From the NCBI RefSeq assembly GCF_044704955.1, contig NC_091984.1, positions 144,212,001 to 144,276,000 of the forward strand: a DNA stretch of 64,000 bases. The letters run 5' to 3'. The DNA is from Pristiophorus japonicus. Its lineage: Eukaryota. Below, in pieces: positions 1 to 64,000 of the stretch. A program made the translations under genes and the position numbers. A model generated the notes under the pieces. That model saw only the letters and a program-made list of their open reading frames with translations. It was not told where the DNA came from and searched no databases. How positions within the stretch are numbered: the stretch's first letter is position 1; the number at the start of each line of letters is the position of its first letter.

Positions 1-540
1 CCTTATGTAAGGAGGGATATGTTTGCATTGGAGGCAGTTCAGAGAAGGTTCACAAGGTTGATTCCTGAAATGAAGGGGTTGACTTATGTAAAAAGATTGA
101 GCAGGTTGGGCCTATACTCATTGGAGTTTTGAAGAATGAGAGGTGATCGTATTGAAACATATAAGATTCTGAGGGGGCTTGACAAGGTGGATGCAGAGAG
201 GATGTTTCCGCTCGTGAGGGAATCTAGAACTAGGGCGCATAGTTTCAGAATAAGGGGCCGCCCATTTAAAACTGAGATGTAGAGGAATTTCGTCTCTGAG
301 GGTTGCAAATCTGTGGAATTCTCTGCCCCAGAGAGCTGTGGAGGCTGGGTCCTTGAATATATTTAAGGTGGAGATAGACAGATTTTTGAACGATAAGGCA
401 GTAAAGGGTTATGGGGAATGGGGAGGGAATTGGAGCCGAGCACAGGATCAGATCAGCCATGATCTTATTGAATGGAGGAGCAGGCTCCAGGGGCCAAATG
501 GCCTAGTCCTGCTCCTATTTCTTAAGTTCTTATGTTTCTT
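1..540 (+). mobile_element. CR1-clade LINE, 3' end
   Basis: RT C-terminal remnant (RGHSFRIRG...FFSLRVANLWNSLP-type sequence), CR1 3' UTR and (TTCTTATG)-type tail near 526-540. Confidence 0.85.
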
Positions 541-814
541 TCGCCTAGAATTCCATTGGTGTCTGTCACCGGTTATGGGGAGTGGGCGGGGAAGTGGAGT
601 TGAGGCCAAGATCAGATCAGCCATGATCTTATTGAATGGTGGACCAGCTCGAGGGGCCGTATGGCCCACTCCTGCTCCTATTCCATATGTTCTTGTGTAT
701 GAGTCCTGATTGCTAGAGATTGTTGGTAGTGGGTGATGGGGGTGTGGTGCATTGAGCAATGTGTGAGACTAGTGGTGCAGTTGGCGGGACACGGCATTTG
801 AAGATGAATTCACC

Positions 815-1035
815 GACCTTGACCACTCTCGTGAGGTCATTGAATATTTGGCGGCACTGCATCCCGGTCCTCGGATCCTGGTCTCACTGCCTTCGAAACG
901 TTTGTCTGGTGGAGCCTCCTCGCCCCCTGTGGGTAGAGAACATCTTTCCCCCTCTGCACCTCCTTCCCCAAGGCCTCCAGTGCAGCGCTGGAGGATCTTG
1001 GAGCCGGCTCTCTCCCCTGTTGTGTCATCAGTACG
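815..1035 (-). mobile_element. Degenerate Myb/SANT-like DNA-binding fragment, probably from a PIF/Harbinger transposon
   Basis: Minus-strand APRSSSAALEALGKEVQRGKDVLYP followed in another frame by RMQCRQIFNDLTRVVK; resembles the Harbinger-associated Myb/SANT domain; frameshifted. Confidence 0.5.
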
Positions 1036-1869
1036 TCTTGGTCCAGGTCAGAATGTCTTCCACAGCTACTTCCAGCACCTGCTCCAGACACATTTCACTT
1101 GTCCATCAAGAGGTGCAGGCCAGCTTTAACTGGTGCCAGCCTCACACAACCTTGGGCCCCGGGCAGTGAGGCCTGTAGCCACTCAACAGCACAGTTAGTG
1201 CTGGGTGCACGCACCAATCATGTAGGTTAGCAGGCAGCACAACTTTGGCCTGCTGCCTGCATCGGGAGCTACGGGCGTGGGTTAATCCCGCATCATGATC
1301 CTCGCGCCCATTTGCAGGGCCTATCGAATTTATTCCCCATAGAGTCCGTGATCATAGAGATTCTGCGCCGTGTGCAGGAGGGGATTCAATGGGTTGGAGA
1401 GTCCATGATAGGGTGGGTGTACATGGTGTGTGGGAGGCGATTCAATGAGCTAATGGGTAAAAAGCCTTTTCTCATTCCAGGTATATGATATTCTGAAGGA
1501 AAATAAAACATGGGAGCATTCAGCTCGCTTCCCCGTGACATTGGTAATTACGGTTGGGTGAAAGAAAGAAAGAGACAGACTTGCATTGAGATAGTGCCTT
1601 TCACATCCTCAGGATGACAAATCACTTTACAGCCAATGAAGTACTTTTTGAAGTGTAGTCACTGTTGTAATGTAGGAAACGTGGCAGCCAATTTGCGCAC
1701 AGCAAGCTCCCACAAACAGCAATATGATAATGTGCTGATAATCTGTTTCAGTGATGATGGTTGAGGGTGAAAGAGGAAAGTGTGTCCTATTCTCCTGAAC
1801 TGTCATCCCATGGGTTTTTTATTAATTCATGGAATGTGGGCGTTGTTGGCAAGGCCGGCATTTATTATA

Positions 1870-2320
1870 AGAACATAAGAAATAGGAGCAGGAGTAGGTC
1901 ATTTGGCCCCTTGAGCCTGCTCCGCCATTTAATAAGATCATGGCTGATCTGATCATGGATTCAGCTCCACTTCACTGCCCGCTTCCCAGAACCTTTTCTT
2001 CCCTTATCGCTCAAAAATCTGTCCATCTTCGCCTTAAATATATTCAATGACCCAGTCTCCACAGCTCTCTGGGGCAGAGAATTCCATCGATTTACAACCC
2101 TCTGAGAGAAGAAATTCCTCCTCATCTCAGTTTTAAATGGGCAGCCCCTTATTCTGAGACTATGCCTCTTAATTTTAGTTTCCCCTATGAGTGGAAATAT
2201 CCTCTCTGCATCCACCTTGTCGAGCCCCCTCATTATCTTATATCTTTCGATAAGATCACCTCTCATTCTTCTGAATTCCAATGACGATAGGCCCAACCTA
2301 CCCAACCTATCTTCATAATT
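1870..2320 (-). mobile_element. CR1-clade LINE 3' fragment
   Basis: ORF 1961-2323 (YEDRLGRLGL...RGDLIE...NFFSQRVVN) and tail. Confidence 0.85.
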
Positions 2321-2574
2321 CAACTCTCTTATCCCTAATTGCCCTTGAGAAGGTGGTGGTGAGCCACATTCTTGAACTGCTGCAGTCCTTGTGGTGAAGG
2401 TATTCCCACAGTGCTGTTATTGAGGGAGTTCCAGGATTTTGATCCCGTGACAATGAAGGAACGAATATATTTTTCCAAGTCAGGATGGCGTGCGACTTGG
2501 AGGGGAACATGGAGGTGGCGGTGTTCCCATGCGCTGGCAGCCCTTGGCCTTCTCAGAGGTAGAGGTCATGGGTA

Positions 2575-4185
2575 AAAGTAGTAATCTCAGGATTGCTACC
2601 AGTGCCACGTGATAGTCAGAGTAGGAATCGCAGGATAGCGCAGATGAATACGAGGCTTGAGCAGTGGTGCAGCAGGGAGGGATTCAAATTCCTGGGGCAT
2701 TGGAACCAGTTCTGGGGGAGGTGGGACCAGTACAAACCGGACGGTCTGCACCTGGGCAGGACCGGAACCAATGTCCTAGGGGGAGTGTTTGCTCGTGCTG
2801 TTGGGGAGGATTTAAACTAATATGGCAGGGGGATGGGAACCAATGGAGGGAGACAGAGGGAAACAAAAAGGAGGCAAAAGCAAAAGACAGAAATGAGATG
2901 AGGAAAAGTGGAGGGCAGAGAAACCCAAGGCAAAGAACAAAAAGGGCCACTGTACAGCAAAATTCTAAAAGGACAAAGGGTTTTAAAAAAACAAGCCTGA
3001 AGGCTTTGTGTCTTAATGCAAGGAGTATCCGCAATAAGGTGGATGAATTAACTGTGCAAATAGATGTTAACAAATCTGATGTGATTGGGATTACGGAGAC
3101 GTGGCTCCAGGATGATCAGGGCTGGGAACTCAACATCCAGGGGTATTCAACATTCAGGAAAGATAGAATAAAAGGAAAAGGAGGTGGGGTAGCATTGCTG
3201 GTTAAGGAGCAAATTAAGGCAATAGTGCGGAAGGACATTAGCTTGGATGATGTGGAATCTACATGGGTAGAGCTGCAGAATACCAAAGGGCAAAAAACGT
3301 TAGTGGGAGTTGTGTACAGACCTCCAAACAGTAGTAGTGATGTTGGGGAGGGCATCAAACATGAAATTAGGGGTGTGTGCAATAAAGGTGCAGCAGTTAT
3401 AATGGGTGACTTTAATATGCACATAGATTGGGTTAACGAAGCTGGAAGCAATACGGTGGAGGAGGATTTCCTGGAGTGCATAAGGGATGGTTTTTTAGAC
3501 CAATATGTCGAGGAACCAACTAGGGGGGAGGCCATCTTAGACTGGGTGTTGTGTAATGAGAGAGGATTAATTAGCAATCTCGTTGTGCGAGGCCCCTTGG
3601 GGAAGAGTGACCATAATATGGTGGAATTCTGCATTAGGATGGAGAATGAAACAGTTAATTCAGAGACCATGGTCCAGAACTTAAAGAAGGGTAACTTTGA
3701 AGGTATGAGGCGTGAATTGGCTAGGATAGATTGGCGAATGATACTGAAGGGGTTGACTGTGGATGGGCAATGGCAGACATTTAGAGACCGCATGGATGAA
3801 CTACAACAATTGTACATTCCTGTCTGGCGTAAAAATAAAAAAGGGAAGGTGGCTCAACCGTGGCTATCAAGGGAAATCAGGGATAGTATTAAAGCCAAGG
3901 AAGTGGCATACAAATTGGCCAGAAATAGCAGTGAACCCCTTGGACTGGGAGAAATTTAGAACTCAGCAGAGGAGGACAAAGGGTTTGATTAGAGCAGGGA
4001 AAATGGAGTATGAGAAGAAGCTTGCAGGGAACATTAAGACAGATTGCAAAAGTTTCTATAGATATGTAAAGAGAAAAAGGTTGGTAAAGACAAACGTCGG
4101 TCCCCTTCAGTCAGAATCAGGGGAAGTCATAACGGGGAACAAAGAAATGGCGGACCAATTGAACAAGTACTTTGGTTCGGTATTC
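2575..4185 (+). mobile_element. CR1-clade LINE: ORF1 SGNH-esterase C-terminus plus ORF2 AP-endonuclease region
   Basis: ORF1 ...WGRWDQYKPDGLHL...; ORF2 LNARSI, ITETW, VYRPP, GDFN, SDH motifs; frameshift near 3940; nearly identical to copies at 24515-27210 and 61850-64000. Confidence 0.92.
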
Positions 4186-4695
4186 TCTCTTGTTGGAAGA
4201 ATGCTCATTGCCTGGCACTTGTGTGGCGTGAATGTTACTACCAAGCTTGAATGTTGTCGAGGTCTTGCTGCATGCGGGCACGGACTGCTTCATTATCTGA
4301 GGAGGATTAATTAAGGAACGCCAAAATGGATTTGTTCAACGCAAATTGTGTTTAACTAAATTGATTGAGTTATTTGACGAGGTATCATAGAGGGTTGATG
4401 AGGGAAATGCTGTTGACGTATTCCAAAAGGCGTTTGATAAAGTGCCACATAATAGGCTTGCCAGCAAAGTTGGAGCCCATGGAATGGGGAATGGTAGCAT
4501 AGTGGTAATGTTACTGGCTAGTAATCCAGAGACCTGGACCAATAATCCACAGACATAAGTTTAAATCCCATCATAGCAGCTGGCAAATTTAAGTTCAGTT
4601 AATTAAATAAATCTACAATAAAAAAAAGCTAGTGTTAATAATGGTGACTATGTGGTTAACACTTAACTACCCTGTGAAATGGCCCAGTGAGTCAC

Positions 4696-5321
4696 TGTAA
4701 GATGTGTGGATTTACCCCTCACCCCATCCAACAGTTTATAGAGTTTGGACCTGTGGAACAGACAGCTCAAGACAAAGATTTCTGGAATAAGTTATTTTTA
4801 CTCAAAATCAACAAGAGATTACGAGTAAGCTTCTCATAGTACTTTTACACAGAGTAATCCCGGATTATAAATAAACCTCTAATAGTACTGTTACACACAG
4901 TAATTCCAGATTATAAATAAACAACTTCTGTTACACACGTTCGTAGCCCTTTTTATAACCCAAAACTGGGCAGTCCCTCAGTGTGTCTGTGTCCCATTCG
5001 ATGGGAGTAATGGCCGTAGATGTTCTTCTCTTCTCCTGATCAACCAACTAGACAGTTAATCAGTGGGCCTCAAAACTGGAGACTTCATGTGTGCTGATGT
5101 TCCTGTTTCTGAGTCTGTTCTCGCAAAGCTCTCATGGTCTGAAGGCCACTATTTCCCTTACCTGTGAAACACAGCTTTCGAAGTAGCTCAACCACAGGAC
5201 AGCTTGCAGTGTTCAGCAGCTTTAATGGACATTTGTGCAGCAGAAAGTCCTGTTGACCTCACGAGGCATGCTGGTACATAAAATCTGGTCAAGTTACAGC
5301 AAACTTGTACAAAATCTTACC
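4696..5321 (-). mobile_element. Probable solo LTR inserted in an older repeat
   Basis: Termini TGTAAGAT...ATCTTAC(C), imperfect 4-bp flanks TCAC/CCAC, minus-strand TATAAAAA near 4951-4958, no coding capacity. Confidence 0.45.
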
Positions 5322-5449
5322 CCACTCAGTTGTACAAACCGCTATTAAAAAAAGGAACAGCGGTTCTTCTCAAGGGCAATTAGGGATGGGCAATAAATGC
5401 TGGCCTTGCCAGTGACATCCACATCCCAGAAACAAATAAAACAAATAAA

Positions 5450-6915
5450 CGGGACAGTGGCAGCATGGATACGAAATTGGCCAAGTGACAGGAAACGGAG
5501 AGTAGTGGTGAACGGTTGTTTTTCGGACTGAAGAAGGTATACAGAGGTGTTCCCCAGGGGTGGTAATGGGACCACTGCTTTTCTTGGTGTATATTAATGA
5601 CTCGGATGTGAGTACACAGGGTGCAATTTCAAAATTTGCAGATGACACAAAACTTGGAAGTACAGGTTGTACCTCCCTTATCCAGAAATCCCTTATCCGG
5701 TACCATCCCTCGCCAGACCCATTCCCGTCCATTCCAACATGAACAAATTGAAGAAATTTAAGTCCTTCCTTGCTGCCGAGTCTCACAATCACTGGCCTGA
5801 CCCCGTGATCCACCGTAACCCCCCCCCGCCCCCATGATCTTTCTGCCGCACTCCCAGCCCCAAGCCAGCCAGCCCCGATATCCCCTTGCTCAGTACCTGC
5901 ACCATCCAATTTAACGTGACCAACCCTCGTCCAGAAAAATCCCTTATCCAGCGATTGCGAGACTCGGCAGCAAGGAAGGACTTCAATTTCTTCAATTTGT
6001 TCATGTCGGATTGGACGGGAATGGCTCTAGCGAGGGGTGGTTCCAGATAAGGGATTTCTGGATAAGGGAGATACAACCTGTACTTCCAAGTTTTGTGTCA
6101 TCTGCAAATTTTGAAATTGCACCCTGTGTACTCACATCCGAGTCAGGTCGCGAGAGTTCTGGATAACGGAGGTTCAACCTGTAAGTGATCAGTGAGGAGG
6201 ATAGTGATCGGCTTCAAAACATAGACAGGCTGGTGGAATGGGCATTGACGTGGCGATGAAATTTAACACAAAAAAGTGCAAAGTGATACATTTTGGCAGA
6301 AAGAATGATGAGAGGAAATATAAACTAAAGATTACAATCCTAAAGGGGGTACATGAACATTGAGACCTGGAGGTATATGTGCACACGTCATTGAATGTGG
6401 CAGGGCAAGTTGACCAAACGATTTCAAGAAAGCATACGGGATCCTGGGTTTCATAAATAGAGGCATCGAGTACAAAAGTGTGGAAATTATGATGAACTTG
6501 TATAAAACACTGGTTTGGCCTCAACTGGAGTATTGTGTCCAAGGGGGTGAAAACCTTGGAGAGGGTGCAGGGGGGATTTACAAGAGTGGTTCCAGGGATG
6601 AGGGACTTCAGTTACATTGATAGATGGGAGAAGCTGGGATTGTTCTCCTTGGAGCAGAGAAGGTTGAGAGGAGATTTGATTGAGGTGTTCAAATCATGAG
6701 GGGTATGGACAGAGTAGATAGAGAGAAACTGTTCCCATTGGCGGAAGGGTCGAGAACCAGAGGACACAGATTTAAGGTGATTTTGTAGAAGAACCAAAGG
6801 CGACATGAGGGAAAACTTTTTTACGCAGCGAGTGGCTAGGATCTGGAATGCTCTGCCTGAAAGGGTGGTGGAGGCAGACTCAATCATGGCTTACAAAAAG
6901 GGAATTGGATAAGTA
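5450..6915 (+). mobile_element. Older CR1-clade LINE RT/3' region (interrupted by the MITE)
   Basis: GPLLFLVYIND...SKFADDTKLG, then KCKVIHFG, RPQLEYCVQ, RGDLIEVFK remnants. Confidence 0.8.
5664..6181. mobile_element. Tc1/mariner (Tigger-like) MITE inserted at TA in a CR1, with internal inverted duplication
   Basis: TA-CAGGTTG...CAACCTG-TA ends; CR1 RT (KFADDTKLG) resumes after it. Confidence 0.65.
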
Positions 6916-6917
6916 AA

Positions 6918-8369
6918 CATAGAAACATAGAAAATGGTGCAGGAGTAGGCCATTCGGCTCTTTGAGCCTGCACCACCATTCAATAAGATCATGGCTGATC
7001 ATTCACCTCAGTACCACTTTCCAGTTTTCTCTCCATACCCCTTGATTCCCTTAGCCATAACGGCCACATCTAACTCCCTCCTGAATATATCCAATGAACT
7101 GGCATGAACAACTCTCTGCGGTAGGGAATTCCACAGGTTAACAACTCTCTGAGTGAAGAGGTTTCTCCTCATCGCAGTCCTAAATGGCTTACCCCTTATC
7201 CTTAGGATATGTCCCCTCGTTCTGGACTTCCCCAACATCAGGAACATTTTTCCTGCATCTAACCTGTCGAGTCCCGTCAGAATTTTATATGTTTCCATGA
7301 GATCCCCTCTCATCCTTGTAGCTCCAGTGAATTCAGGCCCAGTCTCTCCTCATATGTCAGTTCTGCCTTCTCGGGAATCAGTCTGGTGAACCTTTGCTGC
7401 ACTCTCTCATTAGCAAGAATGTCCTTCCTCAGATTAGGAGACCAAAACTGAACACAATATTACAGGTGAGGCCTCACTAAGGCCCTGTATAACTGCAGTA
7501 AGACCCCCCTGCTCCTATACTCAAATCCCCTAGCTATGAAGGCCAACATACCATTTGCCTTTTTCCCCCCCTGCTGTACCTGCATGCCAACTTTCAAAGA
7601 CTGATGTACCATGACACCCAGGTCCCGTTGCATCTCCCCTTTTCCTAATCTGCTGCCATTCAGATAATATTCTGCCTTCGTGTTTTTGCCACCAAAATGG
7701 ATAACCTCACATTTATCCACATTATACTGCATCTGCCATGCGTTTGCCCACTCACCTAACCTGTCCAAGTCACCCTGCAGCCTCATAGCGCCCTCCTCAC
7801 AACTCACACCGCCACAGAGCTGAGTGTCATATGCAAATTTGGAGATATTACACTCAATTCCTTCATCTAAATCATTAATATATATTGTAAATAGCTGGGA
7901 TCCCAGCATTGAGCCCTGCGGCACCCCATTAGTCACTGCCTGCCATTCTGAAAAGGACCCTTTTATCCCAACTCTCTGCTTCCTGTCTGCCAACCAGTTC
8001 TCTATCCACGTCAGTACATTACCCCCAATACCATGTGCTTTAATTTTGCACACCAATCTCTTGTGTGGGACCTTGTCAAAAGCCTTTTGGAAGTCCAAAT
8101 ACACCAAATCCACTGGTTCTCCACTCAACTAGTTACATCCTCAAAAAATTCAGGAAGATTTGTCAAGCATGATTTCCCTTTCATAAATTGATGCTGACTT
8201 GGACCGATCCTGTCACTGCTTTCCAAATGCGCTGCTATTTCATCTTTAATAATTGATTCCAACATTTTCCCCACTACTGATGTCAGGCTAACCGGTCTAT
8301 AATTACCCGTTTTCTCTCTCGCTCCTTTCTGAAAAAGTGGTGTTACATTAGCTACCCTCCAGTCCATAG
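6918..8369 (-). mobile_element. CR1-clade LINE RT and 3' end
   Basis: ORFs 7460-8128 (YLDFQKAFDKVPH, GVPQGS) and 7008-7313; (TTTCTATG)n tail. Confidence 0.9.
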
Positions 8370-10076
8370 GATGCTCTCAGTCGGCTACCATTGCCCACCA
8401 CAGGGGTGGAAATGGCGCAGCCTGCAAACTTGTTGATGGTGGCACAGCCCGCAGACTTGTTGATGGTCATGAAAGCATTTGAAAATGATAACTCACCTGT
8501 CACGGCCCGCCAGATTAGGACTTGGACCTGCCAAGATCCTCTGCTGTCCCGAGTAAAAAACTGTACTGCATGGGAGCTCGGCCAGCATTCCCGTTGAAAT
8601 GCAAGACCTAATCAAGCCGTTCCAGCAGCGAAAGGACGAGCTGTCCATTCAGGCAGACTGCCTGTTGTGGGGTAACCATGTAGTGCTACCCAAAAAGGGC
8701 AGGGAGATGTTCATCTCAGATCTCCACAGCACACACCCGGATATAGTAATGATGAAAGCGATAGCCAGATCCCACATGTGGTGGCCCGGTATCGACTCTG
8801 ACTTGGAGTCCTGTGTACGGCAATGCAGCATGTGTGCTCAGTTGAGCAACGCGCCCAGAGAGGCACAACTAAGTTTGTGGTCCTGGCCCTCCAGACCATG
8901 GTCGAGGATCCATGTCGACTATGTGGGCCCGTTTTTCGGTAAAATGTTCCTGGTGGTGGTGGATGCTTTTTCAAAATGGATTGAATGTGAAATAATGTCG
9001 GGAAGCACCGCCACCGCCACCATTGACAGCCTGAGGGCCATGTTTGCCACCCACGGCCTGCCTGACATACTGGTCAGTGACAACGAGCCATGTTTCACCA
9101 GTGCGAATTTAAAGAATTCATGACCCGCAATGGGATCAAACATGTCACTTCAGTCCCATTTAAACCAGCCTCCAATTGGCAGGCAGAGCAGACAGTACAA
9201 ACAATCAAACAGAGCCTTAAACGAGTCACAGAAGGCTCACTCCAAATCCACCTGTCCCGAGTACTGCTCAGCTACCGCACGAGGCCCCACTCGTTCACAG
9301 GAAAAGGACACTTAAAACCAGACTCTCGCTGGTCCAACCTGCATGATCAGGTAGTGGGCAGGCGGCAGCAACCAAATGTAAACGATGGTCGCGCCACTGT
9401 GTCACGGGAAATTGATCTGAATGACCCTATGTATGTGCTAAACTATGGACATGATCCCAAGTGGATCGTGAGCACGATGATAGCTAAAGAAGGGAATAGG
9501 GTGTTTGTAGTCAAACTAGACAATGGACAAATTTGCAGAAAGCACCTGGACCAAACGAGGCTGCAGTTCACAGACTGCCCTGAACAACCCACAGCAGACA
9601 CCACCTTTTTTGAGCCCACAACATACACCCAAAAGATCAACGACACCACCCCGTACCAAGAAATTGAACCCATCATGCCCAAGAGCCCAGCAAGACCAGG
9701 CTCACCCAGCAACCCTGCAGGGCCAATAACACACCAGCCCAGCGAGGGCACAGCCAACGCACCAGAACAGACATTTGTACCGAGGCGTTCCACCAGGGAA
9801 AGAAAGGCTCCCGACCGCCTCAACTTGTAAATAGTTTTCATTTTGACTTTGCGGGGGAGTGATGTTGTGTATCTGTAAAGTATGCACTCCCATGTTCCGC
9901 CACCAGGGAGCGCATCCCCTGAAGTCCCAAGGGATCCATCCCAGCATCCCTTGGGAGCACTGTATAAAAACCGGCCCCTCAGGCCTGTTCCTTTCTCTGA
10001 GTGTCTTAATAAAGACTGAGGTCATTGTTACTTTAACCTCCCTGTGTGCAGTCTCATCTGTGTTAGGAACACAATA
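8370..10076 (+). mobile_element. 5'-truncated Gypsy (Mag/K02A2.6-like) LTR retrotransposon: integrase, PPT and 3' LTR (9863-10076)
   Basis: DALSRLP, HHCC zinc finger (LHSTHP...CSMC), RIHVDY, VSDNEP, RRSTRERKAPDRL; PPT GCGGGGGAGTGA; LTR starting TGTTG with TATAAAA and AATAAA. Confidence 0.88.
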
Positions 10077-11430
10077 AATACGTGGCTGGAGAGCTGGTGC
10101 AGGAGGGATGGGCTTTAGATTCCTGAGGCATTGGGACCATTTCTGGCGGAGGTGGGACCTGGACAAACCGGACGGGTTGCACCTCAACAGAGCCGGGACC
10201 AATATCCTCGTGGGGGGGCGGGGGACGGGGGGTGGTTGCCAGTGCTGTTGGGGACTTGGCAGGGAGACGGGAACCGGAGAATAGATTCAGTGGGGAGAGA
10301 AGTAAAGCTGAGATTGGGCAGCAGAGAAGTAGAAAGTGAATTTGGAAGACAGAGGAAACAAGGGCTGGAAAATAGAAAACAAGCGAGTTTGGTAACACTG
10401 AATGGTATATACTTCAATGCAAGGAGTATAGGGAATAAGGCAGATGAGCTGAGAGCACAGATAGACACTTGGGAGTCCGATATTATAGCTATTACTGAGA
10501 CATGGCTGAAAGAAGGGCAGGTATGGCAGCTCAACATTCCTGGTTACAGGGTTTTCAGACGGATAGAAAGGGGGTAAAAAAGGAGGGGATCGCAGTATTA
10601 ATTAAAGAAACAATTACTGCTGTGAGAAGGGATGATATGTTAGAGGGGTCATCAAAGGAGGCCATATAGGTTTAATTGAAGAACACAAAAGAGGCGATCA
10701 CACTACTGGGAGAGTACTATAGACCCCCAAACAATCCAAGGGAGATAGAAGAACAAATATTTGGGCAAATTGCTGCGAAGTACTAAAACTATAGAGCTGT
10801 AATAGTGGGGAATTTCAACTACCCGACTATTAACTGGAGAAAAAGTCGTGTGAATGGTACAGAATTCTTAAAATGCATTCCGGAGAACTTCTTTAGCCAG
10901 TATGTAACAATCCACCAGGCAGCGGGCGGTCGAGGGGGTCATTCAGCCCAACTGCCTGCCTCTCTTCCGCGGTTACATTCGAGCCAGAGTGTCCCTGGAG
11001 ATGGAGCACGCAGTGTCCAGCGGTACGCTCGCGGCCTTCCACGAGACGTGGGCACCGGAGGGACTGGAGTGTGTCATCACCCCCAGCAACCAAATTTTCA
11101 TTTTTAAGAAGGGGGCACTTAATTCATCGTTTCTTCAAAATAGTTGTAACAAGTCCAACAAGGGAGGGGGTGGTTCTGGACTTGGTTTTGGGGAATGAAG
11201 AGGTGCAGGTGGAAGGGGTATCAGTGGGAGAGCATTTTGGTGCTGGTGATCAGAATTCAGTTAGATTTCGGGTAGTTATGGAAAAGGACAAAGATAGGCA
11301 TGGAATAAAAGTTCTCAATTGGGGAAAAGCCAATTTTGCTCAGCTGTGATGAGATTTGGCCGAAGTGGACTGGAAACGGCTACTTGATGGTAAATCAGTG
11401 TCAGAGCAGTGGGAGGCATTCATGGAGGAT
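10077..11430 (+). mobile_element. CR1-clade LINE ORF1 end/endonuclease, interrupted by a Tx1-like fragment (~10910-11110)
   Basis: DGLHL, FNARSIGNK, ITETW; the insert encodes CLPLFRGYIRARVSLEMEHAVS...WAPEG, typical of L1-Tx1 ORF2 C-termini. Confidence 0.7.
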
Positions 11431-13418
11431 ACCTCTACCACCTTTTCAGGCAGTGAGTTCCAGACCCCCAACATCTTCTGGGTGAAGTAATTTCCCCTCA
11501 AATCTCCTCTATAACTCTCCACAATTACTTTAAATCTATGCCCCCTGGTTTTTGACCCCTCTGCCAAGGAACAGAGGTCTGTCTTATCCACTCTATCCAG
11601 GCCCCTCATAATTTTATACACCTCAATCAAGTCTCCCCTCAGCCTTCTCTGTACCAAAGTAAACAACCCCAGCCTATCCAATCTTTCCGCATAGTTAAAT
11701 TTCTTCAGTCCAGGCAACATCCTCGTAAATCTCCTCTGTACCCTCGGTTTAATGTCTCATCCGAAGAAAGCGTACTGTTAATTAAACACAAAAGGCAAGA
11801 ACTTTGAAGTGGTGGGAATACTTGTAGAATTTACCAATATTTCACAAAGATTCCTTGTACCTTTCGCCCGCAGAGGAGAAAAATCCCTTTCTGGACTTTT
11901 AAAATAGATGGAAAAACCTTGGGAAACAAATGAGTTTAAAGGGCAGATGAGGCATGCAGGGGATAAAAGGGGATGCATTCATGGAGACCCCTGCCCCCCA
12001 CCCGCCCCCCCAGTGTTTGGACTCATAGGAAAGGGAATTTAATTTGGAAATCGATGACGATTTTGGTATCCTCGAAAAAATCTCTGAGGAAGATAGCTAA
12101 GAGCTTTACAAGTATAAGATCTCTAAAGGAGCATGTTGGAAGAGACTGCCAGAACAGAGGGTGGGGGACTGAACTCAGGAATTGGGTATTTAATTTGTCT
12201 GGGAGAATGAGTTGATCGATAACTAACAAGAACTGTGAGACATAAATATTCACTCCCTAGTGAGAATAAACACATCAAGAGCTATCAGGCTAATCACCGG
12301 AGACCATTATTGGTATGCATGAGCAAATAGACCGATAGAATTCACAGGCCCAGCCCAACGGCCCAAGAATTTAAACAATGCCAACCGGTGATTTTCCACA
12401 TTACCACATCATAATCAAATTACTGCTGAACAAGCCCGACAAATTCTGACAAAGAAGAGAGCTCAAAACTAATGAGTAGCTCCCTTGAAACAAAAAGCTG
12501 GGCCAGATTTGGTGGGAGGGAAGGAAGCCTTTTTGGGGTATATCTATTCCCAGTTTTACAAGGAAAAGAACACAAGCAGCAGGCGGTGGGGAGTGAAGAA
12601 ATGGAGTAGTGGAGAAATCTACAAGAAATCATCCAGGACCGACCGAGCACGAGGCCCATGAAATGGAAGGTTGTCAGCAACCAAATTGACAACCCAAGTC
12701 ACCACAACCAGCGAAATGACCAACCGAAACCAACTCAGCAAAAACCGAAGAATCGACATTTATTTCTACTCTACAATCTAATTCTGAATGACCAACGGGT
12801 GAGAAATTGCCTAAAAGGACTAACTAAAACTATTCCTAACCAAAGAAAGTGGGCACTTACCCCACACATCCAAAACGAGACTTACCGCATCTTCGGACTC
12901 ACCCCAACTGAAGACTATGCAGTCGGAAGTGCTCTCCTCCGTCCGGAGTTTGGCCCACACCCCAAAAACGCAATTCACCGGCAACTGTCAAAAGGGATTG
13001 GTGAGCATTGCTCCTGAACCCCCAGAGCTATAACTTAGTAAGTTCGGCGAATTGGGAGGGGGAGGCTGGGATAACTTGTGTGCATGTATCTACATTCTCC
13101 TCTTTACCCCATTTAGAGTTTAAGCGATATTTTTTTCCCAACAGGCCGTATGTTGACAATTTATTCAATGTGTTGTACCTCTCAGGGTGTATTGGTATTA
13201 CTATTCTGTGTGTGTTATTAAAGGTGTGCCCTTTTACTTCCTTTAAGACACAATAAAGCCGTACCTGCTTTCTACCTTGAAACCGATTGTCTGTTCAAGT
13301 CTGTCACAGTCCCTTCATAATTCCAGAGTCTTGAACCAAAGGTATGGGAGCGATTCAAAACCGTTCTATAAGGTCAGAAGGGAAAGCTGACACCCCACCG
13401 AAAACCACCCCTTACATA

Positions 13419-15216
13419 ATGGCGACCACGAATGGGGCAAGGGATGTGATAAGAGAGAGACTGGTCTCAGGAAAAGAAGCAAAATGGAAGAGGGGATTTC
13501 CTCGCATGTGTTTAAGAGGGTAAATGTGGCTAAGGAGTGGGTACTCGATCTATTGTATGCTGAGCATCCAGAAGATGCTGCAGCTCAATGGACCAAGAGC
13601 AAGGACAATAAAAGGTCGATAGAGAAGGTCATTTGGCTAATTTGCCTTCAGCAACAGATCCGGCTTCTCGATGAGGAGAATGAGAAATTAAAGGAAGTAT
13701 TGAAGCAGGCAGAAGAGAGGTCCAATGCAAGGGCCACAGTCGGGGAAAGGCTGTGAACAGAGGTGGGGCAGTTAAAGGAAAGTAGAGACCTCACTAAAGA
13801 AAGGCACAAAACCCAACTGGACCTTTTACAGTGTCAGATTATTGAAGCCAAGAATAGCGAACTGACGTTGCGAGAAGAGAATTCCTGCCTCACCAAGCAA
13901 GTTAAAGCATACGGGGAGAGGGTGAGAGACATTCAGGTAGCCTATAAGGTAGCCAGTACCAGGGAATTTGAGGCAGGAGACCACGGCCCCTGCCAGCAGC
14001 AGATCCAAAGCTTGAACCTTGCTCTATCCCGGGCGAAAGGCATGGTGTGCCTGATAAACCCGGGTTTGGCCCAGGAACACCTGGTAGTGCAAGCAACCCC
14101 TCAGTCACTGCCTGCAGCTCCCGGGAATGGCCTGGAGCAGCAGGGATGTCAGCCAGAGTGCGGGGCAGGCAAGGATTGCGAACTACCAACACCAGCGGCC
14201 CCGAGTTTTAACTCGGCTTGGCAGCAAGGGGAAGCGGGCGAGCCAATACAAGAAGGACCGGAACCAGGGCCAATGCACCCGGTCCGGCAGCAGAGGTTTG
14301 GCCCGCCTGACACCAATGGGGCAGCAGGACCCCTAGAAAACAGCTTCGTAGTCCCCCATGACCCCCAAAAACTGAGGGCTAAGATAGGCCACCTAAGTAA
14401 GCTCACCCAACAGGGGGATCCCTGGGTCACTTCCTGGAAGTGGAACACACGGGATATTAACGGGTGCGATGATTCGGAGCAGGCAAAGCTGTTGCTGTGC
14501 CATTCCCTCTCTGCAGACAGCAGAAAGGGGCAAAACACGTACGCTACGGTTAAGGCGGAGGTTCTAGAGGCCATGGGTATGAACGACGGGAGTCCTTTCT
14601 CCCGAGTGGAGAAAACAGTGCAGCTTTATGGGGAGACTCCACAGGTTTTCGGCGACAGGTTGTGGCCAGTCTACGAAAGGGCCTGTAGTGGGGTTCTTGA
14701 CCGGGCCCACCTGAACCCTAACGAGCTGGCTCACTGGCTCCGCAGCCTGGTGGCAAACAGCTTACCTGGAGTAAAGGCAAAAGCCGAGGTCTGGTTCGAT
14801 CCAAGAGATCCCAGAACCACCGAGGAGACAGTGGTCAGGCAGTTGACCCTGGCTTACCGGAATGGTGGATGGACAGAGGAGCTCTCCTCTAAAGGGAAGG
14901 TCCATGACACTAAACCCAGCAAGGCAAGAGAGAGTGGCATCAGGAAGGTGGGAACCCTCCCCACAAAGGGGGCGAGTGTTTTGGGTGTGTGAAAAGTGGG
15001 CACTGGAGGAAGGACTGTAGGAATCCCTGGAAAGAGACTAAGGGAAAGGCCACTCCAGCCCCAGCCCCTAAGGCCGGGGCAGGAACACCCGACACATATG
15101 AGACACTCGTAGCCACCCTACAGACACTCATAAACGGACAGGAAGCAGTAGCTATCGCAACCGGTCCAGCAGTCGGTACGGTAAAACCCTCTGCTCCAAC
15201 CCACCCAGATGCATGA
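13419..15216 (+). pseudogene. gag: gag of retrovirus-like element (coiled-coil N-terminus, CCHC knuckle), disrupted
   Basis: Heptad-rich LQQQIRLLDEENEKLKEVLKQAEE...; CFGCVKSGHWRKDC knuckle near 14977-15020; stops and frameshifts; ends TGA followed by CTA. Confidence 0.75.
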
Positions 15217-18200
15217 CTAAGGCCAGTGCAGCCTGTGTACCTGTGTTCCCTAGAGTACGATGCCTGGAAGAGACCGTGCGTTACGATGGAGGTGGAGAAA
15301 GTGAAAGGGACCTACCTGCTAGATACTGGTGCTTCCAGCACCCTTGTATATGCAGATAACCCAGCTACCTCACCTCTATCGAACGGGGTCCCGTACAGTC
15401 TAGTGGGGTTCACAGGCAATGAGCAAACTGGTTCGTTTTCCATCCCGCTCACCATTCAGTTAGGGACACTCAAAACCAAATGGAAGTGTGTCCTGATAAA
15501 ATGGGAGCAGAAGGGAAAAGGGATCCTGGGAGCTGATTTTATCATTTGCCACCAGATCCTAGTGGATCTCAGGAACCACTGTCTATGGGGAGTCATAGGG
15601 ACTGCCAGGGAAGGTGAGGTGACAGTGATCCCAGAAAAAGGGGCCAAGGGAACGTTGTGTAATGAAGCCAAAGGAGGGTTATGACTTGGAATTACTGGTC
15701 AGTAGCACCCCAGTGGAGTACCAGGCATATGTACAGGCACACCTTGCAGCCTTCGCCACCCACAAACATGACTGTGGCAGGGTAACGGGGGTGGAAGTTG
15801 GTATAAAAGGGGACCCCATGACCCGACCACAGATGCAATATAACTTCCCCAGGAAGGCAAAGGCAGACCTGACAACTGCGCTGGGATCACTGGTAGAGCA
15901 AGGGGTGTTAAGACCGATAGCTACCCATGTGAACTCACCACTGTGGCCGGTTAAGAAACCGGACAACTCATGGAGGGCCACCGTGGACTATCGATTACTA
16001 AATAAGAATATCCCTGCCTGTGCACCCACTGTAGCAGCCGTAGCGGATCTCATAGGGAGTATTCCAGCATCCGCGACCACTTTCATGGTGCTGGACATTT
16101 CAAATGGGTTCTGGTCCATTCCTTTAAAACGGGAGGACCAGTACAAGTTCGCCTTTACCTTTAAGGGCCAACAATACACGTGGAACTGTCTTCCCCAAGA
16201 CTTCCACAACAGCCCCAGCATTTTTCACCAATGCATGGCGAACTGTTTAAAGGGCTTTAGCAGACCCCAGCAGTTGATGCAGTATGTGGATGACCTGCTC
16301 CTGTTCACCGATCAGGGGGAGGAGCATGGCCCACTGCTGGCTGAGCTGCTGGAGCTGCTAAAAGAAGAAGGGTTTAAAGTAAACCCCAAGAAGGCACAGA
16401 TCAGCCAGAAGGAATTCAAATTCCTGGGGCTGACTCCGCGCTGGGGAAAGGGCCATAGATAAGGCTAGAAGGGAGGCAGTACAGGAGTTACTAGCCCCAA
16501 CACAGTGACAGGGGTAAGATCCTTTCTAGGGCTCACCGGGTACTGCAGAGACTTCATTGAGGATTATGCAGCCACCGCAGTCCCTCTGCTCAGGCTCCTA
16601 CACAAGGGTGTAGAGTGGTACTGGGATGAGGGTTGCGAGGCAGCATTTAATCAGCTCAAGAAGGACTTGCAGACCACGCCAGCCTTAGGAGCGATAGATG
16701 TAGGAAAGGAGTTTTCCTGGAGGTGGCAGTCAGCGGGGACAGTTTGAGTTCAGTGCTGCTTCAAGAGCGGCACGGCCAGCTGAGACCGGTGGTTTACTCC
16801 TCCAGGATTCTCACAGATGTGGAGAAGGGGTACTCCAACTGTGAGAGACACCTCCTACCCACACATTGGGAAGTGAAAATGTCATGTTTGTAACCTCACA
16901 TAACTGCAACCTTTATGTAACAACATTCTACACTGTATACACCTGAGAAATGCACACCTTGACCACAGGGGGTGAACTTGTGGGAGACACTCCTCACCTG
17001 GTCATCCAGGTATATAAAGGGAGGTCCCACGTAGGGTCATCACTTCTTGGTCCTGTGAATAAAGGTACAGGTCACAGAGTGACCTTGTCTCCAGTATGTG
17101 CCTCGTGTTGATTTTCTGTAATATGTAAGGACACAACATTTGGCGACGAGAAACGGGAATCAACGACTCAAGAGAATGGCCACCGGCAGCACGGAGGAAC
17201 GGTACTGTGTTGGTGAGGACTGGGACGATTTCGTTGAGAGGCTCCAGCAGAGCTTTGTCGCGAAGGACTGGCTGGGAGCGGCAGCGGCTGACAAGCGAAG
17301 GGCACATCTACTGACCAGCTATGGACCTAGGACGTACACGCTGATGAAAGACCTGCTCGCCCCCGAGAAGCCGGTGGACAAAACCTTCGAGAAGCTCAGT
17401 AAACTGATCGGTGAGCACCTCAAACCGGTGAGTAGTATACACATGGCCCGACACCGATTCTATACGCACCGATGTTGGGAAGGGCAGAGCATACCGGACT
17501 TCGTCGCGGACCTTCGGCGCTTGGCCAGCCTCTGTAAGTTCACAGAGCGGGGAGATGTTACGGGATTTCTACATTGAGGGCATTGGTCATGCCGGGATTT
17601 TTAGGAAGCTAATTGAGACCAAGGACTTGACCTTGGAAGCGGCGGCGTTGATGGCTCAAACCATCATGGTGGGCGAGGAGCCAAGATCATATACACGCGC
17701 AACTCTGCTCCCAACGTGGCGATGGAGCAGGGAGTAAACGCGATTCAGGACCCCACAGGAAGGCAAGGGCAATTCAACACCAACCAGGCAGTAAACAGAC
17801 TCTAGAGTGGGTCCACAATAGAGCCAATGGCAGGTTGAACGGACATTTACACCATCACAAGCGACATTACGTCCCGGGATGGGACCACTGACACCTACAA
17901 ACAGATTGCTCAAGAGTAATCAAAGAGACAATCAGAGTGGAATGCCTGGTAACAGCTCTTTTGTTCACAACAATCTCAGCTCAAGCTGGAGGTGCGCGGG
18001 CAGACATGCTGCGAAGACCTGCAGGTTTCAGCAATTTACCTACAGAAATTGAAACTTGAGTGGACATTTAGCCAGGATGTGCAGGAAGCCCGCAGCGAGG
18101 CTGGTTTACGAAGTGGATGAACCACAGAGGGGTCTGCAAGGCAGGGGTATGCCTGGGACACAGCAATGGACGCTGAAGGTCAGCGGGTCCAGGTGGCAAA

Positions 18201-21200
18201 CATCCACAGCTCATACACAAAAACGCCCCCTATGATGATGAGAGTACTGTTAAACAGCATCCCGGTACGCATGCAGCTAGACACAGGGGCCAGCCAATCA
18301 CTTATGAGTGTCCAACAATTCGAGAAACTGTGGCCACTCAGAGCTAGCAGACCCAAACTAAAATGCATTGACACACAATTACGGACGTACACCAAAGAGA
18401 TCATCCCAGTGCTAGGCAGTGCAATGTTGGTGGTCACACATAATGGATCTCAGAACCAGCTGCCACTCTGGATTGTCCCAGGAAATGAAATGGTCCCGCG
18501 CTTTTGGGGAGAAACTGGCTAGCCGAGATGAACTGGAAATGGGGGGGATGTGCATGCCATTTCATCTGTGGAGCGAGGTTCATTCTCACAGGTCCTACAA
18601 AAGTTCGAGTCATTATTTCAACCTGGAGTCGGGACTTTCACAGGCACCAAAGTAGTGATACGCATCACCCCGGACGCCAGACCAGTACACCACAAAGCCA
18701 GAGCTGTGCCGTATGTGATGCGGGAGAAAATTGAGAGTGAGTTGGACAGGTTTCTAAGAGACGGCATGATTTCGCCTGTTGAATTCAGTGACTGGGCAAG
18801 CCCCATCGTCCCTGTTCTAAAAACGGTTGGCTCGGTCAGGATCTGTGCCGACTACAAGGCCACCATCAACCGAGTGTCCCTTCAGGACCAATACCCGCTT
18901 CCGAGAGCGGAGGATCTTTTTGCCACGCTGGCAGGCGGCAAGCTGTTCACCAAGTTGGACCTCACTTCGGCCTACATGACCCAGGAACTGGCCGAAGACT
19001 CCAAGCTAATGACCACCATCACCATGCACAAGGGGCTGTTTGTCTACAACAGGTGTCCATTTGGCATTCGTTCAGCAGCCGCTATCTTTCAAAGGAACAT
19101 GGAAAGCCTGCTCAAATCCATCCCTGGAACAATCGTATTCCAGAACGACATCCTTATCACGGGTCAAGACACCGAGGAACACCTCCACAACCTGGAGGAG
19201 GTGCTATGCTGACTGGACTGCGTAGGCCTGCGACTAAAGAAGTCCAAGTGTGTGTTTTTTGCCCCAGAGGTCGAGTTTTTGGGCAGGTGGGTTGCGGCAG
19301 ACGGGATCTGGCCCACCGATTCCAAAATGGAGGCGATCCGTCGCGCGCCCAGGCCCGGCAACACATCAGAGTTGCGTTCATTTCTGGGACTATTGAACGA
19401 TTTCGGGAACTTTCTACTGAACTTAAGTACATTGTTGGAGCCACTACACGTGCTCCTGCGTTAGGGTTGCGATTGGTTTTGGGGGGACTGTCAGGAACGG
19501 GCTTTCAATCGGGTGCGGAACCTGCTTTGTTCCAATAAGTTATTGACCCTGTACGACCCCTGTAAGAAATTGGTTTTGACATGCGATGCATTATCCTATG
19601 GGGTTGGGTGCGTGTTGCACAGAGGAATGATGAGGGCCGACTCCAACCTGTGGCTTATGCCTCCCAAGCAGAAAGGGCATATGGGATGGTTGAAAAGAAA
19701 GCATTCGCATGTGTCTACGGGGTGAAAAAGATGCACCAGTACCGTTTTAGCAGAAGGTTTGAGTTAGAAATGGACCACAAGCCGTTAACATCCCTGTTGT
19801 CCGACAGCAAAGCTGTCAATGCCAATGCGTCAGCTCGCATACAGCAATGGGCTCTCACGCTGGCTGCATATGACTACACCATACGGCACCGGCCAGGCAC
19901 CAAAAATTGCACTGAGGCGCTCAGCAGGCTTCCACTGGCCACCACTGAGGGGGCAGCGGGGCAAAGCACAGAGATAGTCATGGCTGTCAATGCCTTTGAC
20001 AGTGCAGGCTCCCCCATCACAGCCCACCAGATCAAAACCTGGACGAACAGAGATCCCCTCCTATCCCTGATTAAGAAGTGTGTCCTGACTGGGGATTGGG
20101 CGCTCGCACACGGAGCATGCCCTGAAGAGGTCAAACCATTTCACAGACGGATGGATGAACTCTCCATCCAAGCTGACTGCCTACTATGGGGCAGCTGGGT
20201 AGTCATGCCCCAGAGGGGTTGGGAAGCATTCATCAGGGAACTCCACAGCAAGCACCCAGGCATCGTTCTCATGAAGGCCATTGCCCGGTCACATGTATGG
20301 TAGCTGGGAATTGATGCAGACCTGGAACACTGTGCTCGCAGATGCACGACGTGTGCCCAGCTGGGCAATGCCCCCAGGGAGGCCCCATTCAGCCCGTGGC
20401 CCTGGCCCACCAAGCCATGGTCACGTATTCACGGAGATTACGCTGGCCCGTTCATGGGAAAAATGTTACTCATTTTTGTTGATGCGTACTGGAAATGGAT
20501 CGAGTGCATCATATTGAATTTGTGCACAACATCCGCCACAGTGGAGAGTCTGCATGTGGTCTTTGCGATCCACGACTTGCCGAACATCCTAGTTCGCGAC
20601 AACGGCCCGTGTTTCACTAGCTAAGAATTCCGGGAGCTCATGTCGGGTAATGGCATCAAACACGTCAGGACAGCGCCGTTCAAGCCGGCTTCCAATGGCC
20701 AGGCGGAAGGTGCAGTCCAAATCATAAAGCAAGGCATGTTCCGGATTCAAGGACCCTCCATTCAATACCATCTACAGGTCTGGACCCGCTGGCCTACAGG
20801 TCCCGACCGCACTCGCTCACGGGGGTCCCGCCAGCAGAACTACTGATGAAACCCACACTAAAAACTCGGCTGTCCCTCATTCATCCAGTCTTGTCAGACA
20901 TTGTTGAGGGCAAGCGCCAGGCCCAAAATGAGTGCCATGACCGTAACTCAAAGGGGAGATGGATAGAAATTGATGACCCTGCATTTTTTCTTAATCACGC
21001 TGTGGGGCCCAAGTGGCTCGAGTTTACTATAATTGGTAAAGAGGGGAATAGGGCCATAGTGGTCAGACGCAACAATGGGCAGATATGCCGCAAGCATCTG
21101 GACCAAGTAAAAAAAAGGTTCAGCATGGACACTGAGGAACCTGAGGAAAATCATGAGATGCTGCCCACACCACTGCCAGTGAACGAGCAACAGGAACCGT

Positions 21201-23480
21201 CAGCAGCATGCACAGTCCCTGCGGTCAGCCCAGACAAGCCGGAATCACCACAGGCGACAAAGACGGATGCCAAGGCTCAACAACCAGAGCCCCAACTGCG
21301 GCGCTCCACGAGAGAGCGTCGACCGCCTGAAAGACTCAATCTTTGACCCAAAGACGCTGGAGGGAGGTGATGTCATGTTTGTAACCTTCACATAACTGTA
21401 ACCTTTATGTATCAACACTGCACACTGAATACACCTGAGAAATGCACACCTTGACCACAGGGCTGAACTTGTGGGAGACACTCCTCACCTGGTCATCCAG
21501 GTATATAAAGGGAGGTTCCACGCAGGGTCATCACTTCTTGGTCCTGTGAATAAAGGTACAGGTCACAGAGTGACCTTGTCTCCAGTATGTGCCTCGTGTT
21601 GATTTGCTGTAGTGTGTAAGGACACAACAGAAAAGATCCTTGATCTTCACGGGAAGGTCTCCTCCAACACTCCTAACCCACCACACACCTACTCAGATGC
21701 TCCTAGATGGGAGGATTAAGGACAGGACAGTGAGCAGCCAACCTAGTCTACCCAGGGAAAGCCCACAGGTCCTCCATAGAAGGGGTATGGGAGGTGAACA
21801 TTGGCCATCTGTAGGTTACACCCTACAGGCCGGGACATCTACATGGACAGGTCCAGCACGGTATCTGCTGGCAAACGACTCACAGGGTGCGGAGTCTATG
21901 ACCCAAGGGCAGGTATTGCCCTGGCAATCAAGCTCCCCAGCACCATGAGCACCCAGCTGCTGAACTGTCTGCCATAATGTACGTGGTGACCCACCCCGAG
22001 GAATTCCCTACCCCGTACATGATTTGCTCGGAAAGTATGTTCATCTGCAATTCGTGTACGGAGTACCTGGCTATCTGGTCCCATCGCGGATACACGTCCG
22101 CTGACGGGAGACCCCTGGCAATCAAGACCCTGCTGGAGAAAATCATGACAGCACTGGGGGAAGAGGGAAAGGCCCATTCAAAATCCGAACCCCCTGCAGA
22201 GGGAAACCAACAGGCTGAGAAAGTGGCCAAAGAAGGTGCCCACACGGGAAAGTTCTGGGATGCCCATGACACCGGCCGCATAGCAGCGGTGAGTACAGGG
22301 ATAGCTTTGGCCCCAGACTTAAAAACAGTTCAGGCACAGGACCCGGTCTGAAAGCTGTCCTGAATGCGCTAGCTAGAGGAGAGAGATTTGAAGGTCCGTA
22401 CGGCACAGCAGCCATTACCGTTAAGGAAGGCATGCTGTTTAAAGAGGGACAATGGGTCGTGCCACAGCAGCACCAGAGGGAATTCCTAAAACTGGCCCAT
22501 GAGGGTCCAGGAGTGGGACACCCCAGGCCTGAGACCACCTGGCAATGGGTGGAACAGGCAGGATGGTGGCTGGGACTCAGGGAGGACGTGCGCGAGTTCT
22601 CTATGAACTGCCTGGTGTGTGCTGCGAACAACCCTGACCCCCAGAAAAGGAAGGTGTCCCGAGGACACGTCAGGAGGGTAGAGGGACCATGGCAGTCACA
22701 TCGGGACTACACCGGGCCCCTAACCCACCGCCCAGGGAGGCTACTAATACTGCCTAGTCCTGGTGGACGTGTTCTCAAAATGGGTTGAAGCCTTCCCCTG
22801 CCGAACAGCCACTGCACTAGGGACAGCTAAGATTCTAGTGAGGAAAGTGTTCGCCCAGTGGGGACTCCCACAGTATGTGGAGTCGGACCAGGGGAGTCAT
22901 TTCACCGGGAAGGTAATGCAGGCAACCCTTAAGGTGCTCAGCATTGAGGGGAAATGGCACGCTGCCCACAACCCACAGTCATCAGGTATTGTGGAGCGTT
23001 TAAACCGCACCATTAAAGAAAGGAGATGGGAGACTCACCCGAAAAGTGGACAGAGTCTTATCGTTGGACCAAATGGGGATCCGAGCCAGCCAGTCAAAGA
23101 GCACGGGGTATTCCCCATACGATCATGCCGGATCATGCAGACCCCCACCCATGTCCTAGCCCCGGTGCTCACAGAAGGTCAGCTCAGAGAGGTTTGTCAG
23201 GAACCTGTTTGAACACCTCAAACAGATTCACTGGCAGGCTGCTAGTAACATGGGCAGACAGCATCGGAGTAACCGATTGCTGCTAGAACCCAGCAAACAC
23301 CACGAATGGGAGAAAGGGGACCAGGTCATGGTGAGGAACTATGCTCGGGAAGGGGTTTTTGAAGCATTATATATGGGGCCATACAGCATTGTCGACAAGG
23401 CAAGCCCGATGGTCTATGCCATAAAGCTGCCCCGCCGTACTAAGTGGTTCCACATCAACCAGTGCAAGCTGTACAACCCT
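15217..23480 (+). pseudogene. pol: pol of retrovirus-like element (PR, RT, tether, RNase H, IN), split by a nested Gypsy at 16880-21629
   Basis: LLDTGA; NSPLWPVKKPDNSWRATVDYRLLN, LDISNGFWSIPL, YVDDLL; tether 16500-16879 and 21630-21750; RNase H ~21835-22240; IN HHCC, ESDQGSHF, VERLN, YMGPY. Confidence 0.85.
16880..21629 (+). mobile_element. Full-length Gypsy (Mag/K02A2.6-like) LTR retrotransposon nested in the pol of the larger element
   Basis: 259-bp LTRs 16880-17138 and 21371-21629 (about 14 differences counted by eye); 5-bp TSD GAAAA; PBS TGGCGACGAG (tRNA-Ser-like); PPT; gag EDWDDFVERL, PR LDTGA, RT WASPIVPV/FQNDIL, RH, IN; many stops. Confidence 0.95.
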
Positions 23481-24514
23481 GGGTCAGCCAAGCACAGAGG
23501 GCAGCCGGGAGGGGTGAACCGTCCTCTGGACAGGGACCCTCCCCGACGGCGGAGGGCCCACAGAAAATGTGGCAAGCTGAGAAACCGTGCCCATAGGGGC
23601 GGTGAATTGCACTACTGGGGGGGCTGTCTCACCCATCGTTTGGGATTTGGATGCACTCCCAGTAACCCAAGCCCTGAGAAGGACCCTCCGTACACCACGG
23701 CCAAAGATATCATGGTGTACGGCATCTGAGCCTCAGTGATTCTACCCTAGGAGAAGGGTAGCCCGACAGGGAAGGCCAAAGGTCAGAAGTACAGAGGCCG
23801 CTCAGAGTAGGGACCCCCAGCCAGCCGCCTCCAGCGGTGAGGGTCTCACAGGAGCAGTAGCAACGAGCTTTCCCAGAGACAAGGGTCTCCAGCTCACCGG
23901 CTGCGGGGAAACCTTAGCATCCAGGCGGCTATCAGGCCGCACAAGGCATGGGCCTGACAGGGATTAACCAGGCCACCCGGAGACGGGTGGCGGTTGTACA
24001 TAGCTCTAATATTTAGTTTAAGGTAGCTGACTGCACGTTTTACATTTTAAGTTTAGTTTAGAATTAAGGTTAATGTTGCAGTAATGTTTAGGTGATTGTT
24101 TTGAGTTTGTCTTGTGTGTCAGCCAGCCTGAGAGCAGTTCTCAAGGGCAGGATCCAGACATTATCGGGTGATGGACAAACCTCAGGAGACCAATTGATGT
24201 TGTTTAAGTTTAATCTATGTTCTTCCTTCTGTAATGTGGTTGTACGTTGCCTACATGCTGGTGAATATAATGTAATTGAAATGAAATGTAACTGTGCTGA
24301 AATGCAATTGTAGTGATGGAACCCCCTCCAAGCTGGGAGGGTGTAAATGTAAAAAGTTTGTACCTGTAAAGGGAAAAATGTGTATCGATGGTGATGTTGC
24401 ATAAGTGTAATACATATTTTGGGAACAGTTTAGTTAACCTACGTGGAAGGTTGTCTCTTGGGAGTCAGGAACTTTGCTCAACTAGAAGATGGTATCATAA
24501 GTGGAATGGTATCA

Positions 24515-27210
24515 CATAGAAACATAGAAACATAGAAAATAGGTGCAGGAGTAGGCCATTCGGCCCTTCTAGCCTGCACCGCCATTCAATGAGTTCATGG
24601 CTGAACATGCAACTTCAGTACCCCATTCCTGCTTTCTCAACATACCCCTTGATTCCCCTAGTAGTAAGGACTTCATCGAACTCCTTTTTGAATACATTTA
24701 GTGAATTGGCCTCAACAACTTTCTGTGGTAGAGAATTCCACAGGTTCACCACTCTCTGGGTGAAGAAATTCCTCCTCATCTCGGTCCTAAATGGCTTCCC
24801 CCTTATCCTTAGACTGTGTCCCCTGGTTCTGGACTTTTTCAACATTGGGAACATTCTTCCTGCATCTAACCAGTCTAACCCCGTCAGAATTTTAAACGTT
24901 TCTATGAGGTCCCCTCTCATTCTTCTGAACTCCAGTGAATACAAGCCCAGTTGATCCAGTCTTTCTTGATCGGTCAGTCCGCCATCCCGGGAATCAGTCT
25001 GGTGAACCTTCGCTGCACTCCCTCAATAGCAAGAACGTCCTTCCTCAGGTTAGGAGACCAAAACTGTACACAATACTCCAGGTGTGGCCTCACCAAGGCC
25101 CTGTACAATTGTAGCAACACCTCCCTGCCCCTGTACTCAAATCCCCTCGCTATGAAGGCCAACATGCCATTTGCTTTCTTAACCGCCTGCTGTACCTGCA
25201 TGCCAACCTTCAATGACTGATGTACCATGACACCCAGGTCTCTTTGCACCTCCCCTTTTCCTAATCTGTCACCATTCAGATAATAGTCTGTCTCTCTGTT
25301 TTTACCACCAAAGTGGATAACCTCACATTTATCCACATTCTACTTCATCTGCCATGCATTTGCCCACTCACCTAACCTATCCAAGTCGCTCTGCAGCCTC
25401 ATAGCATCCTCCTTGCAGCTCACACTGCCACCCAACTTAGTGTCATCCGTAAATTTGGAGATACTACATTTAATCCCCTCGTCTAAATCATTAATGTACA
25501 GTGTAAACAGCTGGGGCCCCAGCACAGAACCTTGCGGTACCCCACTAGTCACTGCCTGCCATTCTCAAAAGTCCCCATTTACTCCTACTCTTTGCTTCCT
25601 GTCTGACAACCAGTTCTCAATCCATGTCAGCACACTACCCCCAATCCCATGTGCTTTAACTTTGCACATTAATCTCTTGTGTGGGACCTTGTTGAAAGCC
25701 TTCTAAAAGTCCAAATATACCACATCAACTGGTTCTCCCTTGTCCACTCTACTGGAAACATCCTCAAAAAATTGCAGAAGATTTGTCAAGCATGATTTCC
25801 CTTTCACAAATCCATGCTGACTTGGACCTATCATATTACCTCTTTCCAAATGCACTGCTATGACATCCTTAATAATTGATTCCATCATTTTACCCACTAC
25901 CGACGTCAGGCTGACCGGTCTATAATTCCCTGTTTTCTCTCTCCCTCCTTTTTTAAAAAGTGGGGTTACATTGGCTACCCTCCACTCCATAGGAACTGAT
26001 CCAGAGTCAATGGAATGTTGGAAAATGACTGTCAATGCATCCACTATTTCCAAGGCCACCTCCTTTAGTACTCTGGGATGCAGTCCATCAGGCCCTGGGG
26101 ATTTATCGGCCTTCAATCCCATCAATTTCCCCAACACAATTTCCCGACTAATAAGGATTTCCCTCAGTTCCTCCTCCTTACTAGACCCTCCGACCCCTTT
26201 TATATCCAGAAGGTTGTTTGTGTGCTACTCAGTGAATACCGAACCAAAGTACTTGTTCAATTGGTCCGCCATTTCTTTGTTCCCCGTTATGACTTCCCCT
26301 GATTCTGACTGCAGGGGACCTACGTTTGTCTTTACTAACCTTTTTCTCTTTACATATCTATAGAAACTTTTGCAATCCGTCTTAATGTTCCCTGCAAGCT
26401 TCTTCTCGTACTCCATTTTCCCTGCCCTAATCAAACCCTTTGTCCTCCTCTGCTGAGTTCTAAATTTCTCCCAGTCCCCGGGTTCGCTGCTATTTCTGGC
26501 CAATTTGTATGCCACTTCCTTGGCTTTAATGCTATCCCTGATTTCCCTTGATAGCCACGGTTGAGCCACCTTCCCTTTTTTATTTTTATGACAGACAGGA
26601 ATGTACAATTGTTGTAGTTCATCCATGCGGTCTCTAAATGTCTGCCATTGCCCATCTACAGTCAACCCCTTCAGTATATTTCGCCAATCTATCCTAGCCA
26701 ATTCACGCCTCATACCTTCAAAGTTACCCTTCTTTAAGTTCTGGACCATGGTCTCTGAATTAACTGTTTCATTCTCCATCCTAATGCAGAATTCCACCAT
26801 ATTATGGTCACTCTTCCCCAAGGGGCCTCGCACAACGAGATTGCTAATTAATCCTCTCTCATTACACAACACCCAGTCTAAGATGGCCTCCCCCCTAGTT
26901 GGTTCCTCGACATATTGGTCTAAAAAACCATCCCTTATGCACTCCAGGAAATCCTCCTCTACCGTATTGCTTCCAGTTTGGTTAACCCAATCCATGTGCA
27001 TATTAAAGTCACCCATTATACCTGCTGCACCTTTATTGCACGCACCCCTATTTTCATGTTTGATGCCCTCCCCAACATCACTACTACTGTTTGGAGGTCT
27101 GTACACAACTCCCACTAATGTTTTTTGCCCTTTGGTATTCTGCAGCTCTACCCATATAGATTCCACATCATCCAAACTAATGTCCTTCCGAACTATTGCC
27201 TTAATTTGCT
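24515..27210 (-). mobile_element. Young 5'-truncated CR1-clade LINE inserted just before the 3' LTR of the large element
   Basis: EN-RT ORF pieces 26225-27241, 25703-26137, 24974-25336, 24615-24944; (TTTCTATG)n tail at 24515-24540. Confidence 0.93.
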
Positions 27211-30200
27211 GGGGAGTGTAGAATTTACCAATATTTCGCAAAGATTCCTTGTACCTTTCCCCTGCAGAGGGGAAGAATCCCTTTCTGGACTTTTAAAATG
27301 GAAGGAAAAACCTCGGGACATAAATGAGTTTAAAGGGCAGACGAGGCCTGCAGGGGATAAAAGGGGGTACATTCATGGAGACCCCCCCCTCCACCCCCCA
27401 GTGTTTGGACTCATAGGAAAGGGAATTTAATTTGGAACTCGATGAACATTTTGGTATCCTCGGAAAAACTCTGCGGAAGATACCTAAGAGCTTTATAAGT
27501 TTAAATCTCTAAAGCAGCATGTTGGAAGAGACTGCCAGAACAGAGGGTGGGACTTCAATCAGGAATTGGGTCTTCAATTTGTCTGGGAGAATGAGTCGAT
27601 CGATAACTAACAAGAACTGTGAGACATAAAAATTCACTCCCTAGTGAGAATAAACGCATCAAGAGCTATCAGGCTAATCACCGGAGACCATTAGGGGCAT
27701 GCATGTGCAAATAGACCGATAGAATTCACGGGCCCAGCCCAACGGCTCAAGAATTTAAACACTGCTCCAACAATGCCAACCGGTGATTTTCCACATTAAC
27801 ACATTACTGCTGAACAAGCCCGACAAATTCTGACAAAGAAGAGAGCTCAAAACTAATGAGCAGCTCCCTTGAAACAAAGAGCTGGGCCAGATTTGGTGGG
27901 AGATAAGGAAGCCTTTTTGGGGTATATCTATTCCCAGTTTTACAAGGAAAAGAACACAAGCAGCAGGAGGTAGAGAGTGAAGAAATGGAGTCGTGGAGAA
28001 AACTACAAGAAATCATCAAGGACCGACCGAGCACGCTGACAGCAAGAGGCCCACGAAACGGAAGGTTGTCAGCAACCAAATTGACAACCCGGGCCACCAC
28101 AACCAGCGAAACGACCAACTGCAACCAACTCAGCAAAAACCGAAGAATCGACATTTATTTCCACTCTACAATCTACTTCTGAATGACCAACGGGTGAGAA
28201 ATTACTTAAAAGGACTAATTAAAACTATTCCGAACCAAAGAAAGTGGGTACTTACCCCATACATCCAAAACGCAATTTACCGCATCAATGGACTCACCCC
28301 AACTGAAGACTACGCAGTCCGAAGTCCTCTCCTCTGTCCGGGGTGCGGCTCGCCTAGAAGGCCAAGTGCAGCGAACCCCAAAACCGCGATTCACCGGCAA
28401 CTGTAAAAAGGATTGGTGAGCATCGCCCCTGAACCCCCAGAGCTATAACTTAGTTAGCTAGGGGAATTGTGAGTGGGGTGGCTGGGATAACTTGTGTAAA
28501 TGTATCTGCATTCTCCTATTTACCCCATGTATTCTTTTCCCCAAAGGCCGTATGTTGACAATTTATTCAATATGTTGCACCCCTCAGGGTATTGGTATTA
28601 CTATTCTGTGTGTGTTATTAAAGGTGTGTCCTTTTACTTCCTTTTAGACACAATAAAGCTATACGTGCTTCTGACTTTGAAACCGATTGTCTGTCCAAGT
28701 CTGTCACAGTCCCTTCATAATTCCAGAGTCTAGAACCAAGGGTGTGGGAGCGGTTCGAAACCGCTCATATAAGGTCAGAAGGGAAAGCTGACCCCCCAAA
28801 AACCACCCCTTACATAATACTCAATGTATCAAGACAGGAACATTGTCAACATTGATTGTGACACCATGCACTCACAACCTCCCCATAGTATGCACAATGT
28901 GAGCACCAGACCCGAGGACAGAACCCAAGGAGATGTGCCCAGCACCAATCCAGGACAATGATCAATGTAAAGCCAAAGCTGAATGTTATCAGGGCTGCTT
29001 TGCCGATGATTGCCCTGTGATCGCGGGCACCAGCAGCACACACACCTCTTGTGGGTACAGTCGTGTTGTGGTTATGTTGCTGCAGAGCACTCCACAGGCC
29101 TGCACTAATAATCCCCACAATCTCACCATGGCCCTTTGACTATTTCAATTCAGCTCTTTTTTAAATGCTGGAAATAAAAAGCTGGTCTCAGTAAAAGTGA
29201 CCACAAAGCTGTCAAATTGTCACAAAAGCCCAATTGGTTCAGTGACGTCCTTTAGGGAAGGAAACCTGCCATCCTTGCCACATAAAAGGTTACTGCCCAA
29301 GATAAGAGCTCACGGGGTTGGGGGTAATATATTAGCATGGATAGAGGATTGGCTAACTAACAGCAAACAGAGAGTCAGGATAAATGGGTCATTTTCAGAT
29401 CGGAAAACTGTAACTAGTGGGGTGCCGCAGGGATCAGTGCTGTGGCCTCAACTATTTACAACCTATATTAATGACTTGGATGAAGGGAGCGAGTGTAATG
29501 TAACCAAATTTGCTGATGTACAAAGATAGATGGGAAAGCAAGTTGTGAGGAGGACGCAAATGGATATCGAGAGGCGGAGATAGGGGTCAAAGATTTAGCA
29601 GATGGAATATAATGTGGGAAAATGTGAGGTTATCCACTTTGGTAGGAAAAATAAAAATTATTTAAATGGGGAGAGATTACAAAATGCTGTGGTACAGTTC
29701 ATTGATATCTTCCTGCAGTCTGCAGCTTTCTTCTTCATCATCAACCACACAGCCGTAATATGTTGTAATATATGTATATCTGTAAATACCTTGTTAACCA
29801 CCACAGCGCTCATCCCCTGGAGTCCCAAGGGATCCCACAATCCCTTGAGAGCACCTGTACTTAAGGAGGCCTCACAGGCTGGAAAGGCACTCTGGAGACC
29901 TGCAATAAAAGACTAAGGTCACACTTTACTTTGAGCTCACAATATCTGGTCAGACTCTTTATTCATACACTACAACAGCGAACGAACCCACCCGCAATGA
30001 TTCAGAGAACAGTGGGCATCCTGGAGAAATATTTGGAAGGAGATGATTGGGAAACCTTCGTGGAGCGACTCGACCAATACTTCATGGCCAAGGAGCTGGA
30101 AGGAGAAGCGAACGCTGCCAAACGAAGGGCGATTCTCCTTACTGCACCAACGTATGGCCTCATGAAAAATCTGCTTGCTCTAGTGAAACCCACAGAGAAA

Positions 30201-33200
30201 TCATATAAAGATTTGTGCACACTGATCCTGGAGCATCTTAACCCGAAGGAAAGCGTTCTGATGGTGAGGTACCGGTTCTACACGCGCCAAGGGATCTGAA
30301 GGCCAGGGAGTGGCGAGCTATGTCGCCGAGCTAAGACGTCTTGCAGGACATTGTGAATTTGAAGGACATTTGGAGCACATGCTCAGGGACTTCTTTGTAC
30401 TTGGCATTGGCCATGAAGTATTACTTTGCAAACTTTTTACTGTAGAGACCCCAACCTTGAGTAAAGCCATAGCGATAGCACAGGCGTTCATCGCCACCAG
30501 TGACAATAACAAACAAATCTCTCAGCACTCGAGTGCTGCGACAAGTACTGTGAATATAGTAATGTTGTTTTTGAATGATAACGTACAGGGCAGGCCTCAC
30601 ATGCCTGCAGCTGCACGTCCGCAGATGTCTCAGAGTCCACCATCACGGATGATGAATGCAAGGCCATTAACACCTTGTTGGCGCTGCGGGGGTTGTCATT
30701 GTTTCCATTCATACCGCTTCAAAGGATATGTTTGCAAGGGCTGTGGAACAATGGGACATCTCCAACGTTTGTGCAGGTGAGCTGCAAACCCTGCTAATCC
30801 TGCAAACCAGCATGTTGCAGAGAGGACAGATCCACGGCAGATCACGACAAACCTAGCCTCAGACACAGGAGGCAGAGATATATGGGGTGCACACATTTAC
30901 CATAAAGTTTCCCCCGATAATGCTGAAGGTTGAATTAAATGGACTCCTGGTGTCAATGGAGCTGGACACGGGCATGAGCCAGTCCATTATGAGCAAAAAG
31001 ACTTTTGATGAATTGTGATGCAGCAAGGCTTTAAGGCCAGTCCTGACTCCCATTCGCACTAAACTGAGAACTTATACAAAGCAACTGATTCCCATAATCG
31101 GCAGTGCTGCTGTAAATGTCTCCGACGATGGAGTGGTGCACAAGTTACCACTCTGGGTGGTATCGGGCGATGGCCCCACGCTGCTCGGCAGGAGCTGGCT
31201 GGGGAAGATACGCTGGAACTGGGACGACGTCCGAGTGCTCACGCCCGTCGACAACACTTCGTGTGCCCAGGTCCTAAACAAGTTCTCCTCGCTGATCGAA
31301 CCAGGTATCGGGAAGTTCCAAGGAGCAAAAGTGCAGATCCACCTAATTCCGGGGGCGTAACCCATCCATCACAAGGCGAGAGCAGTACCATACATGATGA
31401 GAGAGAGGGTGGAGATCAAGCTGGACAGGCTGCAATGAGAGGGCATCATTTCATCGATCGAATTCAACAAGTGGGTCAGTTCGATTGTTCCAGTCCTCAA
31501 GGGAGATGGCACCATCAAAATCTGTGGTGATTACAAAGTAACTATCAATTGTTCCTCCCTGCAGGTTCAATAGCCGCTACCAAAGGCAGATGACCTTTTT
31601 GCGACACTGGCGGGAGGAAAGGCATTCACGAAGCTGGACTTGACCTTGGCCTACATTACGCAAGAGCTGGAGGAATCATCGAAGGGCCTCACCTGCATCA
31701 ACATGAACAAAGGTCTCTTCATTTACAACAGATGCTTGTTTGGGATTCGATCAGCCGCGGCGATATTCGAGAGAAACATGGAAAGCTTACTGAAGTCAGT
31801 CCCACACACCGTGCTCTTCCAGGACGACATCTTAGTCACAGGTCGGGACACAGTCGAACATCTGAAGAACCTGGAGGAGGTTCTTATGCGACCCGGGTTA
31901 AAATGCTCGAAGTGAGTTTTCCTGGCGCCTGAAGTGGAGTTCCTGAGGAGAAGAATCGCGGTGGACAGCATCAGGCCCACCAATGCGAAGACGGAGGCAA
32001 TCGAGAACGCACCAAGGCCACAGAACGTGACAGAGCTGCGGTCGTTTCTAGGACTCCTGAACTAATTTTGTAACTTCTTACCGGGTCTCAGCACACTGTT
32101 AGAACCAATGCACTCTTTACTGCATAAAGGAGGCGAATGGGTATGGGCAAAAGCCAAGAAAATGCCTTTGTAAAACTTAGAAAACTGTTACAACACAAGC
32201 AATTTGTTTGAGCATATGATCCATGTGAGTGTTTGGTGTTCGCATGCGATGCATCGTCATGCGGTGTTGGTGTGTATTGCAACAAGCTAATGAATCTGGG
32301 AAAATTACAACCGGTTGCTTATGCATCCAGAAGTCTGTCTAAGGCTGAGAGGGCCTTCAGCATGACTGAAAAAGAAGCGTTAGCGTATGTTTATGCGGTA
32401 AAGAAAATGCATCAATATCTGTTTGGGCTCAGATTTGAATTGGAAACTGACCATTAGGCACTGATATCCCTCTTGTCTGAAAGTAAGGGGATAAATACGA
32501 ATACATCAGCTCGCATCCAGAGATGGGCGCTCACGTTGTCCACACACAATTACACCATCCGCCACAGGCCAGGCACAAAAAATTGTGCCGATGTTCTTGT
32601 AAATGTAGATTCTTTTCTCTCAATCTGGTTCAGTAAAATTACTGAGTCGAATACCTCTTGTGCTTTGAACAAAGCAGTCTTTATTTTACCGGCCGGCAAG
32701 ACTTATCAGACAGAGGATATATTCTCTCGATCGAGCGTACACACTCCCTACGGATAAGTGAAGTTACATCGTAAAGCGACAACAGTTATACATTCTCGGC
32801 AAAAGATAACAAGATAGGGCTAGAGTGACATCCTAGTTCAACCTATCTCTTTTGGTCCCTCTTTCCCTTTGTCCACTCATAAGCCGACCTAAGTATGGTC
32901 TGATTTTAAACAAAGACCTTCTGTTAATGTTTCAAGTTAATAACATGATTTAATAAGACCTTGAGGTTTTTCTGCAAGCTGTGGGTTTTGTTTCAATATG
33001 TGTTAGTGTTGTAACATTTCGCAGTCTCGAGTCCGAGATGTCATGGCTATTCCTCCATGAATTCTTTGTTAGCTTATACTGTCCCTATACAATTCCCACG
33101 TTCTCAACTTCAATATCTCTATACATTTTAAACATTCACATTGCCCCCTTTTATCATTCCACGATAACACTTAGGATCATTCTAGGAGTAAAATGTATAG

Positions 33201-33580
33201 GGAATGTGAACACACCTAATATCCAGAAAAGTTCCCATTTTGCGCATAAACATAAGACATGTAGCTCTCGTCTCTGTCTCCCCTCCCATGCACCGAAACT
33301 GTCATATATCAACACTAGTATACAGACTGTGGCATACAGACAGCTTCATCTTATCGCTCAGGATTCAGATAAATAGTCCAATTATTTTGCTGATTAAAAG
33401 AGTTCAGTTTTCCCGTCTCTCTTCTCAGGTCACCGTCGGTGTAGCTGGCTATCTATCACTACGGGTAAAAGTTCAAACTGGTCCACGTTTCAATTAGGAT
33501 GCCAACGGCCTTGTTCAGCTATGGAGAAGAGGAAGTCTGGAACAGAAACAGGAGTTAGAATAACCAGTAAAATAGGTTCG

Positions 33581-35020
33581 TTAGAGGGTGGTGAGCTTGC
33601 AGTGGTGCAGGTGAACCCAGGCACTTTTCCCCTCAACCTTGGCTGCAGTGGGGGTAGTGAGTAACACCTGAAAAGGCCCCTCCCATTATGGCTCTAATCC
33701 CTTCCGAATCCATACTTCCCTGATGCCACGAGGGACAATTCGGGTAAAACTGGAAGGTCGAGGTGAGCATCTTGAACCTGGTTGTGAACTAGTCGCAGAG
33801 CCTGAGTCAGAGAAAGAACATAGGTGGTCATCAGTCGAGCTGAGATCTCATATCTAGGAACAATTTCCCTCATTAACACCTTAACAACAGTTTGAGCCTT
33901 ATTGTCCAGGTTAGGGTAGGCTTCAATCCATCTGCTAAACACATCTACTATTACTAACACATATTTGTAATACTGAACTTTTTGCAACTCAATGTAGTCC
34001 AACTGAAATGTCTCAAAGGGACCTTCGGGTAGGGGCGTTTTACCCCAATCACAGGGGACTCCCTTCCCTGGATTATGTTGCTGGCCAACCAGGCAACGAC
34101 TACTGATGTTCTGGGTGAGCGCCTGGAGTCTAGGGTGCCACCAAGTAGCCAAAAGTGTGTCACTCATGGTCCTTGCTCCACAATGAGTAGCAAAATGCAT
34201 ACATTCAATAACCCATAGAGCCAACTTATCAGACATGCAAGTCTGTTCCGCGGGAGTGGTCCAGAGTTTAGAAACATTGTCATAAGTACATGCATAATAT
34301 TTCCACAACAGTTTATCTTTTTCAGGAGCGTCCTCCTGTGCTTTTATAACATCTTGGATGGTTGGCATTGGTTTTTCCGAGGCTAACTTATCCTTCGCAG
34401 GATTTTTAGTCTGACTCATAATTTTGGGCACTACCATCTGTTGGTCACGAGAGGCCTGTTTGCCCTCTTGGTCAGCACAACGATTCCCTATATCAACCAG
34501 AAAATTTCCGGTAGTGTGGGCAGTACATTTGACAATGGCAATGCGTTTGGGGAACATGAGGGCTTGCAACAAATCAGATACGAGCTGTTTATGAGATATC
34601 TCATTCCCCTGTGAGGTTAGGAATCCCCTATTTTTCCATAATTGTCCGAAATCATGGGCCACCCCAAAGGCATACCTAGAGTCGGTATAGATATTGACTT
34701 TGAGATCTTTGGCCAAGATACAGGCTTGGGTGAGGGCGAATAGTTCAGCTTGTTGAGCAGAATAGGCAGTTTCAAAAGCGGCAGATTCCAAGACCTGATT
34801 CTCCTGGTTTACTATGGCGTATCCTGAGATTCATGTACCTTCTGGATTAATTCCATCAACATACATAATATAGTCTGGATCTTCGATTGGTACATCAACA
34901 AAATCTTCCCTGATGTGGCCTCTTAAATTAAAGATAAACAATCATGACTGGGTTCTTCCTCGTCTTGGGGTGGCTCAGTAAGAAAACAGGCCAGATTAAT
35001 TGCAGTACAGTGACGAAAGG
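33581..35020 (-). pseudogene. pol: ERV RNase H and internally deleted integrase
   Basis: SAQQAELFAL, IYTDSRYAFGVAH, KCTAH, GNRCAD; MHFATHCG; QLDYIEL, VDVFSRWIEA; [16 protein letters not shown]...WVHLHHCK. Confidence 0.85.
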
Positions 35021-35950
35021 TCAGTTTAGGATTGCCTGTGATTTCAGTGGGTTCTGTCGGAGAGAGGGCCAGTCCACATTGCCCTGCACTGGGATCTCAA
35101 TCGGATCAATGGGAGTATAACCCACTTGGGAGGGGTCCTCTGCCCACACATGAGGATCCACATAGTCAGGTATGTCCGAGCCAGTATGATGCTGTAGAGT
35201 CGTTGAGACCTTCTCGGGGTCCCTATGAAATTGAACTGTTCGGCCATGTTTTACGATTTGCACATCCCGGCTGGTCGGGTCAGCCTCATCTATGGCCTTG
35301 CATACCATAACTCCCAAATCTTTAGCATGGTGAGGGGCTAATACTTCACGAGCAATATGCGGTGCCATTGTTAGGGGCTGTTTCCACAGATTCTTATCCA
35401 CTTCCACAAAATCTGCCTCTCTTTCCAGTCCAGTCACTCTAGCCCTTAATAGAATTCCCTTCACTTCCCCTTCGTGATCCTGATAAAAGTTCTGCAGGTC
35501 CTGATTCTTTCCACTGGGATCGTATGCTAGGGTCACATGATAGGGTGCCTGCGGCAGGTCCAGAGACCACCACTGAGGGGTTCTAGTGGTATAATACTGC
35601 CGCTTAAGGGTTTCCTGTTTTACAATAATCCCATCATCTCCACACTCCAAATGCAACTGGAATTTGCAGAGGAGGTCTCTAGCCATCAAGTTACAGTCCA
35701 GATTGGTTGTGATAACAACTCGATGTTCCACCGATTCTTCCTGGTAACCCATTTTAACCGGTTCTGACACTGGGAATGTTGAGATTTGTCCCAGGAATCC
35801 TGAAAGTTCCTGTGTTTCAGTAGAGGCAGGGAGTTTAAGCTTTGATTGTACAGAAGACATGAAGGCTCCCGTATCTATCAAAAAGGGTTGCCACTCATTC
35901 AGAATGGGTTCGTCGTCCGGGGAGGATCCCTGCACAATCAAGCTGCGTAG
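35021..35950 (-). pseudogene. ERV protease + 2H-phosphoesterase-like domain + first residues of RT
   Basis: 306-aa open frame: FLIDTGA, NLMARDLL, PYHVTL, APHIAR, then VWAE...VG...PSLRQNPL (RT start). Confidence 0.75.
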
Positions 35951-37331
35951 TCAATCGGGGGACAATTGACCAAAGGAGTTGTTTCTGGGAGAAGTTAGTG
36001 TAAGATCCTCCTCTCCCCCCTTGCCCCCCTCCTCTTCCTCCTCTTCCTTTTCCATGCTGACGGTAGGGGCAATTTTTATTCCAATGTCCTTCCTGCCCAC
36101 AATTAAAACAGTCAATTCCTCTTACCCAGTCCCGGCCTCTTCCCATACCATGCCGGGGACAATAGGGAGGTTTATTAGCAGGGCTCGGGCCGTTTGGTTG
36201 TTTAGTATAACCGTATCCTTGCTTATCTATCCAATCCTGTATGCAACACTGCGGTTCTATTGATCATTCCTCCCGAGATGGCTCTTCCTTTCTAGTCACG
36301 TATTCAGTTTTGACCCGGGTTGGGGGCGCACCTCCCCCCTCCCCTTTCTTTTCCTGCCAATAATATCTAACTGCCCTTTCCATTTGTCCGGATAGCGTGA
36401 GCAATCAAATAGTTGTTCGAAGATCACATAGACATCTATAGAGAGGTGGTCTGCAGCTTGTTGTGCATCAGGGTTTGGCATTGGTCTGACAGGGAATTGG
36501 TGTCGGGACTTTGGGATCTTGGAAATCATTTCTAGGTCGGAGGATGTTTCGGAGCTGTCTGACTGCTTGACAGTTCTGCGTCTCGATCGGCGGGGGTGTC
36601 TGCCATGTCTTTCACAACTTGGACTGGTAGATTGACTAGAAGATTTACGGGACTGTCTGTGATGTCGAGATATAGTTCTGCCCTTTCGAGTGTGAGATCT
36701 GGTCCTTTCGGCTATATTGCTTGTGAACTGGGGATCCGAATCGCTATCAGAGGATGAGGAGTCAGTTTGGGTTTGTTGCTTTGGTGGTATGGGGTTATTT
36801 TTAACTCCTCTCGCCGGATTGTAAGGTGGAGGGTGTTGGGAAGAGGACTGGAGCAAGGGGCCAGGGGGTGCGGGAGGCGCCGTTGGGCGCTGAGTCAGTG
36901 ACCACTCATCAATTTCATCATCAGCCTCGGTTAACACAAAGCCAGCCATTTTACTACATAGTCGGTCAATACCTTTCTCAGAGGTCCCAGAGGATCTCTT
37001 AGTAAGTTTCTCATGCGCACATTCTTTTTTTTTTAAGACGTCTACAGTTTTAACATGTGTTCCCTCTGTCAATGAAAGTCCTAATTTAATAGCATTTGTT
37101 TGCCAACTTGACAGAAGTGATGCATCTTTAAATTTTTTTTTTGACAATCCCTGTGCTTTTTTTTACTACCTCTACGCTTCTAGTGCCACCTAGAGGCCAC
37201 TGGTCATCTCCTAATAATTTGTTTAGGGCTCCTGATAATTTTCTAAAGTCTTCAGCTCTTTCAGGGAATTCTTCACATAACTTTTGTAACGAACTACCCG
37301 CATCCGTTGTTTTATCCAATTGATTACCCAT
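35951..37331 (-). pseudogene. gag: ERV gag (MA, PPPY late domain, deleted CA, NC), frameshifted
   Basis: MG start at 37331; HPPPY; CCHC knuckle; RGG-rich tail; TGA at 35951-35953. Confidence 0.8.
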
Positions 37332-37429
37332 TATCGTATCATTACGCATTCACGTAGTCGTGCGATTTAAACAAACTTAAAACGAATAGACTTTACTGAA
37401 AAACAGACTTTACTGAAAAACAGACTTTA

Positions 37430-37830
37430 CTAATCTAACACACAGCCGCGTCGCCCCGTGGCTCGCGTCTCCACGCGATTCCACCGAAACATACTTGACA
37501 AACTCAACATATAGCCACGTCGCCCCACGGCTCGCGTCTCCACACGATTCCACCGAAACACGCTTGACAAACTCAACACACAGCCGCGTCGCCCCGCGGC
37601 TCGCGTCTCCACTCGATTCCACCGAAACACGCTTGACAAACTCAACACACAGCCGCGTCGCCCCGCGGCTCGCGTCTCCACGCGATTCCACCGAAACACG
37701 CTTGACAAACTCAACACATAGCTGCGTCGCCCCACGGCTCGCGTCTCCACGCGATTCCACCGAAACACGCTTGACAAACTCAAAACACAGCCACGTCGCC
37801 CCGCGGCTCGCATCTCCATGCGATTCAACC
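37430..37830. repeat. 69-bp CpG-rich tandem repeat (~6 copies) in the ERV 5' leader
   Basis: Unit CCACCGAAACACGCTTGACAAACTCAACACACAGCCGCGTCGCCCCGCGGCTCGCGTCTCCACGCGATT; a CG-rich low-complexity tract follows at ~37890-38105. Confidence 0.9.
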
Positions 37831-40800
37831 TTAAACAAACTTAACAAACTCAACAATAAACGGACTTACTGAAATCAGCACTGACTTTCGCGGTTCGCGT
37901 TGCTGCGCGTTCGCGTCGGCCCACGTTTACTCGCACGCGCGCGCTCGCGCCGCCGCACGTCTCACGTCACCACGCGTTAGCGCCACTGCGTGTCTGCGTC
38001 ACCATGCGTTAGCGTCGCTGCGCCAGCCCTCCACTCGGCCGCACGCTCGCGCCGCTGCACGTCTCGCATCGCTGCGCGTTAGCGCCGTTGCGCGTTCGCG
38101 TCGGCCCTACCTTTCGAGTTGCTGCGGGATTTAAATTCAATCAGAGCCTAGACGGGCCAAGTGATATACAAGGTCGACGTCGTACCTAAATTGAACACCT
38201 ATCCTCTATTTAATTCCCCATTTTATTCCCTGTGAGCCTAATTTTCTAAATTTGATTTCTTATGAGCCTTATTTAATTTCTTTTAGTCTCCAAATTTCCC
38301 TATCCTTTCGCGTCACTGCGCAGTTTAAATTCAATCAGTCAATGAAAGCTCTAATTTAATGGAGTTTTTCTGCCTACTGGACAGGAGTGATTTATTTATT
38401 TTTTTAGACTGCAGTGGAATTTTTCTCATAATTTAAAATCTCAGAACATTTTTTATCAGCACCTATTTAGTACGTTACTTTTTTTTTGTATTTTACATAA
38501 CTAGAGAGAAGTCTGGCACGTAGGCTGTGGACTGCTTTTCGTTATCTCAATTGTTCCAGCCTCAAGGTCGTGTTATTTAATATAATATTTTTTTTGAATC
38601 CTTTTGAATCCATCCCAGTTGTTTTGCTGTGCCTTCTCTGAATGTTTCCTTTCAACAAGTTTGTGAGCATGTTAAATCCTTTTTTTTTTAAACCACCGGG
38701 ACCATGTAATTTTTTCTTTTTTTCAACAAACCTATCCTTTGTGCATTTCCTGGCTCCGTAACTTAACATCCGAATATACGTAATTCAATAAGGTTCACAC
38801 TCTTAAACTTCCAACATACAGGACAACACCACGAAGGGTTAAAACAAACTTTCATTCTGTTTGAGATAAAACAAACCACAACTCCCCGGCTTTTTTTTTA
38901 CAGTAAAAATCACAGAAGCATTTCTCATTTAAACAGACATTCACAAGAGTCTCTTTTCTTTCCTATTAATTTTTGGATCCATGATTGATCATTTATCCCT
39001 ATCTAGCTCTAACTATAACCTATCTTTCCAAGTCGCCACTTGGTTTGCGTCATCGCGCAATTTCCCTATTTCTATCCCTATTCTAAGTTTGAAAGGTATT
39101 CACCAGATTGTCCTGGATCTCGTTCAGACACTACCTGAGAACCAGCGAGTGGCTAAACTTTCCTCAGACTTTTGAAACCGGGGGAAACTGGAGCAGTATT
39201 GAAATCATACTCACTCCAGTGGCCACTTTCCCCTCGTCTCGTCCGAGGCTAGTCTGGCTCTTAATTTGCAAGTTTTCGGCAGTCGTCCGTTGAGATCCCA
39301 CTTCTGACACCAAATGTAAATGTAGATTCTTTTCTCTCAATCTGGTTCAGTAAAATTACTGAGTCGAATACCTCTTGTGCTTTGAACAAAGCAGTCTTTA
39401 TTTTACCGGCCGGCAAGACTTATCAGACAGAGGATATATTCTCTCGATCGAGCGTACACACTCCCTACGGATAAGTGAAGTTACATCGTAAAGCGACAAC
39501 AGTTATACATTCTCGGCAAAAGATAACAAGATAGGGCTAGAGTGACATCCTAGTTCAACCTATCTCTTTTGGTCCCTCTTTCCCTTTGTCCACTCATAAG
39601 CCGACCTAAATATGGTCTGATTTTAAACAAAGACCTTCTGTTAATGTTTCAGGTTAATAACATGATTTAATAAGACCTTGAGGTTTTTCTGCAAGCTGTG
39701 GGTTTTGTTTCAATATGTGTTAGTGTTGTAACATTTCGCAGTCTCGAGTCCGAGATGTCATGGCTATTCCTCCATGAATTATTTGTTAGCTTATACTGTC
39801 CCTATACAATTCCCACGTTCTCAACTTCAATATCTCTATACATTTTAAACATTCACATTCTCAGTAGGCTGCCATTGCCCACCACAGGGGTGGAAAAGGC
39901 ACAGCTGCAGATTTAGCTATGGTAATGGAAGCATTTGAGAGTGAGCAATCACCTGTTACCGCCCGACAGATTAGAACCTGGACGAGCCAGGACCCCTTAC
40001 TGTCCTTAGTAAAAAAAACTGTGTGCTCACAGGAGCTGGTTCAGTGTCTCATTAGAAATGCAGGAAGAAATAAAGCCATACCAGCGGCGCAAAGATGAAA
40101 TGCCTTCTGTGGGGTAATCGGGTATTGGTACCAAAAAAGGGCAGGGACACTTTCATTAGTGGTCTCAACAGTACCCACCCAGGCATTGTAATGATGAAAA
40201 CAATAGCCAGATCCCACGTGTGGTGGCCCGGTATTGATGCAGACTTAGAGTCCTGTGTGCACAAATGTAACACATGTTCACAGTTCAGCAGTGCACCCAG
40301 GGAGGCGTCACTAAGTTTATGGCCTTGGCCCTCCAAACCAAAGTCTAGGGTTCATGTCGACTATGCAAGCCCATTCTTGGGAAAAATGTTCCTAGTGGTT
40401 GTTGATGAGTACTCCAAGTGGATTGAATGTGAGATAATGTTGGCAAGCACGTCCGCTGCCACCACTGAAAGCCTGCGGGCCATGTTTGCCACGCACGACC
40501 TGCCTGATGTCCTTGTGAGTGACAACGAGCCGTGTTTCACCAGTGCCGAGTTCAAAGAGTACATGACCTGCAATGGGATCAAACATGTCACATCTGCCTC
40601 GTTCAAACCGGCATCCAATGGTCAGGCAGAGAGAGCAGTGCAAACAATCAAGCAGAGCTTGAAGAGGGTAGCTGAAGGCTCACTGCAGACTCACCTATCC
40701 CGAGTCCTGCTTAGTTACCGCATGAGACCCCACTTGCTCACTGGGATTCCACCTGCTAAACTGCTCATGAAAAGGGCATTTAAGGCAAGGCTCTCGTTAC

Positions 40801-40921
40801 TTCGCCCTGATCAACACGAACAGGGAGAGAGCAGGTGGCTTCAACAAAGTACACATCATGATAGCGCAAATGTGTCAAGCGAAATTGAAATTAATGATCC
40901 TGTATTTGTGTTGATCTATGG

Positions 40922-43900
40922 AATTCTTTGAGGATGTAACGAGCAGGGTGGATAAAGGGGAACTAGTGGATGTTGTGTATTTTGACTTCCAGAAGGCATT
41001 TGACAAGGTATCACATAAATGGTTACTGTACAAGGTAAAATTCACAGTGTTGGGGGTAATATATTAGAATGGATAGAGGATTGGCTAACTAACAGAAAAC
41101 AGAGAGTCGGGATTAATGGTTAATTCTCGTTTTGGCAATCAGTAACTAGTGGGGTGCTGCTGGATCCCCAACTATTTACAATCTATATTAACGACTTGGA
41201 AGAAGGAATCGAGTGTAACGTAGCCGAGTTTGCTGATGATACAAAGATGGGAGGAAAAGCAATGCATGAGGAGGACACAAAAAACCTCCAAAAAGGACAT
41301 AGACAGGCTAAGTGAGTGGGCAAAAATTTGGCAGATGGAGTATAATGTTGGAAAGTGTGAGGTTATGCACATTGGCAGAAAAAAATCGAAGAGCAAGTTA
41401 TTATTTAAATGGAGAAAAATTGCAAAGTGCTGCAGTACAGCGGGACCTGGGGGTCCTGGTACATGAAACACAAAAGGTTAGTATGCAGGTACAGCAAGTG
41501 ATCAGGAAGGCCAATGGAATCTTGGCCTTTATTGCAAAGGGGATGGAGTATAAAAGCAGGGAAGTCTTGCTACAGCTATACAGGGTATTGATGAGGCCAC
41601 ATTTGGAATACTGCGTACAGTTTTGGTTTCCATATTTACGAAAGGATACACTTGCCTTGGAGGCCGTTCAGAGAAGGTTCATTAGGTTGATTCTGGGAAT
41701 GAGGAAAGGTTGTGTAGATTGGGCCTCTACTCATTGGAATTCAGAAGAATGAGAGGTGGCCTTATCGACCAAGGTGGATACAAAGAGGATGTTTCCACTG
41801 ATAGGGGAGACTAGAACTAAGCGGCATAATATTAGAATAAGGTGCCATCCATTTAAAACTGAGATGAGGAGGAATTTATTCTCTCGGTATCTCTAATCTC
41901 TAATTATTCTCTAATCTCTGGATTACTCCCAGTGCCATGAGCTAGTGAGTACAGAAACAGGAGGATAGAGCAGACGAATACATGCCTGGAGAGACGGTGC
42001 AGGCGGGAGGGCTTTAGTTTCCTGAGGTATTGGGACCGTTTCAGGGGGAGGTGGAACCTGCACAAGCCGGACGGGTTGCACCTCAACAGAGCCGGGACAA
42101 ATATCCTCGCAGTGGGGAGGGTTTGTTAGTGCTGTTGGGGAGGGTTTAAACTAGCTGGGCAGGGGGCTGGGAACCTGAAAATAGATTCAGTAGGGAGGGG
42201 AGTAAAGCTGGAATTAGAAAGCAAAAATAAAGTGAGTTTGAAGGAGAGAGGAAACGAGCAGGAAAAAAGGTTAAAAAACAAATTTAAAGGATCTTTGTCT
42301 AAATGCACGTAGCATTTGTAACAAAATAGATCAGTTGACGGCACAAATAGATACAAATGGGTATGATCTGTAGCCATTACAGAGACATGGTTGCAAGGTG
42401 ACCAGGACTGGGTACTAAATATTCAGGGGTGCTTGACAATCCGGAAGGACAGACAGAAAGGAAAAGGAGGTGGGGTAGCTCTATTGATAAAGGATGGAAT
42501 CACTGCAATAGTGAGAAATGAAATTGGCTCAAATGATGAGGATGTTGAAACAGTTTGTGTGGAGATAAGGAATAATAAAGGGAAAAAGTCACTGGTGGGC
42601 ATAATCTATAGGCCCCCAAACAGTAGCACCTCTGTTGGTCGGAGAATAAACCAGGAAATAGTGGAGGCTTGTGAAAAGGGAACAACAATAATCATGGGTG
42701 ATTTTAACCTCCACATTGATTGGACAAATCAAATTGGTGAGGGTAGCCTTGAGGAAGAGTTCATAGAGTGCATAAGGGAAGGGTTCCTTGAGCAGTCTGT
42801 AACGGAATCAACCAGGGGGCAGGCTATCTTAGATCTGGTCCTGTGTAATGAAATAGGATTAGTAAACAATCTCCTCATAAAGGATCCCCTTGGAGCAAGT
42901 GATGATAACATGGTTCAATTTCAAATTCAGATGGAGGATGAGAAAGTTGGATCTCAAACCAGCGTTCTAAGCTTAAATAAAGGAGACTACAAAGATATGA
43001 GGGCAGAGTTGGCTAAAGTGGACTGGGAAAATGGATTAAAGTGTAGGACAGCTGATGAACAGTGGTACACATTTAAGGAAGTATTTCACAACCCTGAAGA
43101 AAAATATATTCCAGTGAGGAGGAAAGGTGTAAAAGAAAAGATAGCCATCTGTGGCTAATTAACAAAATAAAGGACGGTATCCAATTAAAAACAAGGGCAT
43201 ACAAAGTGGCCAAAACTAGTGGAAGGGCAGAAGATTGGGAAGCTTTGAAAAGCCAGCAAAGATTGACTAAAAAAATGATTAAGAAAGGGAAGATAGACTA
43301 TGAAAGTAAACTAGCACAAAATATAAAAACAGATAGCAAGAGTTTCTATATGTATATAAAAAGGAAAAGAGTGGCTAAAGTAAAGGTTGGTCCCTTAGAT
43401 TCTAGGCTGTGAGCGCGGTTCATAGTTTTCTCCCGTGTCATTAACAAACGTACAGCTGTGACAATCTCCCTCTTTCACTTCCTCTGTGGGTGAAGTTTCA
43501 TTCTTCCGATCTGACAGGCTCTTCAGTTATTTGTTGCACGGGGGATTTCTGCTGTGGTCTGAGTCTCTAATAATAACCGTCCAATCAGGCAGAATAACAG
43601 CAGCTCGGACCAGCTAGGACAGCGGACCCAGGCTCAGTGCTGACCCTGCAACGTCCTCCTCACCAACATCTGGGGACTTGTGCCAAAAGTGGGAGAGCTG
43701 CCCCACAGACTAGTCAAGCACCAGCCTGACATAGTCCTACTCACAGAATCAGACCTTTCAGCCAATGTCCCAGATTCCTCCATCACCCGAGGTGGCAGCT
43801 CAGTGGTACACAGTCGGGAGGGAGTGGCCCTGGGAGTCCTCAACATTGACTCCGGACCCCATGAAGTCTCATGGCATCAGGTCAAACACGGGCAATGAAA

Positions 43901-45785
43901 CCTCCTGCTGATTGCCACCTCCCGCCCTCCCTCAGCTGATGAATCAGTACTCCTCCATGTTGAACACCACTCGGAAGAAGCACTGAGAGTAGCAAGGACA
44001 CAGAATGTACTCTGGGTGAGGGACTTCATTGTCCATCACCAAGAGTGGCTCGGTAGCACCACTACTGACCGAGCTGGCCGAGAGGGGCGATGCTGACATT
44101 GCAATCACAGGTACTGGAGGACTGGAGGTCTGCAAACATGGTAGCTTTGTTTAAAAAGGGAGTAAGGGATCGATCGAGTCACTACAGGTCAGTCGGACTC
44201 ACTTCGGGGGCGGGATAGGAAGAATCTTCATTTAACAAAACACAGATTAGCCAAGGACAGTCAGCATGGATTTATTAAGGGAAGTTTGTGTCTGAATAAC
44301 TTGATTCAATTTTTTGAGGAGATAACAATGTAACGCCTCTGTTTAAAAAAGGGGGCAGACAAAAGGCAGGTAACTATAGGCCGGTTAGTTTAACATCTGT
44401 CGTGGGGAAAATGCTTGAAACTATCATTAAGGAAGAAATAGCGGGACATCTAGATCGGAATAGTGCAATCAAGCAGACGCAGCATGGATTCATGAAGGGG
44501 AAATCATATTTAACTAATTCACTGGAATTCTTTGAGGATATAACGAGCATGGTGGATAGAGGTGTACCGATGGATGGCGTGTATTTAGATTTTCAAAAGG
44601 CATTCAATAAGGTGCCACACAAAAGGTTACTTCAAAATATAAAGGTACGCGGTGTCAGTGTAACTATATTACCATAGATAGAGAATTGGCTGGCTAACAG
44701 AGAGCAGAGAATCGGGATAAATGGGTCCTTTTCGGGTTGGAAATCGGTGGTTAGTGATGTGCCACAGGGATCGGAGCTGAGACCACAACTGTTTACAATA
44801 TACATAGATGACCTGGAAGAGGGGACAGAGTGTAGTGTAACAAAATTTGCATAAGACACAAAGATTAGTGGGAAAGCGGGTTGTGTAGAGGACACAGAGA
44901 GGCTGCAAAGAGATTTAGATAGGTTAAGCAAATAGGCTAAGGTTTGGCAGATGGAATACAATGTCGGAAAGTGTGAGGTCATCCACCTTGGGAAAAAAAA
45001 CAGTAAAAGGGAATATTATTTGAATGGGGAGAAATTACAACATGCTGTGGTGCAGAGGGACCTGGGGGTCGTTGTGCATGAATCCCAAAACGTTAATTTG
45101 CAGGTGCAGCAGGTAATCAGGAAGGCGAATGGAATGTTGGCCTTCATTGCGAGAGGGATGGAGTACAAAAGCAGGAAGGGCCTTCTGCAACTGTATAGGG
45201 TATTGGTGAGGCCGCACCTGGAGTACTGCGTGCAGTTTTGGTCACCTTTCTTAAGGAAAGATATACTAGCTTTGGAGTGGGTACAGAGACGATTCACTCG
45301 GCTGATTCCGGAGCTGAGGGGGTTACCATATGATGATAGATTGAGTAGACTGGGTCTTTACTCGTTGGAGTGCAGAAGGATGAGGTGTGATCTTTTAGAA
45401 ACATTTAAAATAATGAAAGGGATAGACAAGATAGAGGCAGAGAGGTTGTTTCCACTGGTCGGGGAGACAAGAACTAGGGGGCACAGCCTCAAAATACAGG
45501 GGAGCCAATTTAAAACCGGGTTGAGAAGGAATTTCTTCTCCCAGAGGGTTGTGAATCTGTGGAATTCTCTGCCCAAGGAAGCAGTTGAGGCTAGCTCATT
45601 GAATGTATTCATCACAGATAGATAGATTTTTAACCATTAAGGGAATTAAGGGTTATGGGGAGCGGGTGGGCAAGTGAAGCTGAGTCCACGGCCAGATCAG
45701 CCATGATCTTGTTGAGTGGCGGAGCAGGCTCGAGGGGCTAGATGGCCTACTCCTGTTCCTAATTCTTATGTTCTTATGTTCTTAA
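40922..45785 (+). mobile_element. Cluster of + strand CR1-clade LINE fragments (RT 40922-41885; ORF1/EN 41915-43400; EN 43640-44080; RT-3' end 44330-45785)
   Basis: EFFEDV, YRPP/GDFN, RPHLEYCVQFW, RGHSLKI motifs; tail TTCTTATG repeats at ~45765-45785. Confidence 0.85.
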
Positions 45786-46593
45786 GGAGGGTTGATGAGG
45801 GCAGTGCGTTTGATGACGTGTATATGGATTTTAGCAAAACTTTTTAATGGCAGTCTTGTCGTAAAAGTAAAAGCCCATGGGATCCAGGGTAAAGTGACAA
45901 GTTGGATCCAAAATTGCCTCAGATGCAGGAACCATAGAAAATTGGTGCAGGAGTAGGCCATTCGGCCCTTCGAGCCTGCACCACCATTCAATAAGATCAT
46001 TCCCTCAGTACCCCTTTCCTGCTTTCTCTCTATATCCCTTGATCCCTCAGCCGTAAGGGCCATATCCAACTCTCTCTTGAATATATCCAATGAACTGGCA
46101 TCAACAACTCTCTGCGGCAGGGAATTCCACAGGTTAACAACTCTCTGAGTGAAGAAGTTTCTCCTCATCTTAGTCATAAATGGCCTACCCCTTATCCTAA
46201 GATTGTGTCCCCTAGTTCTGGACTTCCCCAACATCGGGAACATTCTTCCCGCATCTAACCTGTCCCGTCCCGTCAGAATCTTATATGTTTCTATCAGATC
46301 CCCTCTCTTCCTTCTAAACTCTCGTGTATAAAGGCCCAGTTGATTCAGTCTCTCCTCATATGAAGGTGCAGCCATCCCTGGAATCAGTCTGGTGAATCTT
46401 CGCTGCACTCCCTCAATAGCAAGAACGTCCTTCCTCAGATTAGGGTAATGGTGATGGGTGTTTTTGTGACTGGAAGGCTGTATCCGCTGGGGTTCCACAG
46501 GGCTCAGTGCTGGGTCCCTTGCTTTTTGTGGTATATATCAATGATTTAGACTTGAATGTAGGGGGTATGATTAAGAAGTATGCAGATGATACT

Positions 46594-47234
46594 TGTAATG
46601 TATAAATAAAGAGTCTGACCAGATACAGTGAGCTCAAAGTAAAGTGTGACCTTAGTCTTTCTTTGCACATCTCCAGAGTGCCTCTCCAACCTGTGAGGAC
46701 TCCGTCAGTTAAGGGATTGTGGGATTTCTTGGGACTCCAGGGGATGAGCCCTCTGGTGGTTAAACAAGGTATTTACAGGGTTACATATATAACAACACTC
46801 CCCCACCCACGCCGCCCCCCTGCTCCAAAGTCAACAGTGTAACTATTTACAAGGTGAGTCGAAGTGGGGCCTTTCTTTCCCTGGTTGATGTCTCGGTGCA
46901 AATGCTGGTTTTGGTGAGTCATTTGTTGGGCCCTCGCTGGGCTGCTGTGTAGCTGGCCTTGCTGGGCTGCCTGGTGTGGTGAGTCCTGCTGGGCTGTTGC
47001 AGGTGATGGGTTCTGCTTATTGGTCAACCACTGTGTCGGTTGCTACTGGTGTGTGTGTTGCGGGGGGGTCATAAAAGGTACGGTCTAATGTGGGTTGCTC
47101 TGGATGGTCCGTGAATCTGAGTTTGGTTTGGTCCAAGTGTTTCCTGTAGATGAGTCCATTTGAAAGTTTGACCCAAAACACCCTACTCCCCTCTTTGGCC
47201 ATGACAGTGCTGGGAAGCCACTTGGGACCTTGTC
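46594..47234 (-). mobile_element. 3' end (IN C-terminus, PPT, LTR) of the same Gypsy family as 29761-40922, inverted
   Basis: Minus strand GQGPKWLPSTVMAKEGSRVFWVKLSNG...KHLDQTK; LTR 46594-46797 is the reverse complement of a sequence very like LTR 29761-29977. Confidence 0.85.
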
Positions 47235-48186
47235 ACATCCAGGGGATTTATTTGCCTTTAGTCCTATTATCTTACTGAGTACCACCTCCTTAGTGATTGT
47301 GATTGTGTTAAGTTCCAACCCCGGTAACCCAGCAAATTTTTCCTTTTCAAAATATATATCCAATTCCATCTTGCAGACCTGGGCCCACAGCACTAGACTG
47401 CCCTTAACCTGGGCACAACATTGGCATCTCATTCATTCACTGGGACAGGAAATACCTGGTGTGGGAAATGGAGCCCAGGGCTCTGAACATTCCCTCTGCT
47501 CTCGAGAAAAGCCGCATGCTTGGGTCCAGTTCCATGGGCCTCGACTGCACGTTCCGACCTCACCCAATTCCCCGTGTGTAAGCCTGGACCGTCTCAGCAG
47601 GATATCCAACTGCAGGAGGCCTCACCACAGTGTCCAGCACTGTCCTCACCTGAAATCCACACACAGTCTGCATTGATCGGGAGCCTTTAAGATGCTAAAG
47701 TTGTCAAGCCGCTTGCCAGCAGGATATCAGAGCACAGGGTGCTTCACCCTCAGCATCGACTCTCAGCGGGCAGTGAGGTCAGGGGCAATACATCAGTGAG
47801 GTCTCTGCGAGCAGCAAGATCAATTTTTTTTAAAATTCTGATGGGACTGGACAGGTTAGATGCAGGAAGAATGTTCCCGATTTTGGGGGAGCCCAGAACC
47901 AGGGGTCACAATCTAAGATAAGGGGTAAGCCATTTAGGACTGAGGTGAGGAGAAACTTCTTCACTCAGAGAGTTGTTAACCTGTGAAATTCTCTACCGCA
48001 GAGAGTTGTTGATGCCAGTTCATTGGATATATTCAAAAGGGAGTTAGATATGGCCCTCATGGCTAAAGGGATCAAGCAGGAAAGGGATACTGAGGTGAAT
48101 GTTCAGCCATGATCTTATTAAATGGTGGTGCAGGCTCAAAGAGGCGAATGGCCGACTCCTGCACCTATTTTCTATGTTTCTTTGTC

Positions 48187-48620
48187 CAATAGGACAAATA
48201 GGAAGGAGCAACGTTTCCTGGTGCCTATTGGTGGACCAATACGAATGAGCCATGTTTCCTGGTCCCTACTGGAGGATCAATAGGAAAAAGCCATGTTCCC
48301 TGATCCCTATTGGAGGACCAATCGGAAGGAGCCATGTTTTCTGGTCCCAATTGCAGAACCAATAGGAAGTAGCCATGTTGCATGATACCTTTTGGACAAC
48401 CAATAGGAAGAAGCCATGTTTCATTGTCCTTATTGGAGGATCAATAGGATGGCATCATGTTGCCTGGGTCCGATTGGGGGACTAATAGGAAGGAGCCATG
48501 ATTCCTGGGCCCTATTGTGGGACCAATAGGAAGGAGCCATGATTCCTGGGCCCTATTGTGGGACCAATCGGAAGGAGCCATATTACCTGGGCCCGATTGG
48601 AGGACCAATGGGACATGGAA
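48187..48620. repeat. Degenerate ~41-bp tandem repeat (~10 copies)
   Basis: Unit CCAATAGGAAGGAGCCATGATTCCTGGGCCCTATTGTGGGA; period 41 between 48523 and 48564. Confidence 0.8.
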
Positions 48621-49156
48621 TGTGGACCCTTCCTGTTGTAAATGTGGGATCATTGGCACCTGATCCCAGTAAAAACAACCTGATCTGGAGTGGGGCCATG
48701 GAAGGGGAAGGGATTCAAAGATGTTCTGAGCAGACAGGATGGAGCAGTGGGTCAGAACCTGTCCTGTTGTAACAGCTCACACTGATGGGGTGAGGATCTC
48801 CTCCCTCTGCTGGGCCTTCCTGAAATGAGCTTTATGTCCAAACCGGTCCCCACTGAGAGTAGGCCCACACCACAGAACGGCCCTTAATTGGGCAATAAAC
48901 AACCAGTGTACTGAGAGAGGCCAACGAATGGCCACTGTGGGGAATGGGGCCTTACTCCAGAAGGCATGCTCTGGAGTCAAGGGTTAACATCCATTGGTGG
49001 GGCAGGGCACAGGTAGGTTTATTCTGCATTTCAGTATGCTGCACCTGGGAGTCTGTGTTGAAGGGAGAGGGGGAGAGAGATGGAGGAATGGAGAAAGAAA
49101 GAGGGGGAGAAGGAGGGTGGGGGAGAAGGAGGGTGGGGGAGAAGGAGGGTGGGGAA

Positions 49157-49255
49157 GAGGAAGTGAAATGTGCTGACGTGGCTTTCTCTGGGTGAAGACA
49201 TTTACATACTGAGGGATGGGCAGTGAGACTCTCACAGGCTGCAGGTTTATAAAGC
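49157..49255 (+). promoter_or_regulatory. Ig V-kappa promoter
   Basis: GGAAGTGAAA (49159-49168), TGACGTGG (49174-49181), octamer variant ATTTACAT (49200-49207), TATAAA (49248-49253), ATG at 49307. Confidence 0.7.
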
Positions 49256-49306
49256 AGAACCCAGTGAAGAATAGTTTATCAGTAAGCAGGGACAGGAGCA
49301 GACACC

Positions 49307-49355
49307 ATGATTTCACCCATCCAGCTGATCTGGCCTCTGGCATTCTGCATCGCAG
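49307..49355 (+). CDS. IGKV: Ig kappa (type III/NS4-like) light chain leader exon
   Basis: MISPIQLIWPLAFCIA(G), phase-1 GT donor at 49356; matches the known shark kappa leader type. Confidence 0.92.
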
Positions 49356-49542
49356 GTACCAATCTCTCTCCTTCCACGTTCAATATCTCCCTGCTGTCGA
49401 TTTCTGTCCAACTCTACTGACCAGTGATTGAAGGGCAAATGCTGACACGAGAGGAGAGCTCAGTGTCTCGAGCAATCTCCCATTTTACAGTGTCTTTCTG
49501 TGACAGTGCTTACTTCACTTTCTTTCCCCATTTCCCCCTCAG

Positions 49543-49841
49543 GTATCAGTGGGGACATCATCATGACCCAGTCTCCCCCGGTGCTGTCAGTGAGTGAGGG
49601 ACAGACTGCAACCATCACCTGTACCGCCAGTGCATCCGTTGGCAAGTATGTTGCTTGGTACCAGCAGAAAGCCGGACAGAAACCCACTCTGCTGATCTAT
49701 TATGCAACAACTCGTTTCACTGGAACCTCCGATCGCTTCACCGGCAGTTACCAGTCCAACACGTTCACACTGAGCATCAGCAACGTGCAGAGCGAGGATG
49801 TCGCAGACTATTACTGTCAGCAATATAGCAGCTCCCCTCTA
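49543..49841 (+). CDS. IGKV: Ig kappa V gene segment, open frame, germline (unjoined)
   Basis: Polypyrimidine tract + AG at 49541-49542; (G)[16 protein letters not shown]...ITC...WYQQK...LLIY...[16 protein letters not shown]. Confidence 0.96.
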
Positions 49842-49869
49842 CACTGTGATACACAGCCGTACACAAACC
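49842..49869 (+). other. V recombination signal sequence, 12-bp spacer
   Basis: CACTGTG-ATACACAGCCGT-ACACAAACC; V-12/J-23 polarity is kappa-type. Confidence 0.92.
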
Positions 49870-49874
49870 TCAAT

Positions 49875-50201
49875 ATACACAGCCCCACCTCCTGTACTGA
49901 CTCACCCCACAGTTATATATAATATATAATAATGGACACACAGCCCCACCTCCTGTACTGACTCACCACACAGTTACATACAATATATAATAATGGACAC
50001 ACAGCCCCACCTCCTGTACTGACTCACCCCACAGTTATATATAATATATAATAATGGACACACAGCCCCACCTCCTGTACTGACTCACCACACAGTTACA
50101 TACAATATATAATAATGGACACACAGCCCCACCTCCTGTACTGACTCACCACACAGTTATATATAATATATAATAATGGACACACAGCCCCACCTCCTGT
50201 A
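49875..50201. repeat. 61-bp minisatellite (5 full copies + partial) directly 3' of the V RSS
   Basis: AGCCCCACC recurs at 49881, 49942, 50003, 50064, 50125, 50186; two alternating variants. Confidence 0.95.
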
Positions 50202-51089
50202 TGGTTTTACACATGACTGACACAGCTTGATGGGAGTGATGGCAGGAATATTCAGCTGGAAGCTGCAGTAAATTGGGAAAGGATGGAGTGGGCCAGAGAG
50301 GAGTTGGGGCTGTGTCTTCATCACTGAGAATCTCACAGCTCTACTCTGTACATTCAGACAGCACGGAGACACTGGGTAGTCCCTGTGTCCTCAATCCAAA
50401 TAATCTCAAAACCCCCCCACTATTGAGAGGGCCACAACTTATAAAACCCAAGGCATAAACATGAAATGAAAGTGAACAAGTGAAATGGTCGTGCTCTTTC
50501 CCTGCCCACCCCACACTCCAGGCACTGCGGTGCTCAGCCGTCGCAGAAGGCCTCAGGCCTACCCTGGGCTCCGTCTCCAGGTCCACCCGGGTGCAGATAA
50601 AGCCTCCGAAGTGAGGCAGGCAGGCAGTGCGACCACACCATGGGCCCCGTCCAACTGGGACCTGTGGATGGTCTGCCTGCTCCCCCCACACCGGGTGACC
50701 AGGCCCAGGAGCGTGGGACTGAAGTGGAGCCAGAAATCGAGGAGCAGCCCCTTCAAATAGTGGAAGAGGGGCTGCATCCTCTCACACTCCACGTACACAC
50801 GGGTCACGGACTGAGGAAATAGGTTTCTAAAGCCCCTGAAACTCGTTATTTTATAATGATCCCCGAGGAAGGCCTGTGTCAGCAACACAAACATCTCGCT
50901 TGCTGACGGAGCCCGTTGTTCAAGGGGCACAAAGAGGTGAGCCCTGTGTGACAGGGACTTTCATTCTCCAGCAATTCCGTGGCCCCAGGGTTACCGTCTG
51001 ATGGGGCGGGAAGGGTAGCTGGGAGATTTGTCCCAAACACGTCGGATCCCCAACTCTCCCGGGCACTGCCACAGGTAACTCGGACACGG

Positions 51090-51415
51090 AGAGAAGGGAG
51101 GTAGAGAGAGAGAGAGAGGAAGGTAGAGAGTGAGAGAGTGAGAGAGCGTGATTGTAGTGGGAGAGAGATTGAGTGAGTAAGCGAAGGAGTGGGAGAGAGT
51201 GTAAGGGAGCGGAAGCGACAGAGAGGGAGGGAGGGAGGGAGGGAGAGGGAGTGAGGGGGATAGAGAGAGTGTGAGAGGGAGGGCGGGAGAAACAGAGTCA
51301 GCGAGACTGGTGAGAGAGAGACAGTGAGTGAAACACTGACAAAGAGACACAGAGGGGGAGACACACACACACACACACACACAGACAGAGAGAGGGGGAG
51401 AGAGACTGAGTGAGC
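51090..51415. repeat. GA-rich polypurine tract with (CA)n upstream of J
   Basis: (GA)n/(GGGA)n runs and (AC)n at ~51360-51383. Confidence 0.85.
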
Positions 51416-51425
51416 CAGGGTCAGA

Positions 51426-51464
51426 TGATATTGTACAGCTGCTGCACTCGAAGCTGTCACTGTG
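51426..51464 (-). other. J recombination signal sequence, 23-bp spacer, divergent nonamer
   Basis: TGATATTGT-23 bp-CACTGTG immediately before J. Confidence 0.85.
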
Positions 51465-51499
51465 GCTCACGTTCGGTAAAGGAACCAAGCTCAGACTGA
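51465..51499 (+). CDS. IGKJ: Ig kappa J segment
   Basis: LTFGKGTKLRL with FGXG motif; phase-1 donor A|GTAAGT at 51500. Confidence 0.95.
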
Positions 51500-51589
51500 G
51501 TAAGTAAACCCCAATGCTCCGTTATTAACACTTTAAATGCTGAATCTTTCTCAGACACAAATGCTGAATAGGGGAATATTTTAGTTTAC

Positions 51590-54500
51590 ATAGGATTACA
51601 TCGGATATTCGGCCCAGAAACAGGCCATTCGGCCCAACCAGTCCATGCCGGTGTTTATGCTCCATTCGAGCCTCCCGTCTTTCCTCATCTAAATCTATCA
51701 GCATAACCCTCTATTCCCTTCTCCCTCATATCCCTGTCTAGCCTCCCCTTAAATACATCGATACTATTCACTTCAATCACTCTCTGTGGTAGCCAGTTCC
51801 ACATTCTCACCACTTGCTGGGTAAAGAATTTTCTCCTGAATTCCCGATTGGATTTCTTGCTGACTATCTTATATTGATGGCCTCTAGTTCTGATCTTCCC
51901 AACAAGTGGAAACAGTCTCTCTGTATCCACTCTATCAAAACCTTTCTGAATGTTAAAGAACTCTATCAGGTCACCCCTCAGCCTCAAGAAAAAAGAGCCC
52001 CAGCCTGTTCATCCTTTCCTGATATGTACACCCTCGCATTTCTGGTCCCATCCTTGTAAACCTTCTCTGCACCCTCTCCAGTGCCTGTGTATGGGTTATA
52101 TAATATGGTGGGGAGCTGCGGTGAATGAAAGGGTTAATTGAAGAGTGCTGTGTATGACAGGGAGCCCGGCTGTATTCCTTTACCCACACTCCCCCTTCAC
52201 CCAGCAAAGTATAAATAACGAACTGTTACCCACCGTGTGGAGGAGATCTGGACGTTGGCACACTGCGGTCCCATCCCTGCACCATCCCCGGAAATCGCTC
52301 TTGAGCCTCCTGCCTGTCTCAGTGTGACAGACACGGTGTGTGAGACACGGGCAGAGTGTGGGTGTGAGTGAGTGAGCTCGCTGGGGGCAGTCTGTGCTCC
52401 TGTCACAGTCTCTGATATAACTGAGCTCAGCCTCAGCACACTGACACTCCCGAGGTCCCGCCTCCCCCAGCTCCAACTCTGATCTGTCCAGCCCCCGCTC
52501 ACCTCCTGTCCAACTTCTGATCACAAACAGGGGCAGCAGGGCTCGCAATCTGATGGCTGCAGTGCTCCAGGGTTATGGGGAGACTCTCAGTTGCTGTTTC
52601 TGTGGCTCGAGTTCAGGCCGATATTTATCCCGCAACCTGCATCGCTTAAATGCTCAATTACCTCATTGCTGTGTGTGGGAGCTTGCTGTGCACAAATTAG
52701 TTGCTGTATTTCCCACATTACAACAGTGACTGCACTTCAAAATGTACTTCATTGGCTGTGAAGCACTTTGGGACATCCTGTGGTGTGAAAGGCGCTATAT
52801 AAATGCAGGTCTTTCTTTAATTTTTCTTTTTATTAACTGGGACTCGCACAATTCCCCTGCTGATTAAACCTGGACCCAGTAGAAAATCCCCAGAACACGG
52901 ACTAATGTTCCATAAGAACATGGGAATTAGGAGCAGGAGGAGGCCATTCAGCCCCTCGAGCCTGTTCCGCCATTTAATGAGATCATGGCTGATCTTCTAC
53001 CTCAAACTCCACTTTCCTGCACTGTCCCCATATCCCTCGATTCCCTTAATATCCAAAAATCTATCGATCTCTGGAATATTCTCAAGGACTGAGCCTCCAC
53101 AGCCCTCTGGGGTAGAGAATTCCAGAGATTCACCACTCTGAGTGAAGAGGTTTCTCCTCTTCTGAGTCCTGAATGGCCGACCACTTATTCTAGCCTGTGA
53201 CCCCTGGTTCTAGACTCCCCAGACAGAGGAAACATCCTCCCTGCATCTACCCTGTCTATCCCTGTCTGAATCTTTTATGTTTCAATGAGATCCCCTTTCA
53301 TTCTTCTAAACACGAGAGAATATAGGCCTAGTCCACTCAATCTCTCCAGAGGACAATCCCCCATCTCAGATGTCCGTCTGATGTGTCTGCGTGTTTGTCA
53401 CACGTGACGGAGCAGACAGCAGGAGTTCCACCAGCAACACAGGACGTTACCTCAGTGCCCGGCCCACTTTCCCCATCCACTTACCATATTCTTACAGGTA
53501 AACGGGCTCAGCACCTGCCCTCGGCCGGTGAAATGTCTCCCCTCTACACCACAGGCTGCCCGTGATCTGTTCCCCATCTCACTCCTGAAGGCACAGCTCC
53601 CCTCCCCAAGTGGGCTCACTGTCCCAGTGTGAGCCCAGAGACTGAGCTCCCCAAGTGGGTTCACTGTCCCAGTGTGAGCCCAGAGACTGAGCTCACTGTC
53701 CCAGTGTGAGCCCAGAGACTGAGCTCACTGTCCCAGTGTGAGCCCAGAGACTGAGCTTCCCAATTGGGCTCACTGTCCCAGTGTGAGCCCAGAGACTGAG
53801 CTCCCCAAGTGGGCTCATTGTCCCAGTGTGAGCCCAGAGACTGAGCGTATCAGACTAATCGACCGTGAGGTGTGAGCCGTGCCTCAATCACAAGCACGCT
53901 CGGCTCTGAGAAAAGAAAGAATGAATTCTATTTATATCGCGCCTTTCACGACCACCAGACATCACTTTGTGCTTTACAGCCAATGAAGTCCTTTTTGAAG
54001 TGTACTTACTTTTGTAATGCAGGAAATTTCTGCACAGCAAGCTCCCACAAACAGCAATGTGCTGATGACCAAATAACCTGTTTTTGTTTTGTTAATTGAG
54101 GGATAAATATTGGCCAGGACTCCGAAGTGGGATTTGAATCCACAATTTCTGACTCCAAAGTGAGAGTGCTTCCAACTGAGCCACTTGCTGACACTATTCG
54201 GCCCATCGTGTCCGTGACAGCCAACAAAGAGCTACCCAGCCTAATCCCACTTTCCAGCTCTTGGTCCATAGCCCTGTTGGTTACGGCACTTGAAGTGCAC
54301 ATCCAAGTACTTCTTAAATGTGGTGAGGGTTTCTGCCTCGACCTCCCTTTCAGGCAGTGAGTTCCAGACCCCCACCACCCTCTGGGGGAAAATATTTCTC
54401 CTCAACTTCCCTCTACCCACACCTTAAATCTATATCACCTGGTTGTTGACCTCTCTCTTAAGGGAAATAGGTCCATCCTAACCACTCTATCTAGGCCCCT

Positions 54501-57500
54501 CATAATGTTATACACCTCAATTAAATCTCCCCTCAGCCTCCTCTGCTCCAAACAAAATATCCTCAGCCTATCCAATCTTTCCTCATAGTTAAAAATTTCC
54601 AGTCCTGGTAACATTCTTGTAAATTTCCTCTGTATCCTCTGTGGTGCAACCACACATTTCCTGTAATGTGGTGACCAGAACTGCACACAGTGCTCTACCT
54701 ATGGTCTAAATAGTGTTTTATACAATTATAGCATAACTTCCCTGCTCTTGTATTCCATGCCGCGACTAATAAATTCAAGTATTCCGTATGTCTTCTTCAC
54801 CATCTTATCGACCTGGCCTGCTACCTTCAGGGATCTGTGCACATGCACTCCAAGGTCCATTTGTTCCTCTACACTTCTCAGTGTCCTACCATTTAATGTT
54901 TATTCCCTTGCCTTGTTAGCCCTCCCCAAATGCATTACCTCACAGTTCTCCGGATTGAATTCCATTTGCCACTGTCCTGCCCACCTGACCAGTCCACTGA
55001 TATCTTCCTGCTGTCTCCAGCTTTCTTCCTCACTATCAACCGCACGGCCAGTTTATGTATCATCTGCAAACTTCTTAATCATAGAAAAATAGAAACATAG
55101 AAACATAGAAAATAGGTGCAGGAGTAGGCCGTTCGGCCCTTCGAGCCTGCACCACCATTCAATAAGATCATGGCTGATCATTCCCTCAGTATCTCTTTCC
55201 TGCTTTCTCTCCATACCCCTTGTATCATTGATGTACATTGTAAAGAGCTAGGGTCCCAGCACTGAGCCCTGCGGCACTCCACTAGTCACTGCCTGCCATT
55301 CTGAAAAGGACCCATTTATCCCGATTCTCTGCTTCCTGTCTGCCAACCAGTTCTCTATCCACATCAGTATGTTACCCTCAATACCATGTGCTTTGATTTG
55401 CACACCAGTCTCATGTGTGGGACCTTGTCGGGAATCATGTCCCCTACATTGAAGTAGAAACATAAAATCATAGAAAATATGTGCAGGAGTATGCCATTCG
55501 GCCCGTCGAGCCTGCAACACAATTTAATATGATCGTGGCTGATCATGCACTTCATTACCCCATTCCTGCTTTCTCTCCATATCCCTTGATCCCTTTAGCC
55601 CTAAGGGCCACATCAAACTCCCTTTTGCATATATCTAACAAATTGGCCTCAACAATTTTCTGTGGTAGAGAATTCCACATGCTCAGAACTCTCGGAGTGA
55701 AGAAGTTGCTCCTCATCTCGGTCTTAAATGGCTTACCCCTTATCCTTCGACTTAACCCAGGTTCTGGACTCCCCCAACATCGGGAACATTCTTCCTGCAT
55801 CAAACCTGTCCAATCCTGTCTGAATTTTATATGTTTCTATGAGATCCTCTCTCATTCTTCTAAATTCCTTTGAATATAAGCCTGAATCATTGGTGTATAT
55901 TACAAATAACAAGGGACTTAGTACTGAGCCCTGTGGCACCCCACTCGAAACAGCCTTCCAGTCACAAAAACACCCATTGACCATTACCCTTTGCTTCCTG
56001 CCACTGAACCAATTTTGGATCCAACTTGCCACTTTCCCTTGGATCCCATGGACTTTTACTTTTCTGCCATGTGGGACCTTGCCAAAAGCCTTGCAAAAAT
56101 CCATGTAGACTACATCAAAGGTGCAACGCTCATTGACCCTCCTTGTTATTTCCGCAAAAAATTCACTCAAGTTAGTCAGGCACGACCTTCCCTCAACAAA
56201 TCCGTGCTGACTGTCCTTGATTAATCCATCCCTTTTGAGATGACAATTTATCCTCTCCCTCAGAATTGTTTCCAATAATTTTTCAACCACCGAGGTTAGG
56301 CTGACTGGTCTGTTATTAGTCGGTCTATCTCTTTACACCTTTTTGAACAAAGGTACCATGTCAGCAGTCCTCCAGTCTTCTGACACCACACCTGCAGCTA
56401 GAGAGGATTGAAAATGATGGTCAGAGCCTCCGCTACTTCCTCCCTTGCTTCTCTCAACAACCTGGGATACATTTCATCTGGGCCTGGTGAATTAACCACT
56501 TTCAAAGCTGCTAAGCCCCTAAATACTTCCCCTCTCACTATGTTTATCTCATCTAATATTTTACACTTCTCCTCAATTACAATGTCTGCATCGTCACTCT
56601 CTTCTCTGAAGACAGATGCAAAGTATTCATGAAGAACCATACCCACGTCTTCCGCCTCCACACAGAGGTTACTTTTTTGTTCTCCAATAGGCCCAACTCT
56701 TTCCTTAGTTATCCTCTTGCTCTTTACGTATTTATAAAACATCTTTGGGTTTTCCTTGATTTTACTTGCCAATATTTTTTCATGCCTTCTCTTTGCATTC
56801 CTAATTTCCTTTTTAATTTCACCCCTGTACTTTCTATACACCTCTAGGCTTTCTGCAGTATTTAGCTCTGGGTATCTGACATAAGCTTCCCTTTTTTGCC
56901 TTATGATCTTTGCCATCCAGGGGGCTCTTGACTTGGGAGTGCCACCCTTTTCCTTTGTGGGAACATACTTGCTCTGAACCCTTGAATGCCTCCCACTGCT
57001 CTGACACTGATTTACCTTCAAGTAGTTATTTCCAGCCCACTTTTGCTAAATCACCTCTCAGCTTAGTAAAATGGGCCTTTCCCCAATTTAGAACCTTCAT
57101 TCCTGCTCTATCTTTGTCCTTTTCCATAACTACACTAAATCTAACTGAATTATAATCACTAGCAACAAAATGCTCTCCCACTGATACCCCTTCCACCTGC
57201 CCAGCTTCATTCCCTAAAACTAATCCAGAAACGCCCCCTCCCTTGTTGGGCTTGCTGCGTACTGGCTGTAAAAGTTCTCCTGAATGCCTTTTAAGAATTC
57301 TGCGCCCTCTATACCTTTGACACTGATTCCATCCCAGTTAATGTGAGGGGAGTTGAAATCCCGGACTATTGCTGCCCGATTGTTTTTGCACTTCTCAGCA
57401 ATTTGCCGACATATTTTCTCTTCTATCTCCCTCTGACTGTTTAGGGGTCTATAGTACACTCTCAGCAGTGTGACCGGCCCTTTTATATTCATCAGTTTAA

Positions 57501-58215
57501 GCCATATGGCCTCATTTAATGATCCTTCTAACATACCATCCCTCTGTCAGAGGTGCCGTCTTTCAGATGAAACGTTAAACCGAAGTCCCATCTGCCCTCT
57601 CAGGTGGACATGAAAGATCTCATAATCACTATTGGAAGGGCAAGGGGGTTCTTCACAGCGCTCTGGCCAATATTTATCCCACAACCAACATAGTTAAAAC
57701 CGATGATCTGGTCATGATCTCATTGCAGTCTGGGAGCTTAATAGAATCAGAGAAATTTACAGAATGTAAAAAGGCCATTCGGCCCATCGTGTCCGCACCG
57801 ACCGACAAAGATCTACCAAGTACTTTTTAAATGTGGTGTGGGTTTCTGTCTCTACCACCCTTTCAGGCAGTGAGTTCCAGACCCCCGGCAGACATTTCCC
57901 CTCAAATCCCCTCTGAAGCTCCAACCAATTACTTTAAATCTATGTCCTGGTTGTTGATCACTCTGCTAAGGGAAATAGGTCCCTCCTATCCACTCTATCT
58001 AGGCCCCTCATAATTTTATACACCTCAATAAGGTCTCCCCTCACCCTCCTCTGTTCCAAAGAAAACAAACCGAGCCTATCCAATCTTTCCTCATAGCTAA
58101 AATTTTCCAGTCCAGGCAACATCCTCGTAAATCTTCCTGTGTACAATTGGTTGTAAAGCACCTTGGGACATCCTGAGGTTGTGAAAGGTGCTATATAAAT
58201 TCAAGACTTTCTTTC
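51590..58215 (-). mobile_element. Multiple CR1-clade LINE fragments (mostly minus strand) and SINE pieces in the J-C intron
   Basis: CR1 3' ends at 51590-52085, 52910-53365, 54200-55080, 55455-55880, 57740-58135; RT/EN pieces 55885-57540; SINE tails at 52655-52815 and 53905-54190. Confidence 0.8.
53604..53846. repeat. 32/45-bp palindromic minisatellite (6 copies) in the J-C intron
   Basis: Core GGGCTCACTGTCCCAGTGTGAGCCCAGAGACTGAGCT. Confidence 0.9.
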
Positions 58216-58614
58216 ATTGAAGTGGGAGGGCCTTGATCTTGACCCTCGCCCATTGTCCGTGCACTCTGACCTTCCAGGAGGTCACAGGATCATTGGGAGC
58301 AGTGACTCTGCCTGACCCCGGTACACTGAGACTACTTGTAGCCTCACCCTTGACCTCACCCCGGTGCTGGGCAGCAAGCTTTTAAATGCAATCTAGAAGC
58401 TTCTACAACGACACCCAACATGAAGCCTTGCTGAAATGTGTTTATACAAGTATGCCGCAATGTTCCCAGATAAAGTTCTCCCGATCTGTGTGTGATCTGA
58501 GCTTTCTCACATCTGAGCCTGTTTCCCCTGTATCCACCCATCGACAGTTCAAGCTTCCTGCCAGTGAACAGCGTCTTAACGGGAGACTCAGTCTTTAACG
58601 ACTCTTATTGTTAA

Positions 58615-58975
58615 CCATTTCAGTGCTGAGGGAGTGCCGCACTGTCGGAGGTGTCGTCTTTCAGATGAAACGTTAAACCGAGGCCCCGTCTGCCCTCTCA
58701 GCTGGATGTAAAAGATCACACGCCATTATTTCAAAGAGCAGGGGAGTTCTCCCCGTGTCCTGGTCAATATTTATCCCTCAACCAACATGACAAAAGAACA
58801 GATTATCAGGTCGTTATCACATCGCTGTTTGTGGGAGCTTACTGTGCGAAGATTGGCTGCCGTGTTTCCCACATTACAACAGTGACTACACTCCAAAAGT
58901 ACTTCATTGGCTGTAAAGTGCTTTGAGATGTCCGGTGGTTGTGAAAGGTGTAATATAAATGCAAGATTTTTTTTT
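58615..58975 (+). mobile_element. Deu-domain-type SINE (SacSINE1/AmnSINE-like) with L2-like tail
   Basis: GTCTTTCAGATGAAACGTTAAACCGAGGCCCCGTCTGCCC core; tail GTGAAAGG..TATAAATGCAAG; a related piece lies at 57540-57740. Confidence 0.65.
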
Positions 58976-59208
58976 AATCACTTTAATATCGAACGCATTT
59001 ATATTTATATTAAACTTATCAAGCGAGGCAAATAAGATTAAGAATTAATGTTGCTCGCCTCTAATGGTTAATCGCCAGCCAGGAGTTCATTAACCCAGCT
59101 CTCCGTTATCAGATGTGAATTATCCCCACACGGAAACACCCACAGTGACACACACACACACACACACACTAATATACACCTATTAAACATCCTTCTCCTC
59201 TATTTCAG

Positions 59209-59537
59209 GCCGAGGGAAGACACCACCCACGCTGACCCTGCTGCCCCCCTCCCCGGAGGAAGTCACGACCAAGGGCACTGCCACCCTGGTGTGCCTCGCC
59301 GATCACTTCTACCCCGATGCGGTGGAGGTGGAGTGGAAGAAGGACGGGGCGACCATTTCGGCCGGGGTCCAGACCAGCGACTACCTGCGAGCTTCGGACA
59401 ACACCTACAGTGTCAGCAGCCTGCTGACCCTCTCTGGCTCCGACTGGGAGTCCAACGCCAGCTTCTCCTGCAGCCTCACCCACGAGAGCCTCTCCTCTCC
59501 CCTCAGCAAAGGAGTCAGGAGAGCAGAATGTGCGTAG
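59209..59537 (+). CDS. IGKC: Ig kappa constant exon
   Basis: TTTCAG acceptor; phase matches J (A+GC=Ser); SRGKTPPTLTLLPPSPEEV...ATLVCLADHFYP...W...YSVSSLLTL...FSCSLTH...ECA*; C1-set Cys/Trp and penultimate interchain Cys. Confidence 0.96.
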
Positions 59538-60062
59538 TGTGTCAGGGACAGTCCGCGGGGGAGACGCAACTTTAAATAGAACAGGGGGTGAGCCGGGAGG
59601 GCAAAGGTCATTGTCAGCACTGCATTTCTCCTCTCTTCCTTCTCGGGACTGGGTCAGGGAAAGCATCTGAGGGTCAGGGGGTAAGGCACGTTATTGGGGC
59701 AGTGTCGAGGGAGCTTTACTCTGTATCTAACCCGTGCTGTACCTGCCCTGGGAGGGTTTGATGGGACAGTATTGACTCGTGCTGCCAAGTAAAACCTCTC
59801 GAAGATGCTGAAGACTGTCAGCAGAGTAAAACTAATGTTAAACTGCGAAGTGCCGCTTCAGTAAGCAGACCCTCTCCCTGCTCACCCTGCTGTTACAATT
59901 CAAGGTTTTGTCCCCGTTTGAAGGGGCAGGATTCACACGGTGTGGAGAAAATCCCCACAACTGTTTTAATGAAGCTGCATTCTCCCAGTGAATGTCTCCA
60001 GCTCGCTCTCGCTGGGCTGTTTATTCAAGTCTTGTTTCTGTAAATGTGAATCTGTAAAAGGC

Positions 60063-60068
60063 AATAAA
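60063..60068 (+). terminator. Probable polyadenylation signal of the kappa transcript
   Basis: First AATAAA seen after the stop codon, followed by GT-rich sequence. Confidence 0.65.
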
Positions 60069-61049
60069 CGTGAAGAATATTCAGTCTGTGTCTGGCGACT
60101 GCTTTGGAAATGTCCCACCTCTCCCTCAGCTGGATTGGCTACATTTCAGTAAGTGTCTGTCCTGATTGGCTGGGTGGGCTGTCAATTAATGGCAGGTCAG
60201 CAGGAGATTTGATTCAAAGCCAATTATCAATCATTTTAAAACGATCAATTTGACCTCGAGTCCCTGGAGTGCACAAGATTAAACACAGAGACACTAAAAG
60301 CTGCTGGGATTAAACCCTCCCAGTTTGAGCATTGGCTCTCACTCTGCACACTGCGGGTGTTGGGGCAGCCCCCGATGGTGGGATCGCACTGTGCACTCTG
60401 TGCTGACTGCTGGGGGCAATCTGGGGGCAGGAGGCCACAGTCACAACGTTGCATTCTCTCTCCTTAACGTATGGCTCATGGCAGCAGCACAAAACTGTAC
60501 CGAGTGAGGCCTCAGCTTAGGGAGAGGAGCAGTCAGTGTATCACCGTGTACATGTTCCTGAGTGTTAATGTGGCTTACCCAGCACCACCTGTAGGTGTGT
60601 GTGTGTGTGTGAATGTTACGCAGCAGCGCCTACAGGTGTGTGTGTGTGTGTGACCGTTACCGTTACCCAGCACCATCTGTCGGGGTGTGTGTGTGTGTGT
60701 GTGTATGAGCTCCAGCTCCTGGGGGGGTGGGGGAGGGTTGGTAGGGGAGTGGGGGGTGCGGTGATCGGGGCCTGACCTTTTGTGGAACGGGGGGTCCAAC
60801 GCAATCTGGAGGGGGGGTTCCCTGGAAGGACAGGGCATCCGGGGAGACCAGAGTGGGGGAGGACTGGGGGGGTGGTGGTGGTCAGGGAGGGGGCTCCGGG
60901 ACCAAGGGACCAGCCAGTCGCCACTCTGCACACACTCTGCTCCCTCTGTGTCTCAGTCCAGTGTTGCAGTGGGCAGTTCAGGATCTGAGGCTCAGGCTGG
61001 TTCTCCGGCACCATCAGCGCCCTGTTGAGTAAGGATATTAAGAGTGAAG

Positions 61050-64000
61050 AACATAAGAAATAGGAGCAGTAGTCGGGCACCTGGCCCCTCGAGCCTGCTC
61101 CGCCATTTAATAAGATCATGGCTGATCTGATCATTGACTCAGCTCCACTTCCCTGCCCGCTCCCCATAACCCTTTATTCCCTTATCGCTCAAAAATCTAT
61201 CTCGACCTCAAATATATTCAATGACCCAGCCTCCACAGCTCTCTGGGGCAGAGAATTCCACAGATTTACAAGCCTCCGAGAGAAGAAATTCTCCTCAACT
61301 GAGTTTTAAATGGACGGCCCCTTATTCTGAGACTATGACCCCTAGTACTAGTTTCCCTTCTGAGTGGAAATATCCTCACTGCATCCACCTTGTCGCCCCC
61401 TCATTATCTGATGTCTTTCGATAAAATCACCTCTCGTTCTTCTGAACTCCAATGATTATAGGCCTAACCTACTCAACCTATCCTCATAAGTCAACCCCCT
61501 CATCTCCAGAATGAACCTAGTGAACCTTCTCTGAACTGCCTCCAATGCAGGTCTATCCTTTTTTAAGTATGGTGACCAAAACTGTACGCAGTACTCCAGG
61601 TGTGGCCTCACCAATACCCTGTAAAGTTGTAACAGGATTTCTCTGCTTTTATACGCTATCCCCCTTGCAATAAAGGCCAACATTCCATTTGCCTTCCTGA
61701 TTATTGCTTTACCCACATACTAACTTTTTGTGTTTCATGCACAAGGTCCCTCTGCACTGCAGCAGGTTGTAATTTTTCTCCATTTGAAAAGAATTTGCTT
61801 TTCTATGCTTTCTGCCAAAGTGGAAAACCTCACATTTTCCCACATTATAGAAACATAGAAACATAGAAAATAGGTGCAGGAGTAGGCCATTCGGCCCTTC
61901 TAGCCTGCACCTCCATTCAATGAGTTCATGGCTGAACATGCAACTTCAGTACCCACTTCCTGCTTTCTCGCCATACCCCTTGATCCCCCGAGAAGTAAGG
62001 ACTGCATCTAAGTCCTTTTTGAATATATTTAGTGAATTGGCCTCAACAACTTTCTGTGGTAGAGAATTCCACAGGTTCACCATTCTCTGGGTGAAGAAGT
62101 TTTTCCTCATCTCGGTCCTAAATGGCTTACCCCTTATCCTTAGACTGTGACCCCTGGTTCTGGACTTCCCCAACATTGGGAACATTCTTCCTGCATTTAA
62201 CCTGTCTCAACCCGTCAGAATTTTAAACATTTCTATGAGGTCCCCTCTCATTCTTCTGAAGTCCAGTGAATATAAGCCCAGTTGGTCCAGTCTTTCTTGA
62301 CAGGTCAGTCCCACCATCCCGGGAATCAGTCTGGTGAACCTTCGCTGCACTCCCTCAATTGCAAGAATGTCCTTCCTCAAGTTAGGAGACCAAAACTGTA
62401 CACAATACTCCAGGTGTGGCCTCACCAAGGCCCTGTACAACTGTAGCAACACTTTCCTGCCCCTGTCCTCAAATCACCTCGCTATGAAGGCCAACATGCC
62501 ATTTGCTTTCTTAACCGCCTGCTGTACCTGCATGCCAACCTTCAATGACTGATGTACCATGACACCCAGGTCTCGTTGCACCTCCCCTTTTCTTAATCTG
62601 TCACCATACAGATAATAGTCTGTCTCTCTGTTTTTACCACCAAAGTGGATAACCTCACATTTATCCTCATTATACTTCATCTGCCATGCATTTGCCCACT
62701 CACCTAACCTATCCAAGTCACTCTGCAGCCTCATAGCATCCTACTCGCAGCTCACACTGCCACCCAACTTAGTGAAATCCGCAAATTTGGAGATACTACA
62801 TTTAATCCCCTTGTCTAATCATTAATGTACAGTGTAAACAGCTGGGGCCCCAGCACAGAACCTTGCAGTTCACTGCCTGCCATTCTGAAAAGTACCCATT
62901 TACTCCTACTCTTTGCTTCCTGTCTGACAACCAGTTCTCAATCCACGTCAGCACACTACCCCCAATCCCATGTGCTTTAACTTTGCACATTAATCTCTTG
63001 TGTGGGACCTTGTCGAAAGCCTTCTGAAAGTCCAAATATACCACATCAACTGGTTCTCCCTTGTCCACTCTACTGGAAACATCCTCAAAAAATTGCAGAA
63101 GATTTGTCAAGCATGATTTCCCTTTCACAAATCCATGCTGACTTGGACCTATCATGTCACCTCTTTCCAAATGCGCTGCTGTGACATCCTTAATTAATGA
63201 TTCCATCATTTTACCCACTACTGAGGTCAGGCTGACTGGACTATAATTCCCTGTTTTCTCTCTCCCTCCTTTTTTAAAAAGTGGGGTTACATTGGCTACC
63301 CTCCACTCGATAGGAACTGATCCAGAGTCAATGGAATGTTAAAAAATGACTGTCAGTGCATCCGCTATTTCCAAGGCCACCTCCTTAAGTACTCTGGGAT
63401 GCAGTCCATCAGGCCCTGGGGATTTATCGACCTTCAATCCCATCAATTTCCCCAACACAATTTCCCGACTAATAAGGATTTCCCTTAGTTCCTCCTCCTT
63501 ACTAGACCCTCTGACCCCTTTTATATCCGGAAGATTGTTTGTGTCCTCCTTAGTGAATACCGAACCAAAGTACTTGTTCAATTGGTCTGACATTTCTTTG
63601 TCCCCCGTTATGACTTCCCCTGATTCTGACTGCTGGGGACCTACGTTTGTCTTTCCTAGCCTTTTTCTCTTTACATATCTATAGAAACTTTTGCAATCCA
63701 TCTTAATGTTTCCTGCAAGCTTCTTCTCATACTTCATTTTCCCTGCCCTAATCAAACCCTTTGTCCTCCTCTGCTGAGTTCTAAATTTCTCCCAGTCCCC
63801 GGGTTCGCTGCTATTTCTGGCCAATTTGTATGCCACTTCCTTGGCTTTAATACTATCCCTGATTTCCCTTGATAGCCACGGTTGAGCCACCTTCCCTTTT
63901 TTATTTTTACGCCAGACAGGGATGTACAATTGTTGTAGTTCATCCATGCGGTCTCTAAATGTCTGCCATTGCCCATCCACAGTCAACCCCTTAAGTATCA
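61050..64000 (-). mobile_element. Two CR1-clade LINEs (61050-61845; young copy 61846-64000 running off the window)
   Basis: RT ORF pieces; second copy nearly identical to 24515-27210; (TTTCTATG)n tail at ~61847-61870. Confidence 0.9.

Follow-up and report, generated by a model that had tools for sequence, protein, structure and literature searches.

Positions 11823..28814 of the analysed window (a 64,000-nucleotide stretch of the genome of the sawshark Pristiophorus japonicus) hold an endogenous retrovirus (ERV), a decayed and dead copy with a coiled-coil Gag carrying one zinc knuckle, a protease, a reverse transcriptase (RT), a tether, a second RNase H and a GPY integrase. We consider it probable that this provirus represents an env-less ERV family among the deep-branching true retroviruses, likely of the SnRV-like class III grade, which likely descends from an enveloped ancestor and likely amplified inside cells. 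Judged from sequence, the family is placed among true retroviruses and not among lokiretroviruses, and it likely belongs to the known SnRV-like group. A preliminary description had seen a basal retrovirus-like element of a cartilaginous fish with dual RNase H and no env, which stands, and had labelled it loki-like, which does not; the cartilaginous host agrees with relatives named in sawshark and skate. Its features, by position in the window, are:

11819..11822, + strand: left target-site duplication TACT (4 bp in the family)
11823..13416, + strand: 5' LTR, TG...CA
13420..13437, + strand: primer binding site for tRNA-Arg, matching the TCG isoacceptor over 13 nt
13484..15216, + strand: gag, with an N-terminal coiled-coil-like region, a putative capsid region and one CCHC knuckle (heptad scan, Pfam)
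15214..15219, + strand: UGA-CUA stop context of gag, with in-frame pol (readthrough predicted)
15217..15684, + strand: aspartic protease (LLDTGAS; Pfam protease 1.5e-4)
15629..16747, + strand: RT and connection (YVDD; Pfam RVT_1 5e-34), the part after the core carrying frameshifts and stops
16730..16879, + strand: tether (degenerate Gypsy-type RNase H), first part
16880..21629, + strand: nested Gypsy LTR retrotransposon, not part of the provirus (260-bp LTRs, 95% identical)
21630..21836, + strand: tether, second part, with linker; most other copies have ~76 bp more
21837..22245, + strand: second, acquired RNase H, frameshifted and with altered catalytic positions
22459..23729, + strand: integrase (HHCC, DDE core, GPY motif near 23376, long C-terminal tail), frameshifted
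23730..24515, + strand: short non-coding stretch with no trace of env detected; the sister subfamily has env here
24516..27210, - strand: nested CR1 LINE, not part of the provirus
27211..27216, + strand: remnant of the polypurine tract
27217..28814, + strand: 3' LTR, TG...CA, ending at 28814
28815..28818, + strand: right target-site duplication TAAT, one mismatch

The two LTRs (~1.6 kb) are 92.3% identical over 1553 ungapped columns, and with the target duplication they bear out the proviral structure and LTR length first proposed; every motif quoted in that proposal was likewise found in the provirus. Among other copies with both flanks read (n=11), the 4-bp duplication is exact in 7 and has one mismatch in 4. 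Reading the provirus LTR as ending in TA, with a 5-bp duplication, was considered and dropped, as other copies show 4 bp. LTR divergence (K2P 0.082) translates to ~19 million years at a mammal rate or 186 at an assumed shark rate (rates from PMC4422223), and LTR dating of this copy is too dependent on rate to be useful. The two inserts suspected earlier proved to be the Gypsy element, flanked by the 5-bp duplication GAAAA, and the CR1 LINE, whose insertion point is the polypurine tract.

While the primer binding site of the provirus matches tRNA-Arg(TCG), that of most other copies matches the CCG isoacceptor; 20 family copies yielded 16 such sites, 8 of them matching host tRNA-Arg(CCG) at 18 of 18 nt. 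The SnRV primer binding site also corresponds to an arginine tRNA. Gag was thought to start at the primer binding site, which holds for other copies, where an ATG overlapping that site opens the frame, but not for the provirus, where this ATG does not lie in frame and the earliest one that does is near 13484. The provirus gag is further interrupted by one stop and one frameshift. Its coiled-coil character and single knuckle (~14975-15025; Pfam zf-CCHC 0.05) agree with what had been described, a PDB sequence search with Gag returned zinc knuckles as sole matches, and an AlphaFold model of the capsid region (pLDDT 40) was too poor to use. The stop at the gag-pol junction is TGA in 16 of the 17 junctions found among 20 family copies. 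Readthrough at UGA-CUA is listed for alphaviruses and host genes in the available part of a 2026 review and does not appear among the retrovirus examples given there, which makes this junction of interest.

Within Pol, all three Gypsy-type catalytic positions of the tether are gone, leaving it catalytically dead by sequence; the loss of the first catalytic Asp had been recognised, but the loss is not restricted to it. The second RNase H reported at the outset is matched by the Pfam RNase_H profile at 24.7 bits in this decayed copy (2.9e-5, slightly below the 25.8 cut-off) and at 65.9 bits in another copy, and the GPY-containing integrase was recovered with both H2C2 and rve matched. Metaviridae (Gypsy) differ in having a single active Gypsy-type RNase H, as opposed to the dead tether of the family, whose RT also falls outside Gypsy clades. 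A Retroviridae-type ERV fits by RT clade, by LTR-gag-pro-pol order and by tether plus RNase H, with env lacking.

We evaluated placement with an RT tree of 50 rows and a whole-Pol tree of 29 rows, from which foamy, class II and named ERV-L sequences are absent; loki rows were anchored by P0185, near-identical to the published Loki-Pma, and P0221 was identified as SnRV through its match to the published RT string. The RT tree recovered a retrovirus clade with the provirus (99/98), a loki clade (100/99) and a Gypsy clade (100/99), and the whole-Pol tree a retrovirus clade including the sawshark family (100/98) with a basal polytomy; the RT sits essentially among known class III-type ERVs, which the preliminary description had named as grounds against its own reading. 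Grouping the provirus with lokiretroviruses was rejected by AU tests (RT p=0.0047 and 0.014; Pol p=0.007), as was grouping with class I (p=0.0006). At the site of the loki RT signature CPFGY.NSPAEF (taken from a published alignment) the sawshark RT lacks this motif and reads LPQGFHNSPSIFH.

These results overturn the proposed lokiretrovirus identity, and that the family is a lokiretrovirus after all, the first in a cartilaginous fish and one having lost env, we regard as highly improbable. Lokiretroviruses (Wang and Han 2021, PMC7947760) share with it the tether and acquired RNase H and have similar tether and integrase sequences, and their screening covered only 3 chondrichthyan genomes; their relative BHIKHARI has a coiled-coil Gag too. 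Scores lean the same way for the tether (41-64 bits against loki rows, 19 against SnRV) and integrase (192-202 against three full loki rows, 122 against SnRV), and weakly for RNase H, whose largely unresolved tree joins family and loki at 83 on two long branches; the integrase tree is also largely unresolved. Closeness of the integrase to CGIN1/NYNRIN is counted among lokiretrovirus traits. However, tether plus second RNase H is common to all retroviruses and hence not diagnostic, and RT, the defining marker, excludes the assignment. A loki RT query of the sawshark genome reached 45% identity at best, with all 12 top loci checked belonging to the sawshark family (150 of 146,970 candidates scored), and a loki protein query, matching mainly over integrase, returned more distant members of the same group. 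No smc gene was seen, and the family has a stop between gag and pol where lamprey loki encodes one Gag-Pol polyprotein.

Least credible to us is a foamy-like ERV, or else a Gypsy retrotransposon carrying an additional RNase H, to which the long LTRs, the 4-bp duplication and a foamy RT as best solved-structure match would point. The RT query scored 204 bits with SnRV, 152 with the best loki, 146 with foamy (58 bits below SnRV), 140 with ERV-L-like, 129 with WEHV1, 106 with MLV and 90 with Ty3; comparison with foamy RT was by score only. Grouping with Gypsy was not rejected on RT alone (p=0.062) but was on Pol (p=0.009), and the Gypsy clade stands at 100/99 without the provirus. Spumaviruses express Pol in a manner unlike the in-frame gag-pol stop seen here. 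Their Gag, as given in PMC2717909, has no zinc knuckle, in which the family again differs. ERV4 (Chong 2014), with no zinc finger, no GPY/F and a 5-bp duplication, contrasts with the knuckle, GPY and 4-bp duplication of the family.

SnRV gives the top RT score among identified viruses (~46% identity), groups weakly with the provirus on RT (92/81, not starred), and shares the coiled-coil Gag, single zinc knuckle, in-frame gag-pol stop, GPY integrase, tRNA-Arg primer binding site and an aquatic vertebrate host. For SnRV, the Gag features and in-frame suppression are described in PMC2717909, the SnRV stop reading UAGGGC as against UGA-CUA. The SnRV-like clade (Hayward 2015; clade Huo of Xu 2018; CmiERV lineage I of elephant shark) is the main coelacanth class and present in elephant shark (PMC4977317, PMC4422223). 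The closest named relatives are unclassified ERV Pols from frogs and coelacanth (Pyxicephalus, Rhinophrynus, Aquarana, Xenopus, Latimeria; 47-51% identity over RT-tether), with the same domain order and two RNase H domains in different hosts; a viral-contig scan with RT found no relative. These frog and coelacanth Pols are annotated 'NYNRIN-like' or 'Gypsy integrase-like'. SnRV differs in that the family has no env or accessory ORFs, in that its tether and integrase are far less diverged from loki than SnRV's, and in that whole Pol places SnRV with class I (93/88), apart from the family; uniting the family group and SnRV in one clade was rejected on Pol (p=0.0012, for a group named after the trees were seen).

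Tether and integrase score higher against loki than against SnRV, so ancestral features may persist in the lineage. It is conceivable, if unlikely, that it is a separate, slowly evolving lineage with the same life cycle, the earliest branch of the retroviruses, placed between loki and all others, its SnRV likeness being shared old features. The test of this position (RT p=0.27, Pol p=0.16) did not reject it, and the basal polytomy with SnRV apart, the loki-like tether and integrase and the likeness, by eye, of a sister subfamily's env to the lamprey loki Env would suit it. Yet the best RT trees join the family with SnRV, and Gag layout, primer binding site and gag-pol stop agree with SnRV. The SnRV-like clade has already been described as a possibly ancestral branch (Hayward, PMC4977317), and a first-branching lineage may therefore be the same known group.

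With 918 exact LTR-end matches against 7 for a control, the sawshark family has hundreds of copies. The early remark that no env follows integrase was correct, env being absent in all 30 copies examined (20/20 and 10/10). In a sister subfamily of the same genome, 7 of 10 loci, all more distant, keep env-like homology as a broken gene, and we accordingly read the absence in the sawshark family as secondary loss. An Env related to Mononegavirales F counts as a lokiretrovirus trait. The sister env had no Pfam or PDB sequence match; its AlphaFold model (pLDDT 32) was too poor to use, a fold search with it gave no match at E<=0.001, and a PF00523 profile search of the genome was blank, as was its control, and hence uninformative. 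By eye only, this env looks similar to the published lamprey loki Env (Loki-Pma).

For the env-less SnRV-like family that we favour, the life cycle would begin with LTR-driven RNA, with Gag arising through ordinary termination and Gag-Pol when UGA-CUA is read through. Reverse transcription would be primed by tRNA-Arg, the acquired RNase H cutting and the tether serving as a structural link, and integration would take place in germ cells without the virus leaving the cell. Env was likely lost from an enveloped ancestor, and the family likely spread to hundreds of copies by intracellular retrotransposition, although env-less copies could have moved by the sister's Env in trans. IAP, MusD and MERVL are env-less amplified ERVs; they combine env loss with high copy number as the sawshark family would, an analogy of mechanism only, from unrelated lineages. 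The present copy was later struck by the Gypsy element and CR1, after which it was duplicated together with the surrounding DNA.

A lokiretrovirus in sharks would have closed a host gap, which this provirus does not. More ambitiously, though we think it rather unlikely, the shark, frog and coelacanth group may be the surviving retrovirus lineage that has changed least, branching off directly after loki, with a loki-like tether, RNase H and integrase and, in env-bearing members, an F-type envelope. If so, what is taken to set lokiretroviruses apart would be the original state of all retroviruses, the env, RNase H and integrase of orthoretroviruses would have been substituted later, and mammals could owe their NYNRIN gene, for which two papers give no source lineage, to this group. 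In the sawshark, a basal grade of retroviruses that is poorly sampled is represented by a well-preserved, high-copy ERV family whose env-less and env-bearing subfamilies occur together in a single genome, a fish case of env loss and amplification. Its many copies allow testing whether retroviruses ancestrally had a loki-like tether and integrase and an F-type env.

Self-comparison of the window revealed a single long repeat pair flanking the provirus at 11823-28814, and between these LTRs we found gag, protease, reverse transcriptase (RT), tether (a degenerate Gypsy-type RNase H), a second RNase H and an integrase carrying the GPY motif, in agreement with the preliminary description of ~1.6 kb LTRs, two RNase H domains, a GPY integrase and nested inserts. 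The mapped features are:

11823-13416, plus strand: 5' LTR, starting TG and ending CA
16880-21629, plus strand: nested Gypsy element, dividing the tether in two
24516-27210, minus strand: nested CR1 at the polypurine tract, younger than the provirus
27217-28814, plus strand: 3' LTR, starting TG and ending CA
37418-37855, 48174-48613 and 49877-50201: tandem arrays

The LTR pair is 92.3% identical across 1553 columns (K2P 0.082), and because its own LTRs differ by a K2P of only 0.048, the nested Gypsy element is younger than its host provirus. Against PF00075, the second RNase H of the window copy scores 24.7 bits, slightly below the cut-off; in another family copy the score is 65.9 bits. The tether had been described as lacking its first catalytic Asp, a loss that is real and reaches further, as all three acidic positions retained by Gypsy RNases H are gone in the alignment. 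Every provirus gene is interrupted by stops or frameshifts, and, of the four RNase H patterns scored across the family, three are missing here; the provirus is real, and this copy of it is dead. Frames of 135-141 codons within the LTRs (12610-13017 and 27981-28406) gave no Pfam match, and the mid-LTR region differs strongly among subfamilies.

Elsewhere in the window, a second provirus (32598-39859, minus strand) has 545-bp LTRs that are 99.4% identical, and its gag, protease, RNase H and integrase survive as class I (epsilon/gamma-like) remnants; its LTRs are very young, yet its frames are broken. At 29865-32585 lies a further Gypsy-like element, decayed and related to the nested insert, and CR1 fragments make up much of the remaining sequence.

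Evaluating the family (the provirus and its env-less relatives) in the 5.9 Gb own genome, we obtained 3600 first-look candidates with a 751-bp piece, 40 of which were scored, and 918 exact matches to a 16-nt LTR end versus 7 for the reversed control; neither figure is a copy number, and together they imply at least hundreds of insertions. Both flanks were fetched for 20 of 30 returned loci, and catalytic motifs are widespread in these 20 copies (YVDDLL in 18, RNase H DGS in 15, AELSA in 16, CSDS in 15, QQAD in 19, GPY in 15). The target duplication is 4 bp, exact in 7 of 11 readable copies and with one mismatch in the other 4, while LTR-LTR distance spans 0.013-0.095 in the 9 measurable copies. 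Four other sites (L001, L003, L004 and L005, at G000 C8 144-147 Mb and C1231) carry the window provirus at 94-99.5% identity. All four share the nested Gypsy insert, and the window copy was therefore duplicated together with its surroundings (segmental duplication), the closest of the four being possibly an assembly duplicate.

The primer binding site (PBS) was identified in 16 of the 20 copies, 8 of which match host tRNA-Arg(CCG) at 18/18 nt. CCG is the isoacceptor matched by most copies, whereas the first 13 nt of the window PBS (13420-13437) match host tRNA-Arg(TCG), likely reflecting a primer switch between isoacceptors. Snakehead retrovirus (SnRV) is likewise said to have an arginine PBS (attributed to Hart, 1996). 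Across L052-L070, many copies have an ATG that overlaps the start of the PBS and opens the gag frame 24 codons upstream of a second ATG; either is a candidate start, and the leader would be at most about 65 nt. The gag-pol junction was located in 17 of 20 copies (TGA in 16, TGACTA in 14, TGACTAG in 10) by a search pattern that itself included the stop, and pol follows in the same frame. UGACUA is the type II readthrough context (PMC13517186).

All 20 family copies run from integrase through ~1 kb to the 3' LTR with no env, as do 10 further copies from a separate search, two of which are longer by ~550 bases that contain no long frame; a search for an env remnant in the window found none, which bears out the earlier observation. 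Of 10 loci farther removed, with 68-84% protein identity in the integrase core, 7 carry env-like gene pieces 3' of integrase, 6 of them long, and we refer to these as the sister subfamily. Their env-like genes, all broken, have a cleavage site of basic residues and a hydrophobic stretch resembling a fusion peptide, together with heptads, a membrane anchor and a long ectodomain that contains cysteines; at one such locus the LTR start is 85-91% identical to the window LTR. Database relatives come from sawshark (91%) and skate (57%), the grounds on which the host is taken to be a cartilaginous fish. By eye, the sister env resembles the lamprey lokiretrovirus Env of the PMC7947760 supplement in layout and in several motifs; none of the computations confirmed an F fold for it. 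Foamy Env has an F fold (PMC11468914, accessible text), and an F-like env is therefore no lokiretrovirus hallmark. In a sawshark "Niban 1-like" predicted protein (P0345), the first 250 residues are this env, joined to a Niban-like part by either exon capture or misannotation.

Placement was evaluated from 307 proteins, reduced by coverage and score to 79 rows including the window (quick tree) and to 50 for a careful RT tree, all without foamy, class II, Odin or named ERV-L rows. Over the positions compared, P0221 differs from the published SnRV RT string at one; P0185 is near-identical to published Loki-Pma, and P0280 is WEHV1 by record name. The closest protein is a Pol at 81%, followed by frog and coelacanth Pols at 47-51%. 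One of the compared proteins, P0047 (Pyxicephalus), ends, after integrase, in a signal-like stretch and, by eye, an apparent immunoglobulin domain, which would come either from capture of a host gene or from fusion during annotation.

The preliminary description had proposed a candidate lokiretrovirus, and the RT tree separates Gypsy (100/99), lokiretroviruses (100/99) and retroviruses including the window (99/98), within which a 14-row group (window, frog, coelacanth and other rows) joins SnRV at 92/81. AU tests on 35 RT rows rejected the window with lokiretroviruses (p=0.0047), the whole group with lokiretroviruses (0.014) and the window with class I (0.0006); they rejected neither the window with Gypsy (0.062) nor a first-branching position of the group among retroviruses (0.27). 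In a 29-row RT-to-integrase tree the family again belongs to the retroviruses (100/98), where it sits in a basal polytomy, and SnRV adjoins class I (93/88); here the family was rejected with lokiretroviruses (0.007) and with Gypsy (0.009), as was the family group with SnRV (0.0012), and the first-branching position was again not rejected (0.16). Thus the lokiretrovirus half of "loki-like or other basal retrovirus-like lineage" falls, and the other half may hold. Scores from one query rank SnRV at 204 bits, lokiretroviruses at up to 152, foamy 146, WEHV1 129, MLV 106 and Ty3 90. Against a plain SnRV reading are the tether (lokiretrovirus rows 41-64, SnRV 19), the integrase (three full lokiretrovirus rows 192-202, SnRV 122) and an RNase H tree in which long branches unite the family with lokiretroviruses at 83. 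A slowly evolving lineage that kept ancestral states would account for these leanings without lokiretrovirus membership. A lokiretrovirus RT query against the own genome gave a best identity of 45% among the 150 candidates scored of 146,970, and all 12 loci checked from the top of that list were the provirus family.

In the accessible portions of the cited sources, lokiretroviruses are defined by RT position and occur in 0 of 3 chondrichthyan genomes (PMC7947760), while SnRV-related ERVs occur in elephant shark (PMC4422223), dominate among coelacanth ERVs and have been called a possibly ancestral branch (PMC4977317), and are named clade Huo (PMC6001957) or the SnRV clade (PMC12193657). Those portions also report a majority of clade III RTs in cartilaginous fish (2843 loci, 6 genomes; PMC11089739), an SnRV Gag with a coiled coil, one zinc finger and in-frame suppression (PMC2717909), and an ERV4 that differs from the provirus family (PMC4299795). 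We found no description of this family in the literature searched, Repbase and subscription journals lying outside the search.

By established retrovirus biology, the LTRs would drive RNA, a tRNA would prime reverse transcription, the acquired RNase H domain would carry the RNase H activity with the tether as connector, and integrase would make the target duplication; Gag-Pol would arise through UGA readthrough. The ancestor was probably enveloped, like the sister subfamily, and env loss was probably followed by spread within germ cells, with complementation in trans as a possible alternative. The provirus is not a lokiretrovirus; its family adds a new member, env-less and high in copy number, to the basal grade already known (SnRV-like, class III), and the group may prove to be a distinct early branch.
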